Source: a phage
Sequence record: PV874203.1
Length of the DNA stretch: 64,000 nt
Reading direction: 5' to 3' (one strand)
In this document: piece after piece, positions 1 to 64,000 of the stretch
Numbering within the stretch: position 1 is the first letter of the stretch
Layout: every line of letters begins with the position of its first letter
Notes under the pieces: generated by a model
Databases searched by the model: none
Seen by the model: only the letters and a program-made list of their open reading frames with translations
What the model was told of the DNA's origin: nothing
Translations under genes and position numbers: made by a program

Positions 1-1
1 A

Positions 2-2098
2 CAGGCCGGGGCTATTGACCTCACTGGAAAGTATTTACAGAAAACCGATGCGGCTGCTACATATCAGACTAAAGTGGAAGGTGCGTCTAAAGATTTTGTA
101 TTGGATTCAATCCAACCTATAATGTCTGGAGCTTTATTCAGGGAAGACCCTTGGGTTGTTAATGATACCCCATTCCGCTCTACTGGAGCTAACGGTGTAG
201 AATCAGTTGATATGATGAAGGTTACTCCCGATAACTCAATTAAGATTGGCAGTTATGCTTCTTCTGTTCAGGGAGTAGAGATTCACTCTGCTGGACGTCT
301 TCAGGTAGTAGACCAGAATGACTCTGGGGTAGAAACTAAATATCCAGTATATTCTAAACGCTATCGCCCTGAGATTGAAGATTTGCCTTTTGCTGCAATC
401 GGTTCTTATGTCAAAGATTCTAAGGGTCGTACTGTTGGGGTTACTCGTACAGGGATTAACTCTGATATCAAGCAGCTTACTCAGAAGGTGACTTTCACTC
501 AACCAGTTACCGTTCCTGATGCTGTTGGAGATTATGATGCAGTTACTTTGAGACAGCTTCGTAATAGTGGTGGTGGTTCTGGTGGTCCTACCATGAGCGG
601 TATCTCTAACTTCGGTATTGGTGATTTCCATCTTCGTGATAGTCGTGCTTTTATCCCAGCTTTTGAAGTTTTTTCTGATGGTCAGCTTTTAAATCGTGCT
701 GATTATCCCGACCTGTGGGCTTATGCTCAATTATTAACCCCTATTAGTGATTCTCTTTGGCTAGAAGACCCTTACCAAAGAGGTAGATACTCTACAGGTG
801 ATGGTTCTACTACTTTCCGTGTTCCAGACCGAAACGGTATCCAGCCTAATTCCCTTCCGGCTCTTTATGGACGAGGTGATGGTGGTGCTTCCGCAGCTAA
901 TGGTCAAGTATTTGATTCTGCGGCCCCTGACATTATTGGCTCTGTTGCAGCATATTCTGCTGGAACTTATGCCCAGCTTTTTGGAGCAGCTACTAATGCA
1001 TTTGAATCTAGCAATGCCCTCTTTCCTCAAGGTACAGGGGATACAATACCTCCGGGGTCTGGGCCAGTCGATGGTCGATATAACACTGTTGAGTTTAAGG
1101 CTTCCAGATATAATGGAGTTTATGGTCGTAGTAACACAGAAATCATGGGTCGTAACTTTGTTGGTGTTTGGACTATCCGTGCTCATGGTGGTTTTGTAGC
1201 AGCTAATACTTCTTGGTCTGTTATTAACCAAGATAGTGCTGCTCCCTCTGTAGGAACTACAGTGGTTGGTGGTAAGGTTGAATCTAAGTATATCAACCCA
1301 TCCAGTCAACAGTTTGCTCGTCTATATTCAACATCTTCTTGGGGAAGTGCTTGCTCTGCCGTGATTGAAGCACAAGGTGCAAGTACTCACGCTTATAAGT
1401 TTTATGAGGATGGCACTGTTGATTTTAGGCAGTCTGGTAAGACAAATCCATTCCGCATGTACACACCAACTGGAACTTGGACTGGACTGACGGATGCGGG
1501 GCCAAACAATTTAACCACCAATGGAATGGATAGGGTGGCGATTTCTAGTGGCTCTGACACAGTGGTGCGTGGGTACTCTATTGGAGGATCTAGACCTAAT
1601 GGTTATCCAACCAAGATTGGGTATCATATGTATTTGCCGGGAGTTAACGCCTTCGGTGTCGCCTGTACAACTATTGGAGGAGACAGCGGAAAGTTCTGTC
1701 GATATTTTTACGACATAGATGGGCAGATGTATGGCTCAACTGATTATGGAAACTTTAGCTATACAAAGAGTGGTGTCTCGGATGAAAACCTGAAACATAA
1801 CATTGTTGATATTGATGCAGAAAGAGCTATTGAAGTAATAAAAGGACTGAAGTTCAAATCCTTTGTTTACAACGATGATGAGAAGAATCGATCTCGTCGT
1901 GGTATCATTGCACAGCAGGCAGAGACGGTAGAACCTCTGTATGTCAAGACTCGCAAATACCCAGGAATGGAGAAAGGCTCTCCAGAAATTGAGCAGAAAG
2001 AGCTAGACACTACTCCAATGCTCCTTGACACTATGCAAGTAGTTCAAGACCTTCTGAAGCGTATTGAAGTTTTGGAATCGAAGTTAGCAGAGAAGTAA
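2..2098 (+). CDS. tail fibre / tailspike protein with C-terminal intramolecular-chaperone (peptidase S74-like) domain; 5' end probably outside window
   Basis: Frame is open from window position 2 (track start 74 is an internal GTG). C-terminus ...SDENLKHNIVDIDAERAIEVIKGLKFKSFVYNDD... resembles the auto-cleaving chaperone domain of phage fibres; hairpin terminator follows. Confidence 0.6.
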   Translation, partial: QAGAIDLTGKYLQKTDAAATYQTKVEGASKDFVLDSIQPIMSGALFREDPWVVNDTPFRSTGANGVESVDMMKVTPDNSIKIGSYASSVQGVEIHSAGRLQVVDQNDSGVETKYPVYSKRYRPEIEDLPFAAIGSYVKDSKGRTVGVTRTGINSDIKQLTQKVTFTQPVTVPDAVGDYDAVTLRQLRNSGGGSGGPTMSGISNFGIGDFHLRDSRAFIPAFEVFSDGQLLNRADYPDLWAYAQLLTPISDSLWLEDPYQRGRYSTGDGSTTFRVPDRNGIQPNSLPALYGRGDGGASAANGQVFDSAAPDIIGSVAAYSAGTYAQLFGAATNAFESSNALFPQGTGDTIPPGSGPVDGRYNTVEFKASRYNGVYGRSNTEIMGRNFVGVWTIRAHGGFVAANTSWSVINQDSAAPSVGTTVVGGKVESKYINPSSQQFARLYSTSSWGSACSAVIEAQGASTHAYKFYEDGTVDFRQSGKTNPFRMYTPTGTWTGLTDAGPNNLTTNGMDRVAISSGSDTVVRGYSIGGSRPNGYPTKIGYHMYLPGVNAFGVACTTIGGDSGKFCRYFYDIDGQMYGSTDYGNFSYTKSGVSDENLKHNIVDIDAERAIEVIKGLKFKSFVYNDDEKNRSRRGIIAQQAETVEPLYVKTRKYPGMEKGSPEIEQKELDTTPMLLDTMQVVQDLLKRIEVLESKLAEK

Positions 2099-2102
2099 GA
2101 TA

Positions 2103-2120
2103 AGCCCCTTCGGGGGCTTT
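2103..2120 (+). terminator. rho-independent terminator
   Basis: AGCCCC-TTCG-GGGGCT hairpin followed by TT(T) directly after the tail-fibre stop. Confidence 0.6.
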
Positions 2121-2190
2121 AGTAGTAAGTACCCTTAGTAAGTAATGAAACTAATATATCCCAAGAGGTTAATATATAGGAGACACTCAA

Positions 2191-2409
2191 ATGAAAATGA
2201 TGAAACAAGCTGCATATGGTTTAATATGTTTAGGCGCAGGTGTTGTGGTATCCACCGCAGTTCCTGTAGGCGCAGTTCATCCATTAGTAACTGTCCCTGC
2301 TCCAGTAGAGAAGCTCAGCTCTCAATGTAAGCAGAGAACAATTCAAAATAACTTAGTTGTTATTTGCCCTGATGCTGAATCTAACGCTCTGAGAAAGATA
2401 CTACCTTAA
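2191..2409 (+). CDS. small membrane or secreted protein (holin candidate by position)
   Basis: 72 aa with one hydrophobic stretch (AAYGLICLGAGVVVSTAVPVGAV); immediately upstream of the lysozyme gene. Confidence 0.35.
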   Translation: MKMMKQAAYGLICLGAGVVVSTAVPVGAVHPLVTVPAPVEKLSSQCKQRTIQNNLVVICPDAESNALRKILP

Positions 2410-2438
2410 TTTAAAGGGACTACAAAAGGAGGTTAGAA

Positions 2439-2930
2439 ATGGATAACGTCGCATTGCCACCTGTACAACTAAACTTAAGCCCAGCTGGAATGGAATTCAT
2501 CATGAAGCATGAGGGTATGAGAACCAAGGCTTATAAAGATTCCGCAGGTATCTGGACTATATGTGTAGGGGCTACGCGCGATATGAATGGTTATCCGGTT
2601 AGACAAGGATTAACGTATTCTATAGAGGATTGTCTAGCTCTGCTAGATAGAGACACACAAGACTCTGTTCGTGCTACTCAGAAGAACATAAAGGTTCCTT
2701 TACTAGTTCATGAGTTTGATGCACTCACTTCTTTCAACTTCAATGTTGGCAGTGGTGCTTTGAGCGCATCTAAGTTAAGGAAGGTTATCAATGGAGATGT
2801 TAAGGGGGATGTTTATTCCGAATTTCTTCGTTGGGATAAAATAACGGTCAGGGGAGAAAAGCAGAGAAGTCAGGGTCTTCATAACAGAAGGGTTGCAGAA
2901 GCTGATCTTTACACTGAAGGTAAATATTAA
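2439..2930 (+). CDS. endolysin, GH24 (T4/lambda-type) lysozyme
   Basis: MEFIMKHEGMRTKAYKDSAGIWTICVGAT and QGLHNRRVAEADLY match GH24 lysozyme hallmarks; AAGGAGG RBS upstream. Confidence 0.85.
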   Translation: MDNVALPPVQLNLSPAGMEFIMKHEGMRTKAYKDSAGIWTICVGATRDMNGYPVRQGLTYSIEDCLALLDRDTQDSVRATQKNIKVPLLVHEFDALTSFNFNVGSGALSASKLRKVINGDVKGDVYSEFLRWDKITVRGEKQRSQGLHNRRVAEADLYTEGKY

Positions 2931-2942
2931 TGGAGGTGCCTT

Positions 2943-3746
2943 TTGGCTATCGAAACTAATGCGGTAGTTGTTACCGACTTAAACCCGCTCTATCCTAGAG
3001 ACAGGGATTACATCTACGAAGGGGCGGCTCAAATCCGCCTCATTAAACAAACACTACAGAACACATTCCCCAATGTCACAGAACCAGTTGATATTGATTC
3101 TGACACTTTTAAGATTATGTCAGAGAAGCTCAAGTTTACTGGTGATGCAATGGATGTTGGTGGTCTGATGATTAAGAACGTCACTCCGGGGACTGGTGAC
3201 AAAGATGTTGTTACTAAAGGTCAGATGGAAGCGTTCATGAAGAACTGGATGGAGAATAAGCTCTATCGAAAGGGCTCTTACTACATCACTGAAGAAGATA
3301 TTAACCCCGGTGACTCTATCTCCCTAGGATTTGGCTCTTGGGCTAAAGTGACTGGTGTTATCATGGGTACTGGTGTTGTAAACCCTGATGGCTCTGTTCC
3401 TAATGCTCAGAGAGTCGAGTTCCAAGCAGGTGGCACAGGCGGTCGTGTCTTCAATACCATTCGTACAGAGAACGTACCTTTGATGACAGTTAATGGCTCC
3501 AGCTTCTCCTTATCCAGTAACACCCACAGTCACAACATGGTGTTTGGTCGTGGGGATGCTAGCGGTCATAACAGCTCACCTAACTGGTATAGTCCGGGTG
3601 GTGGTTACAGTCAGAGAACAGATAATGATACTCACACTCATACAATCTCTGGTAGTGTAAGTCTTGGTCGTGATGATATTTCTCGTCAACCTATTAACAC
3701 TTTGCCACCATTCAGAGCGGCTCACATTTGGAGACGTATTAGCTAA
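2943..3746 (+). CDS. virion structural protein (tail-fibre associated), hypothetical
   Basis: 267-aa ORF with TTG start after GGAGG; Gly/Ser/Thr-rich, sits inside the tail module. Confidence 0.45.
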   Translation: MAIETNAVVVTDLNPLYPRDRDYIYEGAAQIRLIKQTLQNTFPNVTEPVDIDSDTFKIMSEKLKFTGDAMDVGGLMIKNVTPGTGDKDVVTKGQMEAFMKNWMENKLYRKGSYYITEEDINPGDSISLGFGSWAKVTGVIMGTGVVNPDGSVPNAQRVEFQAGGTGGRVFNTIRTENVPLMTVNGSSFSLSSNTHSHNMVFGRGDASGHNSSPNWYSPGGGYSQRTDNDTHTHTISGSVSLGRDDISRQPINTLPPFRAAHIWRRIS

Positions 3747-3755
3747 GGAGGAATT

Positions 3756-6700
3756 ATGGCGCTGTACCCAATAAAGTCATTAGGCGCTGTAGGCGTTATC
3801 GCTGATCAGGCTCCGACAGACTTAGCTCCTAATGCTTTCACTAATGCTATAAATGCTCGATTTGTTGAGCAGAGAGTATTTAAGACGGGGGGCAATGCCC
3901 CTCTTTCTTATGTAGATGAAGATAAGGATTTAACCCCTCTATCTTTCGTGTCTATGCCTTTCGATTATTATAGCGCAGGTAATAGCTTTCTTGTTGTAGG
4001 TACGGATAAGAAGTTATATAAACTGACAGATGAAAGCTTGACTGACATTAGCCGTAAGGTTGCTACAGTCACTAAAAAGGCTTCTGCCTCGATTAAGATT
4101 TATCCGGTTGTTTCTCAGATTGTTCCAAAAGAATCAACTATTTCAATGAACTTCAATCAGACTAAGAATCTAGAAGTTTCTCTTCTTCCTGCTGATGCTA
4201 ACAATACCGATCTTGTTTGGGAGGTTAGTAATTCAACTTATGGAAGTATTACAGTAGACCCTAGTGACTCTAAACTTGCTACTCTAACATCTTTTGAGAG
4301 AGAGGGTAACCTTGTAGTAACTATCTCTACTGCTGATGATTCTGTAGTGGCGCAGATAGCTATTAACATCATAGATGGTGATTCTGGAATCTTCTTGAGT
4401 CAAGACACTGTTACTATCCGTAAAGGAGGGACTACTACTCTTACAGCTGTTACTGGTAAAACCCCTGTAACTTGGTCCAGTAGCAATGCTTCTATTGTAT
4501 CTGTAACTCCTAATGCTAACTCCCTTACTGCTGTCATTACAACAAATGGAGAAGGTAATGTAACAATCACTGCTGATAACGGAACGAAGACTGCTTCTTG
4601 TGAGGTTGTTTCCATACCTCAGATTGACAGTATCACCTTAAGTCAGTCAGATGTGATAGTTAGTAGAGGTTCTCAATACATTCTAACTGCTACCCTTTCT
4701 CCTGCTAACGCCCCTAATCAAAACATTACTTGGACTTCTTCTAATCCAAATATTGCAACAGTATCAGGGACCAGTACACAAGGGACGGTCAACGCTCTAC
4801 TCGCTGGCTTTACCGAGATTACGGCTACCACTGAAGAAGGTAACAGAGTTGCTGTCTGTACTGTAAGAGTAGACTTAGCTGGAAGGGCTATGAGAACAAG
4901 TGCTATGGCATTTGCTGCACCTGCATCAGAACCAATTGAATCACAAGAGGAAGAAGTAGTAACTCCTCCTGAAAGTGAAGAGACGGTTTATTTTGCTGAG
5001 CCTACGTCTGGTATTGATACGTCAGGGATGTACGAAGGTAACAACTTCTATGATTATTCTAACGTAAACGATATTGAAGGTTTTGCAAGAGCTTCTTTGT
5101 TCGCAACCCCTTTATCATCCGTAACCTTAGATGTTGTCAGCGCTTCTCTCGATGTTGGTGAGGAAATAGTTATTACAGCTACAGCTTCTCCAGAAGGTGA
5201 TTATTCTTATCAGTGGTCTGTTGATAAGACTGGCTATGTTTCTACAACTTCAGTTACTGGTAAATCTATCAAACTGGTTGCTCTTCGTAAAGGAGAGATT
5301 AATGTAACATGTACTGTCAGCCAAATGACTCAGAAGGATTACGATGCTTTTGATGACTACCCTTGGTATCACGCTATTATTTCTAACTGTGCAGTTGCTA
5401 CAACTCACTATGAAACTCCTCAGGTAAAAGAATTCGAATCAGAATACTTTGTAGATCTTCCGGGATGGGGTGAGCAAACAGTTGTCGATAATGACGGGAA
5501 CCCTTCAGTCAAGAAGTTTAACTGGAAATGTGAAAGAGTGAGATCTTTTAACAACCGTCTTTTTGCTCTGAACATGAGAGAGGCTAATGCTTCTGGTGTT
5601 ACCACTAACTATCCGCTTCGTCTTCGTTGGTCTAACTTTGCCAATGAGAACAAGGCTCCTACACTGTGGGATGACTTTGCCTATGATCGAGTTGTGTCTT
5701 CGGACTTAGCTTCTAACATCGTAGGGCAGACTCAGGCTCTAGAGAATGGGTATGCTGGTTACATTGACTTAGCTGACTCTAATGGTAGCTTGATTGATAT
5801 CCTGCCTCTTAAAGATTACTTGTTCGTTTACACAGAGTTTGAAACGTATATTGGTTCTCCGACTAATAACACATACCAACCTCTGATGTTCAAGAAACTC
5901 TTTAACGACTCTGGTATCCTTGCTCCTGAGTGTGTGGTTGAAGTAGAAGGTAGTCACTTCGTAGTTACTCAGAACGATGTGATCTTACACAATGGTGCAA
6001 CCAAGAAGTCAATTGCATCTAACCGTGTTAAGAACATGCTGATTAATGAGGTGTGTCTGGTTAACCCTCTAGCAACTCGAGTACACTTGCATCAGGATAA
6101 GAAAGAAGTTTGGGTGCTCTATGTAGGTCCGGGAGAGCCGAAAGAAAGCTTCGCTTGTACTAAAGCTGCTGTATGGAACTACGAGTTTGATACTTGGTCC
6201 TTCCGTACTATTCCTTATGCTCAGTGTATCGGTCTGGTTGATCCTCCTGTTTTAGAAAGAGGTCCAATCTGGTCTGACTTCCAAGAAATCACTTGGGATG
6301 ACCCATCTATCAAAGAACTCGTTTGGAGAAAGGATGCAACAAACTTCAGACAGAGGGTTACGATAGTAGGTTCATTCTTGAGGGGATTCTACCAAGTGGA
6401 TGTAGGTGCTCTCGATTATTTCTATGACAGGTTAAATGATGTTGTTATAGAGAAGCCTCTGGAGATGAGGTTGGAGAGAACTGGTCTAGATTTTGATAAT
6501 GTGACAAATGAGTGGAATCAGAAGCATATTAACAGATTCCGTCCTCAGACAACCGGCTCAGGCACTTATACCTTTGAAGCTGGAGGTAGTCAATTCTCAA
6601 ATGAATATGGACACCCACACACATCTAAGACTTATACAATCGGTGTTGACAGGCATGTCTCGGTTAGACTGAACCATCCATACCTTTTCTATAATGTTAT

Positions 6701-6773
6701 AGATAATGATGTTAACAGTAATGCTGCTATCAATGGGTTAACGATAGAGTTTGCTGTTGGCGGACGGAGATAA
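3756..6773 (+). CDS. large virion protein with bacterial Ig-like (Big_2) domains
   Basis: 1005 aa; repeated Ig-like segments (e.g. VTPNANSLTAVITTNGEGNVTITADNGTKTASCEVVS); RBS AAGGAGG; terminator follows. Confidence 0.65.
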   Translation: MALYPIKSLGAVGVIADQAPTDLAPNAFTNAINARFVEQRVFKTGGNAPLSYVDEDKDLTPLSFVSMPFDYYSAGNSFLVVGTDKKLYKLTDESLTDISRKVATVTKKASASIKIYPVVSQIVPKESTISMNFNQTKNLEVSLLPADANNTDLVWEVSNSTYGSITVDPSDSKLATLTSFEREGNLVVTISTADDSVVAQIAINIIDGDSGIFLSQDTVTIRKGGTTTLTAVTGKTPVTWSSSNASIVSVTPNANSLTAVITTNGEGNVTITADNGTKTASCEVVSIPQIDSITLSQSDVIVSRGSQYILTATLSPANAPNQNITWTSSNPNIATVSGTSTQGTVNALLAGFTEITATTEEGNRVAVCTVRVDLAGRAMRTSAMAFAAPASEPIESQEEEVVTPPESEETVYFAEPTSGIDTSGMYEGNNFYDYSNVNDIEGFARASLFATPLSSVTLDVVSASLDVGEEIVITATASPEGDYSYQWSVDKTGYVSTTSVTGKSIKLVALRKGEINVTCTVSQMTQKDYDAFDDYPWYHAIISNCAVATTHYETPQVKEFESEYFVDLPGWGEQTVVDNDGNPSVKKFNWKCERVRSFNNRLFALNMREANASGVTTNYPLRLRWSNFANENKAPTLWDDFAYDRVVSSDLASNIVGQTQALENGYAGYIDLADSNGSLIDILPLKDYLFVYTEFETYIGSPTNNTYQPLMFKKLFNDSGILAPECVVEVEGSHFVVTQNDVILHNGATKKSIASNRVKNMLINEVCLVNPLATRVHLHQDKKEVWVLYVGPGEPKESFACTKAAVWNYEFDTWSFRTIPYAQCIGLVDPPVLERGPIWSDFQEITWDDPSIKELVWRKDATNFRQRVTIVGSFLRGFYQVDVGALDYFYDRLNDVVIEKPLEMRLERTGLDFDNVTNEWNQKHINRFRPQTTGSGTYTFEAGGSQFSNEYGHPHTSKTYTIGVDRHVSVRLNHPYLFYNVIDNDVNSNAAINGLTIEFAVGGRR

Positions 6774-6777
6774 CAAC

Positions 6778-6806
6778 AAGGGGCTTCGTGCCCCTTTTAT
6801 TGTTTT
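6778..6806 (+). terminator. rho-independent terminator
   Basis: AAGGGGC-TTCGT-GCCCCTT stem followed by TTTTATTGTTTT. Confidence 0.65.
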
Positions 6807-6816
6807 GGAGGAACTT

Positions 6817-7785
6817 ATGGGTGCAGGTGGTTTTCGTAAGAATACTGGTCGTAATAACACCACACTCCCGTACAACGTTGGGTTTCTCAATAATGTACAG
6901 GACACAGAAACATATAACGTAGCCGTATATGACGAGCTACAGAAAGTCAGCACAGCTACTAACCAAATGTTCCAAGCCATTGATGAGATTCACGATGAGA
7001 TTGATGTTCGTATCAAAGCTCTTCATGCGATGAATCTACAATTTGATGAGCTTGAGAACAGAATTACCACAGAGATTGAAACAGCTATCGCAGATATTAT
7101 AACACAGATGGGGAATCTCTCCACTGAAGATATTTGGGATAATTCTGTTCAACCTCCTGTAAAATTAGAAAGCACTGTATCTGGCTTTAAGACAAGTATT
7201 GAAGGTAACACAACTAAGATTCAAACGGTAGAAGGGATTGTTAACGACCAAGGTCAAGAGATTGCTTTAGTTCAGACAGAGATTCAAAATATCAATGGAA
7301 GCCTCTCTCAGTATATGAAGCTTTCTGAGTATGAAGCTACTTGGGGTGTTAACTCTACGGTCAACGGAAGATACGCTGGGGTCAAGTTAACTAACAACGG
7401 AACAAACAGTCAATTCCAAGTAACAGCTAATAAGTTTATTGTCGGTGATGGCAGCTCTGGTAATACCCCTTTTGTGTTTGAGGGTGGGAGAGCTAGGATG
7501 GAGTTCGCTGACATAAAGAACGTCAACATCACAACAGCTCAGATTGCCAATGCTAGAATCCAATGGGCACAGATTGATAACGTATCAATCTCCAACGCTC
7601 AGATTCAGAACTTGTCAGCGGATAAGATTACTGCTGGTTCTATGTGGGGTTCTAACTGGCGACTTACCGTTGGAGGTGATTTTGTTATGGGTGGTACAGG
7701 TGGGGCACAATTATGGATGAATGGAAACAGAATAGACTTCTACGATGGAAGTGGTGCTCTAAGAATTAGAATAGGGAGTTGGTAA
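6817..7785 (+). CDS. tail fibre protein
   Basis: Start moved to ATG after GGAGG (track start overlaps previous gene); repeats such as NITTAQIANARIQWAQIDNVSISNAQIQNLSADKITAG typical of phage fibres. Confidence 0.6.
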   Translation: MGAGGFRKNTGRNNTTLPYNVGFLNNVQDTETYNVAVYDELQKVSTATNQMFQAIDEIHDEIDVRIKALHAMNLQFDELENRITTEIETAIADIITQMGNLSTEDIWDNSVQPPVKLESTVSGFKTSIEGNTTKIQTVEGIVNDQGQEIALVQTEIQNINGSLSQYMKLSEYEATWGVNSTVNGRYAGVKLTNNGTNSQFQVTANKFIVGDGSSGNTPFVFEGGRARMEFADIKNVNITTAQIANARIQWAQIDNVSISNAQIQNLSADKITAGSMWGSNWRLTVGGDFVMGGTGGAQLWMNGNRIDFYDGSGALRIRIGSW

Positions 7786-7786
7786 T

Positions 7787-8818
7787 ATGGCATATGGAAT
7801 ATGGACACAACCAGTAGGGCCGGGGCCAGCAACCCCCGCTCCCTTGTTTATTGATAGCGGAAGTACTTTCCCTCAGTTCAAGAATAGCATAAGAGGGAGT
7901 TTTAACTTCAATGGAGCTGGGAGATCTTTCCCTATTAGTGGATGGGATGGTAGTGGTCAGATAGTTATTGTTCCCACTGGTTCTCTATGCTGGCAATGGG
8001 AAGTACCTCCTAACTTAGTCCCTGATGTTTATTGTGTAAATAACATCTATGTAGAAAATACCTCATCTTTTAGGGTGACTCTGAACCAGAATCCCGGCGG
8101 CAATCCTTTATTTGACTGTGGATTCAACGTCTACCAGATTTGGCCTAGAGCTGATAGAAACTATGGGATAACTTTCTCAAATACAGCAGACTACTTTTCC
8201 ATATCAGATGCTGGGGTTGTTGGTCAATGCATTTGGGCTTGGCAGGGGGTCATAAACAATGCCCTTCAGATACCAAATATCGGTGGGTTCAATATGACCA
8301 ATGCTGTTGTATTTGCTAATTGGTCTGATGGAGGACTTGGACTGTCTTATACCTCTGATGACAGAGTTATTCGTGTCTACCAGAACAGACCTTACGTAAA
8401 CGGCAACACTAATGAGGGTGGTTCTGTGTTTGCTAGAATTGCAGTATTCTGCAATGGGGCAGGTGTTCCGGAACACAATGGAGGTTTAAATATCTACTCT
8501 CCGGGAACCACTCAATGTGTATTTTCTACTAACAGAACACCTTTCACTGTGGATACTTTTATAGGCTCAGGAGGTGGTAACACTGGAATGGCGTACCCTA
8601 TGATACCTCTTACTTCTGGAATAGGTGCAATAAAAGGCCAAGGTAGTGGGTGGAGATACCAGCAAATGAGATCTCACACAATGAGTGGCTCTAGTATAGG
8701 AACTGGTTATGGAAGGTACTTATTTCAGTGGAATCAAAATTACGATCTAGGGGCTGACACTGTTGTTAACTTATCAGTTCCTGTAATAAACGCAGCTAAG
8801 GTTTTTGCTGGACTATAA
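7787..8818 (+). CDS. tail fibre / receptor-binding protein (distal part), hypothetical
   Basis: 343 aa, Gly/Asn/Ser-rich beta-type composition, coupled to the preceding fibre gene. Confidence 0.5.
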   Translation: MAYGIWTQPVGPGPATPAPLFIDSGSTFPQFKNSIRGSFNFNGAGRSFPISGWDGSGQIVIVPTGSLCWQWEVPPNLVPDVYCVNNIYVENTSSFRVTLNQNPGGNPLFDCGFNVYQIWPRADRNYGITFSNTADYFSISDAGVVGQCIWAWQGVINNALQIPNIGGFNMTNAVVFANWSDGGLGLSYTSDDRVIRVYQNRPYVNGNTNEGGSVFARIAVFCNGAGVPEHNGGLNIYSPGTTQCVFSTNRTPFTVDTFIGSGGGNTGMAYPMIPLTSGIGAIKGQGSGWRYQQMRSHTMSGSSIGTGYGRYLFQWNQNYDLGADTVVNLSVPVINAAKVFAGL

Positions 8819-8830
8819 CAAGGAGATATT

Positions 8831-9613
8831 ATGGCAATTAAAATGGGTATTGAAGAACTAGACCCAATGGTTCAACAGGCTTCAAAGAAGTATGGAATAC
8901 CAGCTGCTTTGATTCATGCTGTCATCCAAAGGGAGTCTAGTGGACGTCCTACAGTGGCTTCTGGAACTGGTCCTGTAGGTTTAATGCAGATCAGTAAAGG
9001 GTTGGCTAAAGATTATGGTTACAAACTAGAAGACAGACTTGACCCAGCAAAGAATATTGATATGGGTGCTCGCTATATCAGAGATAACCTGAAAGCTTTT
9101 AATGGTGATGTTAAGAAAGCAATGGTTGGTTATTCAGAAGGTATAGGTGGTGCTAAGCAGATGTTCGCTGGTAAGAAAGGGTTTACTCCTCAAGCTCTTG
9201 ACTCAATGAACAACAAGCACTTTCTCCCTTTCTATGGTGATGCAGCTTCTCAGATTGCTAACCCTGTTGGAGCTTTGCAAGCTGTTCAACCAGCTAACCA
9301 ATTTAGTCCGGATACTCTTGATAGGGAGAAGGCTGCACAAGCTCCCACTCAGGCAGAGATTGCTTCTTCTAAGACAGGTGCTTTAGGTGGTAATCCAGTA
9401 GAGTTTTACTCTGATGAAGTGCAGGAAGGTGAAGACCAGAAGCCTCAACAGAACTTTGGTAATGCAGTATTAGGAGTAGCTGCTATGCTTGCTGGTAAAC
9501 CTCCTACTTCTCAAACAGTTCAGAGAGTGAGTACACCTCATGCAGCAGGTTCTCAGTACAGCCCACAAACACAAGCAGTGCTTAGACGTCTGGCTAGCAT
9601 TGGTGTTAAGTAA
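8831..9613 (+). CDS. virion-associated lytic transglycosylase (SLT domain)
   Basis: AALIHAVIQRESSGRPTVASGTGPVGLMQIS matches the SLT catalytic motif (ES...GLMQ). Confidence 0.8.
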   Translation: MAIKMGIEELDPMVQQASKKYGIPAALIHAVIQRESSGRPTVASGTGPVGLMQISKGLAKDYGYKLEDRLDPAKNIDMGARYIRDNLKAFNGDVKKAMVGYSEGIGGAKQMFAGKKGFTPQALDSMNNKHFLPFYGDAASQIANPVGALQAVQPANQFSPDTLDREKAAQAPTQAEIASSKTGALGGNPVEFYSDEVQEGEDQKPQQNFGNAVLGVAAMLAGKPPTSQTVQRVSTPHAAGSQYSPQTQAVLRRLASIGVK

Positions 9614-9632
9614 TAGTCATTAAGGAGGACTT

Positions 9633-10685
9633 ATGTCTTTATTTGGAAAATCAGCTTCTAGCAAAACCACAGTGGCCCCTTCCTCTCAGGTTGATGCCCT
9701 GCTGAAGCAGATTGTTGCTAATGCTCAGAATATGCAGAACAACGATCCGGGATTCATCTCCCAACAGCTGGCTGGGTTTAATGGCAACCAACAAGGTGCT
9801 CTGAATAACTTAGCAGCTTCTACAACTCAAAAGCAATTGGCTGATATGTACACACCTCGTACACAGCAAGGTTTAGACCAACTCAACTCTCTTGCTCAAC
9901 AGTATCAGAATATTGTCAATGGTGGTGGAGTTACGGCTGAGGGTGTTAATAACTTTAGTAAAGGACTAAACAACTCAGCTCTTGCACAAGCTACTAGCAA
10001 AGCAGCTTCTAATGTTTCTCTTGGCAATGGCTATGACTCTGGCTCTCTTCGTAGAGCTGCTGCTCAGGGTGCTGCTTTGAATGGTGCTAACACCAACCTG
10101 TCTCGTACTATCAGTGGCAAGAATATGGGTGTAAGTGCTCTGCAACAAGATCAGAACTTCCAGAGAGGGTTACTTGGTGCTCAATCCGGTCTAGCCGGAC
10201 AGAACCTCAACCTAGGTGCTCAAGGTGTTCAGGCAACTCAACAGGCCATTCAGAATCAACTCATGGCTGGCAATCTGCAACAGCAACAAGCCCAAGCTCA
10301 GGCTGATATTAATTGGCAGAATGCTATCGGCTCTCAGCAGTATGGATGGAATCAGCTTAACAACCAGCTTAATGTACTAAATAGTGTAAGCCCAATGGCT
10401 GGGTACACGATTAAGAATGCTGCTCCGGGGGTTAATACTGGACAACAGCTCCTAGGTGCTGGTATCACTGGATTAGGTATTGCAGGTCGTATGGGTGCTT
10501 TCTCTCCTAATCAACAGACTCAGAATGCTTGGAGTTCCTATAACAACTCAGGTGGGCAGTCTGGTATGGCTGGTCCTATGATTGGAGGTTCTAATCTTTC
10601 TCAACAGAAAGGTCAGTCTAACTGGTTATCCACAACGGGTAATAATATCTTAGGTGGGGTCTTAGGGGCATTCGGAGCAAACTAA
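9633..10685 (+). CDS. Q/N/G-rich internal virion protein, hypothetical
   Basis: 350 aa, low complexity rich in Gln/Asn/Gly/Ala; good RBS (AAGGAGG). Confidence 0.55.
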   Translation: MSLFGKSASSKTTVAPSSQVDALLKQIVANAQNMQNNDPGFISQQLAGFNGNQQGALNNLAASTTQKQLADMYTPRTQQGLDQLNSLAQQYQNIVNGGGVTAEGVNNFSKGLNNSALAQATSKAASNVSLGNGYDSGSLRRAAAQGAALNGANTNLSRTISGKNMGVSALQQDQNFQRGLLGAQSGLAGQNLNLGAQGVQATQQAIQNQLMAGNLQQQQAQAQADINWQNAIGSQQYGWNQLNNQLNVLNSVSPMAGYTIKNAAPGVNTGQQLLGAGITGLGIAGRMGAFSPNQQTQNAWSSYNNSGGQSGMAGPMIGGSNLSQQKGQSNWLSTTGNNILGGVLGAFGAN

Positions 10686-10697
10686 AGGAGATTTAAT

Positions 10698-11666
10698 ATG
10701 GCTTTATTTGGAGGAGGGAATAGTAAAACTACTTCCCAAATGATTCGCCCTGAATACATTCAACAGTATATTGATCAGCTTAATCAACAGATTGGTAATA
10801 CTAGTTCAGGGGATTATGTTTATCGTGACAATGTAGGATTCAATAACAACCAGACAGAAGCTCTTAACAACTTGGCACAATCTGGTGCTCTAGGGACTCT
10901 TTCACAGCAATATATGGATGCATCCGGTCAAGGGTTGGGTTATCTAGATAATGCCTATAAAGGCTATCAGAGCCTCTCTGGACAAGGTGGGATTACTGGA
11001 GAACAGATTGGTGCTCTTGCTGGTCAACTGTATGACGACGATGCTGTTCAGGCAGCTATTACAGCTAATAATGAACAAGTTCAGCAGAACCTAGCACGCA
11101 ACGCTCTTCCTCAGCTAGCTCAGCAGTATTCTGGTCAGCAGGGTTCAGGTGCTCGTATGGCTAAATCTTTTGCTCAAGGTGATGCTCTGAATCAGATGCA
11201 AAGCCAAGCAACAGATATTACTAACAGTGCTTATAACTCGGCTATCAACCAAGCTGAAAGCATTCTCTCTGGTAATAGACAGAATCAGGCAGCTGCTCTC
11301 TCAGGTCTTTCTACTATTGGCTCTAACCTTTCCAATTTAGGTCAACAAGGTGCTGATCTATCTCAACAGCAAATACTAAACCAATGGAAGGCTGGGTTGC
11401 AGCAACAACAGCAACAACAGAATGAATATGATAATGCCTACCAGAATGCTCAGAACGCAGCTAATTGGGGATGGCAGGATATCAACAACCAACTCGGTGC
11501 AGCAGGTGTACTTAACGGCGCTCTCGGACAAACTACAACTACTAAAACATCTGGTGGCAAAGGTGGTTTCCTTGGTGGAGCTATGAGTGGTGCAGCAGCT
11601 GGCTCTTCCTTTGGGCCTTGGGGTGCATTGGCTGGGGGTGTAATCGGTGGGTTGGCTAGTTCTTAA
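10698..11666 (+). CDS. Q/N/G-rich internal virion protein, paralogue of the preceding gene
   Basis: Similar N-terminus and composition to 9633..10685 (MSLFGKSASSKTT vs MALFGGGNSKTTS). Confidence 0.55.
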   Translation: MALFGGGNSKTTSQMIRPEYIQQYIDQLNQQIGNTSSGDYVYRDNVGFNNNQTEALNNLAQSGALGTLSQQYMDASGQGLGYLDNAYKGYQSLSGQGGITGEQIGALAGQLYDDDAVQAAITANNEQVQQNLARNALPQLAQQYSGQQGSGARMAKSFAQGDALNQMQSQATDITNSAYNSAINQAESILSGNRQNQAAALSGLSTIGSNLSNLGQQGADLSQQQILNQWKAGLQQQQQQQNEYDNAYQNAQNAANWGWQDINNQLGAAGVLNGALGQTTTTKTSGGKGGFLGGAMSGAAAGSSFGPWGALAGGVIGGLASS

Positions 11667-11679
11667 TTAGGAGATAAAT

Positions 11680-13329
11680 ATGCAACAGACAACTTATGCT
11701 CAGGTCAGAAGCCGTGACCCGAGAAATACTTTCTATGGTGTTAATCCGGGAGCGGCTTCGGCCTCTCCTTATATGGCTAGACCTGCTCAGACAGCAGATA
11801 TTTCTATGTATCAACGCCCTGCTGTACCTGCTGGGTTATCTGCTCTAGTAGGTCAGGCTTCAGTTGATCATCAGAACATGTTAAATCCTGTTCAGAGTAA
11901 TGGACTTCCTTCTGATATTCCAAATGACGTACAACCTCAAGCACAACAGGCTGTAACTCTCCCTGAGTTTGAGAATCAAGAAACTATGCAAGCTGCTGGA
12001 CTTTCTCCTTCTTCTATTCCTCCGGAATCTACACCTCTTCCGGTGACACCTCCGACTAAGCCGTTAGAAGCTGGTCCTATGGAGTTCACTCCTTCTCAAG
12101 TGGAACAGGCACAAGGGGTGGTTAATACTCTTGCTCAAGGTCAAGATACTGGTGAAGGTATGGCTGCTGCTACTCGTGCTAAAGATCAGGAACGTGTTAA
12201 CAATGATATTATGCAAGTCGCTAAAGCTAAAGACCCTTCAGAAGCTTGGAAGAAGTTACAGAAAGAACCTTTCTATCAAAACTCTAGTTTCTATACAGGC
12301 TTGATGGGTGTAGGTCTTTCAATCATGTCCGGTAAGTCTCCAATTGAAGCTTTCCAAATTGGTCAGGGTATGGCTAACCAAGATGAGACTAAGAAACAAC
12401 TAGAAGCTAACCGTGATGCATTGGTTGAACAAGGTTTCTCTCAAGACTCTATTGCTGCTGCTATTGCAAGCGGTGACCCTTCTCTTCTGAAGATGAAAGC
12501 TAAAGACCCTCTTCAACAGGAAGCTCTATATGCTGCTCGTGAAGAACGTCAGAATGCTGAGTGGGATAGACGTCAACAGATTCAAGAACAGACTATGCGT
12601 GAGCGTGCTGATGAGACTCGCCGTGCCGCTGAAGAAAGAGCTAATATGAACTTTGAACGTCAGAAAGAATTGATTGGCTATCGTGATCAAGTCAAGGCTG
12701 AACGTGCTGAACAAGCTGCTCAGAGTTTTAACTTTAACCCGAAAGAAGTTCGTCTTGCTCAGAATACAGCTGAAGGTACGGTTGCTAAGCAGTGGGCAGA
12801 GAAAGGTGGCCTGTTTAACCAGTCTAACAAAGACTTGGATTTGGCTGATAAGGCTGTTAAGGATAAAGACTATCAGACAGCTCGTTCTGCTTACATGCAG
12901 GCTATCATGAACTCCGCAAGGGCTGAAATCGGTGCTACTCGTTCTCTTACCGAAGAAGACTTGGGGCACTTTGCAGAAGACCCATCAATCTTCGTTCGTG
13001 TTGGCAACAAGTTTGCACTGAAATCTGGATGGCGTCCTACTGATTCTGCTCTTGCTTATGCTCGTAAGCAAGCTAACGTTGGTCACACCTCTGCAATGAA
13101 AGGTGTTGCTGATGCTAAGAGAGCTACGATTGAAGCTTATATCGGTTCTGGTATGGATAAGAAGAGAGCTACTGCATTGGTTAACCGTGCAATCCCTTCT
13201 GGTGGTTTCTATGACCCTCTAGGTGTTTTCTCTGAACAAGCAGAAGAAGCAGTTGGTGGTGTAGCAACCAATCCTAAGCTTAATGGTGCTTTATCAGCTG
13301 TCGAAGACACTAGCTGGTTTACTCAATAA
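11680..13329 (+). CDS. virion/internal protein, hypothetical
   Basis: 549-aa ORF, Pro/Gln-rich N-terminus, charged helical C-terminus; RBS GGAG. Confidence 0.55.
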   Translation: MQQTTYAQVRSRDPRNTFYGVNPGAASASPYMARPAQTADISMYQRPAVPAGLSALVGQASVDHQNMLNPVQSNGLPSDIPNDVQPQAQQAVTLPEFENQETMQAAGLSPSSIPPESTPLPVTPPTKPLEAGPMEFTPSQVEQAQGVVNTLAQGQDTGEGMAAATRAKDQERVNNDIMQVAKAKDPSEAWKKLQKEPFYQNSSFYTGLMGVGLSIMSGKSPIEAFQIGQGMANQDETKKQLEANRDALVEQGFSQDSIAAAIASGDPSLLKMKAKDPLQQEALYAAREERQNAEWDRRQQIQEQTMRERADETRRAAEERANMNFERQKELIGYRDQVKAERAEQAAQSFNFNPKEVRLAQNTAEGTVAKQWAEKGGLFNQSNKDLDLADKAVKDKDYQTARSAYMQAIMNSARAEIGATRSLTEEDLGHFAEDPSIFVRVGNKFALKSGWRPTDSALAYARKQANVGHTSAMKGVADAKRATIEAYIGSGMDKKRATALVNRAIPSGGFYDPLGVFSEQAEEAVGGVATNPKLNGALSAVEDTSWFTQ

Positions 13330-13348
13330 GACCTAAGTCCTGCCTTCT

Positions 13349-13357
13349 ATAATGTAT
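13349..13357 (+). promoter_or_regulatory. TAATGTATA promoter-like motif (candidate phage-specific promoter)
   Basis: TAATGTATATAGGGGG about 40 nt upstream of the 1488-aa gene; the same motif recurs upstream of other genes on both strands. Confidence 0.45.
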
Positions 13358-13396
13358 ATAGGGGGTAGGACATTTTTATTTATAAAAGGAGACGTT

Positions 13397-16300
13397 ATGG
13401 CTAACATTAAACCGTGGGAAGAAGCTTCCAAAGCTCCTGCGTATCTGAATGCCTCTCCGGAGCAACAAGCTCAAATGAGAGAACAATATAAGGCAGCAGG
13501 TGGCTCTATTCCTGAGGAACAACCAGTAGCACAACCACAACAAGAAGAACGTGGTGCTATAGGTGAGTTTGCTCAAGGTGTGTCAAATGCTCTTCAATCC
13601 GGTGGTGCAAACATTGCAGCTAGTGCTGCTAAAGGTATTGGTGGTTTAGTTGAGATTGGTGAGAATCTAGCTGGAGCACAAACTAGTTATGGTAAGCGTA
13701 TCCAAGAGAACTCTCAGAACCTTCTGAAAGAACGTATGGATAAGATTGAGGATGGGATTGGTAAAACTGTCGGTCAATATGCTGGTGTTGCTGGTGATAT
13801 TGGTTTGACAGTTGCTAACCCATTAGCTGCCGCCGCTATCATTGCAGGTCGTGAGACAGGTCGTGCATATGCAGACCAAACCCCTGAAGAGGGAGAAGAT
13901 AAGTCTATTCTAGATGCAGCCTTAGTTGGTGGTGCTAACTATGCGGCTCAGAGAATCCTTCCGGGTGCTGTTGGTACAGCTGAGTCCACACTTGGACGTA
14001 TTGGTCAGAACGTTGCTACTAACGCAGTGGCTGGTGCTAAAGGTGGTGCTCTTGTAGGTGCTGCTGAAGCTCAGAACAAGCATGGAGATGATACAACCTT
14101 TGCTAATGTATTAGAGGGTGCTATCGAAGAAGGTGCTATGGGTGCTGCATTCGGTGGTGCAGTTGGTGGTGTTCATGGTTTGATTAGCCGTCCGGATTCT
14201 GCTGTCTTCAAGAACACTCCAGAGTATGCGAAGACTGATATTGCTGCTGATGATGAACTGATTCGTAGTGCTAAGAATATTGATGAATTGAAAGAAGCTT
14301 ACTCTAAAGCTGAAACTGCTAACGCTGCTTCCGCTCTTAATCTTCTAGATGAGAATGGATTCCGTATCACAGATGCTGTTGCTGTAGATTCTCCTGCTGC
14401 CCAGCGTATTCTTAATACAGACCAAGCTCGTGCTGAGAAAGCTGCTTCTGTTCAGAAAGAACATTCTAATATTCCTGGCCTCAATCCTTTGGCTTCTCCT
14501 GCTAAAGTTCGTGGTAAAGCATTCGCTGATAACGAGCACAACCAGAAGCAAGCTGTTGCTATGAAAGATGCAATGGCTGATTACACAAAGGATAACACTA
14601 AAGCTCTTACAGATGTTCTGGATAATCTTGATCGTGAGTTAGTTTCTCTCCGAGCTTCTGGTGATTTTACTGGTAGTCCGATTGATATTAAGAATCGCAC
14701 ACAAGCTGATCGTGACTTCATTGATGCTTACAAGACTTTCTATAATGAAGCAAACCGATTCAAAGCTCGTGATGGTGAAGACTTTAATAACTTTGTAGAG
14801 AAAGCTACTGAACTACAGAAGATGGCTGACAATGTTTCTCCAGAGATGAAACAAGCTATTGGTGGGTTGAAGAAACTGAAAGGTATGCCTGAAGGTTTTA
14901 ATCCTATCCAAGACGCCTACACTCTGAACAACACAGCTAAGTTCATGAGCAACCAAGACCGTGGTTGGACTTCCCTTACTGATGATGGCTTCCGTGAGAC
15001 TTCTTCTCCTAGTCTGGTTATGAACACCCTTGGTGCTGCTAAGTATGCTCTGAATCGCTTCTCTTCTCAGCGTGCTCGCTCTCAACGTGTTAAGCAACAA
15101 GAATCTAACAGTGAAGCTATCCGCTCTCTGGCTCGTGGTGATTTGGAAGTTGCTCGTGCTAAATCCACTGCTGATGAAGCTCGTGCTAAAATGGAAGAAG
15201 AACCAGTTGTTGATGACATTAAATTTAAGACGCAAAATGACGTAGAAACCGAACCGGTTCGGGAGCCTTCTTCTAGTACTGTGACGGAAGAAAATCTTCC
15301 TTCTTCTGCTCCTCAAGAAACTCCTCTTACAGCTCGTGATTTAGTTGCGCAAAGACGTGCTATCCGTCAGGCTGAACAGCGTCGCGCTGAAGAAGAGGCA
15401 GCAGCTGCTCAAGAAGCTCCGGTCGAACAAGCTCCACAGGCTGAACCTCTCCCTGCTCGTAATCCTTTAGAGGAACGTCGTGCGATGGAACAGCAACGTG
15501 CTCAAGAAGAGGCCACACAGGCTCCAGAACCCACCGTAGAGGAACCAACAGTTAAAGCTGAGCCATTACCTGCTCGTGCTCCTAAAGCTCCTAAGGAAGC
15601 TGTACAGGACGTTAAACCGGCAAGTGGTGTAGAACGTTTAGCTGCTATGTCTAGTGCTGCTCGTCAGGCTACTAAAGATCGTGCAGAACGTTTTGCTCGT
15701 TCTCTGTATTCCAAGGCTGCTAAGGCTAAAGCTACTGCTGAAAACTTCTTGGCTTACAAGGGTGATCCTAAGGAACTGATGCGTCGCATTCGTCAGGAAG
15801 ATAATGCTATCAACACTGAACGTCATGAAGAAATGGCTCGTAACCAGTTAGCTTCTCAGCAAGGTATTGCTACTGCTAAGAACAACACTGTACGAACTAA
15901 TTTTGCTGAATGGGTTAAGGAACGTGGTCTGCCAGAAGATATTGCTACTAAGGCATTACGTGCTGAAGAGAAAGGTTTAGGTGGGAACGTGACTAACTTG
16001 GATAGTTTGAAACGTCGTGCTGAAAGGTTGTATCAGAAGCAGCGTGAGGCTGAGTTTGATAGACTGTACCAAGAAGCTCTGGAAGAGAACAAAGCTTTCG
16101 ATAAGAAGGATGCTCCTAAACTGGTTGACCAGAAGAAAGAGCTTCAGTCTGAGATTGATACTTTGATTGATTCAGAACCTTTACGTCCTGCTCAGAAAGA
16201 TGCTATGCGCAGGCTGATGAATGATTATGTAGATGGGAAGTTTAAATCTTCAGAGAAGGCTGGTAGGGAAGAGGCTTTGGAAGTTGGTCAGATGAAGGAT

Positions 16301-17818
16301 ATTTGGGATGGGTTCATTAACACCTATAACAGAGAAGTGAATGCCTTCAACAAAGCTAACAAGAACTCTCAATACGAAGCTGCTGCTAAACACTTGCAGG
16401 CTCGTGAAGAACGTCTTGCTACTCTGAGAAATAAAGCTCAGGCTCGTTCAGATGCTAAAGCTGCTGTTGAAAATGAACGTAAAACTCTAGAGGCTATTGC
16501 AGCTCAGAAGAGTGAGATTGAGAAGATGATGGAAGGTTTACCTAAACCTGTTCGTGAGGCTCAGGAATCTCGTACATTGAAACAGTTGGCTGCTCACCAT
16601 GATAAGAACTCTCCAGTTCCTCCAGAGAAGTTCCGTAGTTACATTGAACGTATCCATAACGCCGAGTCAGATTACCTTGATCGTCAGCGTCGTTTAACTG
16701 ATGCAGAGGAAGATGCTCGTCAGGCTAAGTGGAATAAGATGTATGAGCAAGCGGAAGAGATGGACCGTAAATTTGATATAGACAAAAGAGTTAAACGCAG
16801 TGAAGAGCTTAAAGCGGCTCAGAAGCGTGAGAATGATCTCATGGCAGTACAACGTCAACGTGACGACATTCATCGTCGCCTGATGCATACTTTGGAAGAT
16901 AAAGGCATATCTAAAGAGGATGCTGAAGCATTTGCTGGTTCCTACATGGATAACCGTTATGCACTTCTTGATAAGCCTATGACTCCTACTGAACATCAGA
17001 ATGCTCGTTCTCGTATCGAAGCTGATGTTGAGAAGTTTGCTAAGAAGTACGAATCAATGACTCCTATCGAGAAAGAGATTGTTAAGGTTACTGGAGATAC
17101 TGAAGGTAAGCTTGATAACTTGGATGCGGATACTAGGAAGGCTATTGAGGAGGCTCAGAAGGTTGACTCTGATATTAAGAAATTGCAAGAGGAAGAGTTG
17201 GAGATGGAGAAGATTCGTTCTGCTCTGCCTGATGATGAAAAATCTCAAGCAAATTCTGATATCTTGGAAAGTATCAAACAGCAGGAAGAAGTCTTTGCTG
17301 ATAAAGTAGAGAAAGCTTTCTTGAGTGGGAAGAGCTTGGATGAGTTAGCTAGTGTGGCTGAAGTTTTAGACAGGGTTCATGGTGCAGATAAGGCTGGTAA
17401 CAACCGTCGCTTTGTACGTGCATTGCAGACTGCTGCTGAAAACAAGAAGAAGTATGGTGATAATCCAGTAGCTTGGTTTAGTGCTGATGATTACTCTGCC
17501 ATTGCTAAACTTGGCGCTTCTTCCGCAGGTGGTAACAAATCTAGAGCACTGGAGAAGATCTTTGGTTCTACAGCTGAACAGGCTAAGAGTAAGTTGCTTG
17601 GTAGGGATGATGTAGCGAAGATGAGACGTGTGATTGAAGAGAACCCTGATATTAAGATTCCTTCTTACAAGACAACGAATCGTACTGAGTACTTGCAGTT
17701 CTTGGAGAAGTTTAATGACGAAGGGAAGCCGAAGATTAAACGTGGCTCATTGTCAGAGAAGCTTGAACGCAGTAAGCGTCAATCGAGACTCCGTGTAAGA
17801 GTTCGACCTAAGGAGTGA
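13397..17818 (+). CDS. large internal virion / ejection-type protein, hypothetical
   Basis: Start set at ATG after AAGGAG (track start 13352 lacks RBS); 1474 aa, Ala/Glu/Lys/Arg-rich helical composition; size and position fit an internal core protein of a podovirus. Confidence 0.55.
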   Translation: MANIKPWEEASKAPAYLNASPEQQAQMREQYKAAGGSIPEEQPVAQPQQEERGAIGEFAQGVSNALQSGGANIAASAAKGIGGLVEIGENLAGAQTSYGKRIQENSQNLLKERMDKIEDGIGKTVGQYAGVAGDIGLTVANPLAAAAIIAGRETGRAYADQTPEEGEDKSILDAALVGGANYAAQRILPGAVGTAESTLGRIGQNVATNAVAGAKGGALVGAAEAQNKHGDDTTFANVLEGAIEEGAMGAAFGGAVGGVHGLISRPDSAVFKNTPEYAKTDIAADDELIRSAKNIDELKEAYSKAETANAASALNLLDENGFRITDAVAVDSPAAQRILNTDQARAEKAASVQKEHSNIPGLNPLASPAKVRGKAFADNEHNQKQAVAMKDAMADYTKDNTKALTDVLDNLDRELVSLRASGDFTGSPIDIKNRTQADRDFIDAYKTFYNEANRFKARDGEDFNNFVEKATELQKMADNVSPEMKQAIGGLKKLKGMPEGFNPIQDAYTLNNTAKFMSNQDRGWTSLTDDGFRETSSPSLVMNTLGAAKYALNRFSSQRARSQRVKQQESNSEAIRSLARGDLEVARAKSTADEARAKMEEEPVVDDIKFKTQNDVETEPVREPSSSTVTEENLPSSAPQETPLTARDLVAQRRAIRQAEQRRAEEEAAAAQEAPVEQAPQAEPLPARNPLEERRAMEQQRAQEEATQAPEPTVEEPTVKAEPLPARAPKAPKEAVQDVKPASGVERLAAMSSAARQATKDRAERFARSLYSKAAKAKATAENFLAYKGDPKELMRRIRQEDNAINTERHEEMARNQLASQQGIATAKNNTVRTNFAEWVKERGLPEDIATKALRAEEKGLGGNVTNLDSLKRRAERLYQKQREAEFDRLYQEALEENKAFDKKDAPKLVDQKKELQSEIDTLIDSEPLRPAQKDAMRRLMNDYVDGKFKSSEKAGREEALEVGQMKDIWDGFINTYNREVNAFNKANKNSQYEAAAKHLQAREERLATLRNKAQARSDAKAAVENERKTLEAIAAQKSEIEKMMEGLPKPVREAQESRTLKQLAAHHDKNSPVPPEKFRSYIERIHNAESDYLDRQRRLTDAEEDARQAKWNKMYEQAEEMDRKFDIDKRVKRSEELKAAQKRENDLMAVQRQRDDIHRRLMHTLEDKGISKEDAEAFAGSYMDNRYALLDKPMTPTEHQNARSRIEADVEKFAKKYESMTPIEKEIVKVTGDTEGKLDNLDADTRKAIEEAQKVDSDIKKLQEEELEMEKIRSALPDDEKSQANSDILESIKQQEEVFADKVEKAFLSGKSLDELASVAEVLDRVHGADKAGNNRRFVRALQTAAENKKKYGDNPVAWFSADDYSAIAKLGASSAGGNKSRALEKIFGSTAEQAKSKLLGRDDVAKMRRVIEENPDIKIPSYKTTNRTEYLQFLEKFNDEGKPKIKRGSLSEKLERSKRQSRLRVRVRPKE

Positions 17819-17820
17819 TA

Positions 17821-17860
17821 AAAGAAAAGCCCTCAACCGAAAGGAAGAGGGCTTTATTAT
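17821..17860. terminator. bidirectional terminator between convergent blocks
   Basis: AAGCCCTC-loop-GAGGGCTT hairpin flanked by A-run and T-run, between the plus gene ending 17818 and the minus gene ending 17863. Confidence 0.6.
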
Positions 17861-17862
17861 TT

Positions 17863-18120
17863 CTAGATTAAATCGTAATACTGAATAATGTCAGAGAGTT
17901 TGAACTCTCGAATCTCATCTTTCTCTACATCAATTGCTGTCATAATCCAACAAGGTTTGCCACCGTTATGAAAACGGGAGCTAGCAACGGAGGTTCGGAG
18001 TGGAATAACGGACCGGTCAGCAACCTCGCCTCTCCAATTGCGATAGCGAAAGCGAAGCACTTGTTGCGTAGATTTTTGATCATCACTCATTTCCTTTTTT
18101 GAATTGTTTTCTTGCATCAT
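17863..18120 (-). CDS. hypothetical protein
   Basis: 85-aa ORF, first gene of the minus-strand block. Confidence 0.4.
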   Translation of the reverse strand: MMQENNSKKEMSDDQKSTQQVLRFRYRNWRGEVADRSVIPLRTSVASSRFHNGGKPCWIMTAIDVEKDEIREFKLSDIIQYYDLI

Positions 18121-18629
18121 TGGTATTCCCTAGCCATCAGATCTTCCTTAGCTTTAAGGTAGGCGTTATGTGCTTCTATTGGTGTGTTGAAACTACCTAT
18201 ATGTTTCCTTTTACCTCTGAAGGTAATAGCGGCTACATAAGGATTACTCTTACTGGTCTTGTTGATAGTAACACCTTTCAATCCTGTTGAGAGGTTATCA
18301 ACTCTAGGATTACTCTTATTTAAATTCTGAAGAGATCCTTCTGCTATTCTAAGATTTTGAATAGTGTTGTTTGTCTTATTCTCATCGATATGATCCAGGC
18401 TATCTGGATATGTTCCATAAATGAGGAACCACGCCAGCCTATGAGCGAGCCAAGGCTTCCCATCAAATTGTATCCTCACATATCCATCATTACCTAGTGT
18501 CCCAGCCAAAGAACCTTTTGAGGCTTTTCCTCCTCTTCTCACTTTCCAAAAGAAGTGACCTGTGTCTGCATTATAGTCTAACACTTCATGGAGATTGGCT
18601 AGTCTTTTTAAACTGTTTTCGATCTTCAT
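18117..18629 (-). CDS. HNH homing endonuclease with AP2-type DNA-binding domain
   Basis: DHIDENKTNNTIQNLR (HNH_3) plus GVTINKTSKSNPYVAAITFRGKRKHIGSFNTPIEAHNAYL (AP2-like); start trimmed to an internal ATG to avoid a 155-nt overlap. Confidence 0.65.
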   Translation of the reverse strand: MKIENSLKRLANLHEVLDYNADTGHFFWKVRRGGKASKGSLAGTLGNDGYVRIQFDGKPWLAHRLAWFLIYGTYPDSLDHIDENKTNNTIQNLRIAEGSLQNLNKSNPRVDNLSTGLKGVTINKTSKSNPYVAAITFRGKRKHIGSFNTPIEAHNAYLKAKEDLMAREYQ

Positions 18630-18993
18630 TTTCCTTCTTTGTTTTAATCTTATGACAAGGGTCTTTACACAGAACCTGAAAACCTTCTTTCTCACACAGA
18701 GCACGAGAGATGATTTCATCCCAAGTTGCTTCATGGTCAAGAGGAACTATAGGTTCTATGTGGTCAATAGCCATATCCTTTACAGGGTGGTCAGAACCAC
18801 ACATGGCACACTTAAAGTGCATTGCCAGTCTGCCTGTCTTTGGATTAATCTTCTGCTCTGTCTTGGCGTCTGCTAGTGCATCGAACATGGGCTTCCACTT
18901 TCTAGTCAGAGAACGAATCCCTGACTTGATAAAAGAGTTGTAACGAGCTTCAGTCCACATTCCAGAGCATCTAGTCTTCTCAGCCTTCGCCAT
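18586..18993 (-). CDS. HNH endonuclease
   Basis: CAMCGSDHPVKDMAIDHIEPIVP...LCKDPCHKIK fits the HNH zinc-finger nuclease pattern. Confidence 0.55.
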   Translation of the reverse strand: MAKAEKTRCSGMWTEARYNSFIKSGIRSLTRKWKPMFDALADAKTEQKINPKTGRLAMHFKCAMCGSDHPVKDMAIDHIEPIVPLDHEATWDEIISRALCEKEGFQVLCKDPCHKIKTKKENEDRKQFKKTSQSP

Positions 18994-19171
18994 AACCTAC
19001 ACTCATATCATCTTCTTCCCATACACGTTTATCCACTCGGTGTGATACTTTTTCACGTTTTTCTTTAATATAGCGGTTGCCTAATTCGTGGCTATATTTA
19101 ATACGCTGCTCTTTACGAGATTCACGGTTGGAGGAGTTTTCATCATATGAACGATAATCAAATTTACCCAT
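18980..19171 (-). CDS. hypothetical protein
   Basis: 63-aa charged ORF in a tight gene array. Confidence 0.3.
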   Translation of the reverse strand: MGKFDYRSYDENSSNRESRKEQRIKYSHELGNRYIKEKREKVSHRVDKRVWEEDDMSVGYGEG

Positions 19172-19194
19172 TATAATATCCTTATTACCAAGAT

Positions 19195-19704
19195 TTATTT
19201 GTGACGATGAAAGCCTAAGTGTAGGTCTTCTCTCTTTATTCTTAGGGCTTCTTCAGCCTCTTCTTTAGTTGCATAATACCCTAGATGGATAGATTTCCCA
19301 GACACTCCAATAATAGCTCTCCACTTATTAGCTCTTTTATGGAAAGAGACTCCCTTGATTCCGGAAGTACAGTTTATAGAGATCTTTCTGTTCCACTGAT
19401 TCTGACTTAAAGTGGCTTCTCTTAGATTACACCACTTGTTATTAGAAGGGTCCCCATCTATGTGATCTACACAATCGGGAATGTAACCTTCCATATAAAG
19501 GAATGCAAGTCTATGAGATTGGTACAATATTCGATTTACCTTGATGCAGTGGTATTTATGTTTTCCATAAAAACATCCAGCCACATCTCCAACATTCTTC
19601 CTACCTTTCTTAACTGTCCAAGTAAACTGACCAGTATTCGGGTCATACTTGAGAAGTCTTTTTAACTCTTCTCTATCCAAGATTACCATTCCTTGTTTAA
19701 CCAT
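19195..19704 (-). CDS. HNH homing endonuclease with AP2-type domain
   Basis: DHIDGDPSNNKWCNLREAT (HNH_3) and GVSFHKRANKWRAIIGVSGKSIHLGYYATKEEAEEA (AP2-like). Confidence 0.7.
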   Translation of the reverse strand: MVKQGMVILDREELKRLLKYDPNTGQFTWTVKKGRKNVGDVAGCFYGKHKYHCIKVNRILYQSHRLAFLYMEGYIPDCVDHIDGDPSNNKWCNLREATLSQNQWNRKISINCTSGIKGVSFHKRANKWRAIIGVSGKSIHLGYYATKEEAEEALRIKREDLHLGFHRHK

Positions 19705-20487
19705 GTCCAGTCGAACAGGTCTTCCGGAGTCTGACCAACAAAGAGCAGCCGAGCATTCTCAAGCATTTTCTCTTCATCTTCAGTATCGAACTTCTTATAA
19801 TATTCCATTCGTACTATATGATACATGGTCCACTTATCTGTAACACCAGCCAACAGTTTAGCTGCTGCTTTCTTCCCTACTCCTTGACGTCGAAGCTGGA
19901 GCTTACCACCCCACATAACTTCTTTACGTTCTCCACATCCGGGGATATTATCTGTACCATCTCCAATCAACATCTGATAGAAGAAGTTTTGCCATGAAAC
20001 TAAATCAGATACGTAGTGAGGAGGAACCTCTTTTTGTCTTTCTCCACAAGCCCAACGGTAATGCCATCCGGGAGTTATTAACAAATCCTTGTCTCTTGTA
20101 CAGATAATAGTGTTCTTATCCCTACGTTGCCTTTCAGCTAATGCATCATCAGCCTCTCTCCCAAATACATCAATGTATTCATACTTACTCTTAATGTAAT
20201 CACCGACATTTTGCCAATGAAAAGGTCTTTCTCCGGGAGGTCTGTTTGCTTTGTAGTCTTGCTGCTTAGCAACATCAAAACGGAAATTACCACCTTCGCT
20301 GAAGTAGAATACAACCTTACTACAACCCGAGCGAGCTATGATTGTATCAATCTTGTACTGAAGTCGTTCAATCATGAAATTGTAATCAACTGGAACACGT
20401 CCTGTGTCAAGGAAGGGATGCTCTTGAGTAAGAGCACCTACTTCATATCGAAGAACGTCAGCGTCCACTATAGCAACTTCAGGGAGC

Positions 20488-22024
<1,537 letters not shown>

Positions 22025-22272
22025 AATGCATCTCTTTATAAACAGTTTCCGTGTTCTTCTTCCAGTTAGATAAACTGGTAAGAACTCTCTGAGCAACTTC
22101 ATCAGCTGCTCTATTTCTTTCAATCTCTAACTCTTGTTGATGCTTTTCTTTATCCAGATTGTTACTGTCTGTTCTGTACTCATTAAACTTCATACCACCA
22201 AAGAATACAAGAGCTGAGAAAACGATAAACCCTAAGTTATCACTTAACGTGTTTTGCATGTTGTCTCCAACG

Positions 22273-22297
22273 AAAAAAAAGCCACCCGAAGGTGGCT
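22273..22297 (-). terminator. rho-independent terminator (minus strand)
   Basis: Minus strand reads AGCCACC-TTCG-GGTGGCT followed by TTTTTTTT, directly after the SSB gene. Confidence 0.7.
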
Positions 22298-22318
22298 AAG
22301 CTATAACAAGGAGAGTTA

Positions 22319-23065
22319 TTAGAATGGGCTATCGTTGTCGTCTTCGTAAGTAGAAGCAGGCTCTTTATCAATCGTAGGGATTGAAGGAGTAGCTTCTTTC
22401 TGTTCTGTTTCAGAAGCACGAGTAATTTCACGACCAGCCAGAGGCATGTTCTTAGCATCATTAGCTTGAGTAAGCAGGTTGCGCTGGAACGGGAACATCA
22501 ATTGATAGGATGCTACGTTCTCATCGGTTTCAGCATATGGTTCGAAGAATACCAGAGGACTACGAGCTTCACCAACTGCTGCACGATATTTGGTTGGGAT
22601 TGGAGAAATGGTTTTGATGGAGTTTTTAACTTCACCGGCTTTGTTAGTGTAAGAGTTAACCAGAATGTTAACAGGCTGGCCTAACAGAACATCCTTGAAC
22701 CAAGACAGATCACCTTTCAGTGCTTGAATACTTGGGTCAATCATCTTGCAGAGATCAAGAATACCAGAGTTCTTAGCTCGTGGGTTTACATCATAGCTCT
22801 TGAACTGGCAAGCCGGACGTGGTTCTAATGCCTTACCATCGGAATCTTTACCAGTAGCATCAACACCAATCAGCTCGAAAGCCAAATCCATACGGAAAGC
22901 TGGATTCTTAGGAGTTACTGCTTTGGTCTTCGGGTCAATCCAAGGGTCTCGATTGTGAACACCCAAACCTACTACACGAACGATGCGTGCTTCGTACTCA
23001 CCATCAGGGATGATGTCGTAGTTGGATTTACGGGAAGAAGTTGCGATAGTTGGAATCATAGACAT
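22319..23065 (-). CDS. single-stranded DNA-binding protein
   Basis: 248 aa with acidic C-terminal tail ending ...YEDDNDSPF, the hallmark of SSB C-termini; lies in the replication block. Confidence 0.6.
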   Translation of the reverse strand: MSMIPTIATSSRKSNYDIIPDGEYEARIVRVVGLGVHNRDPWIDPKTKAVTPKNPAFRMDLAFELIGVDATGKDSDGKALEPRPACQFKSYDVNPRAKNSGILDLCKMIDPSIQALKGDLSWFKDVLLGQPVNILVNSYTNKAGEVKNSIKTISPIPTKYRAAVGEARSPLVFFEPYAETDENVASYQLMFPFQRNLLTQANDAKNMPLAGREITRASETEQKEATPSIPTIDKEPASTYEDDNDSPF

Positions 23066-23125
23066 ATTTTAATTTCCTTATTTAATTTTGAAAGATTGTT
23101 GCTCTCTTTGAGCGGTTATGTATAA

Positions 23126-23134
23126 TATACATTA
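23126..23134 (-). promoter_or_regulatory. TAATGTATA promoter-like motif (minus strand)
   Basis: Plus TATACATTA is the reverse complement of TAATGTATA, about 60 nt upstream of the SSB gene. Confidence 0.4.
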
Positions 23135-23186
23135 TAACTTTTGTAAGATAAGTATCATTTTATTGGTAGTAGATACTCACTAATGG

Positions 23187-23195
23187 TAATGTATA
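23187..23195 (+). promoter_or_regulatory. TAATGTATA promoter-like motif (plus strand) facing an ORF-free region
   Basis: GGTAATGTATATAAGG on the plus strand inside the 23066..23499 intergenic region. Confidence 0.35.
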
Positions 23196-23629
23196 TAAGG
23201 TAGAGTTAGAGAATAACTCTTGCACGGGACTGACGACGATAAGGCGCAGACGACAATCTCTCATAAGTTTGTAAGAAATTGAGAGACTACCGGAAGGGCA
23301 GGAGCCACCTGCGAGATAAAAATAGAGAATTAAGGAATCCTTGATTTAGGTTGTAGGGACTCCTAGGGACTTTGATTCTCTATTTAAAAGAATATTAATT
23401 ACTTACTACCTAAATAATTAACTAGCTTACTTAAACCAAATTCAAGAATAATAGATAAAAAGATTATTCCTAAGAAAGCTAAGAAGTAAAGGATATAAGT
23501 TACCATTCAAGTAAACCTTTAAAATTAGATTTTTCTACTATTCTCTGATAATGAAGATTAGAATCAGCTTGTTTCTTTAACATCTCATTATACCTATCTC
23601 TGATAGAGTCTTTATAAACTACAGGTTCT

Positions 23630-24133
23630 TTAAATAATGAGATCTTGTTCTTTTCTTCTTTCATCGAAAACCTTCCTAATCTCTTGCAGAGAAACAGCTT
23701 TATAATTAATTTGCTCCATTGATGTACAGAAATATCTCCAATCATCAATTACATGGTTATGAGTATGAGCATAAATATTAAACTTCCCTCTCATCTCATC
23801 AGAGTGAATAGGAATATGAGTTACCCAAAACTCTTTATATTTAAAGTCACCAGAGATTCTACGGAAGACTTTCATCATATCAGGGAGAAGTTCTAATCTG
23901 TCATGATTTCCTAAGACCAGATGCTTCTCTCCTCTAACTTCAGCGATGATATCAAGGGCATACTTTTCAAACACCCAATCACCTGTAAAGAAAACTTTAT
24001 CACGTTTGGTTACGTGGTCAAAAGCAGCCAGAATTGCTTTGTCATGCTCTTCAATGTTTTTAAATTGCTTACGAAAACTACAGATGTTGCGATGGCCTAA
24101 GTGACCATCTCCTGCAAAATAAACTTCAGCCAT
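23630..24133 (-). CDS. calcineurin-like metallophosphoesterase
   Basis: GDGHLGH, TGDWV and LGNHD motifs. Confidence 0.6.
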   Translation of the reverse strand: MAEVYFAGDGHLGHRNICSFRKQFKNIEEHDKAILAAFDHVTKRDKVFFTGDWVFEKYALDIIAEVRGEKHLVLGNHDRLELLPDMMKVFRRISGDFKYKEFWVTHIPIHSDEMRGKFNIYAHTHNHVIDDWRYFCTSMEQINYKAVSLQEIRKVFDERRKEQDLII

Positions 24134-24142
24134 AAAGACCTC

Positions 24143-24358
24143 TTAAATCAAGCATCCATCACAGGTTAAGTCACCTAATAGGGACAGGGAGAGTAATCTG
24201 GATTGTTCATCGCTGTACAGTTGATCAATCTCTTCTTTGAGTTTTGCCAATTCCATAAAATTAATAAGCTGTCCATGTTCTAGACAGTCTGTTTTCAATA
24301 TGAATAAAACATCAGCGTCTTTTGAATCTTCACTTGAGTATTTATCAATGTATTCCAT
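24143..24358 (-). CDS. hypothetical protein
   Basis: 71-aa ORF in a tightly packed array. Confidence 0.4.
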   Translation of the reverse strand: MEYIDKYSSEDSKDADVLFILKTDCLEHGQLINFMELAKLKEEIDQLYSDEQSRLLSLSLLGDLTCDGCLI

Positions 24359-24360
24359 TT

Positions 24361-24582
24361 TTATGCCACATCTCCTTGTTTATTGTTAATAACATCCAGT
24401 GCTGTATATGCTTTACCTGTTCCTAAGTATTCTAGAACTGGAGGACTTTTCTTCTCCTCAGCGACTACATAAGGTGTGATCTTTCCTTTCAGTACAGCCT
24501 GAGATGCTTTAGCGCTGTCTTCAGATGTGTGAACAGTAGTAAACCCTTTCTTTCCAATTCTATAAGTGTGAATCCAAATCAT
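24361..24582 (-). CDS. hypothetical protein
   Basis: 73-aa ORF, 2-nt spacing to neighbours. Confidence 0.4.
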   Translation of the reverse strand: MIWIHTYRIGKKGFTTVHTSEDSAKASQAVLKGKITPYVVAEEKKSPPVLEYLGTGKAYTALDVINNKQGDVA

Positions 24583-24594
24583 TTAATTTCCTTA

Positions 24595-25005
24595 TTAACG
24601 TATAACCAGAGGCTCTTCAGAGTACACAGGAGCGGCTATTTCTACAGGAGGTGCTGCCCTAAGGTCATTAAGTCTTACACCCTTCAGCATACCATCTAGG
24701 TGGTCCTTTTTGGGGATTCCAACAGGGAAATCGTCAATCCAGATATCTACAAAGAAACCTAACTGTCGACAAACCTCATCCTTCTGCACACCATTACAAA
24801 AGATGATAGGAATTTGCAAACACTCTGCATCAATCTTAATGTCGTGATTATCATATCCATTAGGCTCTGCAAAGCGATAAGTTACAAAACGTACATCATA
24901 ACCTTTAGCTTGCATTAATGTCACCACAGACCGCCACAGCTCCTTATCTGAGGTGTAAGTATCATCATAATCTAAACCGATATTCATGTCAAGTCCTTTA
25001 GACAA
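24595..25005 (-). CDS. hypothetical protein
   Basis: 136-aa ORF. Confidence 0.45.
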   Translation of the reverse strand: MSKGLDMNIGLDYDDTYTSDKELWRSVVTLMQAKGYDVRFVTYRFAEPNGYDNHDIKIDAECLQIPIIFCNGVQKDEVCRQLGFFVDIWIDDFPVGIPKKDHLDGMLKGVRLNDLRAAPPVEIAAPVYSEEPLVIR

Positions 25006-25219
25006 GAAAAGCCGCCCTAAGGCAGCTTCTTATTTAACTATTCACTTTAGCTTCAAGTGCTTCATTTTCGATACTCAAGTCAATCACTACGCCAGTAAGC
25101 TCAACGACTGCTTGGCGAAGGGCATCTTTACCCATAGAGTGTACTTGAGATAAGAAGAAAGCTTTACCTTCTTCAGTGGATAGGGTTTCTTTTAATTCAG
25201 AAGCAGTCATTGATATTCC

Positions 25220-25414
25220 TTATGTTATGTTATAAATTCGCATGATTGTACCACTATTGGCTTCAATAGCAGCAACCATTTGGTTTCGTTCTTCATCCGT
25301 GTAAACTAACACACTTCTAAACTCACCTGTTGCATCAGTATAAAGGATGTTGTATTTCGGAGGTGGCTTACGGTAGATACCTTCCATCATTCTTTCTCCT
25401 CTCGTTCTTTCCAC
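25220..25414 (-). CDS. hypothetical protein
   Basis: 64-aa ORF. Confidence 0.35.
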   Translation of the reverse strand: MERTRGERMMEGIYRKPPPKYNILYTDATGEFRSVLVYTDEERNQMVAAIEANSGTIMRIYNIT

Positions 25415-25570
25415 AGTTCAGCAAGTTCTAAATAAAACTCAGCTTCATCAGGACGTCCTTGTTCATTACAGATGGCGCTCTGGCGATAACACCAATCCGA
25501 TGGCATCTCTTCCACTTCAATCTCCTTGTTAAGAACCAATCAATAAGAATAGTTCATTCGTCTTATTTAT

Positions 25571-25765
25571 TCACTCTACCAATGCAGGTACTTCTATCCT
25601 TTTAACTGTGAATGTTTTGTTTGGAAACTTTCGAACTAACTCTGCTGCTTTGGTTATTGCTAAGTTCTCTGTCTCAAAGATACACAGTTGACCATTTAAT
25701 GCTACAAGAGTAGAGCCACCGCTGAAGACGGCCCAAGATTCATAATAACCACGAACACTCATCAC
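25571..25765 (-). CDS. hypothetical protein
   Basis: 64-aa ORF overlapping next gene by 4 nt (coupling). Confidence 0.4.
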   Translation of the reverse strand: MMSVRGYYESWAVFSGGSTLVALNGQLCIFETENLAITKAAELVRKFPNKTFTVKRIEVPALVE

Positions 25766-26130
25766 TCAACCTCAATATTATATAAAGATTTTAATGTATC
25801 TTTAACCCAAGAGATTCGTTTTTGGTTCTTATGATGTGCTCTGTTGTCCCTATCTCTGAAGTATTGATCACATCCAAAAGGATAAGTCTTGTCCAAGAAT
25901 TTATCCTGAGTGAACATGTTTTTCATATCATCTATATCTAGATGTTTTGTGAAATAATAATACCTCTTATAACAACGGAAGTTGAAACATAATCCATGAT
26001 CTTCGTTAAACCAAGGAGGGCACTCCTCTGTTTGAGTTATATGGTAGTATTGGAGGAGGAAGTCCTCCATCCCCCTCTCCTTGAATAAACACCTAAGTGT
26101 TCTGTAAACTATATTAGTTTCTTTCATCAC
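25762..26130 (-). CDS. hypothetical protein
   Basis: 122-aa ORF, Cys/His-containing. Confidence 0.45.
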   Translation of the reverse strand: MMKETNIVYRTLRCLFKERGMEDFLLQYYHITQTEECPPWFNEDHGLCFNFRCYKRYYYFTKHLDIDDMKNMFTQDKFLDKTYPFGCDQYFRDRDNRAHHKNQKRISWVKDTLKSLYNIEVE

Positions 26131-26135
26131 CTACC

Positions 26136-26288
26136 TCAATGGGTATGCATCCAATTCAATCCAATCTGACAATCAGATGCCAGAGGACATTCCATGTTCA
26201 AATACTCACCAGCCTTCTTAACACAAAGCTCGGTGTGCTCTTTGAGTTTCTGTACATCGTTACGATTAGCTGAGAACTGACCCTCATC
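26136..26288 (-). CDS. DNA polymerase C-terminal segment (3' exon; motif C and C-terminus)
   Basis: Minus-strand translation (M)DEGQFSANRNDVQKLKEHTELCVKKAGEYLNMECPLASDCQIGLNWMHTH aligns with the end of T7-type DNA polymerases (HDE...GPNWAICH); not in the ORF track because under 60 aa. Confidence 0.55.
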   Translation of the reverse strand, partial: DEGQFSANRNDVQKLKEHTELCVKKAGEYLNMECPLASDCQIGLNWMHTH

Positions 26289-26895
26289 CATTTATGTTAT
26301 TCCCAAATTACTTCGGGTATCGGACTATATCATAACAGCATAGCTAATTTGCTGTTGTTGGCGCTTCGAGGGTTTCCCTGTTAACCCCCTACTCCCGCAG
26401 GATAGTCTCTACACTTTCCACTTTCGAATCCATCTACAAGCGATTCCAAAGCTCACACCAAACCTTTCTGCAAGAGCAACACCAGTACATTCATTATTAA
26501 GCCAGAACTCTTTAGCAGCATCCTGTCTTTCTCTGTTTCTACCAGTATTTGATTCTATGGCATGTGCACTACCTTCTAAGATCTCTAGATGATCAGTGTT
26601 ACAACATGCCCTATTCTTGCATTTGTGGTTAACTTCGTAGCCGTCAGGAATGTTTCCAAACTTCTCTTCCATGACATACCTATGATACATGACCCATTTG
26701 CCATTTATCACTTTTCGAAAGTATCCATCTTTATTTAATTTGTGTGAGATAGGGATGATACATCCTGTGCTAGTTGTTTCTAGCACTAGATCTTTCTTAG
26801 CCATATCACCTCCTAATAGCTTAGCTCGGTATTGCCCTCAACTTAATGGTCGGGTTTCACCGAGTTCACCAACTTTTACATGCACAATGAAGTTT
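26289..26895 (-). mobile_element. putative group I intron in the DNA polymerase gene, carrying an HNH endonuclease ORF
   Basis: Upstream exon would end in U (…GAUAUGCAU), intron ends in G (…AUAAAUG) before GAUGAG; 3' part contains AGACUAUCCUGCGGG and AUGAUAUAGUCCG, matching conserved group I R/S elements (GACUA/UAGUC = P7). Boundaries approximate. Confidence 0.55.
26409..26804 (-). CDS. HNH homing endonuclease (intron-encoded)
   Basis: HRYVMEEKFGNIPDGYEVNHKCKNRACCNTDHLE HNH motif; strong RBS TAGGAGGTGAT; sits between the two polymerase segments. Confidence 0.7.
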   Translation of the reverse strand: MAKKDLVLETTSTGCIIPISHKLNKDGYFRKVINGKWVMYHRYVMEEKFGNIPDGYEVNHKCKNRACCNTDHLEILEGSAHAIESNTGRNRERQDAAKEFWLNNECTGVALAERFGVSFGIACRWIRKWKV

Positions 26896-28587
26896 ATGCA
26901 TATCAATTACCTTAGCACAACGAACCTTATCTCTCTCAATCCACTTGTTAAGGAACATCATAGCATATTTCATAACAACAGCACCAGCACATTGCAGGAG
27001 AGTGTTAAGTGCTTTATGAACCATAACCTTACCAGTGGCATCTCGTCTCATTGTAATCTTACGACCATCAACACCAATCAAGTACCCTTGAGCAGCTTTC
27101 TCTGTCATACGATCAATGAGGATTGCAATACATGGGTTCTCTGCCAAGAAACGTGCTCGCATCACTGAACCTTCGTCAGCCCCACCACCTACAATTGAAC
27201 CGAGCTTAGCATCACCAGCACCATAGTTGAATGCGTAGATAAATGTCTTAGCGTTGTCACGAGTAGGAAGACCAGCAAGTTTCTGGTTGTGGGAGTGTAT
27301 ATCACCTTCAAGGAGAATATCACGATACATAATAGCAGAAGCTAAACCACGTTCTGCCAGAGCTTTCTTAGCTGGATTGTTTTCTTCTATTGCTTCAGCA
27401 AGCATATCCCTACACTCTTTAATGAGGTAGTGTGCAAGCATACGCAACTCTAACCCAGAACCATCATACCCCAAGAATACTTCTTTACCAGCGGGTATGT
27501 AATATTTGTAAGCACCTACAGGTTTGTCTTTCTTCCCCGGCTTACCTTTCTCATAAATTACGTTAGTACCTTTTCGTATATAACAACCATCAGGAACAAC
27601 GTTAGTAATAACGAAAGGACGAGAGTGATCATCATCTGAGTTATAGTCAGATTCAAACAAACTGCGACACTCATGACCAAACAAACCACGGGAGGGAATA
27701 TTAACCACGATACGATGTTTGAATCGAAAAGTCGGCGTAGCGCAGCTGTTAGCTTCTGCCGAAAGTTTACCATCTTCGCGCTCCTTTGCTATAAGTCCAC
27801 TAATAAGACCTAGCCTGTGAGCCGCTACAACGCGTCTCTTAAGCAAACTTCCGACACTCCCTAGCTCACCCCCTAACCCTTCTTCAAGAGTCTCCTCGAG
27901 GTTTGTAGGGGCTGTAGGCCACTTGTTTGAGGTAGCTAGTGCTATCTTAATCTCATCAAAAGTAATAGGTCTACGTCGGTTAGGATTTAAACCTAAACCA
28001 AACACATAAGCCTTCATGTAGTTCTTAGTTTTAAACCGAAAATGCTTCTCTAAGAACTTTCTAATATCAGCGTCAACCATCTCGGCTGTCTGCTTCTGTT
28101 TAGCATTACCTCGCATCCAAGCTGAATACCATGCTTGGTATGTTCCATACTTTCGCATATCTTTCTTGATTTCAAAAGTATTCCAAGGTTTCTTTGATAC
28201 ATTAAACTCTGGAGGAAGAAAACCCTCATCCATAAGGGCTTCTTTAACTCGGGCATCTTTCGATGGGTCAAAGGCTACGTACTCTACACAGGTGAATGCT
28301 CCACCAATGTCTTCTCTCTTAAGTCCAACCCTATCACAATAGGCTTGAGGCCACTTCTGTAAAGCTCCAGACTTCTTAAATGGCTTCATATAAGTAGAGC
28401 CATCTAATCTCATCTTAGGTAAGAGAGGAATCAGTTCTTTGTCAATATTAACAATAATCTCTTTAAGGAGGTGAACATACCACCGAGCATTTCTTCGGTT
28501 GAAACTCACTCCGTGCTTCGCTTGCTTAGAGATTATATCAGCGACAGTCATCTCTGTCAAAAATGGGAGAGCGTCCGGGTTGCTCAC
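26866..28587 (-). CDS. DNA polymerase, family A (T7 gp5-like), polymerase domain; ORF runs into the intron
   Basis: RDNAKTFIYAFNYGAGDAKLG matches motif B of T7-type polymerases; ORF ends before motif C, which is supplied by 26136..26288. If spliced, the exon ends near 26896. Confidence 0.8.
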   Translation of the reverse strand: MSNPDALPFLTEMTVADIISKQAKHGVSFNRRNARWYVHLLKEIIVNIDKELIPLLPKMRLDGSTYMKPFKKSGALQKWPQAYCDRVGLKREDIGGAFTCVEYVAFDPSKDARVKEALMDEGFLPPEFNVSKKPWNTFEIKKDMRKYGTYQAWYSAWMRGNAKQKQTAEMVDADIRKFLEKHFRFKTKNYMKAYVFGLGLNPNRRRPITFDEIKIALATSNKWPTAPTNLEETLEEGLGGELGSVGSLLKRRVVAAHRLGLISGLIAKEREDGKLSAEANSCATPTFRFKHRIVVNIPSRGLFGHECRSLFESDYNSDDDHSRPFVITNVVPDGCYIRKGTNVIYEKGKPGKKDKPVGAYKYYIPAGKEVFLGYDGSGLELRMLAHYLIKECRDMLAEAIEENNPAKKALAERGLASAIMYRDILLEGDIHSHNQKLAGLPTRDNAKTFIYAFNYGAGDAKLGSIVGGGADEGSVMRARFLAENPCIAILIDRMTEKAAQGYLIGVDGRKITMRRDATGKVMVHKALNTLLQCAGAVVMKYAMMFLNKWIERDKVRCAKVIDMHKLHCACKSW

Positions 28588-28603
28588 TTTATACTCCTTT
28601 AAA

Positions 28604-29026
28604 TTATTGGTAAAGTAAATCTGTAAATGCTTGGTTATCTTCTATCACATCTAACACGGTAGCTTCATAGCTGTAAGCCCTAACCGCCCCGTTAACAACT
28701 ATCCGAGGAGTAGGTGGAGGTGGTGCATGGTTAGTCCTAGCTTCACGAGGTTGCTCTCGTACTAAATGAGCCACAACCCTTTGGTTAGCGACTTCTTCTC
28801 TTTCTCGGATAGCTCTCTGAATGTAAGCTAACTTCATACCCCAAGCTTCTTCAAACTCTTGAGGGTGCTTATCACTGATTACTACATACTGACGCTCAGG
28901 GATACCAGATCGAATCTCTGATAATAGCTCATGGAACAAATCCAGTTCATGTTCAGTGAGATTCATTTCAATATCATCCCACTTGAGAACTAAGAAACGG
29001 TTTTGATGTCTAGTCGGTAATGGCAT
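28604..29026 (-). CDS. hypothetical protein
   Basis: 140-aa ORF. Confidence 0.45.
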   Translation of the reverse strand: MPLPTRHQNRFLVLKWDDIEMNLTEHELDLFHELLSEIRSGIPERQYVVISDKHPQEFEEAWGMKLAYIQRAIREREEVANQRVVAHLVREQPREARTNHAPPPPTPRIVVNGAVRAYSYEATVLDVIEDNQAFTDLLYQ

Positions 29027-29183
29027 TCTACTCCACCTCTACTCTAACGTAAGTTCTCTCGCCCACATCATCTTTCCAGACCCATGCCTTGGCATCTTCT
29101 TCAGACTTAAAAACTTTCACAACGATGTATCCACCTTCCCATTCATCACCGCTCTGTCCTACGTAAACATATTCTTTCATTAT

Positions 29184-29468
29184 TTAACCTTTTGGGAATG
29201 GCATTAAAGATTCCATAGCATTTTTGATATCACTATTGATTCGTGCATCTCGATAAGAGATAAACTTACCTTTGCTATCACGGAACGTCACATGAGTTCT
29301 GGCTGTTTCGTAAGGAAGTAATCTAACACTGGTTGGGATAACATCAATCTCCACATAGAACTTGTCAATAGTCTTACTCTTAGCTAACAGATAAGACCAA
29401 GTACGTGGTTTCTGATCTGGGCGATTTGGGTATGTGTCTCGAATCTGAACCATAGCTAACTTATTCAT
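29184..29468 (-). CDS. hypothetical protein, tandem paralogue A
   Basis: Shares ...ARTHVTFRDSKGKFISYRDARINSDIKNAMESLMPFPKG with the neighbour. Confidence 0.5.
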   Translation of the reverse strand: MNKLAMVQIRDTYPNRPDQKPRTWSYLLAKSKTIDKFYVEIDVIPTSVRLLPYETARTHVTFRDSKGKFISYRDARINSDIKNAMESLMPFPKG

Positions 29469-29469
29469 A

Positions 29470-29721
29470 TTAAACTCCTTTAGGGAATGGGATGAGGTTT
29501 TCTACTGCAACACGGAAATCTTTCTCTACATCTTTATTCTTATAAGAAATGAATTTACCATCAGCACCACGTAGGATTACGTTAGTACGAGCTGTTTTTG
29601 GGTTATGACTAATCTGGTTTGCAATGATATTAGCAATGCCGTGATTATTGGTGAACTTCCATTTAACCATACGATTGTTAGACATTACATCAATGATATT
29701 TACAGATTTTACAATAGACAT
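29470..29721 (-). CDS. hypothetical protein, tandem paralogue B
   Basis: ...ARTNVILRGADGKFISYKNKDVEKDFRVAVENLIPFPKG; paralogue of 29184..29468. Confidence 0.5.
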   Translation of the reverse strand: MSIVKSVNIIDVMSNNRMVKWKFTNNHGIANIIANQISHNPKTARTNVILRGADGKFISYKNKDVEKDFRVAVENLIPFPKGV

Positions 29722-29749
29722 ATTTATTACCTAAGAAGTTTAATTTGGT

Positions 29750-29784
29750 TTATATAAAAGAAAAGGCCACCCATTTGGGTAGCC
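29750..29784 (-). terminator. rho-independent terminator (minus strand)
   Basis: Minus strand: GGCUACCC-AAAU-GGGUGGCC (one G-U pair) followed by a T-run. Confidence 0.55.
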
Positions 29785-29789
29785 TTATA

Positions 29790-30113
29790 TTACGATGAGC
29801 TTAAAGCTCCTTTTCGCTTAGCAGCACCAGCTGCTTTTCCAGCTCGATTACCACTTTTGCCGCCGTTTGAACGGTTTGAGCTGACTGATTCAATACGTAA
29901 GTTGCTTGACGCATTAGAGCCTCCAGACTTGACAGCTCGTTTGTGTCCAACATCTTTACCTCTGACAGCAGCTTTTCCATCGCGCTTTTCAACGATGCGA
30001 CGTGCACGGTGGCGCTGAGCATCTCCGCTCTTGCTCCCAACGCCTGTCTCACCACGGGCAATTGCGGTACGTCTTTCTTGTGCATAATCTCTCTTTCCTA
30101 CATGATCTGCCAT
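29790..30113 (-). CDS. small basic Gly/Ser/Arg/Lys-rich protein
   Basis: 107 aa; strong RBS TTAAGGAGTTTTAA-ATG; preferred over the overlapping alternative frame, which lacks an RBS. Confidence 0.45.
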   Translation of the reverse strand: MADHVGKRDYAQERRTAIARGETGVGSKSGDAQRHRARRIVEKRDGKAAVRGKDVGHKRAVKSGGSNASSNLRIESVSSNRSNGGKSGNRAGKAAGAAKRKGALSSS

Positions 30114-30139
30114 TTAAAACTCCTTAATATATCAGTGTA

Positions 30140-30148
30140 CACTAAGGA
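30140..30148 (-). promoter_or_regulatory. TAATGTATA promoter-like motif (minus strand)
   Basis: Plus TATACATTA about 30 nt upstream of the 29790..30113 gene. Confidence 0.4.
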
Positions 30149-30167
30149 GTATACATTATGGATGCTA

Positions 30168-30533
30168 TTAAAACTCTGCTAAGTATTTAATATCAGAGGC
30201 ATATACCTCATCAAAGGAAATAACTTCTCCATTGTAAAGAAGTTCTATCTTCAATATACCAGAGCATTTGGTGTCTTTAGAATCAACCCTGATAGAGAGT
30301 TTATCAACTATCTGAGCTTTAATCTCTTCTATTTCTGGCTCTTGAGTATACTCACTCCACCCTCCCGGTGGTACAAAATCATCGGGAACGTCAATGATAG
30401 TAGGTTCTCCATCATTCATGCAGGTATCTTCATTGAACTCTTCACACTCAAAGCATGCTCGTTCGATATTTTTGTAGAAGTCGATGGTTGCTGAACCATC
30501 ACCACAATCTCGGATAACTAAAGCGACTTGCAT
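30168..30533 (-). CDS. hypothetical protein
   Basis: 121-aa acidic ORF. Confidence 0.45.
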   Translation of the reverse strand: MQVALVIRDCGDGSATIDFYKNIERACFECEEFNEDTCMNDGEPTIIDVPDDFVPPGGWSEYTQEPEIEEIKAQIVDKLSIRVDSKDTKCSGILKIELLYNGEVISFDEVYASDIKYLAEF

Positions 30534-31273
30534 TTATCTTGTTCCTTTTCCATAGCTTTAACAATGGCCTTACAGAAACCAGAACGAACAATGTCATCCG
30601 ATTCTCCGTCTACAATCTCAGCGAACTCATATAGATCATGTTCATCAATAAAGTTAGTAGCCCAAGTAAGACCACTCTCACGACCACGCATATCATGCTG
30701 GTTAGTATCACCCATGCAGAACAGCTGAGAGGTTTCTCCCAATCTAGTCATGATTGAGAAGGCTTCATCTTTAGTGGTGTTCTGGAACTCATCAACGATA
30801 ACGATAGCATCATTGAAAGAACGACCACGGAGATATTCCAGAGGTACAAATTCAATGTTACTGTTACCGAGCTGGCATTCATAGAATCCCTTACCGTATC
30901 GCTGAGTAATAACATCAATGATAGGCATCAGATAAGGTTCAAACTTCTCGCGCATTCCTCCCGGAAGTAAGCCAAGAGAGTTACCCATGCCGACCGAAGG
31001 GCGACTCAGGATGATCTTCTGAATCTTACCACTCTTCAGTGCATCAATAACCGTGGAAGTGATTACAAAGGTCTTACCACAGCCCGCAGGAGCGTCTGTG
31101 AACACAACTTGCTTAGTCTTGATAGCATTGAGCAGCTCAGACTGGAACTGGTTCTGAGGGACTACAGGCTTTGCTAAAACCACCTCTTCAAACTCTCGCT
31201 TACCCTTACGAGTGACAAGTGCTTCCCGACGAAGGTCTTTCCGTGATTCTTTCCGTGATTGACGACGACTCAT
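30518..31273 (-). CDS. phoH: PhoH-like ATPase
   Basis: Walker A DAPAGCGKTF, Walker B IVIVDEFQNTT and TRLGETSQLFCMGDTNQHD match the PhoH family. Confidence 0.8.
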   Translation of the reverse strand: MSRRQSRKESRKDLRREALVTRKGKREFEEVVLAKPVVPQNQFQSELLNAIKTKQVVFTDAPAGCGKTFVITSTVIDALKSGKIQKIILSRPSVGMGNSLGLLPGGMREKFEPYLMPIIDVITQRYGKGFYECQLGNSNIEFVPLEYLRGRSFNDAIVIVDEFQNTTKDEAFSIMTRLGETSQLFCMGDTNQHDMRGRESGLTWATNFIDEHDLYEFAEIVDGESDDIVRSGFCKAIVKAMEKEQDKCKSL

Positions 31274-31467
31274 TTACGCTCTCCAATTTCTTCGTAATGA
31301 CATTCAGTAGTTAAACAATCTTTACAGATTGCTGTGTAAACCCTGACGTTAGTAAATCGTTTGTTCTTCCCTTTGGTTGGAGAGCCTTTAGCAAGCTCTC
31401 TGATAACCTTGTTACTTAAATGAAGGTTTGTCCCTTCACATCTAGAGCACTTCACCACAATGTCCAT
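31270..31467 (-). CDS. zinc-ribbon protein
   Basis: CSRCEG...CKDCLTTECH two CxxC pairs. Confidence 0.45.
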   Translation of the reverse strand: MDIVVKCSRCEGTNLHLSNKVIRELAKGSPTKGKNKRFTNVRVYTAICKDCLTTECHYEEIGERK

Positions 31468-31652
31468 TCAGTAAGAGACCACAGAGAGTCACCTATGCGG
31501 GCATTGTCATTCCTGATGAGATCTTTAATTTTATCCACATCAGTTAAGTGTGTTACGTTCAAGATATCCTTAACCTCTGGGGCATATTTAAATATGGCAA
31601 CAATACTTTTATGATCTTCAGCATATCTTTCTAGAACATAAACTACGCTCAT
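31452..31652 (-). CDS. hypothetical protein
   Basis: 66-aa ORF. Confidence 0.35.
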   Translation of the reverse strand: MSVVYVLERYAEDHKSIVAIFKYAPEVKDILNVTHLTDVDKIKDLIRNDNARIGDSLWSLTEWTLW

Positions 31653-40592: not shown

Positions 40593-41789
40593 TTAGTAGT
40601 TTACAACAGTACCATCATTCAGGGTAAGACTATTAATCTGCAACACACGACCAAGCTGACGATCACTAATTGGTGCGTTCCAGCCAGAGCGGTAGAAGTT
40701 ACGACCACAGAAGAAAACAATTACGTTACTTGCTACGGTCGAACCATTTTCAGGATGCTTGATGTTAGCGATATAATAACCACGACGCAGATTACGACGG
40801 GTGATTGGGGTGATCTCTAACCCTTGTTCTTCAACTTGCATTGTTTCAGGAACAGGTTCCGAAGACTCTTCAGCAACTGGCTCAGCTGCCAATGCAAAGT
40901 TTTCGTCATCTGCCGATTCAGCAAACTCTTCTTCCACTTCTTCAACAGGCAGCTCGTAAGCAACGCGGTAGTCAGGATCAACACCAGAGAAACTCTTAAC
41001 AAACTCAACAATGTTGTGAGTGTAAGTTTCCAGAGTTGTTCCAGTCAGGCCCGGAGCTGTATTAACTTCCAGAACCCAAGCGTTAGTACCTTTGCTAATC
41101 AGGTCAACAGCACCGAAGTTCAAACCCAGAGCGGATACAGCTTTGTGAGCTTGAATCAGAACTTGATCAGGAGGGGCTTCAGTGAAGGAGTTAGAATAAA
41201 CCCAACCAGTGTGATGGTTGCGAACATCTTCACGATAATTTTCCAGTTCACGATAACCGTTACGACGAATCTTCTTCTGAACGTAAGTGATGACACCTTC
41301 GAACACATGAACACGCCATTCACGACGTGGGCCTTGGATTCCTTTGGTGTACAGAGGAGCATCCGCAACACCTTCTCGAGTAAGACGAACAGTAATACCT
41401 TCCCCAGAGTGACCAGTTAAGGTTGCACGTTCATAAACAATTTCATTCCGGTTCCAGTTCAGAGCTAACTCACGATCAGTGGTGTATTCAACAGTCTTGA
41501 CTTCAGCTAAACTCAGTGCGTTAAATGCTGCAACTTTATTAGCTGCTCGGTTCAGAGCTTCAACGGTATTCAGTACAGTTGCACCACCAAAGAAAGAAGC
41601 ATCATAACGACGGTTGCCATAGTTTACAACAATATCACCAGCACGAGAACGATAACGAGAACCCTCTGATACCAGAGACATTACATTAGCATTTAAGCGA
41701 AGCTCCTGAATCTTAGTGTTAATTGCAGAAGTAAGTTCACGAACTGAATCAGAAGGGCCATAAGGAAGAACACGGATACGAGTAGTCAT
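40593..41789 (-). CDS. ATP-grasp family ligase (RimK / glutathione-synthetase-like) with acidic C-terminal region
   Basis: GAVDLISKGTNAWVLEVNTAPGL matches the ATP-grasp C-terminal motif (vLEvNt.PG). Confidence 0.65.
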   Translation of the reverse strand: MTTRIRVLPYGPSDSVRELTSAINTKIQELRLNANVMSLVSEGSRYRSRAGDIVVNYGNRRYDASFFGGATVLNTVEALNRAANKVAAFNALSLAEVKTVEYTTDRELALNWNRNEIVYERATLTGHSGEGITVRLTREGVADAPLYTKGIQGPRREWRVHVFEGVITYVQKKIRRNGYRELENYREDVRNHHTGWVYSNSFTEAPPDQVLIQAHKAVSALGLNFGAVDLISKGTNAWVLEVNTAPGLTGTTLETYTHNIVEFVKSFSGVDPDYRVAYELPVEEVEEEFAESADDENFALAAEPVAEESSEPVPETMQVEEQGLEITPITRRNLRRGYYIANIKHPENGSTVASNVIVFFCGRNFYRSGWNAPISDRQLGRVLQINSLTLNDGTVVNY

Positions 41790-41791
41790 TG

Positions 41792-42016
41792 TTAGATACC
41801 TTTAAGTTTAAGAATTTCGTTACGAGTTTTTTGAATCTGAGCTTCAATTTCGAAGTAGTCGTTGAACGCGTCGTTCTCTACTTCATCGGATGGTGCATCA
41901 ATTAGACCGAAAGCGAACGGATACAGCTTTCGCTGCTCCGTTACTAATTCGATATGAACTCCTATGTAATACTGTAGGAGAGTGATCTTCGGTTTCTTAG
42001 GAACCAGATTTGACAT
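41792..42016 (-). CDS. hypothetical small protein
   Basis: 74-aa ORF between the ATP-grasp and GATase genes. Confidence 0.4.
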   Translation of the reverse strand: MSNLVPKKPKITLLQYYIGVHIELVTEQRKLYPFAFGLIDAPSDEVENDAFNDYFEIEAQIQKTRNEILKLKGI

Positions 42017-42230
42017 GAGGTTCTACCTTAATGCCTTTGATTTTTACATAATCAGCAAGTACGTTATTGATCACCGTTGGGAAAGGAACCTCAACCTGTG
42101 TCTCAAGTACTTGACCAATACCAGCTTGCATCCACTTCTGGATTGCACGAAGGTTGTCACATCCTGTGCTCGTCATCGGGATACGTCGAGTAGTTACAAC
42201 GTTATCCAACATCATTTTTCTGATTTCCAT
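41997..42230 (-). CDS. hypothetical small protein
   Basis: 77-aa ORF directly downstream of the GATase gene. Confidence 0.4.
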   Translation of the reverse strand: MEIRKMMLDNVVTTRRIPMTSTGCDNLRAIQKWMQAGIGQVLETQVEVPFPTVINNVLADYVKIKGIKVEPHVKSGS

Positions 42231-42234
42231 AAAC

Positions 42235-44265
42235 TTAACCTCTATTCAATGAACATTTAGGAGAATTACAATAAACTTGATTCATAGAACCAAGCGTACA
42301 ACTTTCAGCATCGCGCCACGGAATCTGCTTAAAACACTCTGAACAGTAGCCGAGGGTTGACCACATTGCTTTGGTGAAGTCAGTGCTTCGGTTTCCGTCG
42401 AAGCTGACAACAGTTTTGCGGAGAGCTGTTCGTGATTCAGGAAACACACCTGCTTTCTCAGCAGGTTCCTCCTTTTTTGGCTTAGTTGAGATTGCAAAAA
42501 TACTGTTGCTACGTTTCTCAACATAAGCATCAACAACGTCCTCCAGAGTGATGCCTGTCTGTTTCGCTGAGGAAGGTAATACAGTCATACGACCGATCAT
42601 ATCTTCAGTTACACGTAAAGCAAATTCAGGACGACGGGTGTTTGTTGTATCTGTTGCTCTAATCCAGACATAACCGTCTTTGATCGTAGCATTAGATACT
42701 TTCTTCTTTACATCTACAGCGCAGACTTTACAGATATCTTCACCACGAAGACGACTAAGTTCTTCATCGAACTCATTCTCTGTTTTAACTTCACCACAGA
42801 TTTCACAAACACCAATAGGAGTTTCCTCCTCTTCTTCATCTTTAGGTTTAGTCAAACCTTCCAGACATTCAGGATGCCAGTAGCACTGATATGCGAAGGC
42901 TGCTTTAGGTGCATCCTTCCAATCAATGTGTTTGTCACAACCACCACAATCACCATGAGAGTGTGCTTCCCAGAACTTACGAGTGATAGTAACGCCATTC
43001 TTATTGACGAAACTATCATTCATGTCAAAAGGGATATCATCATCAAAGTCAGCAGTAGTAGACTCAGGCTCCTTTTTCTCCAGAGATGGGTCAACAAAAC
43101 GACCTGCTGTGATCACTAAACGAACCATAGCATTAACTTCGGAGATACAGGATACTGTCCCACGGTAAACGATTTTAGGGTCTTTCAGTGCGTCCTGATA
43201 AGCCTTAATGTCTACGTTATGAACATCACCTTCGATATACTCTTGAGACTTCTCATCGTAGATATAACCGATCATCTTACCACGAGAAGGAACAGCACCA
43301 GCTGTTGCATAAGGAACAAACTCATGTGGTGTGATTTCCACAGTCATGTCGCGGCGAATGTCAATGTTTCGATCGCTTGCGATTTTGTTTTGACTTACCA
43401 CTGCGTTTCTTCGACGAACGTCTGCCGCTGTCACTCCCGGCTTCGTGTCGTAAGGATTGCTTGTACTGCTTTTTGAGGAACTTTGATAGTTGCTTTGGCT
43501 GTAGTTGTTCGAGTAGTAATTGCCCCAACGATTGATTACCGTAAAAACCGGAAGCTCGTGGGCGACCTCTTCAACTAGAGTCATGCTGTTGTTTGACATA
43601 TCAAAGATATATTCTGTACCAACTTTACATTCAAAGTGCTCATCAATTCGGTTTTTGTGAGACTTAGAACGCTTCAGAATCCACATCAACATGTCTTCTT
43701 CAGAAGCACCAAACCAATCTCTGTTACAACGTGCAAGATGGAAAGGGCGCTCTTCATTACGGATGATATGAAGGCGGTTATCAGAAGCATCATGCCAGAT
43801 CAGTGTGAAAGCACCGTCCAACTTTTGGATAGTCTCTGCTGCACCAATAGTGTTAATAGAGTGGCAGATGTTCTCACTATCCACCTCGAAGTTTTTACTG
43901 TCAGGTAACAGGTCTTGGTCCATCAAGGTTCCGTTATGAACCAGAGTGATATTACCATGTTGGAAAGGATGGGCGTTCTTGGCGTTAACTGCACCTTTCG
44001 TTGCATGACGGCTGTGACCAACAATCCATGAAGGCGCTACAGTGTAAGCTGTTTCACCAGTGGTGTGCTTCTTGTACTCATCTTGAAGGATGAATGCGAA
44101 AGAAGGAAGGGCTTCTTTGTAAGTGAAGACCTCCTTAGTGCTCTTACGCTGACCAAAGATACCAGAGGAATGTTGCCCTCGGAATACCCCAGCATAAAAG
44201 AGTTGGTTAAATACGTCTAAATCAGTGCTTGACAGATTACCGCCAGCTAATACGATGCCACAAAT
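42235..44265 (-). CDS. class II (Ntn) glutamine amidotransferase domain protein with Cys-rich zinc-ribbon C-terminal region; probable non-AUG (AUU) start
   Basis: Frame is open upstream of the track start (TTG at 43926) and reads (I)CGIVLAGG...FRGQHSSGIFG..., matching the N-terminal Cys nucleophile and RGQ motif of GlmS/PurF/AsnB-type GATases. AGGTGG SD sits 8 nt before an ATT codon preceding Cys. C-terminal half has several CxxC pairs. Confidence 0.6.
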   Translation of the reverse strand: MCGIVLAGGNLSSTDLDVFNQLFYAGVFRGQHSSGIFGQRKSTKEVFTYKEALPSFAFILQDEYKKHTTGETAYTVAPSWIVGHSRHATKGAVNAKNAHPFQHGNITLVHNGTLMDQDLLPDSKNFEVDSENICHSINTIGAAETIQKLDGAFTLIWHDASDNRLHIIRNEERPFHLARCNRDWFGASEEDMLMWILKRSKSHKNRIDEHFECKVGTEYIFDMSNNSMTLVEEVAHELPVFTVINRWGNYYSNNYSQSNYQSSSKSSTSNPYDTKPGVTAADVRRRNAVVSQNKIASDRNIDIRRDMTVEITPHEFVPYATAGAVPSRGKMIGYIYDEKSQEYIEGDVHNVDIKAYQDALKDPKIVYRGTVSCISEVNAMVRLVITAGRFVDPSLEKKEPESTTADFDDDIPFDMNDSFVNKNGVTITRKFWEAHSHGDCGGCDKHIDWKDAPKAAFAYQCYWHPECLEGLTKPKDEEEEETPIGVCEICGEVKTENEFDEELSRLRGEDICKVCAVDVKKKVSNATIKDGYVWIRATDTTNTRRPEFALRVTEDMIGRMTVLPSSAKQTGITLEDVVDAYVEKRSNSIFAISTKPKKEEPAEKAGVFPESRTALRKTVVSFDGNRSTDFTKAMWSTLGYCSECFKQIPWRDAESCTLGSMNQVYCNSPKCSLNRG

Positions 44266-44344
44266 TTTCTAATCCACCTGAAGGGTAAACCCTTTCATCT
44301 AATTAACCTTTAAATTGTGCCCCTTTATCAGAGGCACCCATTGA

Positions 44345-45448
44345 TTACAGCGCTTGCTCTAACTGATTTTCCAGATGATCTGGAATGTACCCTGTGATAT
44401 TGCTATCACTGTGTCCTGACTCACGTAGCAAGTCAAAAATAGCACGGATACGTTGCTCTGGTGCAGATCGTACAGTAGATAAATCAGTTGTACGAAGCAT
44501 AACCAGAATCTCTTGGTACAAGTTGTTAGCGTTCCCTCGGACATATCCAAGGAATCCGTAGAAGTCTGACATATAACGTAAGTCAACAAGAACATCTCCG
44601 TTGGAGTTGGTTCGACGTAAACGAATACGACCAGACTGCTCTACTCCATGAGAACGGCAATACAAAACATCACGGGCCATACAATAGCCTGAATGCAAAT
44701 CCGACTCGTCCAGATTGTAATCCAGAGGAAGGTAAGGAAGCATCGGGGCAAATCGTACAGTATTTAAATGCTCAATAAACTGATCATTGCTCATCTCTGC
44801 GTTATCTAATGCCAGCTTCTTCAACATCAAGAAGCGGTTAACCAGATTGAGAAGTTGACCACGTTTCCACTTAGGCTCACTGATACGGAACTCAATCGAA
44901 CCGTATTGGGCAAGTGGCAGAAGGTTCAGAGATGTATATTTATCCCATGAACGAACCAGACGGTTGAAGAACTCTTCATCGTCGTAGTTAAATGCGTCAG
45001 AGGCATTCATTACCTGTGCTTGTACCACTGCGAAAGCAGGGCAGAAGTTGCTACGGTAACGATGGTAGCCTGAACACTTGAACAACATCTTTTCATAGAA
45101 GGTCCAAGCGAGAACGGTTTTCTTGAGGATATTACTATCAGCATCCCTCATATCCATATGAACGTGAGTAGAGCAACGCCAAGTCCCCTCGGCGTGCGAT
45201 TCAGCTACTGCTTCACTCAGGTTGTTGATAGCGTCTAACAACTCCTGTCCGTTGTAAGGTCGTGAACATACCATTTCACAACCATTACGCAGGGAACCAT
45301 CCTCTGTACAATCCCACATATCTGCTTCGATATGATCGGAACCTTCGAGTTCAAGTTCAATACCGACACCGCACTGAAGTGCAATTGAACTATGCGCCTC
45401 AGTTAAACGACCTTCTCGATATCCAAAAGTTTGCGCTACAGTTGTCAT
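44345..45448 (-). CDS. Amidoligase_2-type COOH-NH2 ligase (glutamine-synthetase-like fold)
   Basis: GVGIELELEG, TEDGSLRNGCEMV, STHVHMD and GSIEFR fit the conserved blocks of the amidoligase family. Confidence 0.6.
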   Translation of the reverse strand: MTTVAQTFGYREGRLTEAHSSIALQCGVGIELELEGSDHIEADMWDCTEDGSLRNGCEMVCSRPYNGQELLDAINNLSEAVAESHAEGTWRCSTHVHMDMRDADSNILKKTVLAWTFYEKMLFKCSGYHRYRSNFCPAFAVVQAQVMNASDAFNYDDEEFFNRLVRSWDKYTSLNLLPLAQYGSIEFRISEPKWKRGQLLNLVNRFLMLKKLALDNAEMSNDQFIEHLNTVRFAPMLPYLPLDYNLDESDLHSGYCMARDVLYCRSHGVEQSGRIRLRRTNSNGDVLVDLRYMSDFYGFLGYVRGNANNLYQEILVMLRTTDLSTVRSAPEQRIRAIFDLLRESGHSDSNITGYIPDHLENQLEQAL

Positions 45449-46062
45449 AACGAATCCACCAACGTAATATTGTAATTGCTAAGGTTTTCAGAAATGTGAT
45501 GAAAGTGTTCCAGAAGTCGCATCGGTTGCTGACCGTAAGAGTCACGAGGCGCTTCCAGATCTACTTGTCCTACCAGTGCACCTTTATAATGCACCTTACC
45601 ATCAGTAGGGTTGATGTAAATATAACGAGTGACCAATCCTTCGAATTCAGGATTGAACAGACTGTAAACCATCTCCCCGGAGATAGCACGACCAACACCC
45701 GGAGCATTTCGAATCTTGTTACCCATCAAACCCTTTGCTCTCTGACGAACAGGGTTAATATGAGTCCAGCTTACAGTGTTACCGTTATGGAACAGATAAC
45801 CAACATCAGGTGATTCAAGAATCAAGGTTGGGTCGAACACTGGAATACTTATCGTAGTGTTTCGAAGGTGCCCTTGCTCATTCTTGTACCACTGCTCTAC
45901 AACAAAGTACAGAGCCTGTTCTGCTTCGTGAGAGAAGTCATCGCTGCGGAAGTTACCGCTCTGCTCGACACCGATCACAAAACACGGAAGGTTGATATTA
46001 CCTGCTCGTTTAGCAATCCATGTACCATTATAGTAATGAGAAAAATCAGCTACTAAGCTCAC
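45445..46062 (-). CDS. hypothetical protein (cluster member)
   Basis: 205-aa ORF overlapping the amidoligase start by 4 nt. Confidence 0.45.
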   Translation of the reverse strand: MSLVADFSHYYNGTWIAKRAGNINLPCFVIGVEQSGNFRSDDFSHEAEQALYFVVEQWYKNEQGHLRNTTISIPVFDPTLILESPDVGYLFHNGNTVSWTHINPVRQRAKGLMGNKIRNAPGVGRAISGEMVYSLFNPEFEGLVTRYIYINPTDGKVHYKGALVGQVDLEAPRDSYGQQPMRLLEHFHHISENLSNYNITLVDSL

Positions 46063-46071
46063 GATAACCTC

Positions 46072-46878
46072 TTATGCTACCTGAAGGAGTTTGATCTGCT
46101 GGTCCGCTTCTTTAACGTTGTTGCCGTTAATGATTTCATGAAGCTTCTCAATCGGAAGGCGAGAGTGCAATGCCATCAGAGTGGACATATCACACTGCTG
46201 AACAACTTTGTCAACCTGATCATAAACAAACTTACGATTTTCACGATCACTAATCCAGAAGTTAGACAGTGAACGATATTCAATACCATAATCTTTATAA
46301 CGGATTGCAGACGCTTTACCGTAGAGTTCTTTACGGCGAGTATCTTTATCCATAATAACTGCTGGAAGGGACAGGAAGTAGTCACACAGCACACCCAACA
46401 TCATCTGAGTTTGCAGGGTGATATCCAAAGCACCAACTACGCCAAGATGTACGTGACCGCCGGCAGTACGAAGTCCCTTATTCTGAGAAGTCGGGGATGG
46501 ATTCTTCTGACCAGTGAAAGCGTTGAAATCAGGAGTACACCCGAAGATGAACGCTGATTCATTGAAAGTCTTCATCTCTTCTTCAGTGAAGATGTGAGAG
46601 CTAACACCCGGAGCTGCTTCCATGTCCAGTTTGTTCAGGACATTGTTGGTGAGATCGATACCACGTTGCATGTTATCGTTAAACGCTTCAAAACCGCTCT
46701 GTGGGTCGATATCAAACTCAGCCAGTACGTTGTCCTCTTGAAGACGAACATCCTTAGCCAGAGTGATCTTATCGTCCTTAGAACAGCCTAACAGACCAGC
46801 CACAGAGGTGATAATACCATTGCTGGTACGAACGAACATTTCAGGGTCAGAGCCAATAAGGAAAGCGCGCTTAGTCAT
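46072..46878 (-). CDS. hypothetical protein (possible second ligase-like enzyme)
   Basis: 268 aa; N-terminal LIGSDPEMFV loosely resembles the G.E.E.F start of carboxylate-amine ligases; weak. Confidence 0.4.
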   Translation of the reverse strand: MTKRAFLIGSDPEMFVRTSNGIITSVAGLLGCSKDDKITLAKDVRLQEDNVLAEFDIDPQSGFEAFNDNMQRGIDLTNNVLNKLDMEAAPGVSSHIFTEEEMKTFNESAFIFGCTPDFNAFTGQKNPSPTSQNKGLRTAGGHVHLGVVGALDITLQTQMMLGVLCDYFLSLPAVIMDKDTRRKELYGKASAIRYKDYGIEYRSLSNFWISDRENRKFVYDQVDKVVQQCDMSTLMALHSRLPIEKLHEIINGNNVKEADQQIKLLQVA

Positions 46879-47842
46879 TGTAATACTCCACTAATTCAGA
46901 AAAGAGAGATGAGATTGTGTTACCAACTTCTTCAGTAGTAAGGCCAGAGCTTGGGCCAGTACGCTGAATTAGTCGGGCTGTAAAGTTTTGTACTGTAATG
47001 TTTTCCAACTTATTGTCTATTGCTTCACGTTTGTGACCATGACAGTTGGACCAGAGTTGTAACCACTCTGACATTGTTTGGTACTCGTCCGGGTCTTGAT
47101 CTTTAGCTTGAGCAAAAGCAGTCAGAGCCTCTAGGTCGTGGTTTCGAACATAACCATTTTGGTTTCTACCTTCACCAAACATACCTTGCACCCACACCTG
47201 ATCTGTATACTCATCAGAGTCTACAACCAAAGGTAAGAATGCTGCTGCTGACATGTCACCATTAATGGCAACAGATGTACTTTCACTTGAGCTGTTAGCC
47301 CTTCCTCGTTGAGACCACCCACCGAAGAAGTCACGACCTAACCCAGCTAACACTAGAGCGATGCCGATGCGTTTACGCTTCAGCCACTCTTCCCTGTCTT
47401 CAATTCCTTCTGCTAGGAAATCCATTCCACGATACTGCCCTTCCAGAATACTACGGAAAAGCATAAGTCCTGTGAAGATCTGATCTGCTGGATGCTCACG
47501 GAGGTTGACAGCAACACTATTCGCTGAAGTGATTGTAAATACGTCACGATAGCAAGACATGGAGTTCATAATGTCTGCTGTTTCAACCAAGTTCTTTTCA
47601 ATATCAGATGCAACATGACCATGAAAAGAGTGAGTCCAGTAATTCAACATCTCCAATTGCAAGTTGATGTCACGGTTGAAGCGTCTATAACGTCCTTCTT
47701 CCGTGATAACTTCACCATTAATGTCACTTACGCATTGGCCTTGCATGTAGTTGTGGATACCGAAGCATCCACGACCTAAGAACTTCTGTTCCCCTAAATC
47801 TTGTTGAAGATTCAGAGGTACGATCGTTGTGGAGATTGACAT
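46871..47842 (-). CDS. hypothetical protein (cluster member)
   Basis: 323-aa ORF overlapping downstream gene by 8 nt. Confidence 0.45.
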   Translation of the reverse strand: MSISTTIVPLNLQQDLGEQKFLGRGCFGIHNYMQGQCVSDINGEVITEEGRYRRFNRDINLQLEMLNYWTHSFHGHVASDIEKNLVETADIMNSMSCYRDVFTITSANSVAVNLREHPADQIFTGLMLFRSILEGQYRGMDFLAEGIEDREEWLKRKRIGIALVLAGLGRDFFGGWSQRGRANSSSESTSVAINGDMSAAAFLPLVVDSDEYTDQVWVQGMFGEGRNQNGYVRNHDLEALTAFAQAKDQDPDEYQTMSEWLQLWSNCHGHKREAIDNKLENITVQNFTARLIQRTGPSSGLTTEEVGNTISSLFSELVEYYND

Positions 47843-47852
47843 AACTAACCTT

Positions 47853-49049
47853 TTATTTTCCTAAAAATAATCCGCTCATAACACCATCCCATTCAGAGGA
47901 TGGAATCACTGAATACACCGAACTTTGGTCCAGAGTTCCACTACTAAATCGCTGAACAATGTTATAAATGTTGAACAGATCTTTAGTCTCAGCACGAATG
48001 CCGTAGATTAGGCTGTTAGCTGTTCTTTCATCTTTAGACACTCGACGGGCAAAGTTAATCAGAAGGTTATCACATTTCAGGATTTCTGATTCACTCTCTA
48101 CTAGATCAGGGTGCATCACCGGCAAGAACATCGAGTTATTAACTCGTAATTCTGCTGTTTCATCATTCTCATAATGAATCCACTTAAAGTCTTCATCACG
48201 GAAATGACCACACCCCTCTCTGTACGACTGCTGACGCCAAGGAACTTGAAATGCTTCAGCATACTTATCAGCCATACCAACTGTAAATAACGACGCCGGG
48301 AAGATACAAGCATCCCAATCATTACCAACCAGAGTTGCTTTCGTTTCCCCTAAGAGGTTAGTGTAAGTGCTAACCATTCGTGAGTAAACATAAGCCTGAA
48401 GGATTGTCCAGCCCTCAACCAACCATTTATGGAGGAAGGTTTCAACTTGACTCTCTTCATCTTCACAATAGAAGGTTCGGTCTAGCATTAAATAGAACAG
48501 ACAACGATCAGCAGGAACGTTCTCAGTTGCTACGCCCATAAAACCTTTCTCGTGCCAGCGTAAACAGGAGGGACGATCTTTGTCCACAAATGCTTCCATA
48601 GCTTCCAGTACAGCACGAGGTGTGGTTCGATGCTCAGGGTTTTTACTATTCCAACGATCAATGTTATTCTTGGGAGGTGTGTCTTCATCTTCATATGAAC
48701 ACCAACCTAAAGCTGCGGATACAGGTTTTTCATCACGCCAACGTATAAAACCTAACATCTTCATGTGAGTTCCGGAGTTCCAGATATGCTTGATTTTACA
48801 CATATCCATCTCTCGGCTTAACAGGAACTCTTCCCCATCAGCACTACGAACGTTAGCTTCTTCATGCCACACTCGAACGTGCATATTCCACCCATGAGTC
48901 GCCTCATACATGTTAGGGTCAAAGTATTCGTCTTCGTAATCATCTTCATCAACGCCACCGTTATAGTTGCGAAGCTGAAGGAACCCATAACAAGGAGGGT
49001 GGACCGTTAAAACATTACCTTCAGTATCTTCTAATGTTACTGGAAACAT
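47853..49049 (-). CDS. hypothetical protein (cluster member)
   Basis: 398-aa acidic ORF with several Cys/His. Confidence 0.45.
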   Translation of the reverse strand: MFPVTLEDTEGNVLTVHPPCYGFLQLRNYNGGVDEDDYEDEYFDPNMYEATHGWNMHVRVWHEEANVRSADGEEFLLSREMDMCKIKHIWNSGTHMKMLGFIRWRDEKPVSAALGWCSYEDEDTPPKNNIDRWNSKNPEHRTTPRAVLEAMEAFVDKDRPSCLRWHEKGFMGVATENVPADRCLFYLMLDRTFYCEDEESQVETFLHKWLVEGWTILQAYVYSRMVSTYTNLLGETKATLVGNDWDACIFPASLFTVGMADKYAEAFQVPWRQQSYREGCGHFRDEDFKWIHYENDETAELRVNNSMFLPVMHPDLVESESEILKCDNLLINFARRVSKDERTANSLIYGIRAETKDLFNIYNIVQRFSSGTLDQSSVYSVIPSSEWDGVMSGLFLGK

Positions 49050-49060
49050 TATACCAACCT

Positions 49061-49423
49061 CTATTGGTTTTTAATCAACTCAATCGACTTACGGATATAA
49101 AGAATATCTCGGAAGTTTCTGTAGTTGTTCATAAATTGGTGCTTCTGGAAAGTAGCTTCTTCCAGAGCTTTCTTTGCTTCTGCGTAGTTTTTACGGGCAA
49201 GATGTACAACCCGCTCTGGTAACGTGTTTGCACGACGGATGAGATACTTGTGAGCTTTCATGTTGCTTTGCTCACGAGAAATCTTACCTTTAGCAACTTT
49301 GATACCATTTGCAATCCAAGCAAGTTCTTGCTCAAGCTCACCGTTGGACATTCCACCGAGATTTGATGCAACCTTGTTCAGAGTTTCAATATTAACGTTG
49401 CCCTTGATGGGACGTGTATTCAT
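49061..49423 (-). CDS. hypothetical protein
   Basis: 120-aa basic helical ORF; RBS AGGAG upstream. Confidence 0.45.
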   Translation of the reverse strand: MNTRPIKGNVNIETLNKVASNLGGMSNGELEQELAWIANGIKVAKGKISREQSNMKAHKYLIRRANTLPERVVHLARKNYAEAKKALEEATFQKHQFMNNYRNFRDILYIRKSIELIKNQ

Positions 49424-49770
49424 ACTTACTCCTGTTGTTTACACTCGTCAATAACCCACTGATAAGTGGATTGCCCAGAAAAGAAACACTGAATAAATCC
49501 AGATGTTCTCTGCGTTACCAGTGCTAGTGCACAAATCACTACCGCTGCTGCTAGCAGTTTTAAATCTAATTTAGACATATTTCCTCTCATTGAATTTAAA
49601 AAAGGACTCTCCGAAAAGAGCCAAGCTTTAAATCCAAAAAAAGATATTACCCAATATCTGTGGATAACCTGCTCTTAAAATATCTATCCGACGGATGTTT
49701 GAGGAATACTCCTCGCCCTAGCATCGGCCCCATACGGGAAATATATTAAGATTAGGTTAGTTGAGTCAGA

Positions 49771-49800
49771 ATAACTCACATAGCCCTCCGGAGGGCTATA
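49771..49800 (-). repeat. conserved hairpin element, copy 1 (terminator or RNA-processing site)
   Basis: CTCACATAGCCCTC-CGG-AGGGCTATAGG; stem and 5' flank shared with the copy at 55737..55775, loop differs. Confidence 0.45.
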
Positions 49801-49804
49801 GGCG

Positions 49805-50269
49805 TTACTCTATCCTAACTGAAGGGCAGTATTTCTCTTTCTTGCTGCGATACATCACAACAATCCAGTTTGAATCACGACGCTCTTTCTTACGTCGTTT
49901 CTTTTCAGCACGAGTTTCATATGTGCTAGTTCTGTGGTCACGGTATATTCCACGAAGTTCATAAAATGCCCAACCACCACCAAACACTACACCAGCCAAA
50001 GCAGCCAAAGACAAGGCACCAAGAGCAGGGGCAGTGAACCATGTCCACCAATTGAATGACAAAAAATTCTCATGCCCAAGTAAAGAGCCACCAATCATGG
50101 ACAGTGCAGCGTATACAACCCCTAACAGCAGCGTCAGTGCAATGAAGTGCATCACTGTACGCCAGAAGTATTCACAGAAGTTGGTCATGTTGTCCCAATG
50201 ATAATTGGGTAGGCTTGACATGGCTTTGTTGAACTTGTGCAACCAGCCGTTCTTGTTAACCTTGATCAT
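49805..50269 (-). CDS. integral membrane protein
   Basis: 154 aa with several hydrophobic helices. Confidence 0.5.
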   Translation of the reverse strand: MIKVNKNGWLHKFNKAMSSLPNYHWDNMTNFCEYFWRTVMHFIALTLLLGVVYAALSMIGGSLLGHENFLSFNWWTWFTAPALGALSLAALAGVVFGGGWAFYELRGIYRDHRTSTYETRAEKKRRKKERRDSNWIVVMYRSKKEKYCPSVRIE

Positions 50270-50502
50270 TACTCACCTTTCTTGGCACGATCTTTGGCAG
50301 TTTTGCCAGTGCGGATACGATGGGAAACGTTAACCAGAGTGCCACCATCAACTACGGTAACACTCTTGTTTTTAGCCAGATCGAACACAGTTTTCTCCGT
50401 GCCACCCAAGCGAATTTGCTTAGGCTCACTGAAGGTTTGGGTTGATTTGGATTGGAACTGGAACGGTTGACGAATTGCATCGATTGCGCTTACTTTAGAC
50501 AT
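50269..50502 (-). CDS. hypothetical protein
   Basis: 77-aa ORF; RBS AAGGAA. Confidence 0.4.
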   Translation of the reverse strand: MSKVSAIDAIRQPFQFQSKSTQTFSEPKQIRLGGTEKTVFDLAKNKSVTVVDGGTLVNVSHRIRTGKTAKDRAKKGE

Positions 50503-50574
50503 AGGGGAAATTCCTTAAAAAGTTATGGCTGCGTAGAGGGAATTCCCTACGCAAATTGGGCCGCCCACAGAGAG

Positions 50575-50592
50575 GCGTCATAGTACTAAAAG
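50575..50592. repeat. conserved 18-nt element GCGTCATAGTACTAAAAG, copy 1
   Basis: Identical 18-mer at 58023..58040 with similar flanks (ACAGAGAG...AGG); a hairpin lies nearby in both copies. Confidence 0.4.
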
Positions 50593-50733
50593 GAGGAGAG
50601 AAGAGGGCTTATTTAGCTACCTTTTTCTGTCCGTTTACGAACCAGATAATTGAACCGTCAGGCTGTCGTTGCCCGAAGCCTTTCTGGTTAATCATATCGT
50701 CATAAGAATATGCTTTGATTCTCATTTGTTTTC

Positions 50734-50976
50734 CTATGGAGTTAAGATAATTTCAGCCTTACTAAACTTCTCACCAACTTCAAGAGTATCAGCAACAGGA
50801 CGGGGCACACCTGTACCCAAACAAACAGCCCTTCGATACCCTCCAGTCACAGGCATCATCAAATAGATGACCTGATTATCATCTTCTTTTAAAGTAAAGA
50901 TATCAGCGATCGATAGATCTTTAACAAAGAGTTTCTTTTCTTCTTCATGATGAACTTTGATATGTATTGTGCTCAT
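50734..50976 (-). CDS. small early protein, paralogous family member
   Basis: Shares the L..L..GD(V/I)F ... NL.TG pattern with eight other small ORFs. Confidence 0.45.
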   Translation of the reverse strand: MSTIHIKVHHEEEKKLFVKDLSIADIFTLKEDDNQVIYLMMPVTGGYRRAVCLGTGVPRPVADTLEVGEKFSKAEIILTP

Positions 50977-50978
50977 AC

Positions 50979-51224
50979 CTACTCCTGAACAACTGACATA
51001 CGAATCACTTCAACAGGTGCATCACTTTTCATAACACCCAGTACGCCAGTAAGAAGATTAACGGTCGTAATCCAACCTTCTTCGACAGAGATTTTGTTGG
51101 ATACATTATTAACACGGATGTAATACTGAGGGGATGCTGTTCCTCTCTGAACTACGAAAGGGTTTCCGGGAATAATTGTAGCCAGTGAAACAGTGTTATC
51201 TTTAATCTTTGGGATAATCTTCAT
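50979..51224 (-). CDS. small early protein, paralogous family member (divergent)
   Basis: 81 aa, similar length and pattern (…NLLTGVLG…). Confidence 0.4.
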   Translation of the reverse strand: MKIIPKIKDNTVSLATIIPGNPFVVQRGTASPQYYIRVNNVSNKISVEEGWITTVNLLTGVLGVMKSDAPVEVIRMSVVQE

Positions 51225-51232
51225 ATTGATTC

Positions 51233-51556
51233 CTATTTAAGTTTTAGGCTAATATTAAGGTGCATACATGCCCTGTTCTGTACAGCAGCATAACTTCTAC
51301 CGAGCATGTCAGCCATTCTCTGAATAGACATGAACCCAGCATTACGGATAAGGAACTGGTCTTCTTCTTTAGACCACTTGACTCGGATTACAGCTCTAGA
51401 AATACCGAACTTAGTGCAAGCTGTATTAACTGCATTCTCCGTTACATTCATAATCTGAGCAACTTCTTGAACCGAGTACTCTTTGATTAGTCTCCGAAGA
51501 TTTTCAATCTGCATCGGAGTCCATATAGTTCTTCGAGCTTTCATTTTACCACCCAT
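51233..51556 (-). CDS. helix-turn-helix DNA-binding protein
   Basis: IENLRRLIKEYSVQEVAQIMNVTENAVNTACTKFGI looks like an HTH. Confidence 0.45.
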   Translation of the reverse strand: MGGKMKARRTIWTPMQIENLRRLIKEYSVQEVAQIMNVTENAVNTACTKFGISRAVIRVKWSKEEDQFLIRNAGFMSIQRMADMLGRSYAAVQNRACMHLNISLKLK

Positions 51557-51767
51557 GTCGACTTTTAACTAACACACCATCAATTATCAGATAATGTAAA
51601 TGTCTTATCATATCTGAAGACAGATCTCCATGAGCGCTATTCCACTGAAGGAAGTTCATATCCTTCCAATCTGTGTAGTGCTTTTTGGCTTCTTCCTCTA
51701 TCTGACTAAGAGTTACCCTTCTGAAAGGATATGGACTATACTTAATAAGTGTTTCACATTTTGTCAT
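51546..51767 (-). CDS. hypothetical protein
   Basis: 73-aa ORF. Confidence 0.4.
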   Translation of the reverse strand: MTKCETLIKYSPYPFRRVTLSQIEEEAKKHYTDWKDMNFLQWNSAHGDLSSDMIRHLHYLIIDGVLVKSRHGW

Positions 51768-51811
51768 ATATCCTCCAATTAAATGTTTATGTAAGACTTG
51801 CTTAGATAAAG

Positions 51812-51846
51812 ATTCAATAAAATAGGGGGAGGGGACGAATCCTCCC
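51812..51846 (-). terminator. hairpin terminator (minus strand)
   Basis: GGGAGG-loop-CCTCCC hairpin; minus strand has T-rich tract after it. Confidence 0.4.
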
Positions 51847-52057
51847 TTATCCTATTAATTAATATTGCATGTAAGATCTAACAATCGGTTGCCTTTGTAG
51901 GAATAAGCGTTATGCCAATCCAGCACTAAACTCCCGCCCCCTTAGTGGGCTGGGTTTATAAAGGGTAACGCCCTTATGGGCTAGTTACATGAATGTTAGT
52001 TTGATAGGGGATCTGAAGTCCTATCTCAAAGGACTCTCGTAAGAATCCTTCACGATA

Positions 52058-52315
52058 TTACTTAAAGATGAAATGTATAACTGCATCATATGCTTTAGAC
52101 AGAAGCCAACCTATCGGATAACAGACTCCTGCCAGTATTGAGATGGGCCATAACATAATTAAGATCACAACCATCATCTCATCAGGTTCAGAGCTGGTAG
52201 ACCCTGTTGTAATGACCCCTTTTAGTAGACCTTTCTTGTATAGCAGTTTCAGCACTAAAACAGAAAGGAATACTCCAATAAAGTAAACTGAGATAAAAAT
52301 ATCAAGTAAACCCAT
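52058..52315 (-). CDS. small membrane protein
   Basis: 85 aa, two hydrophobic helices. Confidence 0.45.
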   Translation of the reverse strand: MGLLDIFISVYFIGVFLSVLVLKLLYKKGLLKGVITTGSTSSEPDEMMVVILIMLWPISILAGVCYPIGWLLSKAYDAVIHFIFK

Positions 52316-52326
52316 TTAATCACCTA

Positions 52327-52458
52327 TTACTTATTCAACTTTCGTCTGCTATCTCGCCAAGCCAACCAAGTGTAGGTTTTCAGCTCTTCAAAGTCTTCTG
52401 GAGAGAATAGATATTCTTTGAAGGTATTTCCAAACCACTTTAAAAATTCTTCAGTCAT
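52327..52458 (-). CDS. hypothetical small protein
   Basis: 43 aa, not in track; AAGAGG RBS. Confidence 0.3.
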   Translation of the reverse strand: MTEEFLKWFGNTFKEYLFSPEDFEELKTYTWLAWRDSRRKLNK

Positions 52459-52466
52459 AAAACCTC

Positions 52467-52640
52467 TTAACAAGACTGGTCACATGGCTGATCACCACAT
52501 GTTTTACAAATCACTGGTGAATAACTACAGGAAGGATATACTGACACACCGTCAAACGTCTCACACCCACAGTCAGGGCATGTACCATTGGATTCCATGT
52601 CATAATCATCATCCACTTCACCACCACCATAACAGCTCAT
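52467..52640 (-). CDS. small Cys-rich (zinc-binding?) protein
   Basis: 57 aa, not in track: MSCYGGGEVDDDYDMESNGTCPDCGCETFDGVSVYPSCSYSPVICKTCGDQPCDQSC; strong RBS AAGGAG. Confidence 0.45.
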   Translation of the reverse strand: MSCYGGGEVDDDYDMESNGTCPDCGCETFDGVSVYPSCSYSPVICKTCGDQPCDQSC

Positions 52641-52649
52641 ATGAACTCC

Positions 52650-52871
52650 TTAGTAAACTAAACCTATAGCCTTTGCATCAGGCTGAGGGACTACTTTTGC
52701 ATTAGGGCGATAACCATCCACTGAACCATTCCAAAGGTTGACACAGGTGATATACCCATCGTTCAAGTAGTCTGTTTTAATCCAGAAGTGTTTATCGTGA
52801 CCAAAGATACTTCCTTTTGGCAGTGTGGACAATTCAACAGTTTTAAGGGATTGTTTAGAATCTAATTTCAT
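52650..52871 (-). CDS. small early protein, paralogous family member
   Basis: LKTVELSTLPKGSIFGHDKHFWIKTDYLNDGYITCVNLWNGSVDG. Confidence 0.45.
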   Translation of the reverse strand: MKLDSKQSLKTVELSTLPKGSIFGHDKHFWIKTDYLNDGYITCVNLWNGSVDGYRPNAKVVPQPDAKAIGLVY

Positions 52872-52880
52872 ATAAGTTCC

Positions 52881-53078
52881 TTAATACACCAAGCCATGTA
52901 AGAGAAACACTCTCTTAGTTAACTCTGCTTTAGCTCTGTAATAAGCCTTAGAACCTAACAGGCGGCGTTTAACAAAGAACTTAATGTCATTGCTAACATC
53001 TTGTATTAAACGCTCCTGTACAGCTTCTGAGGAGCTATTAATTGAATCAATTAACACCTTTGTAGATGTATAATTCAT
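52881..53078 (-). CDS. hypothetical protein
   Basis: 65-aa ORF. Confidence 0.35.
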   Translation of the reverse strand: MNYTSTKVLIDSINSSSEAVQERLIQDVSNDIKFFVKRRLLGSKAYYRAKAELTKRVFLLHGLVY

Positions 53079-53079
53079 A

Positions 53080-53379
53080 TCACCACTCCTTACCGGTTGT
53101 TGTTACAGAGCCACCACACCACAACGCTGTATCAATCACAACATTATCTGGCGTAGACTTCTCTTCGTTGATAGAAGGGTTAGCATTGGAGCAGGTTGCT
53201 CCGTTCCAGCGCATATCGATTTCACCAGAAGGAACCTTCTCACCTTTATGCCAGCGAGAAACACAAACACCTTCCACTGCTACTGCACACCATCCATCAG
53301 GACGGCTCTGTACGCAGCCTGTAAGGGCCACACAGACAAGGAAGATACAGATTAAGGATATTACACCACCCCAACTCAT
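53080..53379 (-). CDS. lipoprotein
   Basis: Signal peptide with lipobox LTGC; Cys-rich mature region. Confidence 0.55.
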   Translation of the reverse strand: MSWGGVISLICIFLVCVALTGCVQSRPDGWCAVAVEGVCVSRWHKGEKVPSGEIDMRWNGATCSNANPSINEEKSTPDNVVIDTALWCGGSVTTTGKEW

Positions 53380-53398
53380 AACTATCTCCTACGTTGAT

Positions 53399-53474
53399 TG
53401 GTGCACCCTACAGGACTCGAACCTGTAACCAACGACTTAGAAGGTCGCTGCTCTGTCCATTGAGCTAAGGGTGC
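53399..53474 (-). tRNA. tRNA-Arg (anticodon UCU), CCA encoded
   Basis: Minus-strand cloverleaf: 7-bp acceptor stem GCACCCU/AGGGUGC, D-arm GCUC/GAGC, anticodon loop CUUCUAA, T-arm ACAGG-UUCGAGU-CCUGU, 3' ACCA. Confidence 0.85.
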
Positions 53475-53483
53475 TATATTTAT

Positions 53484-53792
53484 TTATAAGGAGAAAGACT
53501 TCTTACAATCCTTCTCTTCAAAAGTGTAGTAGCCTGTTGTATCAGGGAAGTAGGCATACTTTGTTTCTTTGCCATCAATAGCCATGACACGATTACCAGA
53601 AGTTGTTTCTACAAACAGAAGCCCATCTCTTACCATACCATGAGATTCTTTGATACCAGTTAAGCTATGCTCTTTAAGAGTGCATTGCTGAACACTCTGA
53701 TACTTAACTCCAATCTCTGCACTATTAACAGAGATGATACCAATGGTTGTCATTAGTAGTAAGGTTGAGATGATAAAATGCTTTTGTTTCAC
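53484..53792 (-). CDS. secreted/periplasmic protein
   Basis: N-terminal signal peptide MKQKHFIISTLLLMTTIGIISVNSA. Confidence 0.5.
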   Translation of the reverse strand: MKQKHFIISTLLLMTTIGIISVNSAEIGVKYQSVQQCTLKEHSLTGIKESHGMVRDGLLFVETTSGNRVMAIDGKETKYAYFPDTTGYYTFEEKDCKKSFSL

Positions 53793-53810
53793 ATTAACCT
53801 CTGGATTTAT

Positions 53811-54020
53811 TTAACTGAAGATACGCAAGGCCACATCGTGATAGATATGACCGGGGACTTTGTGCTGTTCTATTTTCAAACAGCGTTTACAGACACGAGA
53901 TACACGAGATTCTTTTCTCTCGACCGGAGTGTCTTTAGCGTGAGTAATATGTAAGTTTTCAGTGATCACCCACTCATGTTTACATCCAGAATCTTCGGGC
54001 TTTTTCTTACGAAAGAACAT
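53811..54020 (-). CDS. zinc-ribbon protein (paralogue pair A)
   Basis: CKHEW...CKRCL motif; similar to next gene. Confidence 0.4.
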   Translation of the reverse strand: MFFRKKKPEDSGCKHEWVITENLHITHAKDTPVERKESRVSRVCKRCLKIEQHKVPGHIYHDVALRIFS

Positions 54021-54029
54021 AACACCCCC

Positions 54030-54191
54030 TTAGATTACATCACGATGACTAACATCACCACACACCTTACACTGAATAACGTAACGTGTGCCCTTGTCAT
54101 TATTCCCATCTGAATCTGTATAGACCAGAGGGCGAGTATTAATAATCTTCCAATCATGACAATGAAAGACACGCTTTAGCCACTTGAACAT
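54030..54191 (-). CDS. zinc-ribbon protein (paralogue pair B)
   Basis: CHDWKI...CKVCG; start trimmed to an internal Met to remove overlap. Confidence 0.4.
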   Translation of the reverse strand: MFKWLKRVFHCHDWKIINTRPLVYTDSDGNNDKGTRYVIQCKVCGDVSHRDVI

Positions 54192-54198
54192 ATTAACC

Positions 54199-54450
54199 TC
54201 AAGCACAAGCAGGGAGAGTGATGATTTTATGCTTACCATCAAACTCTCCAAATAAACCTAAGAATGTAGGACTGTAAGTGCCAGTACAAACAAACTCATC
54301 AAACAGTGCGTTATAGCTAGGCTTAATCTTCCAAGCCCATACATAACCCATCTTGTCAATTGCAATGTAACGAGTGTTCAGAGGAACAGTCATCATCACA
54401 CCATCAACTTCAATCACTTTAGTTATTGGTGCAGCTTGGAAGTTTTTCAT
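54199..54450 (-). CDS. hypothetical protein
   Basis: 83-aa ORF. Confidence 0.4.
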   Translation of the reverse strand: MKNFQAAPITKVIEVDGVMMTVPLNTRYIAIDKMGYVWAWKIKPSYNALFDEFVCTGTYSPTFLGLFGEFDGKHKIITLPACA

Positions 54451-54677
54451 TACATTTCCTCTAACTTAAGAGTTGCTTTATATTCTTTAACCGGAGCGTC
54501 TTCAGGGAAAGAAAGTCTTTGAGAGGGTTGGGGTAATCGTACAGAAAACCCGCCACCAATCTTCATGTAGAAAGATTCTTGACTGGCAAGTTCTGTGTTG
54601 AATGTGAAAATAGAACCAATGCTCAAGTCTCGGAAAGTCTTTTGCTTTGGTTTAGTCGAGTCTAAAACGATATTCAT
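54450..54677 (-). CDS. small early protein, paralogous family member
   Basis: FRDLSIGSIFTFNTELASQESFYMKIGGG. Confidence 0.45.
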   Translation of the reverse strand: MNIVLDSTKPKQKTFRDLSIGSIFTFNTELASQESFYMKIGGGFSVRLPQPSQRLSFPEDAPVKEYKATLKLEEM

Positions 54678-54842
54678 ACTTTACCTTTGATAAAAATGTC
54701 ATTACCACAGACACAGCATGAACGAACAACAGTAGCGCCACGCTGAACGATACGAACCTCTTCTTTAACCAGATTAACACGAGCACCACAGCAAGGAGAG
54801 TTAACATAAGAGTAACCAGCTTGCGTATTCTTGATTGTTTGC

Positions 54843-55199
54843 TTAGACATTTGATTCGAGATCTCTTAGTTGTTCAGCCAATTGTTCGCACTCATTGATG
54901 CAGAACTCTTCTGTTCTTGGAACCCCATTAGGGTTGAACCGTGTCTTATCACACGCATGGGCACAATCAAACCCGATTGTATTTAAACCACCCATCTCTT
55001 CAAGAGTGTCTTGCCATGTTACACCACCGTGAACTCCAACATACCAAACAACCGCTTCCTCTCCGTTATATCCGGTGAAGTTTTTATGCTTTAAGCTGTC
55101 TGGTAGCTCTACATATCCACAAAGATGGGAGTCGTTCATGTGAATAATCACAGCACGAAGCCCTGATTTAGTTACCCAACCTTTAACCATGCGTCTCAT
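54843..55199 (-). CDS. hypothetical protein
   Basis: Start set at internal ATG with AGAGGTG RBS; the track N-terminus would read through a terminator hairpin. Confidence 0.45.
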   Translation of the reverse strand: MRRMVKGWVTKSGLRAVIIHMNDSHLCGYVELPDSLKHKNFTGYNGEEAVVWYVGVHGGVTWQDTLEEMGGLNTIGFDCAHACDKTRFNPNGVPRTEEFCINECEQLAEQLRDLESNV

Positions 55200-55239
55200 A
55201 TAAGCACCTCTTGTTAGTTTAAGTAAGAGTTGTCCCTTA

Positions 55240-55273
55240 ATTAAAACAACAAAGGCCACCCGATTGGGCAGCC
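55240..55273 (-). terminator. rho-independent terminator (minus strand)
   Basis: Minus strand GGCUGCCC-AAUC-GGGUGGCC followed by UUUGUUGUUUU; near-identical hairpin at 29765..29784. Confidence 0.55.
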
Positions 55274-55736
55274 TTTTATCTATTAACTGTTGTATGTCCA
55301 ATTACCTTGCTTGTTACGGATAGCTGACATTGCATGAAGCCAGAAGCCTTCCAGTTTCAGAGCACCGTTAGCTACTGCATCCATACGTTCAGGGCGGTTC
55401 ATAAGTTTGGTTGACACTTTCATACCTATATCTCTTTGTTAGTGGAGGCATTATTGCCAGTTGATATAAGGGATAGCCCTAGTCAGGAGACTAATTCTGA
55501 CCGCGTACTCATTGCCGACCTTCTCTGCCTAAGAGTTCAGGTTCTAGAGCTATCTCTTATTCCAACTGGTGAAGACTCCCTACCCCTAGGAAGTCTCCTG
55601 AATCCCAAACCGATACGTACCCCTACATATCAGAAAGTCTTTCGAAAATTAACAGGTTTTAGTCTAACACCGGATGTTCGAGCAAGCTCTCCCTAGCGGT
55701 GTGGCATATGCCTGAGTTAATAAGTTAATGAGGAAC

Positions 55737-55775
55737 ACCCTCACATAGCCCTCTGATAGACACAAGGGCTATAAG
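55737..55775 (-). repeat. conserved hairpin element, copy 2
   Basis: CTCACATAGCCCT-CTGATAGACACA-AGGGCTATAAG; same stem and flank as 49771..49800. Confidence 0.45.
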
Positions 55776-55781
55776 TCGGTG

Positions 55782-56000
55782 TTACTTTTGAGTCAAACAC
55801 AGATCAGGACGGGGCATAACAGTGGTTGATAGACCAAAGACTTCAACATAACCAGTGCCCAGATTGGCAGCCTTACGTAAACCGTCAGGGGTTTTATCTT
55901 CTAGCATCAGCCAGAAACGTTTATCGTAAGAGAAAACATCACCACCCTTAACGTCTTCTGCATTTGCATATTTAGGATAATCAACTACTTTAATTTCCAT
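55782..56000 (-). CDS. small early protein, paralogous family member
   Basis: AEDVKGGDVFSYDKRFWLMLEDKTPDGLRKAANLGTG. Confidence 0.45.
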   Translation of the reverse strand: MEIKVVDYPKYANAEDVKGGDVFSYDKRFWLMLEDKTPDGLRKAANLGTGYVEVFGLSTTVMPRPDLCLTQK

Positions 56001-56010
56001 TTACTTACCT

Positions 56011-56229
56011 TTACTGATAGATGGAGAGGTGGATAAGTTTATTCACATGAGCGAAGTTAGGTAGGATTTGCATCTCATTGTTGAAGATATTAAAACAACG
56101 AACCCCACCCTCTACAGCATAAGCAGATTTCTGAAACAGACTACCTCCCCACACAAATACATCATGTGTTTCAAGAGATCGTAACTGAACAGCCTCGTCA
56201 ACAACCTTCTTTTCAATGTTCATACTCAC
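56011..56229 (-). CDS. small early protein, paralogous family member (divergent)
   Basis: 72 aa, similar length and spacing in the tandem array. Confidence 0.4.
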   Translation of the reverse strand: MSMNIEKKVVDEAVQLRSLETHDVFVWGGSLFQKSAYAVEGGVRCFNIFNNEMQILPNFAHVNKLIHLSIYQ

Positions 56230-56480
56230 CCTTGATTAGTAATCACTACATCGTGAAACATGATAACACGGGTTGTAGAGTGTATCTTAATAACTTGCTT
56301 ACTTCTCAGATTAAGAACAACGCAACCTCCATCAGAAGGCTTAGTCTCTTCTATCTGAGAAGTAAATAACTGAACAACCATGTAGAAATCTGCACGGGTA
56401 TCCCTGATTTGGAATACATCTCCAAGTTTAAGATCACTGACATAAAGAGTTGGTTCATTTACCTTCAAATTAATCTTCAT
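56226..56480 (-). CDS. small early protein, paralogous family member
   Basis: VSDLKLGDVFQIRDTRADFYMVVQ...VVLNLRS. Confidence 0.45.
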   Translation of the reverse strand: MKINLKVNEPTLYVSDLKLGDVFQIRDTRADFYMVVQLFTSQIEETKPSDGGCVVLNLRSKQVIKIHSTTRVIMFHDVVITNQG

Positions 56481-56706
56481 CCTTAGCCCCTATGTTAGTT
56501 ATGTGGAGATCACTACGTACTTGGCAGACTTCATCCCGTTTAAAAGGCATGAGCTTTCCAGTTACCACATCAACACAGTTTACATAGTTATCTGCGTATA
56601 GTGTGTCGGTTCTAATATAAAGAGAGTCTTTACGCTCAAATAGAACCCCCGGCTTCATATTATTTAATCGAAGCATTGTACGATCGGATTTAATATTAAC
56701 TTTCAC
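56470..56706 (-). CDS. small early protein, paralogous family member
   Basis: LNNMKPGVLFERKDSLYIRTDTLYADNYVNCVDVVTG. Confidence 0.45.
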   Translation of the reverse strand: MKVNIKSDRTMLRLNNMKPGVLFERKDSLYIRTDTLYADNYVNCVDVVTGKLMPFKRDEVCQVRSDLHITNIGAKDED

Positions 56707-56708
56707 TG

Positions 56709-56966
56709 TTAATCCGCCTTATTCGTGAGTCGAGCGTTAACTTTCTTAACAACTTCATGAGTGAAACCATCAGAAATCACACCAGTTGAAAGGTTAATAT
56801 ATTTTCTCTGATCTCCTGATCTGTTATAAGCACTTGAGGACATATAATAATCACTCAGGTTCAGAGGGAACTGGAACACATCACCTGATTCTAAATCCCC
56901 AAGAGTCAAAACCTTTGGGGCGTTGTTCATATCAATTATCACTGTTAATCTCCTGCTGCTTAGCAA
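56709..56966 (-). CDS. small early protein, paralogous family member
   Basis: LGDLESGDVFQFPLNLSDYYMSS...YINLSTG. Confidence 0.45.
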   Translation of the reverse strand: MLSSRRLTVIIDMNNAPKVLTLGDLESGDVFQFPLNLSDYYMSSSAYNRSGDQRKYINLSTGVISDGFTHEVVKKVNARLTNKAD

Positions 56967-57228
56967 TAGCTACTCGCAAGTCTTCATTAGCACGAGCAAG
57001 GCGTAACACTTCATGGTTGAGGTTCTGAAGACGCTTGTTTCTGTCTTCAACTTGCATAATAAGATCGTTAAGAGTTTCTTTAACTTTCTCATTGTACATC
57101 TCATCCACTCGGACTAGAGATTTATACATTCTCTCCCAGCTTGCTGCTTTGTTTCTTAGAATAATAAATCCTATAACGCTGATAGTTAAACAGCTTACAA
57201 AAAGGAATTTATATACTTCTAAAGTCAT
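56932..57228 (-). CDS. membrane-anchored coiled-coil protein
   Basis: N-terminal TM helix (FLFVSCLTISVIGFIIL) then charged helical region. Confidence 0.45.
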   Translation of the reverse strand: MTLEVYKFLFVSCLTISVIGFIILRNKAASWERMYKSLVRVDEMYNEKVKETLNDLIMQVEDRNKRLQNLNHEVLRLARANEDLRVAIAKQQEINSDN

Positions 57229-57316
57229 ATTATTTACCCTTTATCAGAGATTAAAAGTAATATTATTTAAGTAAGTTATATTTAGTAAACTTATTTTCTA
57301 AGAAATTTTCAAAGGG

Positions 57317-57327
57317 TCTATATACAG
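57317..57327 (-). promoter_or_regulatory. TGTATATAG promoter-like motif variant (minus strand)
   Basis: Plus CTATATACAGAG is the reverse complement of CTCTGTATATAG, about 90 nt upstream of 56932..57228. Confidence 0.3.
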
Positions 57328-57427
57328 AGCATTACCCATAGTCCCAGAATACTACCATCTTTTTCAATAAATTTACTAAGTGGTTGGTTTATAAAGGAAT
57401 TTAGTTTGTCAAATCTGGCACTAGTGA

Positions 57428-57817
57428 TTATTCCCTAGAGCTATTATCGAACACTAAATCACCACAATACATAGGATTGGCATACCATTTTGGCACCCCT
57501 TCGCTCTTACTCTGAAAGTAAGTCCCACTATACAGCGGAACATAATTCTTCTTAAGGGCACGTTTAGCCAGCCGCTCGCTTTCTCTAATGGCTTGCTTAG
57601 TCATCGGATTTTTATCACGAATCAGCTTTACATAACGTTTATAAGGTTTCTCCTGTTTTAATAGTACCGGAATCCACTCAAACTGGTTCTTTTGTCTTAT
57701 CACCTGTTCAGCGGTCAGTTTTCGTTGAGCCATTCTATTTATCACGGTATCCGCAACCATAGCTTTACATGCGGTTGGCTGATTCCCTGCCTCATAATAA
57801 ATAGTCAATGTCAACAT
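57428..57817 (-). CDS. cell-wall hydrolase, SleB/Hydrolase_2-like
   Basis: IYYEAGNQPTACKAMVADTVINRMAQ...QKNQFEWI resembles the Hydrolase_2 family. Confidence 0.55.
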   Translation of the reverse strand: MLTLTIYYEAGNQPTACKAMVADTVINRMAQRKLTAEQVIRQKNQFEWIPVLLKQEKPYKRYVKLIRDKNPMTKQAIRESERLAKRALKKNYVPLYSGTYFQSKSEGVPKWYANPMYCGDLVFDNSSRE

Positions 57818-57862
57818 TAGCTGGGCCGTTGTTATCAGAACTTGCTACCTCCTGTTTTACGG

Positions 57863-57892
57863 GCATAAAAAAGCCCCAGCCGTAGCCGGGGC
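57863..57892 (-). terminator. rho-independent terminator (minus strand)
   Basis: Minus strand GCCCCGGC-UACG-GCUGGGGC followed by UUUUUUAU. Confidence 0.6.
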
Positions 57893-58022
57893 AAACCTGA
57901 AAGCAACATATGACCGTTGCTATAAATACACTCGCAAATGCACTTACAGCAACGCAAAAAGCCGCTCAAAGGCGGCTATGCGGAAGCTTCAAATGGGGAG
58001 AGGGCACGACGCGACAGAAAGA

Positions 58023-58040
58023 GCGTCATAGTACTAAAAG
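58023..58040. repeat. conserved 18-nt element GCGTCATAGTACTAAAAG, copy 2
   Basis: Identical to 50575..50592. Confidence 0.4.
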
Positions 58041-58057
58041 AGGGGGATATATTCCTA

Positions 58058-58501
58058 CTATTTAACCCTTGCCTCTTTGATGGGGTCAATGTATTTCTCA
58101 ACGCCCCACTTGTGTTTACTATCTGCATAGAAAACATCAGGAGCACACTGGCTTGTCTTAGGAAAAGCCTGCGGGTCTTTCGTGCTACCCTTAAACTTCT
58201 GTTTACCACGGGTGCGACCATTACAGAAGATTTCTAACTTCTTCTCCTCTTCTGTTTTAGCTCCCCCGCTCTTTAACAAAGAACGTTTATGATCAGCTAA
58301 CAACAACGCATCAGCACGATGGACACGATGGCCTACACGTTTTGCCACACTAGAAGGGATATGAGATTCAGCCTCAGCTTTTGCAGCACGGCGTTTTAAA
58401 CTGCGCTTACTAATGTAATTGGTTGCCTTCGGCTTCCCTTTCTCCAGTTCAGAGATAGAAAAACAACGCCCGCCCTTCATGCTGATTTTAGATTTAGTCA
58501 C
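58058..58501 (-). CDS. basic hypothetical protein
   Basis: 147 aa, Lys/Arg-rich. Confidence 0.4.
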   Translation of the reverse strand: MTKSKISMKGGRCFSISELEKGKPKATNYISKRSLKRRAAKAEAESHIPSSVAKRVGHRVHRADALLLADHKRSLLKSGGAKTEEEKKLEIFCNGRTRGKQKFKGSTKDPQAFPKTSQCAPDVFYADSKHKWGVEKYIDPIKEARVK

Positions 58502-58570
58502 AATCTTATTCCTTTTAGTGATAAATTATATCGGGCAAGCCCATCAAGGCGACGGGCTTGAACAAATAGC

Positions 58571-58780
58571 TTAATCAAGTAAACCGAATGACTTCCAACT
58601 ACGTAGCAGGATTGTACCATCATCCATAGTTACACATAATTTTAGTAGTGTTTTGTTGGTACTACTCACCGTTGTAATTTGTCCGGTTGTACATTTACCT
58701 TTATTGCTATAAAGATACATAACACGACGGCCTAACAAACGAGATGGCGCTTTCTTAAATTCTGAAATGTTAGTGATCAT
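58571..58780 (-). CDS. hypothetical protein
   Basis: 69-aa ORF. Confidence 0.4.
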   Translation of the reverse strand: MITNISEFKKAPSRLLGRRVMYLYSNKGKCTTGQITTVSSTNKTLLKLCVTMDDGTILLRSWKSFGLLD

Positions 58781-59001
58781 AATGCTTGATACCTTTGGAT
58801 ATGTTCAATACGGGTGGATTGAGCAAATGACGCTTTAACCGCCATCTTTCTAGCTTCTTCCTTACGTTGGTTAGTGTGTACAGTATCCCAATGATTGTTA
58901 TCACGTTGGCGCTGTAATATCTTACTACATTTGCGATGGTTTCCCGTGCTGCGATGTTTCTCACAAATAGGGCACTTGCCAAAATTATTACTGAATATCA
59001 T
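58777..59001 (-). CDS. zinc-finger protein
   Basis: GKCPICEKHRSTGNHRKC motif; start overlaps upstream stop (ATGA coupling). Confidence 0.4.
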   Translation of the reverse strand: MIFSNNFGKCPICEKHRSTGNHRKCSKILQRQRDNNHWDTVHTNQRKEEARKMAVKASFAQSTRIEHIQRYQAL

Positions 59002-59225
59002 TTTCTCAATCCCAGCTTTCTTAAGATACGGCCTAACGTTGTTTCTTGCGTGATAATATAGCTGATCGCCTCACGTTCCAACGTTTCAATTTTCATTGGC
59101 GACGGATACCATTCACCAGTAATCACGCATTTACATTCAACGCCATACTTTTTAGATAGGCGGTAATGTTGACCGTTGACAAGATTCCTATAGATCGTGG
59201 TGTGTGTAATTAACATGATCGTCAC
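58998..59225 (-). CDS. hypothetical protein
   Basis: 75-aa ORF. Confidence 0.4.
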   Translation of the reverse strand: MTIMLITHTTIYRNLVNGQHYRLSKKYGVECKCVITGEWYPSPMKIETLEREAISYIITQETTLGRILRKLGLRK

Positions 59226-59246
59226 CTTTGATTATATTCTTTGATT

Positions 59247-59269
59247 AATGCACTGAATCAATGCACTGA
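59247..59269. repeat. tandem direct repeat AATGCACTGA x2 (candidate operator)
   Basis: AATGCACTGA-atc-AATGCACTGA about 25 nt upstream of the 58998..59225 gene start. Confidence 0.4.
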
Positions 59270-59270
59270 T

Positions 59271-59304
59271 AAAAGAAAAAGGCGATACCCGTTAAGATAG
59301 CGCC
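59271..59304 (-). terminator. rho-independent terminator (minus strand)
   Basis: Minus strand GGCGCUAUC-UUAACG-GGUAUCGCC followed by UUUUUCUUUU, after the 59329..60237 gene. Confidence 0.5.
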
Positions 59305-59328
59305 TCATGTTTATTAGAATTATCTTAC

Positions 59329-60237
59329 TTATGCTGCCTGACGTGCCGCCATAATCTCAGCCGCTTTACGCAATACTTCCTCTTCTTCTTCTTTCGCAGC
59401 TTGTTCGGTACGGGTAGCAACCGTTGAAGAGATACGACCGCGCAGTCCTTCTAACTTCTCCTGCATAGCTGCGATAGTCTTTTCCATTTCATCAGCGTAT
59501 GAATCGAGTGATTCCAGTTCCTTGCTTGATGCGTTCATCAGATAATCGTCAGAGATCGCTACCGTTGAAGCCGTGACTTTCTTGATGAGTGAATCAAAGG
59601 ACTTTTTAACCTTGCCCACTTCTTCACTCAGTGCGATCGTGTTATCGCTGGTAGCGCCGTTGCGCTCATCAGCCAGTAATTTGGCTTCAATACGGATTGC
59701 ATTCAAGCGTTCAACCAAAGCGTAAATATCTTGGTTAAAGTCTTCTTTATTCTTTGCCGGAATTTGCAGGTGTGCCGCTACGTTGTCATTGCAACCTTTG
59801 AAGAAGTTAGGGTTATCGACTTCAATTTCACGACCTAAGGCAAAGTTTTCGAAAGCATTTGACCAGCGAGCGCGGTTTTGTTCCATTTTGGCCTTAATTT
59901 GCGCCTCTTTCGCATCTTCTTTCGCTTTCGCTTCACCTTCCAGATTAATCCACTTCTTACGGCCATTCGCCGCATCAGTGTTAAACTTGATAGGAGTTAA
60001 GAAAGTGATTGCAGTGGCGATCACGTCCATATCGCGGAAGCGTTCAGTTAACAGAAAGTCAACCGCCGTCTGCAATACTTCTAACTTTTTACCGTTACTG
60101 CGGAAGTGCTGCAAGTGCCCTAACAGAAAATTAGAAACATCTTGCTTGATCGCCGCGTTATTGCTACGAATGTTGTTAGCCAGTGCGTTAAAACCAGATT
60201 CTTTTACCAGATTAAAAACTTTAGCCATGATATTCAC
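59329..60237 (-). CDS. hypothetical early protein
   Basis: 302-aa helical, charged ORF; RBS AAAGGTG; codon composition differs slightly from the middle genes. Confidence 0.55.
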   Translation of the reverse strand: MNIMAKVFNLVKESGFNALANNIRSNNAAIKQDVSNFLLGHLQHFRSNGKKLEVLQTAVDFLLTERFRDMDVIATAITFLTPIKFNTDAANGRKKWINLEGEAKAKEDAKEAQIKAKMEQNRARWSNAFENFALGREIEVDNPNFFKGCNDNVAAHLQIPAKNKEDFNQDIYALVERLNAIRIEAKLLADERNGATSDNTIALSEEVGKVKKSFDSLIKKVTASTVAISDDYLMNASSKELESLDSYADEMEKTIAAMQEKLEGLRGRISSTVATRTEQAAKEEEEEVLRKAAEIMAARQAA

Positions 60238-61054
60238 CTTTCAATTGTAAGGGCACTATGCCCCGCTCTCTATGAGCTTGTTTAAGTCACTATTAACTTA
60301 ACTATAACCACTCGTTGTTAAGTAGTTATAGGTAAGCGGGGCGGTCTTATCAGGAGTTAACCTTGCCGCCCCCTTATCCGTGATGTTTCATCTGGTACGC
60401 TTTAATTTTCCGCTATAAATAAAGCCGGATTGCGTAGCGATGATCAATCATCACAATAAGGCTATGCGTCCAACTCAATTTAATTACATTGCTGTAACCG
60501 TTGGCAATATCGTCTACTTTGCTTTCGCTCCCGCCTATCCTTTGTGCCAACTCCTAACCGCTAACCATCGCCCACTACGGGAGGTTATTGCGGAAAGAGA
60601 TCATTGACCGCCTAATATTCCGGCGTTTTATATCTTTCGGCGGGTTTACTACATAACCCGACTATGTACTTCCGTCATAAGACGAATCTCAAGCCGTTCA
60701 CATCGTAAACGTTCGCATTAAACCTTATTGTTAAATAGCAATTTGCCACTTTTTAACCACTCCCCGCCGCCCTCAATTGGGCGTTAATTCGTCGGACTTG
60801 TCTGCCCTGATTAGTTTCTTTCACTGTAGCACCGTGTTAGCGATGGCCGCCGCTACCCTTAACCGTGGGCGATTAGCTTAAACCTTTGCGTGTACTCAAT
60901 GAATCCGCTTATCAGTGGCGACTTTTCCAGTTAAGGGATTGTAAAACTGTTTACCCTGATGTTTTAGGGAGTTTTACGCCGTTTTATCTGGTATGCTGTC
61001 CGATGGTTATTATCTTCCAGCATATTTAACCGATATATGGGAATGTTTAAATTG

Positions 61055-61065
61055 TTAAAGAGCGG
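61055..61065. repeat. TTAAAGAGCGG repeat, copy 1
   Basis: ATTGTTAAAGAGCGG; one of four copies in the ORF-poor region. Confidence 0.45.
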
Positions 61066-61288
61066 TAAATCTGTCAGCGTGCTTTCTCACGCTACGCAAC
61101 TGTTAGCCGTTGTTACGCTTTTCACTTAAGCGGTGATTTGCTTCAGTGATGCTCATTATGGACCATGATGTTTTTGCTGTCAACCGCTTTTTTAATCTTT
61201 TTCGTCGTTCCCGCTATTGGGAGGATATATCAACCCGCTTTATTGGGTTGAAGATTAAGCGATGAGGCTTAACCCATGATTCATATTG

Positions 61289-61298
61289 TTAAAGAGCG
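61289..61298. repeat. TTAAAGAGCG repeat, copy 2
   Basis: ATTGTTAAAGAGCG; plus-strand context gives TTGTTA-N17-TATAGT. Confidence 0.45.
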
Positions 61299-61562
61299 TT
61301 TAGCCTTTTATAGTGTCTGCTAATCACTGCATCATTAAAGGCTTACTTATTCATTAACGGGGCGCCTAATCCCGAACTACCCGCTGCACTATGTGCCACC
61401 TTTCCCGCGATACGTTGATTTAGGAACTAGTTAACGTTGTTTTGTTAACTTGTGGTTAGTATGAACTACCTTAACCACGTTTGCAACCCTTTTTTATCAT
61501 CTTCTTTTATTCTTTTCCCTTATCTCGCTTGAATCTATGCGAAAGGGCAAGATGATAAGTTT

Positions 61563-61573
61563 TTAAAGAGCGG
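61563..61573. repeat. TTAAAGAGCGG repeat, copy 3
   Basis: TTTTTAAAGAGCGGG; lies just downstream of the predicted minus-strand sigma70 promoter. Confidence 0.45.
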
Positions 61574-61602
61574 GATGCTTTAAGTCATCGCTGACTATGC
61601 TC

Positions 61603-61631
61603 ACTATATATCAGGCTATTTTCGGTGTCAA
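61603..61631 (-). promoter_or_regulatory. sigma70-type promoter (minus strand), candidate early promoter
   Basis: Minus strand reads TTGACA-17 nt-TATAGT (plus tgtcaa 61626..61631, actata 61603..61608). Confidence 0.55.
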
Positions 61632-61670
61632 TACTCTTTTTAAGAATATTTTCACTTTCTAGCCTGATTT

Positions 61671-61683
61671 TTAAAGAGCGGGG
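61671..61683. repeat. TTAAAGAGCGGGG repeat, copy 4
   Basis: TTTTTAAAGAGCGGGG. Confidence 0.45.
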
Positions 61684-61727
61684 CAATTTCTTGCCTTGTA
61701 TGTTTTTCATCGTACCCGATGAATTGA

Positions 61728-61755
61728 AGTATACATTAATCAGTGAGGGATGCAA
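61728..61755 (-). promoter_or_regulatory. sigma70-like promoter overlapping a TAATGTATA motif (minus strand)
   Basis: Minus strand TTGCAT-16 nt-TATACT; the -10 overlaps TAATGTATA (plus 61730..61738). Confidence 0.4.
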
Positions 61756-62016
61756 TAGGGTAAAGCAAACTATTTTAAACTTTTTCACTATAGGGAAGAT
61801 AAAGGAACGGGTGCGCGTGATACATCATAGAAAACGGCTTGTAAAGCGATATTTAGCGGCCTAAAACGCACTATAGCGAGCTAAAAGGGAGTAAGGTATA
61901 CAATCACCTTAGAAACGATAAGAGCCTCACTAGGAGGCTTATAGGAAGGATTTAGAGCATTAGATAGATTATGACCATAGGCATGACTACGGCACAATAT
62001 AGGAGAAAGATTAAGC

Positions 62017-62391
62017 CTATGGATTTACACACTGACCATTACCTGATGCCATTTCATTCATGGACTCATCAAAGAGCGTCAACGATGAGCGCATTAAGTG
62101 ATCAACCGTAACTTGTTTACCAGTGGTTTCATTCACTAATTGAATAGTTTTAGCGTATGATTGTACATGCTCGAAATCATTTACATGCAAAATAATAACC
62201 TTAGGTGACTTTTTACCAGTCTCATAATTCTCCACAAGATAGGTGCACTGTAAACCGTCAACCGTAGCAGGGGAAAACGTTGCAGCTTTAACGCTACCCA
62301 TAGCAGATAGTAAGACACCCAACAGAAGAATGACCAGAAAGAAGCCTACAAATACTTTCACTACGAATTTAATAATACCCATGATAATCAA
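62017..62391 (-). CDS. membrane-anchored protein
   Basis: N-terminal hydrophobic helix IIKFVVKVFVGFFLVILLLGVLLSAMG. Confidence 0.45.
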   Translation of the reverse strand: MIIMGIIKFVVKVFVGFFLVILLLGVLLSAMGSVKAATFSPATVDGLQCTYLVENYETGKKSPKVIILHVNDFEHVQSYAKTIQLVNETTGKQVTVDHLMRSSLTLFDESMNEMASGNGQCVNP

Positions 62392-62484
62392 CCTTTAGTT
62401 AGAGAATGTAAGAATACAGCATATCAGCGACGAATAACGCCACTGTAACAACGAACAAGCAACGCCAAAAATAATCACAGATCA

Positions 62485-62739
62485 TTAGTTGCACTTACCC
62501 TCAAAATATGCTACGCTAAGTAGTTCGATCTCTTCCAGAGAAAGGAGAATCTCACGTTGCGCCAGATAACGACCAATTTCAGCGTCATCCATAGCTAGAG
62601 CGACAGCAGGAAACTCAACCGCATCAGCCTTATCGCCACTAGTAAACAAGATTAGACACATGTCAGAACTGTCAGTGTATGAGAAATCAATATCCCCATA
62701 GTTGTGCGTAGAGATAGTGAAGCTATATTCTTTAGCCAT
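62485..62739 (-). CDS. hypothetical protein
   Basis: 84-aa ORF. Confidence 0.4.
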   Translation of the reverse strand: MAKEYSFTISTHNYGDIDFSYTDSSDMCLILFTSGDKADAVEFPAVALAMDDAEIGRYLAQREILLSLEEIELLSVAYFEGKCN

Positions 62740-62983
62740 GTATCAATCCCTCACTAAGCAGGTTAGCCAGAGTTAAATCACCGTCAATATAAATTGACTT
62801 GAAATCTTCACGGGTAATTTCAAAATTAGCAAAGGCTAACCAATCCTTAAGAGGTTGAAATTCCATCCTACAAAAAGTAATAACAGGTAACGTTATCTGA
62901 CCATCAAGCGTGTTAAACATGATTTCAGAACGACCAACGAAACAGGAAAAACCATTAGCCAGCTTAATTTCTTTGATAGCCAT
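62732..62983 (-). CDS. hypothetical protein
   Basis: 83-aa ORF overlapping downstream gene by 8 nt. Confidence 0.4.
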   Translation of the reverse strand: MAIKEIKLANGFSCFVGRSEIMFNTLDGQITLPVITFCRMEFQPLKDWLAFANFEITREDFKSIYIDGDLTLANLLSEGLIHG

Positions 62984-63087
62984 AACCTACACTCCCAAAA
63001 CAATAAGAACATAATAAGCAATTGCAGTTGCAATCACCGTGAAAATCAAAGATAGCAAAAATGAACTAGTACTGCAAATTAATCTTC

Positions 63088-63579
63088 TCATTTGTTAGCC
63101 TTAATGCAGTTGGCTAGATTGATGTGAACAGTATAAACAGCGTTATCCGCATTATTGTAAACCGTAGTGGCGATCATCGACTCTTTAACCGGTCCATAAC
63201 TCACTAGGTTGGTTACAGCTTTAACGTCTTCGTAACGTTGTACAGTGCCATACGTCACCATATCCGCATCGTTATCGGTACGCTTGAGAACTAGATCATT
63301 GTTAGGCTGATTGTCCAGTGTCTTAGACTGAAAGAGAACGCCTTCACTAGTTACGTTACTAAATTTCACTTTTAACACGATGTTATTGCTGTCACTATCC
63401 GCACCATTGCAAATCATCCAACCCTTATTGATGGAACTAGCGAAAACATCAGCGGCATTAGTTGCAGGAGCTGGACTAGCGATAGCCTTATCAGAAAGAG
63501 ATGTGACCAGTGCACTAACACCGATAGCTGCAACCAGTGCATAGCTTGCCAGATTTACTACCTGCATTGCCTTAGCCAT
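63088..63579 (-). CDS. secreted/periplasmic protein
   Basis: Signal peptide MAKAMQVVNLASYALVAAIGVSALVTSLS...A; RBS AAGGAG. Confidence 0.5.
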   Translation of the reverse strand: MAKAMQVVNLASYALVAAIGVSALVTSLSDKAIASPAPATNAADVFASSINKGWMICNGADSDSNNIVLKVKFSNVTSEGVLFQSKTLDNQPNNDLVLKRTDNDADMVTYGTVQRYEDVKAVTNLVSYGPVKESMIATTVYNNADNAVYTVHINLANCIKANK

Positions 63580-64000
63580 TTTTGTTACTCCTTATATAAA
63601 TTCAATCAACTGTTACCAACTATATATTAAAGGAAAAGACCGTCAACCAATTATTTTCTAACTTTCTTGCATCCTACTGAAAACTAAAGGAATTTAATTT
63701 ACCTAACTTTCTACATTCAGGGGATTATCTTACTTCTTATTGTTACTTTATAACACTACGGATGTAACGCTATCGCTACGGGTAGCAGACCAACATACCA
63801 GGACACGGAGAGCACACAACCGCAGAACAGACCACGGGGAAACATAGCCAGATAGTGCGGTAATAATATACCACTTAAATAATTAGTTAACTCAAACATC
63901 AAAGACGTTCGCTACGCTCACAAAGGCACGCTGAAAAAGGAAAGAATAAACATCAATAAAAACAATCATTCTTAAAAGAATTATTAAAAGAAACATAATC

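Follow-up and report, generated by a model that had tools for sequence, protein, structure and literature searches.

The early gene cluster of the phage analysed here carries two paralogous copies of a multi-helix RNA module of 145-160 nt, which has a common fold and is restricted to this phage clade. In each copy a conspicuous hairpin is the top of a bipartite stem of 44-56 nt, with the upstream gene's stop codon held in the lower helix. This stem (helix A/P1) is the first domain of the module; the other parts are P2, a P3-P4 arm in which the loops GCUAGGG and AACAUCC are invariant, and helix B, which closes the module. We tentatively favour, as the most likely explanation, a cis-acting RNA element for intercistronic processing, stability and attenuation.

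The two hairpins and the repeat unit

The window (the whole stretch of 64,000 nucleotides, sequence record PV874203.1) is a Kuravirus genome, that of a phiEco32-like coliphage, and both hairpins lie in its leftward, minus-strand early gene cluster. The sequence-only reading had described two hairpins with a shared stem, different loops and a common 5' flank, each directly after a minus-strand gene, and these features could be verified: ATAGCCCT-CCGG-AGGGCTAT is found at 49780-49799 (copy 1, c1) and ATAGCCCT-CTGATAGACACA-AGGGCTAT at 55745-55772 (copy 2, c2), with CTCAC directly 5' of both on the plus strand; in the transcribed minus-strand sequence this reads GTGAG, on the 3' side of the hairpin. 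The stop codons of the upstream ORFs precede the hairpins by 4-9 nt:

49805..50269, minus strand: upstream ORF of copy 1, stop just before the hairpin
55782..56000, minus strand: upstream ORF of copy 2, stop just before the hairpin

The gaps reported behind the hairpins are free of minus-strand ORFs of at least 50 aa (49591-49804 after copy 1; 55424-55781 after copy 2, followed by an ORF of 46 aa). No U-tract follows either hairpin and the terminator scan calls neither; thus, as had been argued, they are not plain intrinsic terminators. True intrinsic terminators lie farther downstream (49659-49636 and 49622-49599 for copy 1, 55276-55241 for copy 2). The suggested search for further copies, using a gapped hairpin pattern, gave two occurrences in 64 kb and none in 100 shuffles, and no extra copy of AGGGCTATGTGAG with fewer than two mismatches was found in the window. 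A second common motif, GCTAGGG-stem-AACATCC, follows on the minus strand after a further 42-52 nt in the direction of transcription (49722-49693 and 55697-55672); it occurs exactly twice in the window, and none of 100 shuffles had two matches. The repeat unit is much longer than the hairpins first noticed.

The proposed selection on RNA structure is borne out, since the upper stem pairs covary (C-G, U.G, U-A) with wobbles that fit the transcribed minus strand only, and so is the variable loop on a conserved stem (loops UUCG, UACG, CCGG, CCCG or 12 nt on an invariant stem base, 30 sequences). The view of the hairpins as self-contained has to be given up, each being the apical half of the longer stem and part of a domain of a module that the sequence-only reading left unexplained.

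Copy 1 and its surroundings

49768..49811, minus strand: bipartite stem-loop of copy 1 (helix A + P1), MFE -22.2 kcal/mol, z -4.3
49657..49811, minus strand: extent of the c1 module in its match to covariance model R1, 185.6 bits
49759-49754 (UAACCU) and 49750-49746 (CUUAA), minus strand: helix B, 5' strand
49738-49729, minus strand: P2
49727-49688, minus strand: P3-P4, loops GCUAGGG and AACAUCC
49680-49665, minus strand: helix B, 3' strand
49658..49679, minus strand: double DnaA box tTTAAGAGCAggTTATCCACAg, overlapping the helix B 3' strand; DnaA binding putative
49659-49636, minus strand: first terminator-like hairpin, AGAUAUU-GGGU-AAUAUCU + U7
49622-49599, minus strand: second terminator-like hairpin, GGCUCU-UUUCGG-AGAGUCC + U6

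In helix A of copy 1, AGAGUAAC.. pairs with ..GUUAUUCU, with the UAA stop codon (49807-49805) inside, and P1 is the hairpin first noticed (stem 49799-49792/49787-49780, loop CCGG), the loop of which is UUCG or UACG in most c1 copies. A linker, the helix B 5' strand, P2, P3-P4 and the helix B 3' strand follow in this order. The c1 alignment comprises 40 pairs, with 98.5% of cells paired as against 32-48% in slid controls, and nine pairs show compensatory change. In the bipartite stem (RNAalifold, pair counts), pair 19-34 is found as U.G, C-G and U-A, and pair 6-47 as A-U, or as G.U where the stop codon is UGA. The same helices are recovered by the single-sequence MFE (z -5.1). The terminator pair is followed directly by the next gene's RBS and ATG (49590/49578), and its second hairpin covaries together with its A/U extension (217-235 G.U/A-U; 206-246 U-A/C-G) and is kept as far as Salmonella phage 7-11. 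In both Kuravirus and Moazamivirus, c1 lies upstream of an amidoligase / COOH-NH2 ligase / glutamine amidotransferase cluster.

Copy 2 and its surroundings

55731..55786, minus strand: bipartite stem-loop of copy 2 (helix A + P1), MFE -23.9 kcal/mol, z -4.3
55641..55782, minus strand: c2 module, paralogue of c1 over the entire model (R1 match)
55712-55703, minus strand: P2
55701-55668, minus strand: P3-P4, GCUAGGG and AACAUCC
55424..55640, minus strand: further structured leader, specific to c2 (RNAalifold, 14 sequences)
55283..55423, minus strand: conserved small ORF of 46 aa downstream of c2, phi32_112 homologue
55241..55276, minus strand: intrinsic terminator closing the c2 unit, AAAGGCUGCCC-AAUC-GGGUGGCCUUU + U-rich tail

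Model R1, built from c1 sequences only, matches c2 at model positions 1-159 with 52.9 bits (E 1.3e-10 to 1.8e-13). Helix A (AACACC : GGUGUU) lies right behind the UAA stop codon (55784-55782) and covaries, AACACC:GGUGUU being replaced by AACAUC:GAUGUU with U.G intermediates (pair 8-49); P1 has the stem 55772-55765/55752-55745 and a loop of 12 nt, and UUAAC : GUUAA forms a helix-B-like pairing. No terminator lies immediately behind the c2 module. The leader that follows has two hairpins with an identical 8-nt loop UAGGGGUA (55625-55618 and 55588-55581), TAGGGGTA being absent from the window beyond these two loop sites. In addition, a long-range helix of the leader covers the RBS belonging to the small ORF behind it. 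The leader alignment of 14 sequences has 117 pairs with 97.3% of cells paired, as against 39-44% in slid controls, and compensatory change in 14 pairs as against 1-3. The ATG, frame and stop of the 46-aa ORF are kept in 14 phages, and phi32_112 is annotated at the corresponding place in phiEco32. The closing terminator has 11 pairs, six of them G-C, and a related copy at 29753-29790 (family D12).

Conservation and distribution of the module

In the joint alignment of c1 and c2, the share of paired cells is 95.5% (slid controls 35-44%), with compensatory change in 22 of the 40 pairs, where the covariation comes from few independent lineages (the split of Kuravirus/Suseptimavirus from Moazamivirus and that of c1 from c2) and alignment A11, being fitted to the model, is biased toward the structure of the model. 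G.U and U.G pairs fit the transcribed strand alone. The covariance model from c1 identified exactly two copies in Kuravirus and in Suseptimavirus and one in Moazamivirus (Salmonella phage 7-11), and no convincing copy in GAP52. The modules are conservation islands among unalignable genes: relative to SU7, the flanking genes are 0-13% alignable, whereas the c1 gap has 100% coverage with 91.6% identity and the c2 module 100% with 92.2%, and the c1 gap aligns with Salmonella phage 7-11 at 69%. The stop codon lies inside helix A regardless of the upstream gene, and the differing upstream genes all finish in the element's AGUAAC/AGUGAC. The module had no match in Rfam even at E<=10, and we found no description of it in the searchable literature or RNA databases.

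The DnaA double box of copy 1 and the nrdD leader

A 42-nt tract of c1 matches, at 86%, one chromosomal site in 5326/5426 E. coli genomes, just upstream of the ATG of nrdD (anaerobic ribonucleotide reductase), and the sense strand of the phage is the complement of the nrdD leader over about -13 to -46. The predicted duplex has -55.8 kcal/mol as against -20.6 +/- 3.7 for shuffles. The site upstream of E. coli nrdD that was identified by DnaA ChIP-seq, 'tTTAAGAACAggTTATCCACAg' (PMC11317965), is identical to the c1 double box at 21/22 positions, and the reciprocal search found, among phages, this clade only. Salmonella phages retain mainly the 13-nt box core, 7-11 having a single TTATCCACA box; c2 has no double box and no host match. 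GAP52, from which the module is absent, has nrdD/nrdG genes of its own.

Proposed function of the module

Strong sigma70 promoter matches at 61631-61603 and 61183-61155 lie upstream of both copies. In SU10, the CDS120/121 spacer holds three predicted early promoters and a fourth lies ahead of CDS125, and the next promoter of the leftward cluster in that predicted map is of middle type, at CDS68/69. The interval from the c1 terminators to the next start codon is too short to hold a promoter, and read-through is therefore required. The strong terminators at 57977 and 57892, upstream of both copies, stand without such a module, which is thus not a general partner of terminators.

As an element of processing, stability and attenuation, the module would be part of the long early RNA that phiEco32-like phages transcribe from sigma70 promoters. 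Its first stem, very stable, often UNCG-capped and about two helical turns long, would define and protect the 3' end that a putative RNase III- or RNase E-type cleavage leaves on the upstream message; RNase III processing or factor-dependent termination at this stem, as suggested earlier, is possible. The invariant core (P2 and P3-P4 with GCUAGGG/AACAUCC) may serve as the binding surface for a putative common factor. In copy 1, the module, the double DnaA box and two leaky intrinsic terminators directly before the next gene would together meter early transcription into the downstream genes, freeing a structured RNA of ~200 nt as a by-product. Counting against this reading, no terminator stands directly behind c2, the strong terminators farther upstream do without a module, and mere stabilisation by a hairpin would require neither the invariant stem base (AUAGCC/GGCUAU) nor the 100-nt domain behind it.

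It is highly improbable that the hairpins act on their own, be it as terminators (factor-dependent or intrinsic) or as RNase III sites; the G+C-rich stem directly 3' of the stop codon and a total helix length of 15-21 pairs, which fits RNase III, would agree with this, but the U-tract is missing, the downstream genes lack promoters of their own and the hairpin is inseparable from the module, both copies being matched end to end by the covariance model. The c1 unit could also be a trans-acting phage sRNA of the 3'-UTR type (~200 nt), which would accumulate after processing near helix A/P1, end with the terminator at ~49600 and act on nrdDG expression by pairing an antisense tract of 33-50 nt with the nrdD leader just upstream of the Shine-Dalgarno sequence. 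The stable predicted duplex, a match specific both ways, the U-tailed intrinsic terminators that close the unit and the nrdD/nrdG genes of the related GAP52 speak for this reading. Nevertheless we consider it unlikely: the tract is the DnaA double box known from ChIP-seq and hence its complementarity is explicable by DNA-level homology alone; helix B engages ~11 nt of it and the first terminator stem a part; mainly the box core is kept in Salmonella phages; the nrdD transcription start, and hence the site in the mRNA, is deduced from promoter-like motifs; and a trans-acting RNA directed at nrdD cannot explain the shared module, since c2 has no such host match. The near-identity to a ChIP-proven host site, together with conserved islands between non-homologous genes and the common AGUAAC/AGUGAC ends of varied upstream genes, would likewise suit a DNA-level element, namely a DnaA site (titration, roadblock or replication) and/or a cassette-exchange recombination linker with the hairpins as incidental palindromes. 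This is improbable given that the DnaA box is confined to c1, that the spacing of the P1 half-sites varies from 8 to 16 nt, which is ill-suited to a dimeric dsDNA-binding protein, and that six helices show compensatory changes and strand-specific wobbles, as expected of a single strand of the transcribed sense that folds.

Read-through of the intrinsic terminators in the long early unit could be brought about by a nut/put-type processive antitermination element, the nascent module binding the transcribing polymerase either by itself or together with a phage protein or Nus factors. Two related copies in the early unit, each ahead of terminators that need read-through, agree with such a role, as do the strings after the hairpins (CCUCAUUAAC in c2, ACUCAACUAAC in c1), which are boxA-like when set against the boxA consensus. 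The authors of the 7-11 transcription study also leave the antitermination strategy as one that 'remains to be defined' (PMC8948821). We find this role rather unlikely, as the strong terminators at 57977 and 57892 precede both copies, 7-11-type phages have one copy ~19 kb from the early promoters, the module is twice as large as put and does not resemble boxA-boxB, and covarying helices bury part of the boxA-like string. A riboswitch-type attenuator, responsive to a ligand or protein, in which the junction closed by helix B is the sensor controlling the c1 terminators, is suggested by the multi-helix junction, invariant internal-loop nucleotides and two paralogues, by the terminators and RBS that directly follow c1, and by the amidoligase gene cluster behind it in both genera. 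Its probability is low: Rfam offers no match, c2 lacks an adjacent terminator, the module begins at an in-operon stop codon rather than behind a promoter, and no conserved antiterminator pairing was found, AAGAGC:GCUCUU being present in Kuravirus and absent in pSal and 7-11.

Comparison with known systems

The early RNase III hairpins of T7 (R0.3, R1.1 and others) are intercistronic sites just after stop codons in a long early polycistronic transcript. Each genome has several of them, related to one another, and their stems are irregular, interrupted by an internal loop and about two helical turns long; after cleavage the upstream part of the mRNA retains a protective 3' hairpin. The hairpins described here are likewise intercistronic, after a stop codon, in a long early transcript, irregular with a stem of similar length and an internal loop, and present as related copies. 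However, T7 sites are self-contained, whereas here the hairpin, at which cleavage is putative, is fused to a conserved three-helix junction of ~100 nt, has the stop codon within its lower helix and occurs in two copies only. T4-type phages reportedly have intercistronic CUUCGG hairpins capped by UNCG (Tuerk et al. 1988, as cited in PMC8948821), and most c1 copies, which are intergenic and cap P1 with C(UUCG)G or UACG, resemble them. A GTTCGG hairpin elsewhere in the 7-11 genome has been proposed to act in transcript stabilisation or processing (PMC8948821). Unlike the T4-type hairpins, the window has the loop CCGG in c1 and a 12-nt loop in c2, and thus the stem base and flanks, not the tetraloop, are the conserved feature.

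The lambda nut and HK022 put RNAs mediate processive antitermination from two related copies in early operons and share with our module a hairpin and conserved flank upstream of terminators to be passed. The module, at 150 nt and six helices as against 30-70 nt, has no sequence relation to them and, unlike nut/put, has terminators upstream of both copies as well, its antitermination role being putative. In the PeSL cassettes of T4-type phages, an early promoter and stem-loop flank variable genes, and the modules similarly are conserved non-coding islands that flank small early genes of variable content, where cassettes may plausibly be exchanged. Unlike PeSL, they have no conserved promoter, the promoter-like match in c1 being 9/12 only, lying within reach of covarying helices that overlap it and having been lost in 7-11, and their structure is far more elaborate. 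Finally, the c1 tract shares the two-box layout of the E. coli double DnaA boxes (nrdD, datA, DARS, oriC R4 region; PMC11317965), and its similarity to that of nrdD spans 42-50 nt. Unlike the E. coli boxes, the candidate box of c1 is phage-borne and lies inside a transcribed structured RNA, in an orientation relative to transcription that is inverted with respect to nrdD.

The two hairpins and the module that contains them

Both hairpins described in the sequence-only reading are present in the window, ATAGCCCT-CCGG-AGGGCTAT at 49780-49799 and ATAGCCCT-CTGATAGACACA-AGGGCTAT at 55745-55772, and they have in common the plus-strand flank CTCAC; in the transcript this is GUGAG, on the 3' side of the hairpin. 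Each stands, as had been described, just downstream of the stop codon of a minus-strand ORF (49805..50269 and 55782..56000). The stems are G+C-rich and 8-9 bp long (-12.3 and -13.8 kcal/mol), and the 3' flanks, GUGAGUUAUUCUG and GUGAGGGUGUUCC, are not U-rich and carry no U-tract within 0-2 nt of the stem; a terminator scan lists 49622, 55276, 57892 and 57977 and omits both hairpins. Plain intrinsic terminators are ruled out, as the U-tract is missing despite the G+C-rich stem-loop. The earlier reading is partly supported: these are not plain intrinsic terminators, and compensatory changes support selection on RNA structure, but the hairpin does not stand alone and is instead part of a larger module. 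The gapped pattern has two occurrences in the window, against zero in 100 shuffles, and the 3' arm with its flank does not recur a third time at fewer than two mismatches. Exactly two copies in the window were also found using R1, a covariance model built from copy 1 sequences only.

The hairpin, hereafter P1, belongs to a conserved, folded, sense-strand RNA module. It is present as two paralogues, each located at a junction between genes of the early unit. The copies and the features associated with them are as follows.

49657-49811, minus strand: copy 1 of the module
49659-49636 and 49622-49599, minus strand: two intrinsic terminator-like hairpins directly after helix B of copy 1
49658-49679, minus strand: candidate double DnaA box, TTAAGAGCA-GG-TTATCCACA at 49678-49659
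55641-55782, minus strand: copy 2 of the module
55276-55241, minus strand: intrinsic terminator downstream of the copy 2 leader ORF

Helix A extends P1 downwards, with AGAGUAAC pairing with GUUAUUCU in copy 1 and AACACC with GGUGUU in copy 2, and the UAA or UGA stop codon of the upstream gene, whichever gene that is, lies inside or abuts this helix. Helix A and P1 together comprise 15 pairs over 44 nt in copy 1 and 21 pairs over 56 nt in copy 2, with bulges or an internal loop between the helices, and P1 ends in loops of 4-12 nt, capped by UUCG or UACG in most versions of copy 1. A small hairpin, P2 (CCC-GUAU-GGG or GGC-AUAU-GCC), follows 42-52 nt 3' of each hairpin on the transcribed strand, and the second shared part, P3-P4, is a stem/internal loop/stem unit whose loop strands GCUAGGG and AACAUCC are invariant and whose inner and outer stems differ in sequence between the copies while their pairing is preserved. 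The junction holding P2 and P3-P4 is closed in copy 1 by the long-range helix B (UAACCU:AGGUUA plus CUUAA:UUAAG), which has a weaker counterpart in copy 2 (UUAAC:GUUAA). An alternative hairpin, GAGN...NCUC, excludes helix A by using the same nucleotides, and both structures vary in a compensatory way; as the stop codon is contained in helix A, a ribosome terminating there could change one fold into the other, and the two structures may constitute a fold switch. The alternative hairpin is found at 49775-49761 and 55740-55726 on the minus strand and takes the forms GAGU...ACUC, GAGC...GCUC and GAGG...CCUC, with GAGUUA...UAACUC in Salmonella phage 7-11, its fourth pair covarying.

In copy 2, about 220 nt of further conserved structure lie 3' of the module. 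This leader contains two hairpins with an identical 8-nt loop, UAGGGGUA (55581-55625, minus strand). It also has a long-range helix that covers the RBS of the phi32_112 homologue, a conserved ORF of 46 aa. Over the whole leader, 372 columns in the alignment, 117 pairs are formed in 97.3% of cells and 14 are compensatory, compared with 1-3 in slid controls; the leader has no match in E. coli genomes. UAGGG occurs four times in it, in the two UAGGGGUA loops, in the GCUAGGG loop of the module and in GACUAGGGCUAUCCC at about 55485-55470, and this recurrence suggests a repeated binding motif.

Comparative evidence for a folded sense-strand RNA

Between the stop codon and the terminator, the copy 1 gap aligns at 69% identity with that of Salmonella phage 7-11 and related Moazamivirus phages, which belong to a different family. 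Phages of the 7-11 type and phiEco32 have only about 40 genes in common (PMC8948821). In an alignment of 17 distinct copy 1 sequences with 40 modelled pairs, 98.5% of cells are paired, compared with 32-48% when partners are slid, and nine pairs are changed on both sides. Compensation is seen in P3 (CCGA/UCGG vs UCGG/CCGA), P4 (GAGGA/UCCUC vs GAGCA/UGCUC) and P2 (C-G vs G-C), the upper pairs of P1 alternate among C-G, U.G and U-A, and the wobble pairs are compatible with the minus (sense) strand only. R1 matches copy 2 end to end with 47-62 bits (E about 1e-9 to 1e-13). The joint alignment of both copies (A11), which was fitted to the model, has 95.5% of cells paired as against 35-44% with slid partners, and 22 of 40 pairs are compensatory. 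For all these alignments, the covariation comes from few independent lineages and is set against a shuffle control that ignores phylogeny.

Wherever a Kuravirus or Suseptimavirus stretch includes both gaps, R1 detects two copies and no more. It detects one copy in 7-11, one in pSal-SNUABM-01 (where the locus searched covers the entire early region) and only a weak match in Cronobacter phage GAP52 (17.7 bits, E 0.011). A stricter pattern for the core, run over IMG/VR, metagenomes and 185,579 genomes, found the core solely on kuravirus- and moazamivirus-like contigs, its other matches being devoid of the helices; the loose core pattern gave chance matches only in the wide scan. Searching for loci by the upstream membrane protein yielded three related loci. 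In a comparison with SU7, which belongs to another genus, the genes on either side of each module can hardly be aligned as DNA (0-13% covered) and the whole compared region is covered to 52% (76.6% identity), whereas the copy 1 gap and the copy 2 module are each covered to 100%, at 91.6% and 92.2% identity, respectively. The differing upstream genes share the same ending, which is the AGUAAC/AGUGAC of the element. Another ORF-free early gap (51768-52057, minus strand), with several hairpins rich in G+C and, at 51846-51827, a terminator-like site, is covered to 82% at 76% identity in SU7. The early region of pSal-SNUABM-01 has an annotation for a putative RNA-binding protein of the ProQ/FinO family (L133, 13041-13769), about 5.6 kb upstream of the module copy.

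Neither gap matches Rfam 15 at the gathering score or at E<=10, and searches for known RNA families, tRNA and tmRNA gave no Rfam or ARAGORN match at the modules. The element is not mentioned in the papers searched on phiEco32, SU10, SU7 and 7-11. Small CDSs are annotated over the module in some records, but P1 varies in length by 2, 4 or 8 nt between phages and in-frame stops are present, and protein coding was rejected.

Early transcription context

About 100 coliphages of Kuravirus and Suseptimavirus, among them phiEco32, NJ01, SU10, Bas91 and SU7, match the window at 80-97% identity, and the region is a leftward cluster of small early genes, lying between phi32_113/112 and phi32_91/90 in phiEco32. 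To our knowledge, work on the transcription programme of phiEco32-like phages has dealt only with promoters and sigma factors. Upstream of both copies, at 61631-61603 and 61183-61155 (minus strand), are near-consensus sigma70 promoters, which correspond to early promoters predicted in the SU10 spacer. The next promoter predicted in the leftward cluster of SU10 is of the middle type and about 26 kb further on (PMC4281155, Table S2), so that, going by these predictions, both hairpins probably lie inside a long early transcription unit. How the early unit passes through its terminators is stated as an open point in the 7-11 study (PMC8948821).

The spacer that houses both near-consensus promoters, 60251-62100 (phiEco32 72787-74730), is non-coding over about 1.9 kb and also carries the exact phage-sigma motif TAATGTATA at 61738-61730 (minus strand). 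The gap at 57229-57427 (minus strand) contains GGTAGTA...TAATGCTCTGTATATAG, resembling the SU10 middle promoter between CDS68 and CDS69 (ttggtagtag...aaatgtatatag, per the SU10 paper). Two intrinsic terminators about 25 kb apart, at 29753-29790 and 55242-55279, have the common core AAAGGCCACCC....GGG.AGCCTT (repeat family D12) and look like related cassettes. The sole tRNA found in the window by ARAGORN and Rfam, tRNA-Arg(UCU) at 53399-53474 (minus strand), lies between the modules.

Promoters at the modules themselves were also considered and rejected. A sigma70 promoter in the linker matches at 9/12 positions in copy 1 alone (CTGACT-18-TATATT), is not kept in 7-11 and is overlapped by the covarying helices, and the gp36 (phage sigma) promoter TAATGTATA is absent from both gaps. 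N4-like DNA-hairpin promoters, prompted by the many small minus-strand genes, were rejected because the genome is a Kuravirus and lacks a giant virion RNA polymerase, its largest ORF having 1488 aa. The loops, moreover, are 4-12 nt long, as against the 3-nt loop on a 5-7 bp stem of such promoters.

Copy 1 and the nrdD leader

The RBS and ATG of the next gene adjoin the copy 1 terminators and leave no room for a promoter, so transcription of the downstream early genes must depend on read-through. One string, tTTAAGAGCAggTTATCCACAg, takes in the 3' strand of helix B together with the beginning of the first terminator. A BLAST search of the copy 1 gap against complete E. coli genomes found a single site in 5326 of 5426, immediately 5' of the nrdD start codon. 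This site is listed as a 'double DnaA box' (tTTAAGAACAggTTATCCACAg), and ChIP-seq shows that DnaA binds it (PMC11317965, Table 1). The similarity to the nrdD leader spans 42-50 nt; 21/22 positions are identical in the box and 36/42 in the aligned tract as a whole (L177, an E. coli locus, 1501-1542). By its sequence, copy 1 has the layout of a double DnaA box, namely TTATCCACA with a degenerate second 9-mer 2-3 bp upstream on the same strand, and TTAAGAGCA-GG-TTATCCACA is invariant in 16/16 Kuravirus and Suseptimavirus sequences; the putative box is a known kind of site in a new location. Two more perfect TTATCCACA 9-mers occur in the window, at 10626-10634 and 31531-31539 (plus strand).

Conversely, when 50,697 phage records were searched with the nrdD leader of E. 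coli, only phages of this clade matched. The Salmonella phages retain mainly the core AGGUUAUCCACAG of the tract, and host tracking, in which their versions would be closer to the nrdD of Salmonella than to that of E. coli, gave a mixed result. NrdR boxes do not lie behind the similarity, as comparison with the NrdR box consensus places box-like palindromes about 130-170 bp further upstream and not at the matching tract. We did not find nrdD or nrdG genes in the inspected stretches of phages that carry the tract. GAP52, a relative of 7-11 without the module, has NrdD-like and NrdG genes of its own (L179, 12156-12656 and 15028-17160), a single case and at most a hint.

Since the sense strand of the phage is complementary to the nrdD leader, pairing over >30 bp would be possible for copy 1 RNA, up to about 13 nt upstream of the nrdD AUG; the predicted duplex has -55.8 kcal/mol as against -20.6 +/- 3.7 for shuffles. 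Judging from the sequences, the likeness may reflect DnaA binding to phage DNA, antisense RNA action or captured host DNA.

Proposed mechanism and its rivals

We tentatively propose, as a possibility somewhat short of probable, that the module acts in cis on the early transcript. This reading draws on the first stem, which is long, very stable, about two helical turns in length and capped by UUCG or UACG in most versions of copy 1. Hairpins with processing and protection roles include the RNase III sites of T7 and the CUUCGG hairpins of T4. The latter are also treated in PMC8948821. The first stem would serve as a processing and 3'-protection hairpin, the invariant junction would be recognised by something common to both copies, and in copy 1 the module, the DnaA box and the leaky terminators could together set the amount of continuing transcription.

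There are several rival explanations. Free-standing RNase III sites would account for helix A plus P1, which in its modelled form has the shape of the T7 type, an irregular duplex of about two helical turns; free-standing terminators would account for the G+C-rich stem-loops, and both lack a place for the conserved junction. Antitermination of the nut or put type would agree with the placement in the early unit before terminators, as for HK022 put, from which the architecture differs (put is two adjacent stem-loops of about 70 nt). The boxA consensus is CGCUCUUA/GCUCUUUAACAA, and the module does not fit a lambda-type nut site, having only the loose boxA-like strings CCUCAUUAAC and ACUCAACUAAC and a P1 loop of 4-12 nt as against the fixed 5-nt loop of boxB. 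A riboswitch-like attenuator would explain the conserved junction, but the terminators follow copy 1 only and a candidate antiterminator pairing with the terminator 5' arm is not conserved.

Two rivals remain. As a trans-acting anti-nrdD sRNA, copy 1 would combine the U-tailed terminators with complementarity to the nrdD leader near the RBS, features that, as modelled, fit an Hfq-type 3'-UTR sRNA and are confined to this copy; a DNA-level DnaA or recombination element would explain the invariant box, while the compensatory changes and the sense-strand wobbles point to RNA. We think it unlikely that the module is a new class of phage structured RNA with copy 1 as a host-directed effector, in which case copy 1 would be an RNA of ~200 nt, processed from the early transcript, with its own terminator and >30 nt of pairing with the nrdD leader, and/or its DNA would be a DnaA decoy or roadblock copied from the host site. 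If true by either the RNA or the DNA route, this would tie early gene flow of the phage to the dNTP supply and the replication control of the host. For the shared core, the GCUAGGG/AACAUCC junction, a domain that senses a ligand or protein is equally conceivable, as is an undescribed type of self-cleaving RNA.

Significance and relation to known elements

The hairpins flag an RNA module found in no database or literature searched, with a specific link to a host control site, in phiEco32-like phages (Kuravirus and relatives), which are common therapeutic candidates. The module would add an RNA family to the very small known set of structured non-coding RNAs in virulent coliphages. A conserved two-copy RNA at operon joints, with copy 1 fused to a copy of the host DnaA/nrdD site and to leaky terminators, is also a concrete and mutable candidate for terminator passage in the early unit (about 26 kb). 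We rate the element among the cis-acting intercistronic phage RNA elements, and not as an intrinsic terminator, N4 hairpin promoter or Rfam family. It would work most like the intercistronic processing hairpins of the T7 type and is placed similarly to nut and put sites, but differs from both in the features that define them.

Follow-up and report, generated by a model that had tools for sequence, protein, structure and literature searches.

Why would a phage carry the same 18 nucleotides in two distant intergenic spacers? The phage (record PV874203.1) is a phiEco32-like kuravirus with E. coli as its host, and an exact search of the window, that is, the whole stretch of 64,000 nucleotides analysed here, returned GCGTCATAGTACTAAAAG exactly twice (sites 1 and 2, Table 1). 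An earlier note on this DNA had taken the pair for a shared regulatory element, such as a promoter or operator for a subset of early genes or a processing signal, with each copy next to a hairpin and ahead of a minus-strand gene.

Table 1. Positions of the three motif copies, of the secondary-structure elements near them and of the candidate nickase gene in the window.
Feature	Position	Strand	Predicted nick	Description
Site 1, 18-mer	50575..50592	-	between 50582 and 50581 (TACT/ATGAC)	sense strand CTTTTAGTACTATGACGC; exact repeat, consensus match; conserved core G-TACTATGAC-G at 50576-50586
Site 2, 18-mer	58023..58040	-	between 58030 and 58029	exact repeat; conserved core 58024-58034
Site 3, G-TACTGTGAC-G	15276..15286	+	between 15280 and 15281	consensus 15277-15285; inside 1488-aa late ORF
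Small stem-loop	50562..50577	-		CGCCU/GGGCG with CU-rich loop; overlaps 3' end of site-1 core
Hairpin GCGTAGGGAATTCCCTCTACGC	50531..50552	-		between site 1 and the next gene's ribosome-binding site; separate element
Stem-loop at site 2	58005..58030	-		motif 3' half UAUGACGC pairs with GCGUCGUG 10 nt downstream
Rho-independent terminator-like hairpin	57955..57977	-		AGCCGCCTTTGAGCGGCT then TTTTT; downstream of site 2
Second terminator-like hairpin	57867..57892	-		GCCCCGGCTACGGCTGGGGC then TTTTTT
Candidate nickase gene	29790..30113	-		107-aa basic HNH-like protein; phiEco32 gp58 homologue, phrog_4590

Copies, conservation and surroundings of the repeat

Read on its sense (minus) strand, the 18-mer is CTTTTAG-TACTATGAC-GC. 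When up to three mismatches were allowed, three copies were found, compared with 0.08 expected per window. The third (15270-15287) is a degenerate copy in the late region that the earlier note had overlooked, together with the short core of 10-11 nt. It lies in a large late structural gene (ORF 13352-17818, a homologue of phiEco32 gp26) and occupies the codons AGT ACT GTG ACG.

Only the core of 10-11 nt is the conserved part of the 18-mer; exact copies of the full repeat in IMG/VR were confined to kuravirus contigs. All three sites are kept at homologous positions in the three genera Kuravirus, Nieuwekanaalvirus and Suseptimavirus, and phiEco32 and KBNP1711 contain exactly three consensus sites genome-wide, at these same positions. 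The spacers diverge across the three genera, and A-N-TACT-R-TGACG is invariant, with R alone toggling between A and G. At site 1 the core is unchanged in the homologous spacer of phiEco32, EP335, KBNP1711 and SU7, with diverging flanks; at site 2 phiEco32 carries TACTGTGAC, a change only at the permitted R position. Site 3 (TACTGTGACGGAAGA) is kept in six genomes of the three genera with its third-codon positions retained, in a region that is 72-78% identical and contains indels. The earlier note had named missing conservation in relatives as a finding that would speak against a shared element. Because the motif is kept across three genera, a real, shared and conserved cis element stands; its proposed limitation to a subset of early genes does not, because the third conserved copy lies in a late structural gene.

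The two 18-mers are indeed located in spacers between minus-strand ORFs. Their flanks, described earlier as similar, do resemble each other without being the same: ACAGAGAG in one copy corresponds to ACAGAAAGA in the other, and on the opposite side AGGAGG corresponds to AGAGGG. Site 1 precedes a gene, its start codon at 50502 being 73 nt away, but the same can be said of site 2 only loosely, because two terminator-like hairpins intervene before the next gene start at 57817. Both hairpins assigned to the repeat were found nearby (GCGTAGAGGGAATTCCCTACGC at 50531-50552 and GCCGCTCAAAGGCGGC at 57961-57976), but they are elements in their own right rather than partners of the 18-mer: the one at site 1 is an mRNA hairpin, and site 2 has terminators. 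Kuravirus and Nieuwekanaalvirus both retain the mRNA hairpin, in which the A-to-G change of EP335 still leaves a U.G pair, and the stem of the terminator-like hairpin directly downstream of site 2 is conserved in all three genera. GACGC-N8-10-GCGTC repeats, analogous to the small stem-loop of site 1, are present 3' of the motif at most homologous sites, and the SU7 equivalent of the stem-loop at site 2 is followed by TTTTGT and annotated as a terminator.

Correspondence with nick sites of Pseudomonas phages

At the level of sequence, the core of the 18-mer is exactly that of known single-strand nicks in the packaged DNA of some Pseudomonas phages. The nick consensus mapped in Pseudomonas phage tf is 5'-TACT/RTGMC-3' (tf paper), and a ligatable 3'-OH/5'-P nick after TACT was shown experimentally in its packaged DNA. 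TACTATGAC is the main predicted form of the nick site in LUZ24, PaP3 and MR299-2, and WACTRTGAC was confirmed by nanopore sequencing in Rembedalsseter. The consensus 5'-TACTRTGMC-3' has exactly three matches in the window (TACTATGAC twice and TACTGTGAC once), all of which are copies of the extended motif.

The agreement includes the flanks. Among the tf and LUZ24 sites, position +10 is G at 20/23, and position -1 is G or C at 20/23 and never T; all Gordonclarkvirinae sites read [G/C]TACTRTGACG, with flank preferences as in tf and LUZ24. Motif counts were compared with analytic expectations: the three copies of the 9-mer (1.1-2.3 expected) are not significant by themselves in kuraviruses, and for the 11-mer S-TACTRTGAC-G three were observed with 0.05-0.07 expected (P about 2e-5 to 6e-5). 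One site is on the plus strand and two are on the minus strand, a departure from the single-strand placement of tf-type nicks, and all three (3/3) lie on the strand that is sense for the genes around them. A literature search found no report of physical nicks in any phiEco32-like phage (kuraviruses). Since the core is a known Pseudomonas-phage nick sequence, this E. coli phage probably has three nick sites, at the positions predicted in Table 1.

A small HNH-like protein as candidate nickase

Kuraviruses have a replication and amidoligase module in common with tf and LUZ24, in syntenic arrangement, and the motif is co-distributed with a small HNH-like protein of the gp58 family. Salmonella phage 7-11 belongs to a different family but encodes the same small protein; its genome contains 13 sites where 1.4-2.4 are expected, and their context is AC-TACTGTGAC-G. 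In Aeromonas phage LAh_9, TACTRTGMC is absent and TACGRTGMC occurs 10 times (1.3-2.0 expected); its small protein differs in an otherwise invariant segment (SKSKDA instead of SKSGDA). Proteus phage Privateer showed two sites in 45.5 kb, about half of the genome being covered. Around the small-protein gene at 40 IMG/VR loci, 69 sites are on the gene's strand (8.7 expected) and 8 on the other (10.9 expected). Shared ancestry confounds this association, and at several of the protein-encoding loci no site lies within 10 kb.

The protein displays the conserved His...Asn...Asn/His arrangement with the GG loop spacing of HNH (ββα-Me) nucleases, and all of the 27 diverse members of the gp58 family that were compared have H57, G64-G65, N71-L72 and N80. 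Pfam PF01844 gave no match to the window protein at the gathering threshold, the homologues of tf and LUZ24 scored 13.7 and 12.2 bits (cut-off 21.4), and a PDB profile search with the protein family returned no match. In HNH enzymes, the residue preceding the catalytic His is a metal ligand. At the conserved His, all Gordonclarkvirinae proteins have DVGH and their relatives VDH or HH (VDH in tf, LUZ24, 7-11 and LAh_9), so that the acidic or His ligand is absent from Gordonclarkvirinae, with Gly in place of Asp. As Gly sits where the HNH metal ligand is placed, the kuravirus enzyme may be weak or inactive. A literature search found no link between the small HNH protein and the nicks; the protein possibly cuts the three sites.

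An enzyme that had lost catalysis altogether would turn the three sites into high-affinity binding sites for regulation or DNA organisation, for example as a roadblock or as an aid to termination where the first early operon ends. This reading is in line with the finding of DVGH only in the lineage with just three sites, with terminators that are conserved in all three genera and directly follow site 2, and with the almost invariant N-terminal basic segment of the protein, which would fit sequence-specific DNA binding. However, His57, Asn71 and Asn80 remain invariant in the Gordonclarkvirinae proteins, which is unexpected if catalysis is dispensable, the R position varies exactly as in nicked sites, and a regulatory roadblock in the middle of a late structural gene, as at site 3, makes little sense. 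We regard binding without cleavage as unlikely.

With moderate confidence, we favour the reading that the 18-mer represents two of three tf-type nick-site copies per genome, nicked in packaged DNA by a phage-encoded enzyme, most likely the gp58-family protein. The identity to the nick consensus, the pattern of conservation and the co-distribution with the protein are what the analysis shows; that kuravirus DNA is really nicked, and that gp58 does so, is what we infer from them. A sequence-specific nicking enzyme, for which the product of 29790-30113 is the likeliest candidate, would recognise the motif [G/C]-TACT/RTGAC-G (about 10 bp) in double-stranded phage DNA and cut a single strand behind TACT, so that packaged DNA would carry a ligatable 3'-OH/5'-P nick as in tf. 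Each predicted nick is in the sense (non-template) strand of the genes around it: two would lie on the minus strand in early-region spacers, that of site 2 where the first early operon ends, directly ahead of the double terminator, and that of site 1 about 7.4 kb further in, and the third would interrupt the plus strand inside the large late gene. RNA polymerase would be able to pass nicks in the non-template strand, and such nicks could promote recombination at mosaic junctions. A broader proposal, which we put forward tentatively and hold to be possible rather than probable, is that gp58/phrog_4590 is the nickase of tf-type nicks across several podophage families with a co-evolving recognition sequence (TACT- mostly, TACG- in LAh_9), and that Gordonclarkvirinae were pared to three fixed non-template-strand sites with an altered active site; they would then offer a minimal, genetically tractable E. 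coli model for the 50-year-old question of the purpose of phage nicks.

Other readings, significance and known systems

The near-constant sense strand would also be explained by a signal in the transcript, where UACURUGACG could act as a cleavage or processing site or as a translational signal. The bias seen here is repeated in 7-11 (12/13), LAh_9 (9/9 copies of TACGRTGMC in annotated regions), tf (12/14) and LUZ24 (8/9); moreover, the motif contains AUG/GUG and UGA, often overlaps gene starts or stops in tf, and pairs through its 3' half into small hairpins. However, avoidance of template-strand nicks also explains the placement, and in tf the motif is a physical DNA nick, even at two sites on the antisense strand (sci13 and sci14), which are not represented in any sense transcript. 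An Rfam covariance-model search of 50300-58300 returned a tRNA-Arg and otherwise sub-threshold noise, with no family match that would support the processing signal suggested earlier. The AUG has no Shine-Dalgarno sequence, and the ORF that starts from it was rejected, its length not being conserved (29 codons here, 20 in EP335). Altogether, we consider a signal at the RNA level improbable.

A promoter role, with TACTAT as a -10-like element used by host sigma-70 or a phage factor for early genes or for a short RNA ending at the site-2 terminator, is very improbable. TACTAT matches TATAAT at 4/6 positions, and an RNA begun about 7 nt downstream of it at site 2 would be roughly 65 nt long when it reached the first terminator. 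However, a promoter scan of 47000-64000 found no sigma-70 -35/-10 hexamers 16-18 bp apart at either 18-mer and no extended -10, and the form with R = G (TACTGT), which would weaken a -10, is freely tolerated. The conserved bases reach in the 3' direction (TGACG) and not 5', and copies are also present in annotated coding regions of this phage, of tf and of 7-11 (most core copies in the latter, judged from gene tables). The motif differs from the gp36 element AATGTA and is absent from the published phiEco32 promoters, none of which maps to gp94/93 or gp120/119, and from the SU10 promoter/terminator list. The 18-mer should not carry a promoter annotation. The operator suggested in the earlier note fared no better: the 8-bp palindrome TAGTACTA is not conserved, TAG being AAC in the two other genera, which argues against a dimeric operator. 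A T7-type primase site (GTC on the complementary strand) was rejected because the conserved bases are on the wrong side of GTC.

We give equally little credence to a recombination or mobile-element boundary, i.e. a shared linker or homing-endonuclease target for cassette exchange with no role in the virion: BLAST matches of relatives stop at the motif edges (query 80, window 50569; query 224, 230 and 246, window 58033, 58039 and 58055) and flanking genes vary between isolates, but this leaves unexplained why site 3 is in a structural gene that is conserved, why the motif is identical to the tf consensus and why several phage families show a strand-specific excess. Such boundaries are compatible with nicking and, instead of competing with it as an explanation, probably result from it.

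Since the work on T5, sequence-specific nicks have been a known feature of packaged phage DNA. If kuraviruses carry this system, the motif is not confined to Pseudomonas phages but extends to phages of E. coli, Salmonella and Aeromonas that belong to other families, and a concrete candidate nickase gene becomes available. With three sites and a tractable host, phiEco32 would make knock-outs of sites and gene simple. In practical terms, nicks affect nanopore and other long-read sequencing, the calling of termini and DNA preparation for therapeutic kuraviruses.

Among known systems, the gp36-dependent middle/late promoters of phiEco32 (tAATGTAtA) resemble the 18-mer as short conserved intergenic repeats in the same phage group, but differ from it in sequence and location. 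The nicks of T5/BF23 (5'-R/GCGCRGG-3' according to the tf paper) and those of phiKMV-like phages (5'-CGACxxxxxCCTA/CTCCGG-3') follow the same concept of few, sequence-defined, ligatable nicks in packaged DNA, with recognition sequences and lineages unrelated to those of kuraviruses and with all nicks on a single strand. I-HmuI, Gme HNH and GVE2 HNH provide a precedent for nicking by small phage HNH enzymes, and the candidate shares with them a putative ββα-metal motif, the His-Asn-Asn spacing, the small size and the phage origin. Unlike these enzymes, it lacks zinc-binding cysteines, falls below the Pfam HNH threshold and has an N-terminal basic domain for which no homologue with a solved structure was detected; its gene is not associated with an intron and does not adjoin the terminase genes. 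Closest are the sci nicks of tf/LUZ24-like phages (Bruynoghevirus, including Rembedalsseter), with an identical core and the same degenerate position, the same flanks (-1 G/C, +10 G), positions conserved among related phages, and both the small HNH-like protein and a replication and amidoligase module in common. The tf nicks are mapped and the kuravirus sites are known from sequence; the kuravirus differs further in its E. coli host, in Gly for Asp before the catalytic His of the candidate enzyme, in the number of sites (3 per ~77-kb genome compared with 9-14 per ~45 kb) and in their placement on both strands following transcription, whereas the tf/LUZ24-like nicks are all on one strand.

The 18-mer and its genomic setting

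The window belongs to an E. coli podophage of the phiEco32 type (Kuravirus, Gordonclarkvirinae) and is matched at 80-99% identity by about 100 phage records. The exact 18-nt repeat reported in the earlier note was recovered at both sites, and the two hairpins assigned to its vicinity are real; the second of these, read on the minus strand, forms a terminator-like stem followed by TTTTT. When up to three mismatches to the 18-mer were allowed, three matches were found in the window (0.08 expected), the third being inexact and located on the strand opposite to the exact copies. Both exact copies lie in spacers separating minus-strand ORFs. They fall in the leftward early region, and strong promoters of the sigma-70 type are located upstream of them (window about 61.2, 61.6 and 63.6 kb). 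Their phiEco32 counterparts occupy the gp94/gp93 spacer (exact) and the gp120/gp119 spacer (one substitution). Written in the transcribed orientation, the motif is CTTTTAGTACTATGACGC; pyrimidine-rich sequence flanks it on either side, and its 3' end is base-paired within a small stem-loop.

Features of the window in and around the three motif copies
Feature	Coordinates	Strand	Sequence or remark
Exact 18-mer, site 1 (sequence as on the plus strand)	50575-50592	-	GCGTCATAGTACTAAAAG
Exact 18-mer, site 2 (sequence as on the plus strand)	58023-58040	-	GCGTCATAGTACTAAAAG
Inexact 18-mer match, site 3	15270-15287	+	
Consensus match	15277-15285	+	TACTRTGMC
Consensus match	50577-50585	-	TACTRTGMC
Consensus match	58025-58033	-	TACTRTGMC
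First hairpin of the earlier note	50531-50552		
Second hairpin of the earlier note	57961-57976		terminator-like
Second terminator-like hairpin	57873-57892		
Sense RNA hairpin between the two terminators	57893-57959		about 18 bp
Folded stretch	57860-57990	-	z = -5.5 versus shuffles
Candidate nickase gene	29790-30113	-	107 aa
38-nt repeat, first copy	29753-29790		
38-nt repeat, second copy	55242-55279	-	flagged terminator-like
Strongest sigma-70-like early promoters	61183, 61631, 63646	-	

A role as promoter, operator or processing signal, as the earlier note had proposed, is largely not supported. No -35/-10 pair was reported at site 1 or site 2 by the promoter scan, the phage sigma factor gp36 targets tAATGTAtA / AATGTA, the published promoter/terminator table of SU10 includes neither site, and an Rfam search returned no match at either.

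Several further features were seen around the early sites. On the sense strand, the RNA that separates the two terminators folds as a long near-perfect hairpin, possibly a small structured RNA or processing element; the sole Rfam match on this stretch was MicX (E = 0.17, weak noise). NJ01, MN03, PGN6866 and PE006, kuravirus records deposited independently of one another, all start downstream of site 2 by about 0.1-0.7 kb (window ~57370-57910, with PE006 starting at the equivalent of 57910). This may reflect either a convention copied between records or termini that were misassigned through a read-end artefact close to a nick. The strongest early promoters lie in a long, apparently non-coding stretch (~60250-63650, equivalent to phiEco32 72786-74731), whose phiEco32 counterpart comprises about 2 kb without annotated CDS.

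Nick-site consensus and conservation

The sense strand of the 18-mer includes TACT-ATGAC. In Pseudomonas phage tf, 14 ligatable single-strand nicks all lie in 5'-TACT/RTGMC-3', with the cut after the fourth base of the consensus. TACTATGAC is the predominant form predicted for LUZ24, PaP3 and MR299-2, and nanopore sequencing of Rembedalsseter revealed 13 nicks at WACTRTGAC, a motif in excess in 60 related Pseudomonas phages. TACTRTGMC has exactly three matches in the window, and these are the three extended-motif copies. The count of this 9-mer is unremarkable by itself (3 versus 1.1-2.3 expected); for the 11-mer S-TACTRTGAC-G, three copies were observed versus 0.05-0.07 expected (P about 2e-5 to 6e-5). 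The flank preferences of the kuravirus sites agree with independent data from tf and LUZ24, in which the 9-mer is followed by G at 20/23 sites and preceded by G or C at 20/23 sites and by T at none.

Comparison with related phages, as suggested in the earlier note, revealed the motif at the two spacers of EP335, KBNP1711 (both Nieuwekanaalvirus) and SU7 (Suseptimavirus). A-N-TACT-R-TGACG is invariant at both spacers despite diverged flanks, in which AAC replaces the upstream TAG and thereby destroys the palindrome TAGTACTA. The sole toggling core position is R (A/G), the one that the tf consensus leaves free. Genome-wide, phiEco32 and KBNP1711 each contain exactly three consensus matches, at homologous positions. 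Site 3 corresponds to the codons AGT ACT GTG ACG in a 1488-aa late ORF, and TACTGTGACGGAAGA is kept there in six genomes from three genera within low-complexity surroundings that are otherwise 72-78% identical and contain indels. The codon ahead of ACT varies (AGT, GCT, ACT) and ends in T in every case. In these genome comparisons the motif is identical to the nick consensus and subject to nucleotide-level constraint at three fixed positions.

In BLAST searches, alignments with many relatives have one of their ends at an edge of the motif (window 50569 and 58033-58055; they begin at position 80 of the site-1 query and end at 224, 230 or 246 of the site-2 query), and the motif thus marks junctions of conserved and swapped gene cassettes. 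Such match ends would fit nick-stimulated recombination.

A small HNH-like protein and its distribution

Both tf and LUZ24 are syntenic with the early/middle module of phiEco32, sharing COOH-NH2 ligase, amidoligase, GFAT, ATP-grasp and GGCT as well as primase/helicase, exonuclease subunit, DNA polymerase and 5'-3' exonuclease. The best-conserved shared protein without assigned function is the 107-aa product of the candidate nickase gene, a homologue of phiEco32 gp58 (phrog_4590, labeled as of unknown function). It shares 57-59% identity with ORFs at 16126-16413 of tf and 15622-15930 of LUZ24. Both ORFs differ in frame from the genes annotated there as 'transmembrane', tf_29 (16115-16429) and LUZ24 gp26 (15668-15937); either the frame of the deposited annotations is wrong or these genes overlap. 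A 38-nt terminator-like repeat (AAAGGCCACCC..GGGTRGCCTT) is present in the window in two copies, 79% identical, one of which directly follows the candidate nickase gene's stop codon.

The tf and LUZ24 homologues gave sub-threshold Pfam HNH matches at the D-H...GG...N region. The family is tightly conserved across 185 clusters, with a few source names reading 'HNH' or 'McrA'; H57, G64-G65, N71-L72 and N80 are invariant in the alignment and are preceded by an almost invariant basic segment, RGETGVGSKSGDAQRHRARR. In all Gordonclarkvirinae proteins Gly directly precedes the catalytic His, where relatives carry Asp or His. The residue at this position ligates the metal in HNH enzymes (Cas9 D839/H840, T4 endonuclease VII D40/H41), so that the predicted kuravirus enzyme may be weak or inactive; as a less probable alternative, the three sites may serve binding only, without nicking.

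Motif and small HNH-like protein are found together in several phage families. A gene for the protein is present in 247 phage records, which span Gordonclarkvirinae, LUZ24-like phages and tf as well as Salmonella 7-11, Cronobacter GAP52, Proteus Privateer-like phages, Aeromonas LAh and APT65, Vibrio Vp_R1 and E. coli PJNS034. Salmonella phage 7-11 (Grimontviridae) contains 13 consensus sites versus 1.4-2.4 expected, mostly AC-TACTGTGAC-G: one on the plus strand in plus-strand late genes, 11 on the minus strand in minus-strand genes and one antisense. In 40 IMG/VR loci, 661 kb in all and oriented by the gene, the gene's strand carries 69 sites (8.7 expected) and the opposite strand 8 (10.9 expected); some of the loci lack any site up to 10 kb from the gene. 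The only locus of opposite bias (L056, IMGVR_UViG_3300006802_000901, 18.8 kb) has no site on the gene's strand and five on the other.

TACTRTGMC is absent from Aeromonas phage LAh_9; TACGRTGMC occurs there 10 times, again in the AC...G context, against an expectation of 1.3-2.0. This variant motif, TACGGTGAC (for example at 14792, 16083, 19257 and 86345 of sequences L060+L061), lies on the sense strand in all annotated regions. The LAh_9 protein reads SKSKDA versus SKSGDA in all others, and this Lys may be a specificity determinant. Taken together, the co-distribution results are consistent with a sequence-specific protein, encoded by the phage, and a target that co-varies with it; the association of gene and motif is confounded by shared ancestry.

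Predicted nicking compared with known systems

With moderate confidence, we interpret the 18-mer as a nick-site motif of the tf type; three conserved copies of it are present, accompanied by a candidate nickase. Such a motif is previously unreported in the kuravirus lineage, and the searchable literature holds no physical nick evidence for kuraviruses. The small HNH-like protein would recognise [G/C]TACTRTGACG in duplex DNA and, late in infection, would nick the motif-bearing (non-template) strand after TACT; these nicks would then be packaged and be sealed post-injection, and phiEco32 encodes a ligase. More speculatively, non-template placement would spare RNA polymerase from blockage, and nicks might stimulate recombination at mosaic junctions.

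The phiEco32 sites are located at 27.9, 63.1 and 70.6 kb of 77.55 kb; counted from the right (early) end, these positions correspond to about 64.0%, 18.7% and 9.0% of the genome, respectively. The major nicks of T5 lie at 7.9, 18.5, 32.6, 64.8 and 99.5%, a resemblance that may be coincidence. Strand placement is a caveat to the nick reading: whereas nicks of the tf, LUZ24, T5 and phiKMV type are confined to a single strand, the predicted kuravirus sites fall on both physical strands and instead follow the sense strand.

Follow-up and report, generated by a model that had tools for sequence, protein, structure and literature searches.

Nine small genes in the putative early region of a Kuravirus genome form one anciently diverged paralogous family with a predicted SH3-like β-barrel fold

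The 64,000-nucleotide stretch of phage DNA analysed here (PV874203.1; hereafter the window) belongs, by its taxonomy line, to a Kuravirus, a phiEco32/NJ01-like phage of E. coli, and carries on its minus strand nine small open reading frames (ORFs) that were originally predicted to be paralogs (Table 1). All nine are present at the predicted positions, and a broad family HMM recovers exactly these nine members from the window, the next-best ORF scoring E=0.055. Five of them, rather than the four first counted, lie in a direct tandem block (55782 to 56942), which is closed by 55782..56000, and a second adjacent pair is formed by 50734/50979. RBS and start contexts are conserved among the family genes, and the tandem genes are closely packed or overlapping, which makes co-translation probable. 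One gene end had to be revised: for the gene previously drawn to a TTG at 56966, the GTG at 56942 is the most likely start, since AGGAG lies 7 nt upstream, homologs begin with MIIDMNN and the adjacent paralog carries the same 25-nt initiation-region repeat. The gene at 56011..56229 probably starts at the ATG at 56223, which would give a product of 70 aa like its homologs.

Table 1. Family members and associated features of the window.
Feature	Position	Strand	Orthogroup (OG) or PHROG	phiEco32 ortholog (identity)	Leave-one-out E	Remark
Family member, 80 aa	50734..50976	-	PHROG 12612	gp95 (51%)	1.2e-4	Universal in Kuravirus
Family member, 81 aa	50979..51224	-	PHROG 7431	gp96 (68%)	1.8e-6	Universal in Kuravirus
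Family member, 73 aa	52650..52871	-	PHROG 6570	gp104 (90%)	1.8e-10	Most central member
Family member, 75 aa	54450..54677	-	OG10, PHROG 10911		6e-3	Among the two weakest E values
Family member, 72 aa	55782..56000	-	PHROG 6570	gp113 (90%)	1.7e-6
Family member, 70-72 aa	56011..56229	-	OG7, PHROG 33163		8.3e-3	Among the two weakest E values
Family member, 84 aa	56226..56480	-		gp114 (53% aa overall)	1.2e-7	Mosaic
Family member, 78 aa	56470..56706	-	PHROG 16423	gp115 (97% aa)	9.6e-5
Family member, 77 aa	56709..56942	-	OG3		9e-6	First of the five-gene tandem block
25-nt translation-initiation-region repeat (RBS, GTG, first codons)	56690..56714	-				Second copy 56926-56950, 84% identity
Two near-consensus σ70-type promoter matches	61155..61631	-				Consensus match only; non-coding spacer upstream of the putative early operon

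The relationship among the nine proteins emerges from profile comparisons. When an HMM built from eight members was searched against the 377 ORFs of the window together with 1000 shuffles, the left-out ninth member was placed at rank 1 every time (E 1.8e-10 to 8.3e-3). Furthermore, PHROG profiles link all nine to one another co-linearly, from residue 1; the window proteins match their own PHROGs at E 1e-12 to 3e-54, with weaker cross-hits to the others. Together with the exact count of nine in the window, these results establish the proteins as true paralogs, as had been proposed. All matching PHROGs are labelled "unknown function", and none of the nine has a Pfam hit at E<=1. Sequence searches of Pfam, NCBIfam and the PDB with the nine genes and 60 distant members gave no match above threshold, and the best hit of a PDB profile search was an unrelated PAS protein (E=0.046). 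That the family went unrecognised at first is understandable, as curated families cover none of the nine.

The region of the window that holds these genes is syntenic with gp95-115 of phiEco32, where genes 95-115 are early, σ70-dependent and described as "likely host takeover" (PMC8948821, PMC9965538). Synteny with this experimentally defined, σ70-transcribed early class supports the original placement in an early region, and it is by synteny only that the nine genes would be assigned early, σ70-dependent transcription. The candidate promoters (TTGACA-17-TATAGT at 61631-61603 and TTGACA-17-CATAAT at 61183-61155) are placed like the early promoters that phiEco32 and SU10 are reported to have. 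Between the main candidate early promoters and the gene arrays there is, however, a strong terminator-like hairpin (57892-57873). No family member occurs in the SU10 virion proteome, which argues that the family is not structural.

Comparison with related genomes reveals a repertoire in which conserved and exchanged members lie side by side. phiEco32 itself encodes gp95/96/97/98/104/109/113/114/115 as members, and the gp104-like gene at 52650..52871 is found in every Kuravirus and Nieuwekanaalvirus genome examined. The gene at 56709..56942 has orthologs in NJ01, SU10, ECBP2 and Ptacy1479 and none in phiEco32; that at 56011..56229, an insertion relative to phiEco32, is confined, within a comparison of 11 genomes, to the window and NJ01. 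Relative to gp114, the N-terminal ~40 codons of 56226..56480 show 85% nt identity, and the C-terminal half is without a DNA match. The gene at 54450..54677 occupies the gp109 slot yet shares only 29% identity with gp109, and its flanking homologs of gp110 and gp108 are 98% and 96% identical to phiEco32; this is a cassette replacement. Across Gordonclarkvirinae, copy number ranges from 3 (LAMP) to 11 (EP335), and members fall into 20 orthogroups with a mosaic of presence and absence and cassette replacement at fixed slots; three orthogroups only are universal within Kuravirus.

Ortholog dN/dS values of 0.06-0.29 (median 0.21; ten orthogroups, 11 genomes), compared with about 0.07-0.38 in genuine early genes outside the family, reveal purifying selection, which indicates that the genes are functional. 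Regionally, no 5-codon segment exceeds 0.39; the GDVF motif and the terminal strands have the lowest values (0.12-0.19, with 0.12 for the strands at both ends) and the loops the highest (0.37-0.39). These values do not support the diversifying selection that had been suggested, and positive selection, both gene-wide and regional, was rejected at the available resolution. Recent tandem duplication was also rejected: paralogs of the same genome are only 27-41% identical, and the 25-nt start-region match is the sole DNA-level similarity between window paralogs. The proposed duplication and divergence thus holds for the existence of one paralogous family but not for recent duplications, several window paralogs having equally close relatives outside Kuravirus. 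Judged from these comparisons, the diversity is the product of ancient divergence and birth-and-death turnover through gain, loss and cassette replacement.

Alignments and the HMM (consensus MKI..K...K...L.DLk.GDVF.....fYMk.....dGy..aVNL.TG.......V.p...A.lt) show a shared set of motifs consisting of an N-terminal MKI.V strand, L..GDVF, (Y/F/W)(M/I)K, VNL.TG and a C-terminal A.L.I strand. The recurring pattern noted at the outset is therefore real, although NL.TG lies mid-protein (about residues 45-50) and not near the C-terminus. The Phe of GDVF is invariant, and NL.TG is degenerate in some members (54450-54677, 56226-56480). AlphaFold models of 52650..52871 (pLDDT 81.6, a five-stranded SH3-like barrel) and 54450..54677 (pLDDT 83.4, all-β) agree on an all-β, SH3-like barrel, and the two are not mutually independent since their input alignments pool all paralog classes. 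By model, the family fold is an SH3-like/Tudor/KOW-like small β-barrel with additional N- and C-terminal strands, showing the five-stranded, highly bent antiparallel barrel of ~60 residues that defines SH3-like folds. The conserved MKI.V, L..GDVF, YMK, VNL.TG, V.P and A.L.I positions would hold this scaffold, and the β2-β3 loop, whose longest insertion occurs in 56226..56480, varies in sequence and length, as do other inter-strand segments.

Barrels of comparable architecture include the C-terminal domain of ribosomal protein L2, domain I of EF-P/eIF5A, KOW (Spt5/NusG), Tudor, the CarD/UvrD C-terminal domain and the FeoA/DtxR SH3 domain. Unlike these, the family stands alone at 70-85 aa with extra conserved terminal strands, and its sequence shows no detectable relationship to them, no KOW glycine motif and no Tudor aromatic cage; its assignment to the SH3-like class is one of structural likeness and not of homology. 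Neither KOW (PF00467) nor the EF-P N-terminal KOW-like domain (PF08207) matched any of the nine in Pfam at E<=1; among the 60 distant members a single one has a sub-threshold hit to EFP_N (E=0.029), and no Tudor-family Pfam match was found among the nine or the 60. Whereas Tudor domains bind methyl-Lys/Arg in an aromatic cage of 4-5 residues, at the sequence level the family conserves only two aromatic positions, the Phe of GDVF and the Y/F/W of YMK.

The family extends well beyond this phage. An exhaustive profile search recovered 1672 cluster representatives (clusters at 50% identity) in at least five unrelated phage lineages, including N4 gp21 (54 bits against the family HMM) and PaP3 ORF65 (26 bits), each the one copy in the sequence scanned (the first 30 kb of N4; the whole PaP3 genome). 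N4 gp21 neighbours a superinfection-exclusion gene, a membrane protein and a lipoprotein, and one distant member elsewhere adjoins a Lar restriction-alleviation gene. PHROGs 6570, 7431, 7832, 8365, 9955, 10911, 12612, 16423, 33163 and 34455 make up the superfamily; the 60 distant members match the same set, and nothing sets the window genes apart from other members. An SPβ-like phage contig carries an array of its own, with at least 11 copies, so that expansion into multi-copy arrays has occurred in at least two unrelated phage lineages; smaller multi-copy sets comprise five copies in L017 and two clear copies in a Grimontviridae phage. Two-domain fusions occur in P0093, P0111 and P0114 and in two adjacent genes of L019, and the sole non-phage domain fusion found is a bacterial SprT-like protein with five strongly basic family repeats. 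The giant proteins P0106, P0109, P0122 and P0139 from the exhaustive search were discarded as repeat or low-complexity artefacts or because the score per repeat was too weak, and a word-indexed database search with a distant profile yielded neither fusions nor names. No member was detected in T4, T7 or T5 by consensus tblastn at permissive E, leaving no functional data from these model phages to borrow. In the literature found on the phage group the paralogy goes unmentioned, and searches covering N4 gp21, paralogous SH3-like early proteins, and Kuravirus with defence systems returned no functional study of any member. The new elements are the joining of these PHROGs into one family, its predicted fold and the recurrence of multi-copy sets in other phages.

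We propose, with a probability of roughly 0.45, that the paralogs are small protein-binding early effectors of host takeover or anti-defence. Host σ70 RNA polymerase would transcribe the nine genes in the first minutes of infection, each paralog would be a small protein that stoichiometrically binds its own particular host or host-defence target, and the repertoire would be renewed as genes are gained, lost or exchanged as cassettes in a small number of fixed slots of the early operon. Both protein binding and the host or defence identity of the targets are what we infer from the accessory, variable nature of the repertoire (3-11 copies, 20 orthogroups, cassettes and intragenic mosaicism), which supports an effector role, and from the second array in an unrelated phage, the multi-copy sets and the two-domain fusions, which suggest that such a role may be general; the Lar gene beside one distant member also accords with it. 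Set against it are the terminator-like hairpin ahead of the arrays, the dN/dS values, since positive selection might be anticipated in an effector engaged in an arms race, the capacity of SH3-like barrels to bind nucleic acids, and the basic SprT-like repeats.

These last two observations would fit small nucleic-acid-binding β-barrels (for instance antitermination or transcription factors, RNA chaperones, or proteins that bind ssDNA or DNA ends), with the paralogs tuning separate steps in the nucleic-acid metabolism of phage or host. We regard this as unlikely: the standalone phage members are near-neutral or acidic (pI 5.2-9.2 and net charge -2 to +2 in the window; median pI 5.2 among distant members, 41% of them below pI 5), which speaks against a generic affinity for nucleic acids, Pfam reveals neither a KOW signature nor that of another nucleic-acid-binding domain even at E<=1, and 3-11 copies are hard to square with a core nucleic-acid function.

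A bolder form of the effector proposal, itself unlikely, is that many unrelated phages draw on the family as an evolvable binding scaffold for general use, an SH3-like barrel with variable loops whose repeated duplication lets every copy neutralise another immune or housekeeping protein of the host. The 3-11 copies would then explain why Gordonclarkvirinae are so broadly, and otherwise inexplicably, resistant to restriction-modification and further defence systems (PMC11990801); in the BASEL study, phages of the Kuravirus group resisted nearly all tested defence systems without a known inhibitor or DNA modification.

The paralogs could instead jointly form homo- or hetero-oligomers, such as dimers or Sm/Hfq-like rings, through their conserved terminal β-strands and so serve a single function. 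Such an arrangement fits the terminal strands being the most constrained segments, the packed and probably co-translated tandem genes, and the natural two-domain fusions, which by Rosetta-stone reasoning would suggest that domains pair. It is nonetheless quite unlikely, because a hetero-oligomer of fixed make-up should retain the same subunits throughout, whereas copy number and orthogroup content vary freely between genomes and the first 30 kb of N4 and the whole PaP3 genome yielded a single copy each. Still less probable is a role in phage-phage competition or self-protection, for example through superinfection exclusion or the neutralisation of toxic phage or prophage products, in place of an action on host physiology or immunity; the neighbourhood of N4 gp21 and the accessory, rapidly exchanged slots accord with it, but no signal peptide or transmembrane segment is visible in the sequences, an absence that is compatible with envelope-level exclusion without favouring it.

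We consider it highly improbable that the proteins are Tudor-like RNA-polymerase-binding modulators (cf. CarD, the Mfd RID and the UvrD C-terminal domain) that redirect host RNA polymerase early and complement gp79 and gp36. gp79 of phiEco32, a small RNA-polymerase-binding, σ-displacing factor with a four-helix, all-α fold (PMC12276001), is the sole small non-enzymatic protein of the phage group with a known mechanism, and resembles the family in phage group, similar size (82 aa) and action as a small effector on a host machine. It differs in being all-α, whereas the family models are all-β, and in its middle-region location between gp78 and gp80. On grounds of fold and score (-1.7 bits against the family HMM) gp79 was rejected as a member; its homolog in the window lies at 40338-40586. 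Finally, the reading that the likeness is one of composition or chance, or that the ORFs are not real genes, draws on pairwise BLAST results that are mostly insignificant (only three pairs at E<1e-3 in a nine-sequence database), but is refuted by the leave-one-out ranks, co-linear PHROG cross-hits, purifying selection, conserved RBS and start contexts and concordant, confident structure models.

Known anti-defence islands (anti-CRISPR, anti-RM, anti-Thoeris) usually gather unrelated families. The arrays described here resemble them, as a comparison from general knowledge, in consisting of small, single-domain, clustered and putatively early genes with mosaic presence and absence and cassettes at fixed slots; they differ in comprising one fold family in up to 11 copies, under purifying rather than positive selection. 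If the proposed effector role is true, the family would represent a large class of small early effectors of phages, uniform in structure and not recognised before, and a candidate gene set for the defence resistance of the Kuravirus group raised by the BASEL study. Natural comparisons are on offer in 3-copy versus 11-copy genomes and in cassette replacements with near-identical flanks. Whatever the function, the annotation of phage genomes gains from uniting at least 10 "unknown" PHROGs in a single fold family. Among public records, family genes bear misleading labels such as "two-domain glycosyltransferase" and "endolysin", which the family assignment corrects.

Pairwise BLAST among the nine small minus-strand proteins of this interval, all of which are encoded where the original prediction placed them, gave mostly weak matches (E<1e-3 in three pairs only), and it is the profile methods that decisively establish them as a real family. 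Each protein matches its own PHROG profile strongly and those of the other members weakly, co-linearly from residue 1. When an HMM built from eight members was run against the 377 other window ORFs and 1000 shuffles of the ninth, the ninth member always ranked first (E 1.8e-10 to 8.3e-3), such that the HMM comparison proposed in the original prediction returned significant self-matches for all nine. Across the 64-kb window, a broader family HMM picked out these nine and no others, and the recurring motif first noted in the sequences corresponds to the family consensus MKI..K...K...L.DLk.GDVF.....fYMk.....dGy..aVNL.TG.......V.p...A.lt. Five genes, rather than the four initially counted, are in direct tandem, and the last most likely starts at a GTG at 56942 instead of at 56966, since AGGAG lies 7 nt upstream, homologs begin MIIDMNN, and a 25-nt initiation-region repeat is common to this gene and the adjacent paralog.

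Coordinates of family genes, neighbouring features and related loci
Feature	Position	Strand	Remarks
Family gene	50734-50976	minus	
Family gene	50979-51224	minus	
Family gene	52650-52871	minus	modelled
Family gene	54450-54677	minus	modelled; gp109 slot
Family gene	55782-56000	minus	
Family gene	56011-56229	minus	insertion relative to phiEco32
Family gene	56226-56480	minus	gp114 ortholog
Family gene	56470-56706	minus	
Family gene	56709-56942	minus	insertion relative to phiEco32
σ70-type promoter match	61631-61603	minus	near-consensus; upstream of interval
σ70-type promoter match	61183-61155	minus	near-consensus; upstream of interval
Intrinsic-terminator-like hairpin	57892-57873	minus	strong; 8-bp stem, 7 G-C pairs, then T6 run
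σ70-like matches	57555-57527, 57289-57262		weak
tRNA-Arg	53399-53474	minus	anticodon TCT
Phage lipoprotein gene	53080-53379		PF24052
Cys-rich ORF	52467-52640	minus	57 aa
Cys-rich ORF	54674-54850	minus	58 aa; gp110 homolog
ORF in gp111 region	54843-55301	minus	152 aa; TTG start
Stretch unmatched in phiEco32	54855-55206		~350 nt
gp79 homolog	40338-40586	minus	phmmer E=2.5e-54
Shared enzyme module	~40600-49050		window
Shared enzyme module	31900-39600		PaP3 (L020)
Shared enzyme module	19600-28200		Proteus phage 3H10_20 (L023)
Family array	2349-13931		contig L016
Family array	2529-6514		contig L017
SprT-like fusion (P0085)	3583-5019 / 8001-9437		L014 / L015
NJ01 family gene	8954-9172		72 aa
NJ01 gp116-position gene	9872-10048		58 aa as called

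Structural modelling predicts that the family consists of small single-domain SH3-like β-barrels. An AlphaFold2 model of 52650-52871, based on a 28-sequence family alignment, contains five β-strands (pLDDT 81.6, pTM 0.69), and that of the weakest member, 54450-54677, is all-β with extra N- and C-terminal strands (pLDDT 83.4, pTM 0.70). Structure prediction, put forward earlier as a check for a common fold, yields β-barrels for both modelled members, which as Foldseek queries share approximately 17 targets. Foldseek searches of the independently built models in BFVD returned other Kuravirus paralog classes (TM 0.66-0.88), together with small proteins of N4, of PaP3 and of Klebsiella, Proteus, Erwinia, Vibrio, Yersinia, Serratia, Morganella and Providencia phages. 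At the sequence level, searches of Pfam, NCBIfam and PDB tied these proteins to no solved structure and to no curated family.

Around 100 E. coli, Shigella and Salmonella podophage genomes match the interval at 85-95% nucleotide identity, the closest being phage NJ01, which, like phiEco32, is classified in the Gordonclarkvirinae, genus Kuravirus. Every gene of the interval lies on the minus strand, in synteny with phiEco32 genes 95-116, by which the nine family genes are probably expressed early. The strong hairpin separates the main early promoters from the family arrays; genes beyond it would be expressed only by read-through or from an internal promoter, and weak σ70-like matches are also present (table). 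The tRNA-Arg gene lies inside the early operon, with the phage lipoprotein gene on one side and a 102-aa ORF on the other, a position kept in phiEco32, LAMP, EP335 and others. The window homolog of gp79, a structurally characterised phiEco32 protein that displaces σ70 and stabilises the phage σ gp36 (PMC12276001), was considered as a relative of the family and rejected as unrelated.

Across the Kuravirus group, copy number ranges from three in LAMP (68.5 kb), four in SU7 and six in ECBP2, through eight each in Paul and MN05 and nine each in the window, phiEco32 and SU10, to ten each in NJ01 and Ptacy1479 and eleven in EP335. Clustering at >=45% identity resolved 87 family genes into 20 orthogroups, of which no more than three (those of gp104, gp96 and gp95) occur throughout Kuravirus and Nieuwekanaalvirus; Suseptimavirus carries a largely different set. 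The genes always occupy a few fixed slots, namely a tandem block immediately downstream of the gp116 homolog, the gp109 position, the gp104 position and a block adjoining the gp99 regulator. At the gp109 slot, the window gene shares only 29% identity with its phiEco32 counterpart within flanking genes of 98% and 96% identity, a case of cassette replacement. Two further members are insertions relative to phiEco32, and the gp114 ortholog is a mosaic, its N-terminal ~40 codons being 85% DNA-identical to phiEco32 gp114 and its C-terminal half having no DNA match to that gene, suggesting a recombination breakpoint within it. Paralogs within one genome share only 27-41% identity, several orthogroups are matched at least as closely by relatives outside Kuravirus, and at the DNA level the copies share no repeat other than the 25-nt start region. 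The high dS (0.6-1.3) fits the exchange of old alleles, and the picture is one of anciently diverged copies undergoing birth-and-death turnover and recombination, not of a recent burst.

To examine selection, we took the early regions of ten further Gordonclarkvirinae (NJ01, phiEco32, LAMP, ECBP2, EP335, SU10, Paul, SU7, Ptacy1479 and MN05), clustered all ORFs and computed Nei-Gojobori dN/dS. Values for ten family orthogroups (0.06-0.29, median 0.21) resemble those of bona fide non-family early genes (~0.07-0.38), unlike those of spurious out-of-frame ORFs (>1), and the family is therefore under purifying selection. Constraint is strongest in the N- and C-terminal strands (0.12 each) and the GDVF motif (0.16-0.19); the β2-β3 loop and two further segments between strands are the least constrained (0.37-0.39). 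Since no segment along the protein approaches a dN/dS of 1, the diversifying selection originally proposed is unsupported at this resolution.

Beyond Kuravirus, a word-indexed search covering 5.8 billion proteins yielded nothing outside the range 68-82 aa, and the largest contigs carrying these matches (~77 kb) equal a Kuravirus genome in size. Run exhaustively over 1.84 billion cluster representatives, HMMER identified 1672 at E<=1e-3, most being standalone 66-86 aa proteins bearing the family motif, and distant representatives match the same PHROGs of 'unknown function' as the window members. Family genes occur in N4 (gp21, 54 bits, adjacent to accessory genes; the scan covered the first 30 kb and gave no other match), in the early region of PaP3 (ORF65, 26 bits), in Proteus phage 3H10_20 of the Grimontviridae (two tandem genes) and in Vibrio phage 1.101.O (one gene); consensus tblastn found none in T4, T7 or T5. 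At least 11 members lie within 12 kb of L016, an SPβ-like metagenomic phage contig of ~100 kb encoding YorF, YorH, AAA_24 and DnaB, where they stand in a long run of small genes, and its relative L017 has five, with a Lar restriction-alleviation gene (PF14354) among them. In contig L019 three members adjoin one another, and two of them are two-domain fusions. The sole cellular context found is a chromosomal Bacteroidota gene neighboured by SusC/SusD (P0085), in whose product five strongly basic family-domain repeats (16-22 bits each, pI 9.5-10) follow an SprT-like metalloprotease domain. Four giant-protein matches were disregarded, being repeat artefacts by look or too weak per repeat.

The family proteins are soluble-looking, single-domain, selectively maintained and accessory, and none was found in the SU10 virion proteome; we infer that they are stoichiometric binders of other macromolecules. 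Protein targets, in host takeover or anti-defence, are tentatively favoured (probability roughly 45%) because the standalone phage forms are near-uncharged or acidic, the scaffold is conserved while the loops are relaxed, and the turnover of the repertoire resembles that of accessory effector loci. Nucleic-acid binding would suit the fold neighbours and the SprT fusion, but sits poorly with the charge of the standalone forms and appears unlikely. We regard as more doubtful still that the copies are subunits of a co-assembling oligomer, a role compatible with the constrained terminal strands and two-domain fusions but not readily with a copy set that varies freely; phage-phage competition ranks below this. 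Tudor-like binding of RNAP is improbable, given that RNAP purified from infected cells held only gp36 and gp79 (PMC12276001), and chance resemblance or non-genes can practically be dismissed.

Accessory early proteins of small size are already familiar, as are SH3-like barrels. New here are the merging of scattered PHROGs (at least ten, of unknown function) into one family, its predicted SH3-like fold, its breadth (1672 clusters, at least five phage lineages and one cellular fusion), and the presence of another large array in an unrelated phage, as well as of smaller sets of several copies in further phages. Were the proteins indeed a binder repertoire directed at host defences, the finding would be considerably more notable. 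The papers examined on phiEco32, SU10, YF01, 7-11 and the BASEL phages do not mention the paralogy, and the genes are deposited in around 100 genomes as 'hypothetical protein', sometimes under misleading names. The NJ01 family gene listed in the table is labelled 'putative two-domain glycosyltransferase', and a 77-aa EcoN5 member (BFVD A0A7L4XW47) 'endolysin'. The NJ01 gene at the gp116 position is labelled 'DNA helicase', as is its 98-aa phiEco32 counterpart.

Among neighbouring genes, the ORF overlapping the stretch without a DNA match to the corresponding phiEco32 interval has no Pfam match and may be a strain-specific accessory gene. The two Cys-rich ORFs adjoining family members, one of them 98% identical to its phiEco32 homolog, carry CxxC-type pairs and are possibly zinc ribbons; neither has a Pfam match. 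Finally, Kuravirus, PaP3 (Bruynoghevirus) and Grimontviridae share a module encoding an amidoligase, a glutamine amidotransferase, a COOH-NH2 ligase, an ATP-grasp (RimK-like) enzyme and a γ-glutamyl cyclotransferase, which points to a peptide- or metabolite-modification pathway.

Follow-up and report, generated by a model that had tools for sequence, protein, structure and literature searches.

BoxA elements and a conserved structured RNA in the unannotated gap ahead of gene 124 of phiEco32-like coliphages

We describe a conserved, covariation-supported RNA secondary structure of about 860 nt, preceded by an array of BoxA elements, in a gap that is unannotated in the phiEco32-like coliphages. 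The analysis was centered on the window, a 64,000-nucleotide stretch of phage DNA (PV874203.1), together with its relatives. We propose, with a probability of roughly three in four, that the gap serves as an rRNA-operon-like unit of early transcription, in which tandem promoters and BoxA-directed loading of Nus factors precede a large structured RNA that is co-transcribed with gene 124.

The gap and its flanks

The window belongs to a phiEco32-like coliphage, and its ORF-poor region of 1.8 kb (60238-62016) corresponds to the gap between phiEco32 genes 124 and 125, which is carried by about 100 genomes. In phiEco32 the gap spans 72787-74730 of the 77554-bp linear record, i.e. 2.8-4.8 kb from the right end, while in YF01 an annotated 193-bp direct terminal repeat begins rightward of gene 125, at a distance of about 2.4 kb. 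These positions put the physical end of the genome outside both the region and the window, which argues against the genome terminus or packaging signals that an earlier note on this DNA had envisaged here. The same note had described the region as more GC-rich than its flanks; this holds for the right flank (G+C 0.36-0.41, as against 0.43-0.45 at 60200-61000) but not for the left-hand gene (0.445-0.458). Its statement that there is no credible ORF of at least 60 aa needs amendment, as two mechanical ORFs of this size exist in the variable right part, at 61585-61788 (minus strand, 67 aa) and 61625-61864 (plus strand, 79 aa). Both of these sit in an indel-rich, weakly conserved stretch. In the direction of leftward transcription, the features of the gap are:

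61913..61939, minus strand: terminator-like hairpin AGCCTCCTAGTGAGGCT with a T-rich tail, ending the upstream early operon
61728..61755, minus strand: weak sigma70-like TTGCAT-16-TATACT, candidate promoter of the first cassette (8/12, hand count)
61669..61679, minus strand: BoxA copy 1, GCTCTTTAAAA (RNA CCGCUCUUUAAAAAU), a consensus match preceded by the hairpin GGCAAGAAAUUGCC
61603..61631, minus strand: predicted early sigma70 promoter TTGACA-17-TATAGT (11/12), equal to the SU10 promoter at 73996
61561..61571, minus strand: BoxA copy 2, GCTCTTTAAAA, at about +24 relative to the start predicted for the 61631 promoter
61287..61297, minus strand: BoxA copy 3, CGCUCUUUAACAA, a consensus match
61155..61183, minus strand: predicted early sigma70 promoter TTGACA-17-CATAAT (11/12), equal to the SU10 promoter at 73511
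61075..61112, minus strand: two 5' hairpins, 61112-61097 and 61094-61075, with 1 and 3 compensatory pairs
61053..61063, minus strand: BoxA copy 4, CCGCUCUUUAACAAUUUA, universal, at +75 to +89 from the 61183 promoter
60752..61051, minus strand: RNA domain 1, multi-branched, closed by helix 4, with a long 123-nt arm (60922-60800)
60453..60751, minus strand: invariant hairpin 60751-60733, then RNA domain 2 (covariation fold)
60250..60452, minus strand: 3' row of eight hairpins (sliding-window z = -11.5)
59329..60243, minus strand: Shine-Dalgarno sequence, then the homologue of gene 124 (ATG at 60230, 299 aa; phrog_13018)

The upstream early operon that ends at the 61913..61939 hairpin comprises homologues of phiEco32 genes 128-125, and the hairpin itself corresponds to the SU10 terminator at 74441 (PMC4281155 S2 table).

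The repeats are BoxA elements

The repeat TTAAAGAGCG is present in exact form at 61055, 61289, 61563 and 61671, always on the plus strand, just as had been noted before, and a partial copy expected near 60727 was located at 60729-60739 with one mismatch. Read on the strand that is transcribed leftward, TTAAAGAGCG(G) becomes (C)CGCUCUUUAA(C/A)AA, and on this minus strand the repeat agrees at every position with the BoxA consensus of gamma-proteobacteria, GYTCTTTAANA (PMC5725501), which takes the form UGCUCUUUA in rrn operons and CGCUCUUA in lambda. The window holds six perfect matches to the consensus where 0.71 +/- 0.86 are expected (six or more in none of 100 shuffles), and four of them cluster within 630 bp on the same strand. 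Copy 4 agrees at 16 of 17 bases with the boxA-spacer of rrnG, ugcucuuuaacaauuua (PMC2724277). A further match to the consensus, on the plus strand at 58268, was discarded as probably due to chance, for it is not conserved in the relatives. The other short repeats reported at about 60390 and 60987 make up a separate family, D18, ATCTGGTA(C/T)GCT, at 60385-60401 and 60981-60997.

All 22 relatives carry three to five sense copies of GCTCTTTAA, and across these relatives and three deeper clades the sense BoxA copies number two to five overall. Among the relatives, they persist even in the part of the gap that cannot be aligned. On the opposite strand, the short core GCTCTT(T/A)A has a single match in the 23 aligned genomes (in Bas93, not a full consensus) and none at the distant loci tested. 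Hairpins lie 5' of the BoxA in cassettes 1, 2 and 4, with the BoxA left unpaired in the minimum-energy folds. Most, indeed nearly all, of the copies in the 23 genomes are found +8 to +140 nt past a predicted sigma70 promoter scoring at least 9/12; these promoters mostly reach 10-12/12, mostly with a TTGACA -35 element, and promoter-BoxA cassettes of the same layout recur in the distant clades. Its consensus, orientation, position and conservation identify the repeat as BoxA, and it is kept by selection and not by descent of its surroundings. Judging from the sequence, these predicted sites would bind NusB/E and confer resistance to Rho.

Predicted early promoters ahead of the BoxA copies

The leftward early promoters for host RNA polymerase put forward in the earlier note agree with published predictions: the SU10 paper gives three early sigma70 promoters in the spacer, 'like phiEco32' (PMC4281155 text and S2 table), in a list that combines BPROM prediction with analogy to phiEco32 (PMC4281155). 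Two of the three are those at 61631..61603 and 61183..61155. The near-consensus match claimed for the former is borne out by its score. The latter had escaped the earlier note; it is present in the same or nearly the same form in 23 of 23 aligned genomes, with a predicted start near 61148. The candidate at 61755..61728 can indeed be read in the sequence, but its hexamers fall below the 9/12 threshold of our promoter scan. It is overlapped by a perfect TAATGTATA at 61730-61738 (minus strand), which is the published promoter consensus of the phage sigma factor (gp36). The window contains five copies of TAATGTATA against 0.84 expected, and its occurrence at the first cassette is confined to the window, Bas90, KBNP1711 and ECBP2. 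In many relatives BoxA 3 has its own putative promoter, TTGACA-16-TAAGCT or TAGAAT, 8-17 nt upstream; no promoter of at least 9/12 was found at BoxA 3 in the window.

A large covariation-supported RNA structure

The stretch 61112..60250 (minus strand) is non-coding, and its mean pairwise identity of 0.894 exceeds the 0.851 of gene 124 DNA. Its variable sites are spread over the three codon phases as 128/112/110, as against 50/238/80 in gene 124, and its gap runs are 1 nt long in 327 cases, 2 nt in 63 and 3 nt in 8, whereas gene 124 has none. No ORF in this stretch is conserved among the relatives, the lengths and positions of the ORFs being variable. From the last BoxA to the next start codon, the untranslated RNA measures about 830 nt in the window.

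RNAalifold returned an energy of -479 for this stretch, compared to -315 +/- 9 for column shuffles (z of about -17), with 74 pairs showing compensatory changes as against 9.5 +/- 2.3 in the shuffles. The fold of the alignment comprises 248 pairs (~250), 70 of them compensatory, and these counts have to be read with core sequences that are 74-92% identical, such that some of the compensatory changes reflect shared ancestry. In this fold 99.0% of the cells are paired, while controls with slid partners give 33-47% paired cells and 5-11 compensatory pairs; none of 500 shuffles reached the observed pairing values. The slid-partner control, along with the independent clades considered below, speaks against an artefact of shared ancestry. 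G-U cells number 598 against 22 A-C cells, and the same helices mirrored to the plus strand are 88.9% canonical; the excess of G-U over A-C marks the minus strand as the folded one. The earlier suggestion of a non-coding RNA is hence upheld by some 860 nt of structure with covariation support.

Within the fold, the hairpin 61094-61075 is placed about 11 nt upstream of BoxA 4, which is the rrn order of a hairpin followed by BoxA, and equivalents of the 5' hairpins, in other sequence, are seen in the distant clades. An invariant 10-bp helix (ACAAUAAGG.U with G.CCUUAUUGU) closes domain 2, whose inner helices 24-28 display covariation at 18 of 31 pairs. The 3' hairpins include GGGGCGGC-AAGGUUAACUCCUGAUAAGA-CCGCCCC, with a near-invariant loop. 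There is no U-tract terminator between the 60250..60452 hairpins and gene 124, and the structure extends up to the ribosome-binding site of that gene with no 3' end being marked. A predicted helix closing the 5' and 3' ends upon each other (helix 3) lacks covariation and is broken in TH43 and Bas88.

A search of the region with Rfam 15 at the gathering score recovered no family, and relaxing it to E <= 5 added three noise matches of 14-18 bits. The families of Rfam include GOLLD, ROOL, OLE, HEARO, group I and II introns, RNase P, tmRNA, 6S and the phi29 pRNA. In the rest of the window the single Rfam 15 match is a tRNA at 53402-53474, and a tRNA/tmRNA scan likewise yielded only a tRNA-Arg (53399-53474).

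Linkage to gene 124 and phyletic distribution

Gene 124 is directly downstream of the RNA in all clades, a synteny that spans three of them. Its product falls in PHROG phrog_13018, whose function class is given as unknown, and has no Pfam family; nor did any of the six flanking proteins scanned reach the curated cut-off of a Pfam family. An AlphaFold model of gp124 (pLDDT 78.8) found no fold match in PDB and gave no hint of RNA binding.

Homologues of gp124 with about 70% and about 50% identity all stand behind a gene-free stretch of 1.4-3.4 kb with sense BoxA copies, and in the distant clades the last BoxA lies 870-936 nt before the ATG. An nhmmer profile of the RNA recovered one distant locus in full length (E = 4e-96) and others in part. 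When folded separately, two distant clades gave -411 as against -198 +/- 4.5 and -377 as against -236 +/- 6 for shuffles, and the domain layout is alike across the clades. BLAST searches of all complete E. coli genomes and of PLSDB plasmids with the RNA returned no match; it therefore does not stem from the host or from plasmids. Scans of IMG/VR and metagenomes with exact 18- and 20-mers detected the same phage group only. The metagenome matches L034-L036 share nothing beyond the 20-mer. As no 14-mer is common to different clades, such pattern scans reach no further. A covariance model of the 123-nt arm (R1) is narrow, with an effective sequence number of 0.79, and had a weak match in L042 only. 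Salmonella phage 7-11, once called phiEco32-like, is devoid of a comparable gap and of BoxA in its right 20 kb.

Proposed function and alternatives

We posit that three or four tandem sigma70 promoters would be used by the host RNA polymerase to start leftward transcription once the DNA enters the cell, with each transcript bearing a BoxA within its first 10-140 nt, usually right after a small hairpin. The BoxA RNA would load NusB-NusE (S10) and, with NusA, NusG and SuhB, give rise to an rrn-type antitermination complex that would resist Rho on untranslated RNA and aid the co-transcriptional folding of long RNAs. The polymerase so modified would then make the untranslated RNA with its two multi-branched domains and row of hairpins and, for want of a terminator in between, may continue into gene 124 and other early genes. 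Long untranslated RNAs are targets of Rho, which BoxA counters at rRNA operons and CRISPR arrays (PMC6614797, PMC7665894); rRNA has been reported to be a poor Rho substrate (PMC5725501). The phage RNA is G-rich and not C-rich (A 0.33, C 0.20, G 0.24, U 0.23), and might therefore be a poor Rho substrate anyway. Instead of the RNA itself, BoxA could serve folding, speed or the read-through of later terminators.

As the RNA is more conserved than the neighboring gene, we favor its being functional in its own right, as a stable early RNA that possibly acts with gp124, over its being a mere spacer. More speculatively, and as a suggestion that we ourselves would not bet on, the RNA of about 0.9 kb might be a phage ribonucleoprotein or catalytic RNA of a new class, made first after infection through the BoxA-nucleated rrn antitermination complex of the host and acting in trans in host takeover, potentially together with gp124. 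Possible roles of such a trans-acting RNA include sequestering ribosomal or Nus proteins, blocking RNA-sensing defence, and organising early phage processes.

Alternatively, the folded 0.9 kb might be a giant 5' leader acting only in cis on the translation, stability or timing of gene 124 and the early operon, for instance through occlusion of the ribosome-binding site, with no free functional RNA being formed. This is a serious proposal, though we consider it rather doubtful. It would account for the adjacency of the RNA to gene 124 in every clade and for the lack of a terminator or an obvious processing site from the structure to the start of that gene; furthermore, RNAalifold pairs the flank of BoxA-4 with the Shine-Dalgarno region in helix 3, the motif UACCAGAU, present twice in the RNA (I23, I24), has its complement in codons 5-8 of gene 124, and BoxA/Nus complexes can repress downstream translation, as at suhB (PMC5725501). 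However, helix 3 is the very helix without compensatory change that is disrupted in two genomes, and in phiEco32 and similar relatives only about 6 bp of the complementarity to codons 5-8 are left. Moreover, some 250 bp in two multi-branched domains far exceed what known translational leaders need, and the RNA is conserved more than the gene that it would regulate.

An improbable alternative is that the BoxA copies, borne on very strong early promoters, mainly serve as decoys for NusB, NusE and SuhB, crippling host rRNA synthesis and ribosome assembly, with the structured RNA being secondary. The three to five consensus-grade copies per genome, promoters scoring 11-12 of 12, the high-affinity rrn type of the copies with CUUUA (PMC2724277), and a cassette number that varies as might that of a dosage trait would fit this reading. 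Yet a decoy, which is pure inference, could do without a constant spacing of about 870-936 nt between the last BoxA and gene 124 and without covarying structure over 860 nt, and a single BoxA on each transcript is what rrn operons normally have.

Still less credence can be given to an element acting at the DNA level, be it a replication origin with iterons, repressor operators, or packaging or terminus signals. Transcription-activated origins are known in other phages, and a long non-coding stretch near the genome end with direct repeats at irregular spacings (234, 274 and 108 bp) might suggest one. The repeats, however, are strictly of one orientation, sit past promoters within transcribed sequence and coincide with the consensus of BoxA RNA, which also speaks against the operators contemplated in the earlier note; conservation tracks RNA pairing, with G-U but not A-C tolerated on one strand only; the G+C of 0.43-0.45 leaves no AT-rich unwinding stretch; and the annotated terminal repeat of YF01 is further to the right. 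Finally, it is barely conceivable that the gap is filled by small protein genes of under 60 aa missed in annotation, a prospect also raised earlier, since the 5-10 tiny 'hypothetical proteins' annotated in it in the GenBank records UKE3, EK5 and CHD5UKE1, and the plus-strand ORF 60440-60607 (41-55 aa) that recurs in many relatives with varying length, are set against the absence of the 3-nt substitution periodicity so strong in gene 124, gap runs that are to about 98% 1 or 2 nt long, unconserved ORF lengths and positions, and the location of the recurrent ORF on the non-transcribed strand.

Comparison with known systems

The proposed rRNA-operon-like unit has gone unannotated in about 100 sequenced phiEco32-like coliphages, several of them phage-therapy candidates according to the source papers. 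The literature searched does not link phiEco32 or Kuravirus to BoxA, antitermination or non-coding RNA, nor does any paper found there tie BoxA to a lytic phage; structured RNA and BoxA go unmentioned in the SU10, SU7, YF01, 7-11 and gp79 papers, while Savalia 2008 and Pavlova 2012 may comment on the leader. To our knowledge, this would be the first non-lambdoid lytic phage to use an rrn-type BoxA, and to use it as a repeated promoter-BoxA cassette. The element makes it testable whether the rRNA antitermination complex acts generally as a chaperone of, and a shield against Rho for, structured RNAs other than rRNA, and it bears on the read-through of the long early operon, a question raised for the relative 7-11.

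Like the early region of T7 with A1-A3, the gap clusters strong predicted promoters for host RNA polymerase near the genome end, directed inward and ahead of the early genes. In T7, however, about 175 nt with an RNase III site separate A3 from gene 0.3, in place of 0.9 kb of conserved structure, and we know of no BoxA in that region.

With GOLLD, ROOL, OLE and HEARO, the phage RNA shares a length of hundreds of nucleotides, a multi-domain fold supported by covariation and a function that is unknown, and like GOLLD and ROOL it is phage-borne. It differs from all of them in having no covariance match in Rfam 15 even at E <= 5, in residing in virulent podophages of the Enterobacteria type, and in its linkage to BoxA cassettes and a conserved protein gene. 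The hosts of GOLLD and ROOL are harder to work with, whereas here the large structured RNA would belong to a virulent phage whose hosts are of the E. coli K-12 type, and genetics, probing and cryo-EM would be straightforward.

The lambda nutL and nutR sites also place a BoxA near the 5' end of a phage early transcript, and copies 1-2, CGCUCUUUAAAAA, resemble the boxA-spacer of nutL, cgcucuuaaaaauuaa (PMC2724277). In the phage gap, however, the consensus is the full rrn type, and the order is hairpin and then BoxA, not BoxA and then boxB. A lambda-type N-dependent nut site was rejected on this ground, the hairpins of cassettes 1, 2 and 4 being 5' of BoxA rather than a 3' boxB; no N-like protein was identified among the flanking proteins. 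The phiEco32-like phages are virulent and switch programme by means of their own sigma factor and gp79 (PMC4281155; gp79 paper).

The same GYTCTTTAANA is found in the BoxA elements of CRISPR arrays and suhB (PMC7665894, Stringer et al. 2020; PMC5725501, Baniulyte et al. 2017), where non-rRNA BoxA carries RNA polymerase through long untranslated RNA or regulates a downstream gene (PMC7665894, PMC5725501). Each of those loci is cellular and has a single BoxA, whereas here a lytic phage has an array of cassettes before a structured RNA.

A close parallel is the leader of the E. coli rRNA operons, which likewise has tandem strong sigma70 promoters with a long, untranslated and highly structured RNA downstream, and in which a consensus BoxA, with CUUUA of the rrn type and an AACAAUUUA spacer, comes after a small hairpin. 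The E. coli rrn leader runs from P1-P2 through the boxB hairpin, boxA and boxC to the rRNA, and its complex comprises NusA, NusB, NusE, NusG, SuhB and S4. In contrast, the phage RNA does not resemble rRNA (neither Rfam SSU or LSU models nor E. coli genomes by BLAST gave a match), a GU-rich boxC is not seen, three to five promoter-BoxA cassettes take the place of one BoxA, and the RNA is followed by protein-coding genes in the genome of a virulent phage.

Phage group and locus

The 1,779-bp region at 60238-62016, with predicted leftward transcription, lies between the homologues of phiEco32 genes 124 and 125. It matched 98 phage records (75-93% identity), which without exception are phiEco32-like coliphages from the subfamily Gordonclarkvirinae (Kuravirus and Suseptimavirus); most are devoid of annotation under the match. 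Its counterpart in phiEco32 is the 1,944-bp gap from gene 124 to gene 125, and every relative fetched has an equivalent gap of 1.3-2.3 kb, with both flanking genes on the minus strand. At the head of the early region of these phages we find an RNA of about 0.9 kb (61112..60250, minus strand) that is guarded by BoxA and supported by covariation; judged by Rfam and the accessible literature, it is new.

To the right of the region lie early proteins of 124 aa (62017-62391, minus strand) and 83 aa (62732-62983, minus strand), whose homologues are called 'terminase' and 'polymerase' in GenBank/PHROGs. Both are far too small for such names and have no Pfam support; the labels look like propagated errors. 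To the left lies gp124 (59332-60228, minus strand), the product of gene 124. Its AlphaFold model (pLDDT 78.8) consists chiefly of helices, an extended one at the C terminus among them, plus a small sheet, and has no significant fold match in the PDB. Residues G89, K91, K92, W93 and I94, which form a G-x-K-K-W-I motif, are among its invariant positions, and the protein may be the unnamed early hypothetical protein that the YF01 paper counts among the five most conserved of the group.

A structured non-coding RNA

The suggestion of the earlier note that the region might encode a non-coding RNA was borne out by a covariation-supported structure of about 0.9 kb. In sliding windows, minus-strand RNAalifold z-scores were -3 to -11.5 and beat the antisense in 11 of 13 windows. 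Across the full 0.93 kb, the consensus structure had an energy of -479, as against -315 +/- 9 in column shuffles, and 74 pairs displayed compensatory changes, compared with 9.5 +/- 2.3 in the shuffles. A second, independent set of tools recovered 248 pairs, 70 of them changed on both sides, with 99.0% of 5,704 cells paired; a control with slid 3' partners yielded 5-11 compensatory pairs and 33-47% pairing, and none of 500 shuffles reached the observed pair values. The folded strand is the minus strand, because G-U cells (598) far exceed A-C cells (22) and the helices, when mirrored onto the opposite strand, are just 88.9% canonical.

Elements of the consensus structure
61112-61053, minus strand: two 5' hairpins and a BoxA
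61051-60752, minus strand: domain 1
60751-60453, minus strand: an invariant hairpin, then domain 2
60452-60250, minus strand: eight 3' hairpins

The 3' edge of the structure lies directly ahead of the gene 124 ribosome-binding site, with no intervening terminator; a predicted helix joining the 5' and 3' ends has no covariation support. A second repeat noticed earlier is present where reported (60385-60401 and 60981-60997), as two copies of the RNA motif UACCAGAU(A/G)AAAC. This motif is near-invariant among 23 aligned genomes, with one substitution, in XT18. It is complementary to gene 124 codons 5-8 (60205-60216); only about 6 bp of this complementarity are left in relatives such as phiEco32.

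The conserved stretch is non-coding. In the 23-genome alignment, conservation across 60238-61270 is 0.8-0.97 and nearly gap-free, as against 0.6-0.7 in the early genes to the right. Mean pairwise identity of the RNA (0.894) exceeds that of gene 124 DNA (0.851), and the product of gene 124 is itself strongly conserved, with 95-97% identity between close relatives. Variable sites by codon phase number 128/112/110 in the RNA, without periodicity, versus 50/238/80 in gene 124; gap runs in the RNA alignment are overwhelmingly 1-2 nt, and no conserved ORF was found in the stretch across the aligned relatives. The codon-phase and gap-run comparison with gene 124 thus leaves a small-ORF reading unsupported. 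The earlier note saw no credible ORF of 60 aa or more; two mechanical ORFs (67 and 79 aa) do exist in the variable right part. Its claim of a higher G+C content held against the right flank only and not against the left. Genome-terminus signals are likewise unsupported by the positions in the phiEco32 and YF01 records.

Promoters and terminator

The TTGACA-17-TATAGT promoter lies where it had been placed (61631..61603), and an additional 11/12 promoter, TTGACA-17-CATAAT, had been overlooked at 61183..61155. The SU10 paper describes three sigma70 promoters in this spacer, as in phiEco32, and a terminator closing the upstream operon (PMC4281155). The promoter sequences in its S2 table map onto 61631..61603 and 61183..61155, and the terminator onto a hairpin at about 61939..61913 (PMC4281155). 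Hence, the reading of an early control region is right, but its promoters were already published for SU10/phiEco32 and are not new; overall, the observation in the earlier note was confirmed and its interpretation partly so. The long untranslated stretch, the RNA and BoxA are unmentioned in the SU10, SU7, YF01, 7-11 and gp79 papers.

The published promoter consensus for gp36, the phage's own sigma factor, is TAATGTATA. A perfect match to it occurs at 61730-61738 (minus strand), 5' of BoxA copy 1 and overlapping a weak sigma70 candidate proposed earlier. The window holds five perfect copies (0.84 expected). This site is common only to the window, Bas90, KBNP1711 and ECBP2, and is missing from phiEco32 and SU10; therefore, the RNA may also be produced in the middle or late phase in that subclade.

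BoxA repeats and cassettes

Four exact copies of TTAAAGAGCG and a partial one occupy the positions first reported. In the transcribed orientation, the motif in copies 1-4 (61669-61679, 61561-61571, 61287-61297 and 61053-61063, minus strand) takes the forms CCGCUCUUUAACAAUUUA, ACGCUCUUUAACAAUAUG, CCGCUCUUUAAAAACUUA and CCGCUCUUUAAAAAUCAG. For comparison, the rrn BoxA is UGCUCUUUA (rrnG boxA-spacer, ugcucuuuaacaauuua) and that of lambda CGCUCUUA (nutL boxA-spacer, cgcucuuaaaaauuaa) (PMC2724277), and the working gamma-proteobacterial consensus is GYTCTTTAANA (PMC5725501). The window has six perfect consensus matches (0.71 expected), four being the copies of the region; judged by sequence, the repeat is a BoxA. 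The other two lie on the opposite strand to the early genes: 58268-58278 (plus strand) is probably a chance match, because it falls within an ORF and is unconserved among relatives, and 53669-53679 (plus strand) is about 200 bp from a tRNA-Arg (anticodon TCT; 53399-53474, minus strand) situated among early and middle genes.

Sense copies are kept in 22 of 22 aligned relatives, 3-5 in each, with essentially none antisense, and persist even in an indel-rich stretch with unalignable surroundings. Most lie +8 to +140 nt downstream of a promoter that scores 9/12 or better and usually carries TTGACA as its -35 element; the final cassette, whose BoxA is at about +84 from its promoter, is universal. 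In minimum-energy folds, cassettes 1, 2 and 4 have a small hairpin 5' of a mostly unpaired BoxA, an order like that of rrn and unlike that of lambda. The cassette stretch (61270-61860) is indel-rich, with 3 to 5 cassettes depending on the phage, and the promoter and BoxA flanks are related among themselves (repeat families D3 and D5), which suggests gain and loss of cassettes through duplication.

Breadth of the RNA family

The RNA has no match in Rfam or in E. coli genomes and plasmids, and exact-word scans found matches confined to this phage group. Homologues of gp124 at about 70% (intermediate clade) and about 50% identity (far clade) occur on 20-100-kb metagenome phage contigs. Each is preceded by a gene-free stretch of 1.4-3.4 kb in which BoxA occurs two or three times in sense orientation, downstream of TTGACA promoters; the final BoxA lies 870-936 nt 5' of the start codon. 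An RNA profile search of these loci gave one full-length match (E = 4e-96) and partial ones at others. Folded alone, the intermediate clade gave an energy of -411 (shuffles, -198 +/- 4.5) with 109 compensatory pairs versus 33, and the far clade -377 (-236 +/- 6) with 82 versus 31; the domain layout is similar in all clades. The element is absent from phage 7-11, now assigned to another family.

The distant-clade phages lack homologues of genes 125-128 at this position. The first gene called at six loci (L041, L042, L044, L045, L049 and L051), behind ~3 kb free of genes, is the gp124 homologue, and in L041, L042 and L044 this empty stretch is preceded by an opposite-strand gene cluster including the terminase gene; the RNA would then rank among the earliest transcribed products in these genomes. 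Three AT-rich metagenome contigs (L034, L035 and L036; Ga0102958, Ga0316197) carry the exact 20-mer ATTGCTATTTAACAATAAGG with mutually conserved flanks. They have nothing beyond it in common with the phage RNA and appear to hold an unrelated conserved intergenic element.

Proposed function

Since the RNA surpasses its neighbours in conservation and retains its architecture across clades, we favour a function of its own for it. Rival readings are a purely cis-acting leader, a decoy for Nus factors and a DNA-level origin. The invariable linkage of the RNA to gp124 suggests a partnership, which stays a guess given the orphan status of gp124 at both levels, sequence and fold.

Rho terminates untranslated RNA, and NusB/NusE on BoxA nucleates a complex with two roles, shielding the transcripts of rRNA operons and CRISPR arrays and aiding rRNA folding (PMC6614797, PMC5725501, PMC7665894). 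We posit that early transcripts would load the Nus complex at BoxA, and that the polymerase so equipped would finish and fold the RNA before proceeding through gene 124 and onward along the long early operon. This proposal draws on the known role of BoxA and on an anatomy like that of rRNA operons: strong promoters in tandem, each paired with a hairpin and a BoxA, and behind them an extended structured RNA that is not translated.
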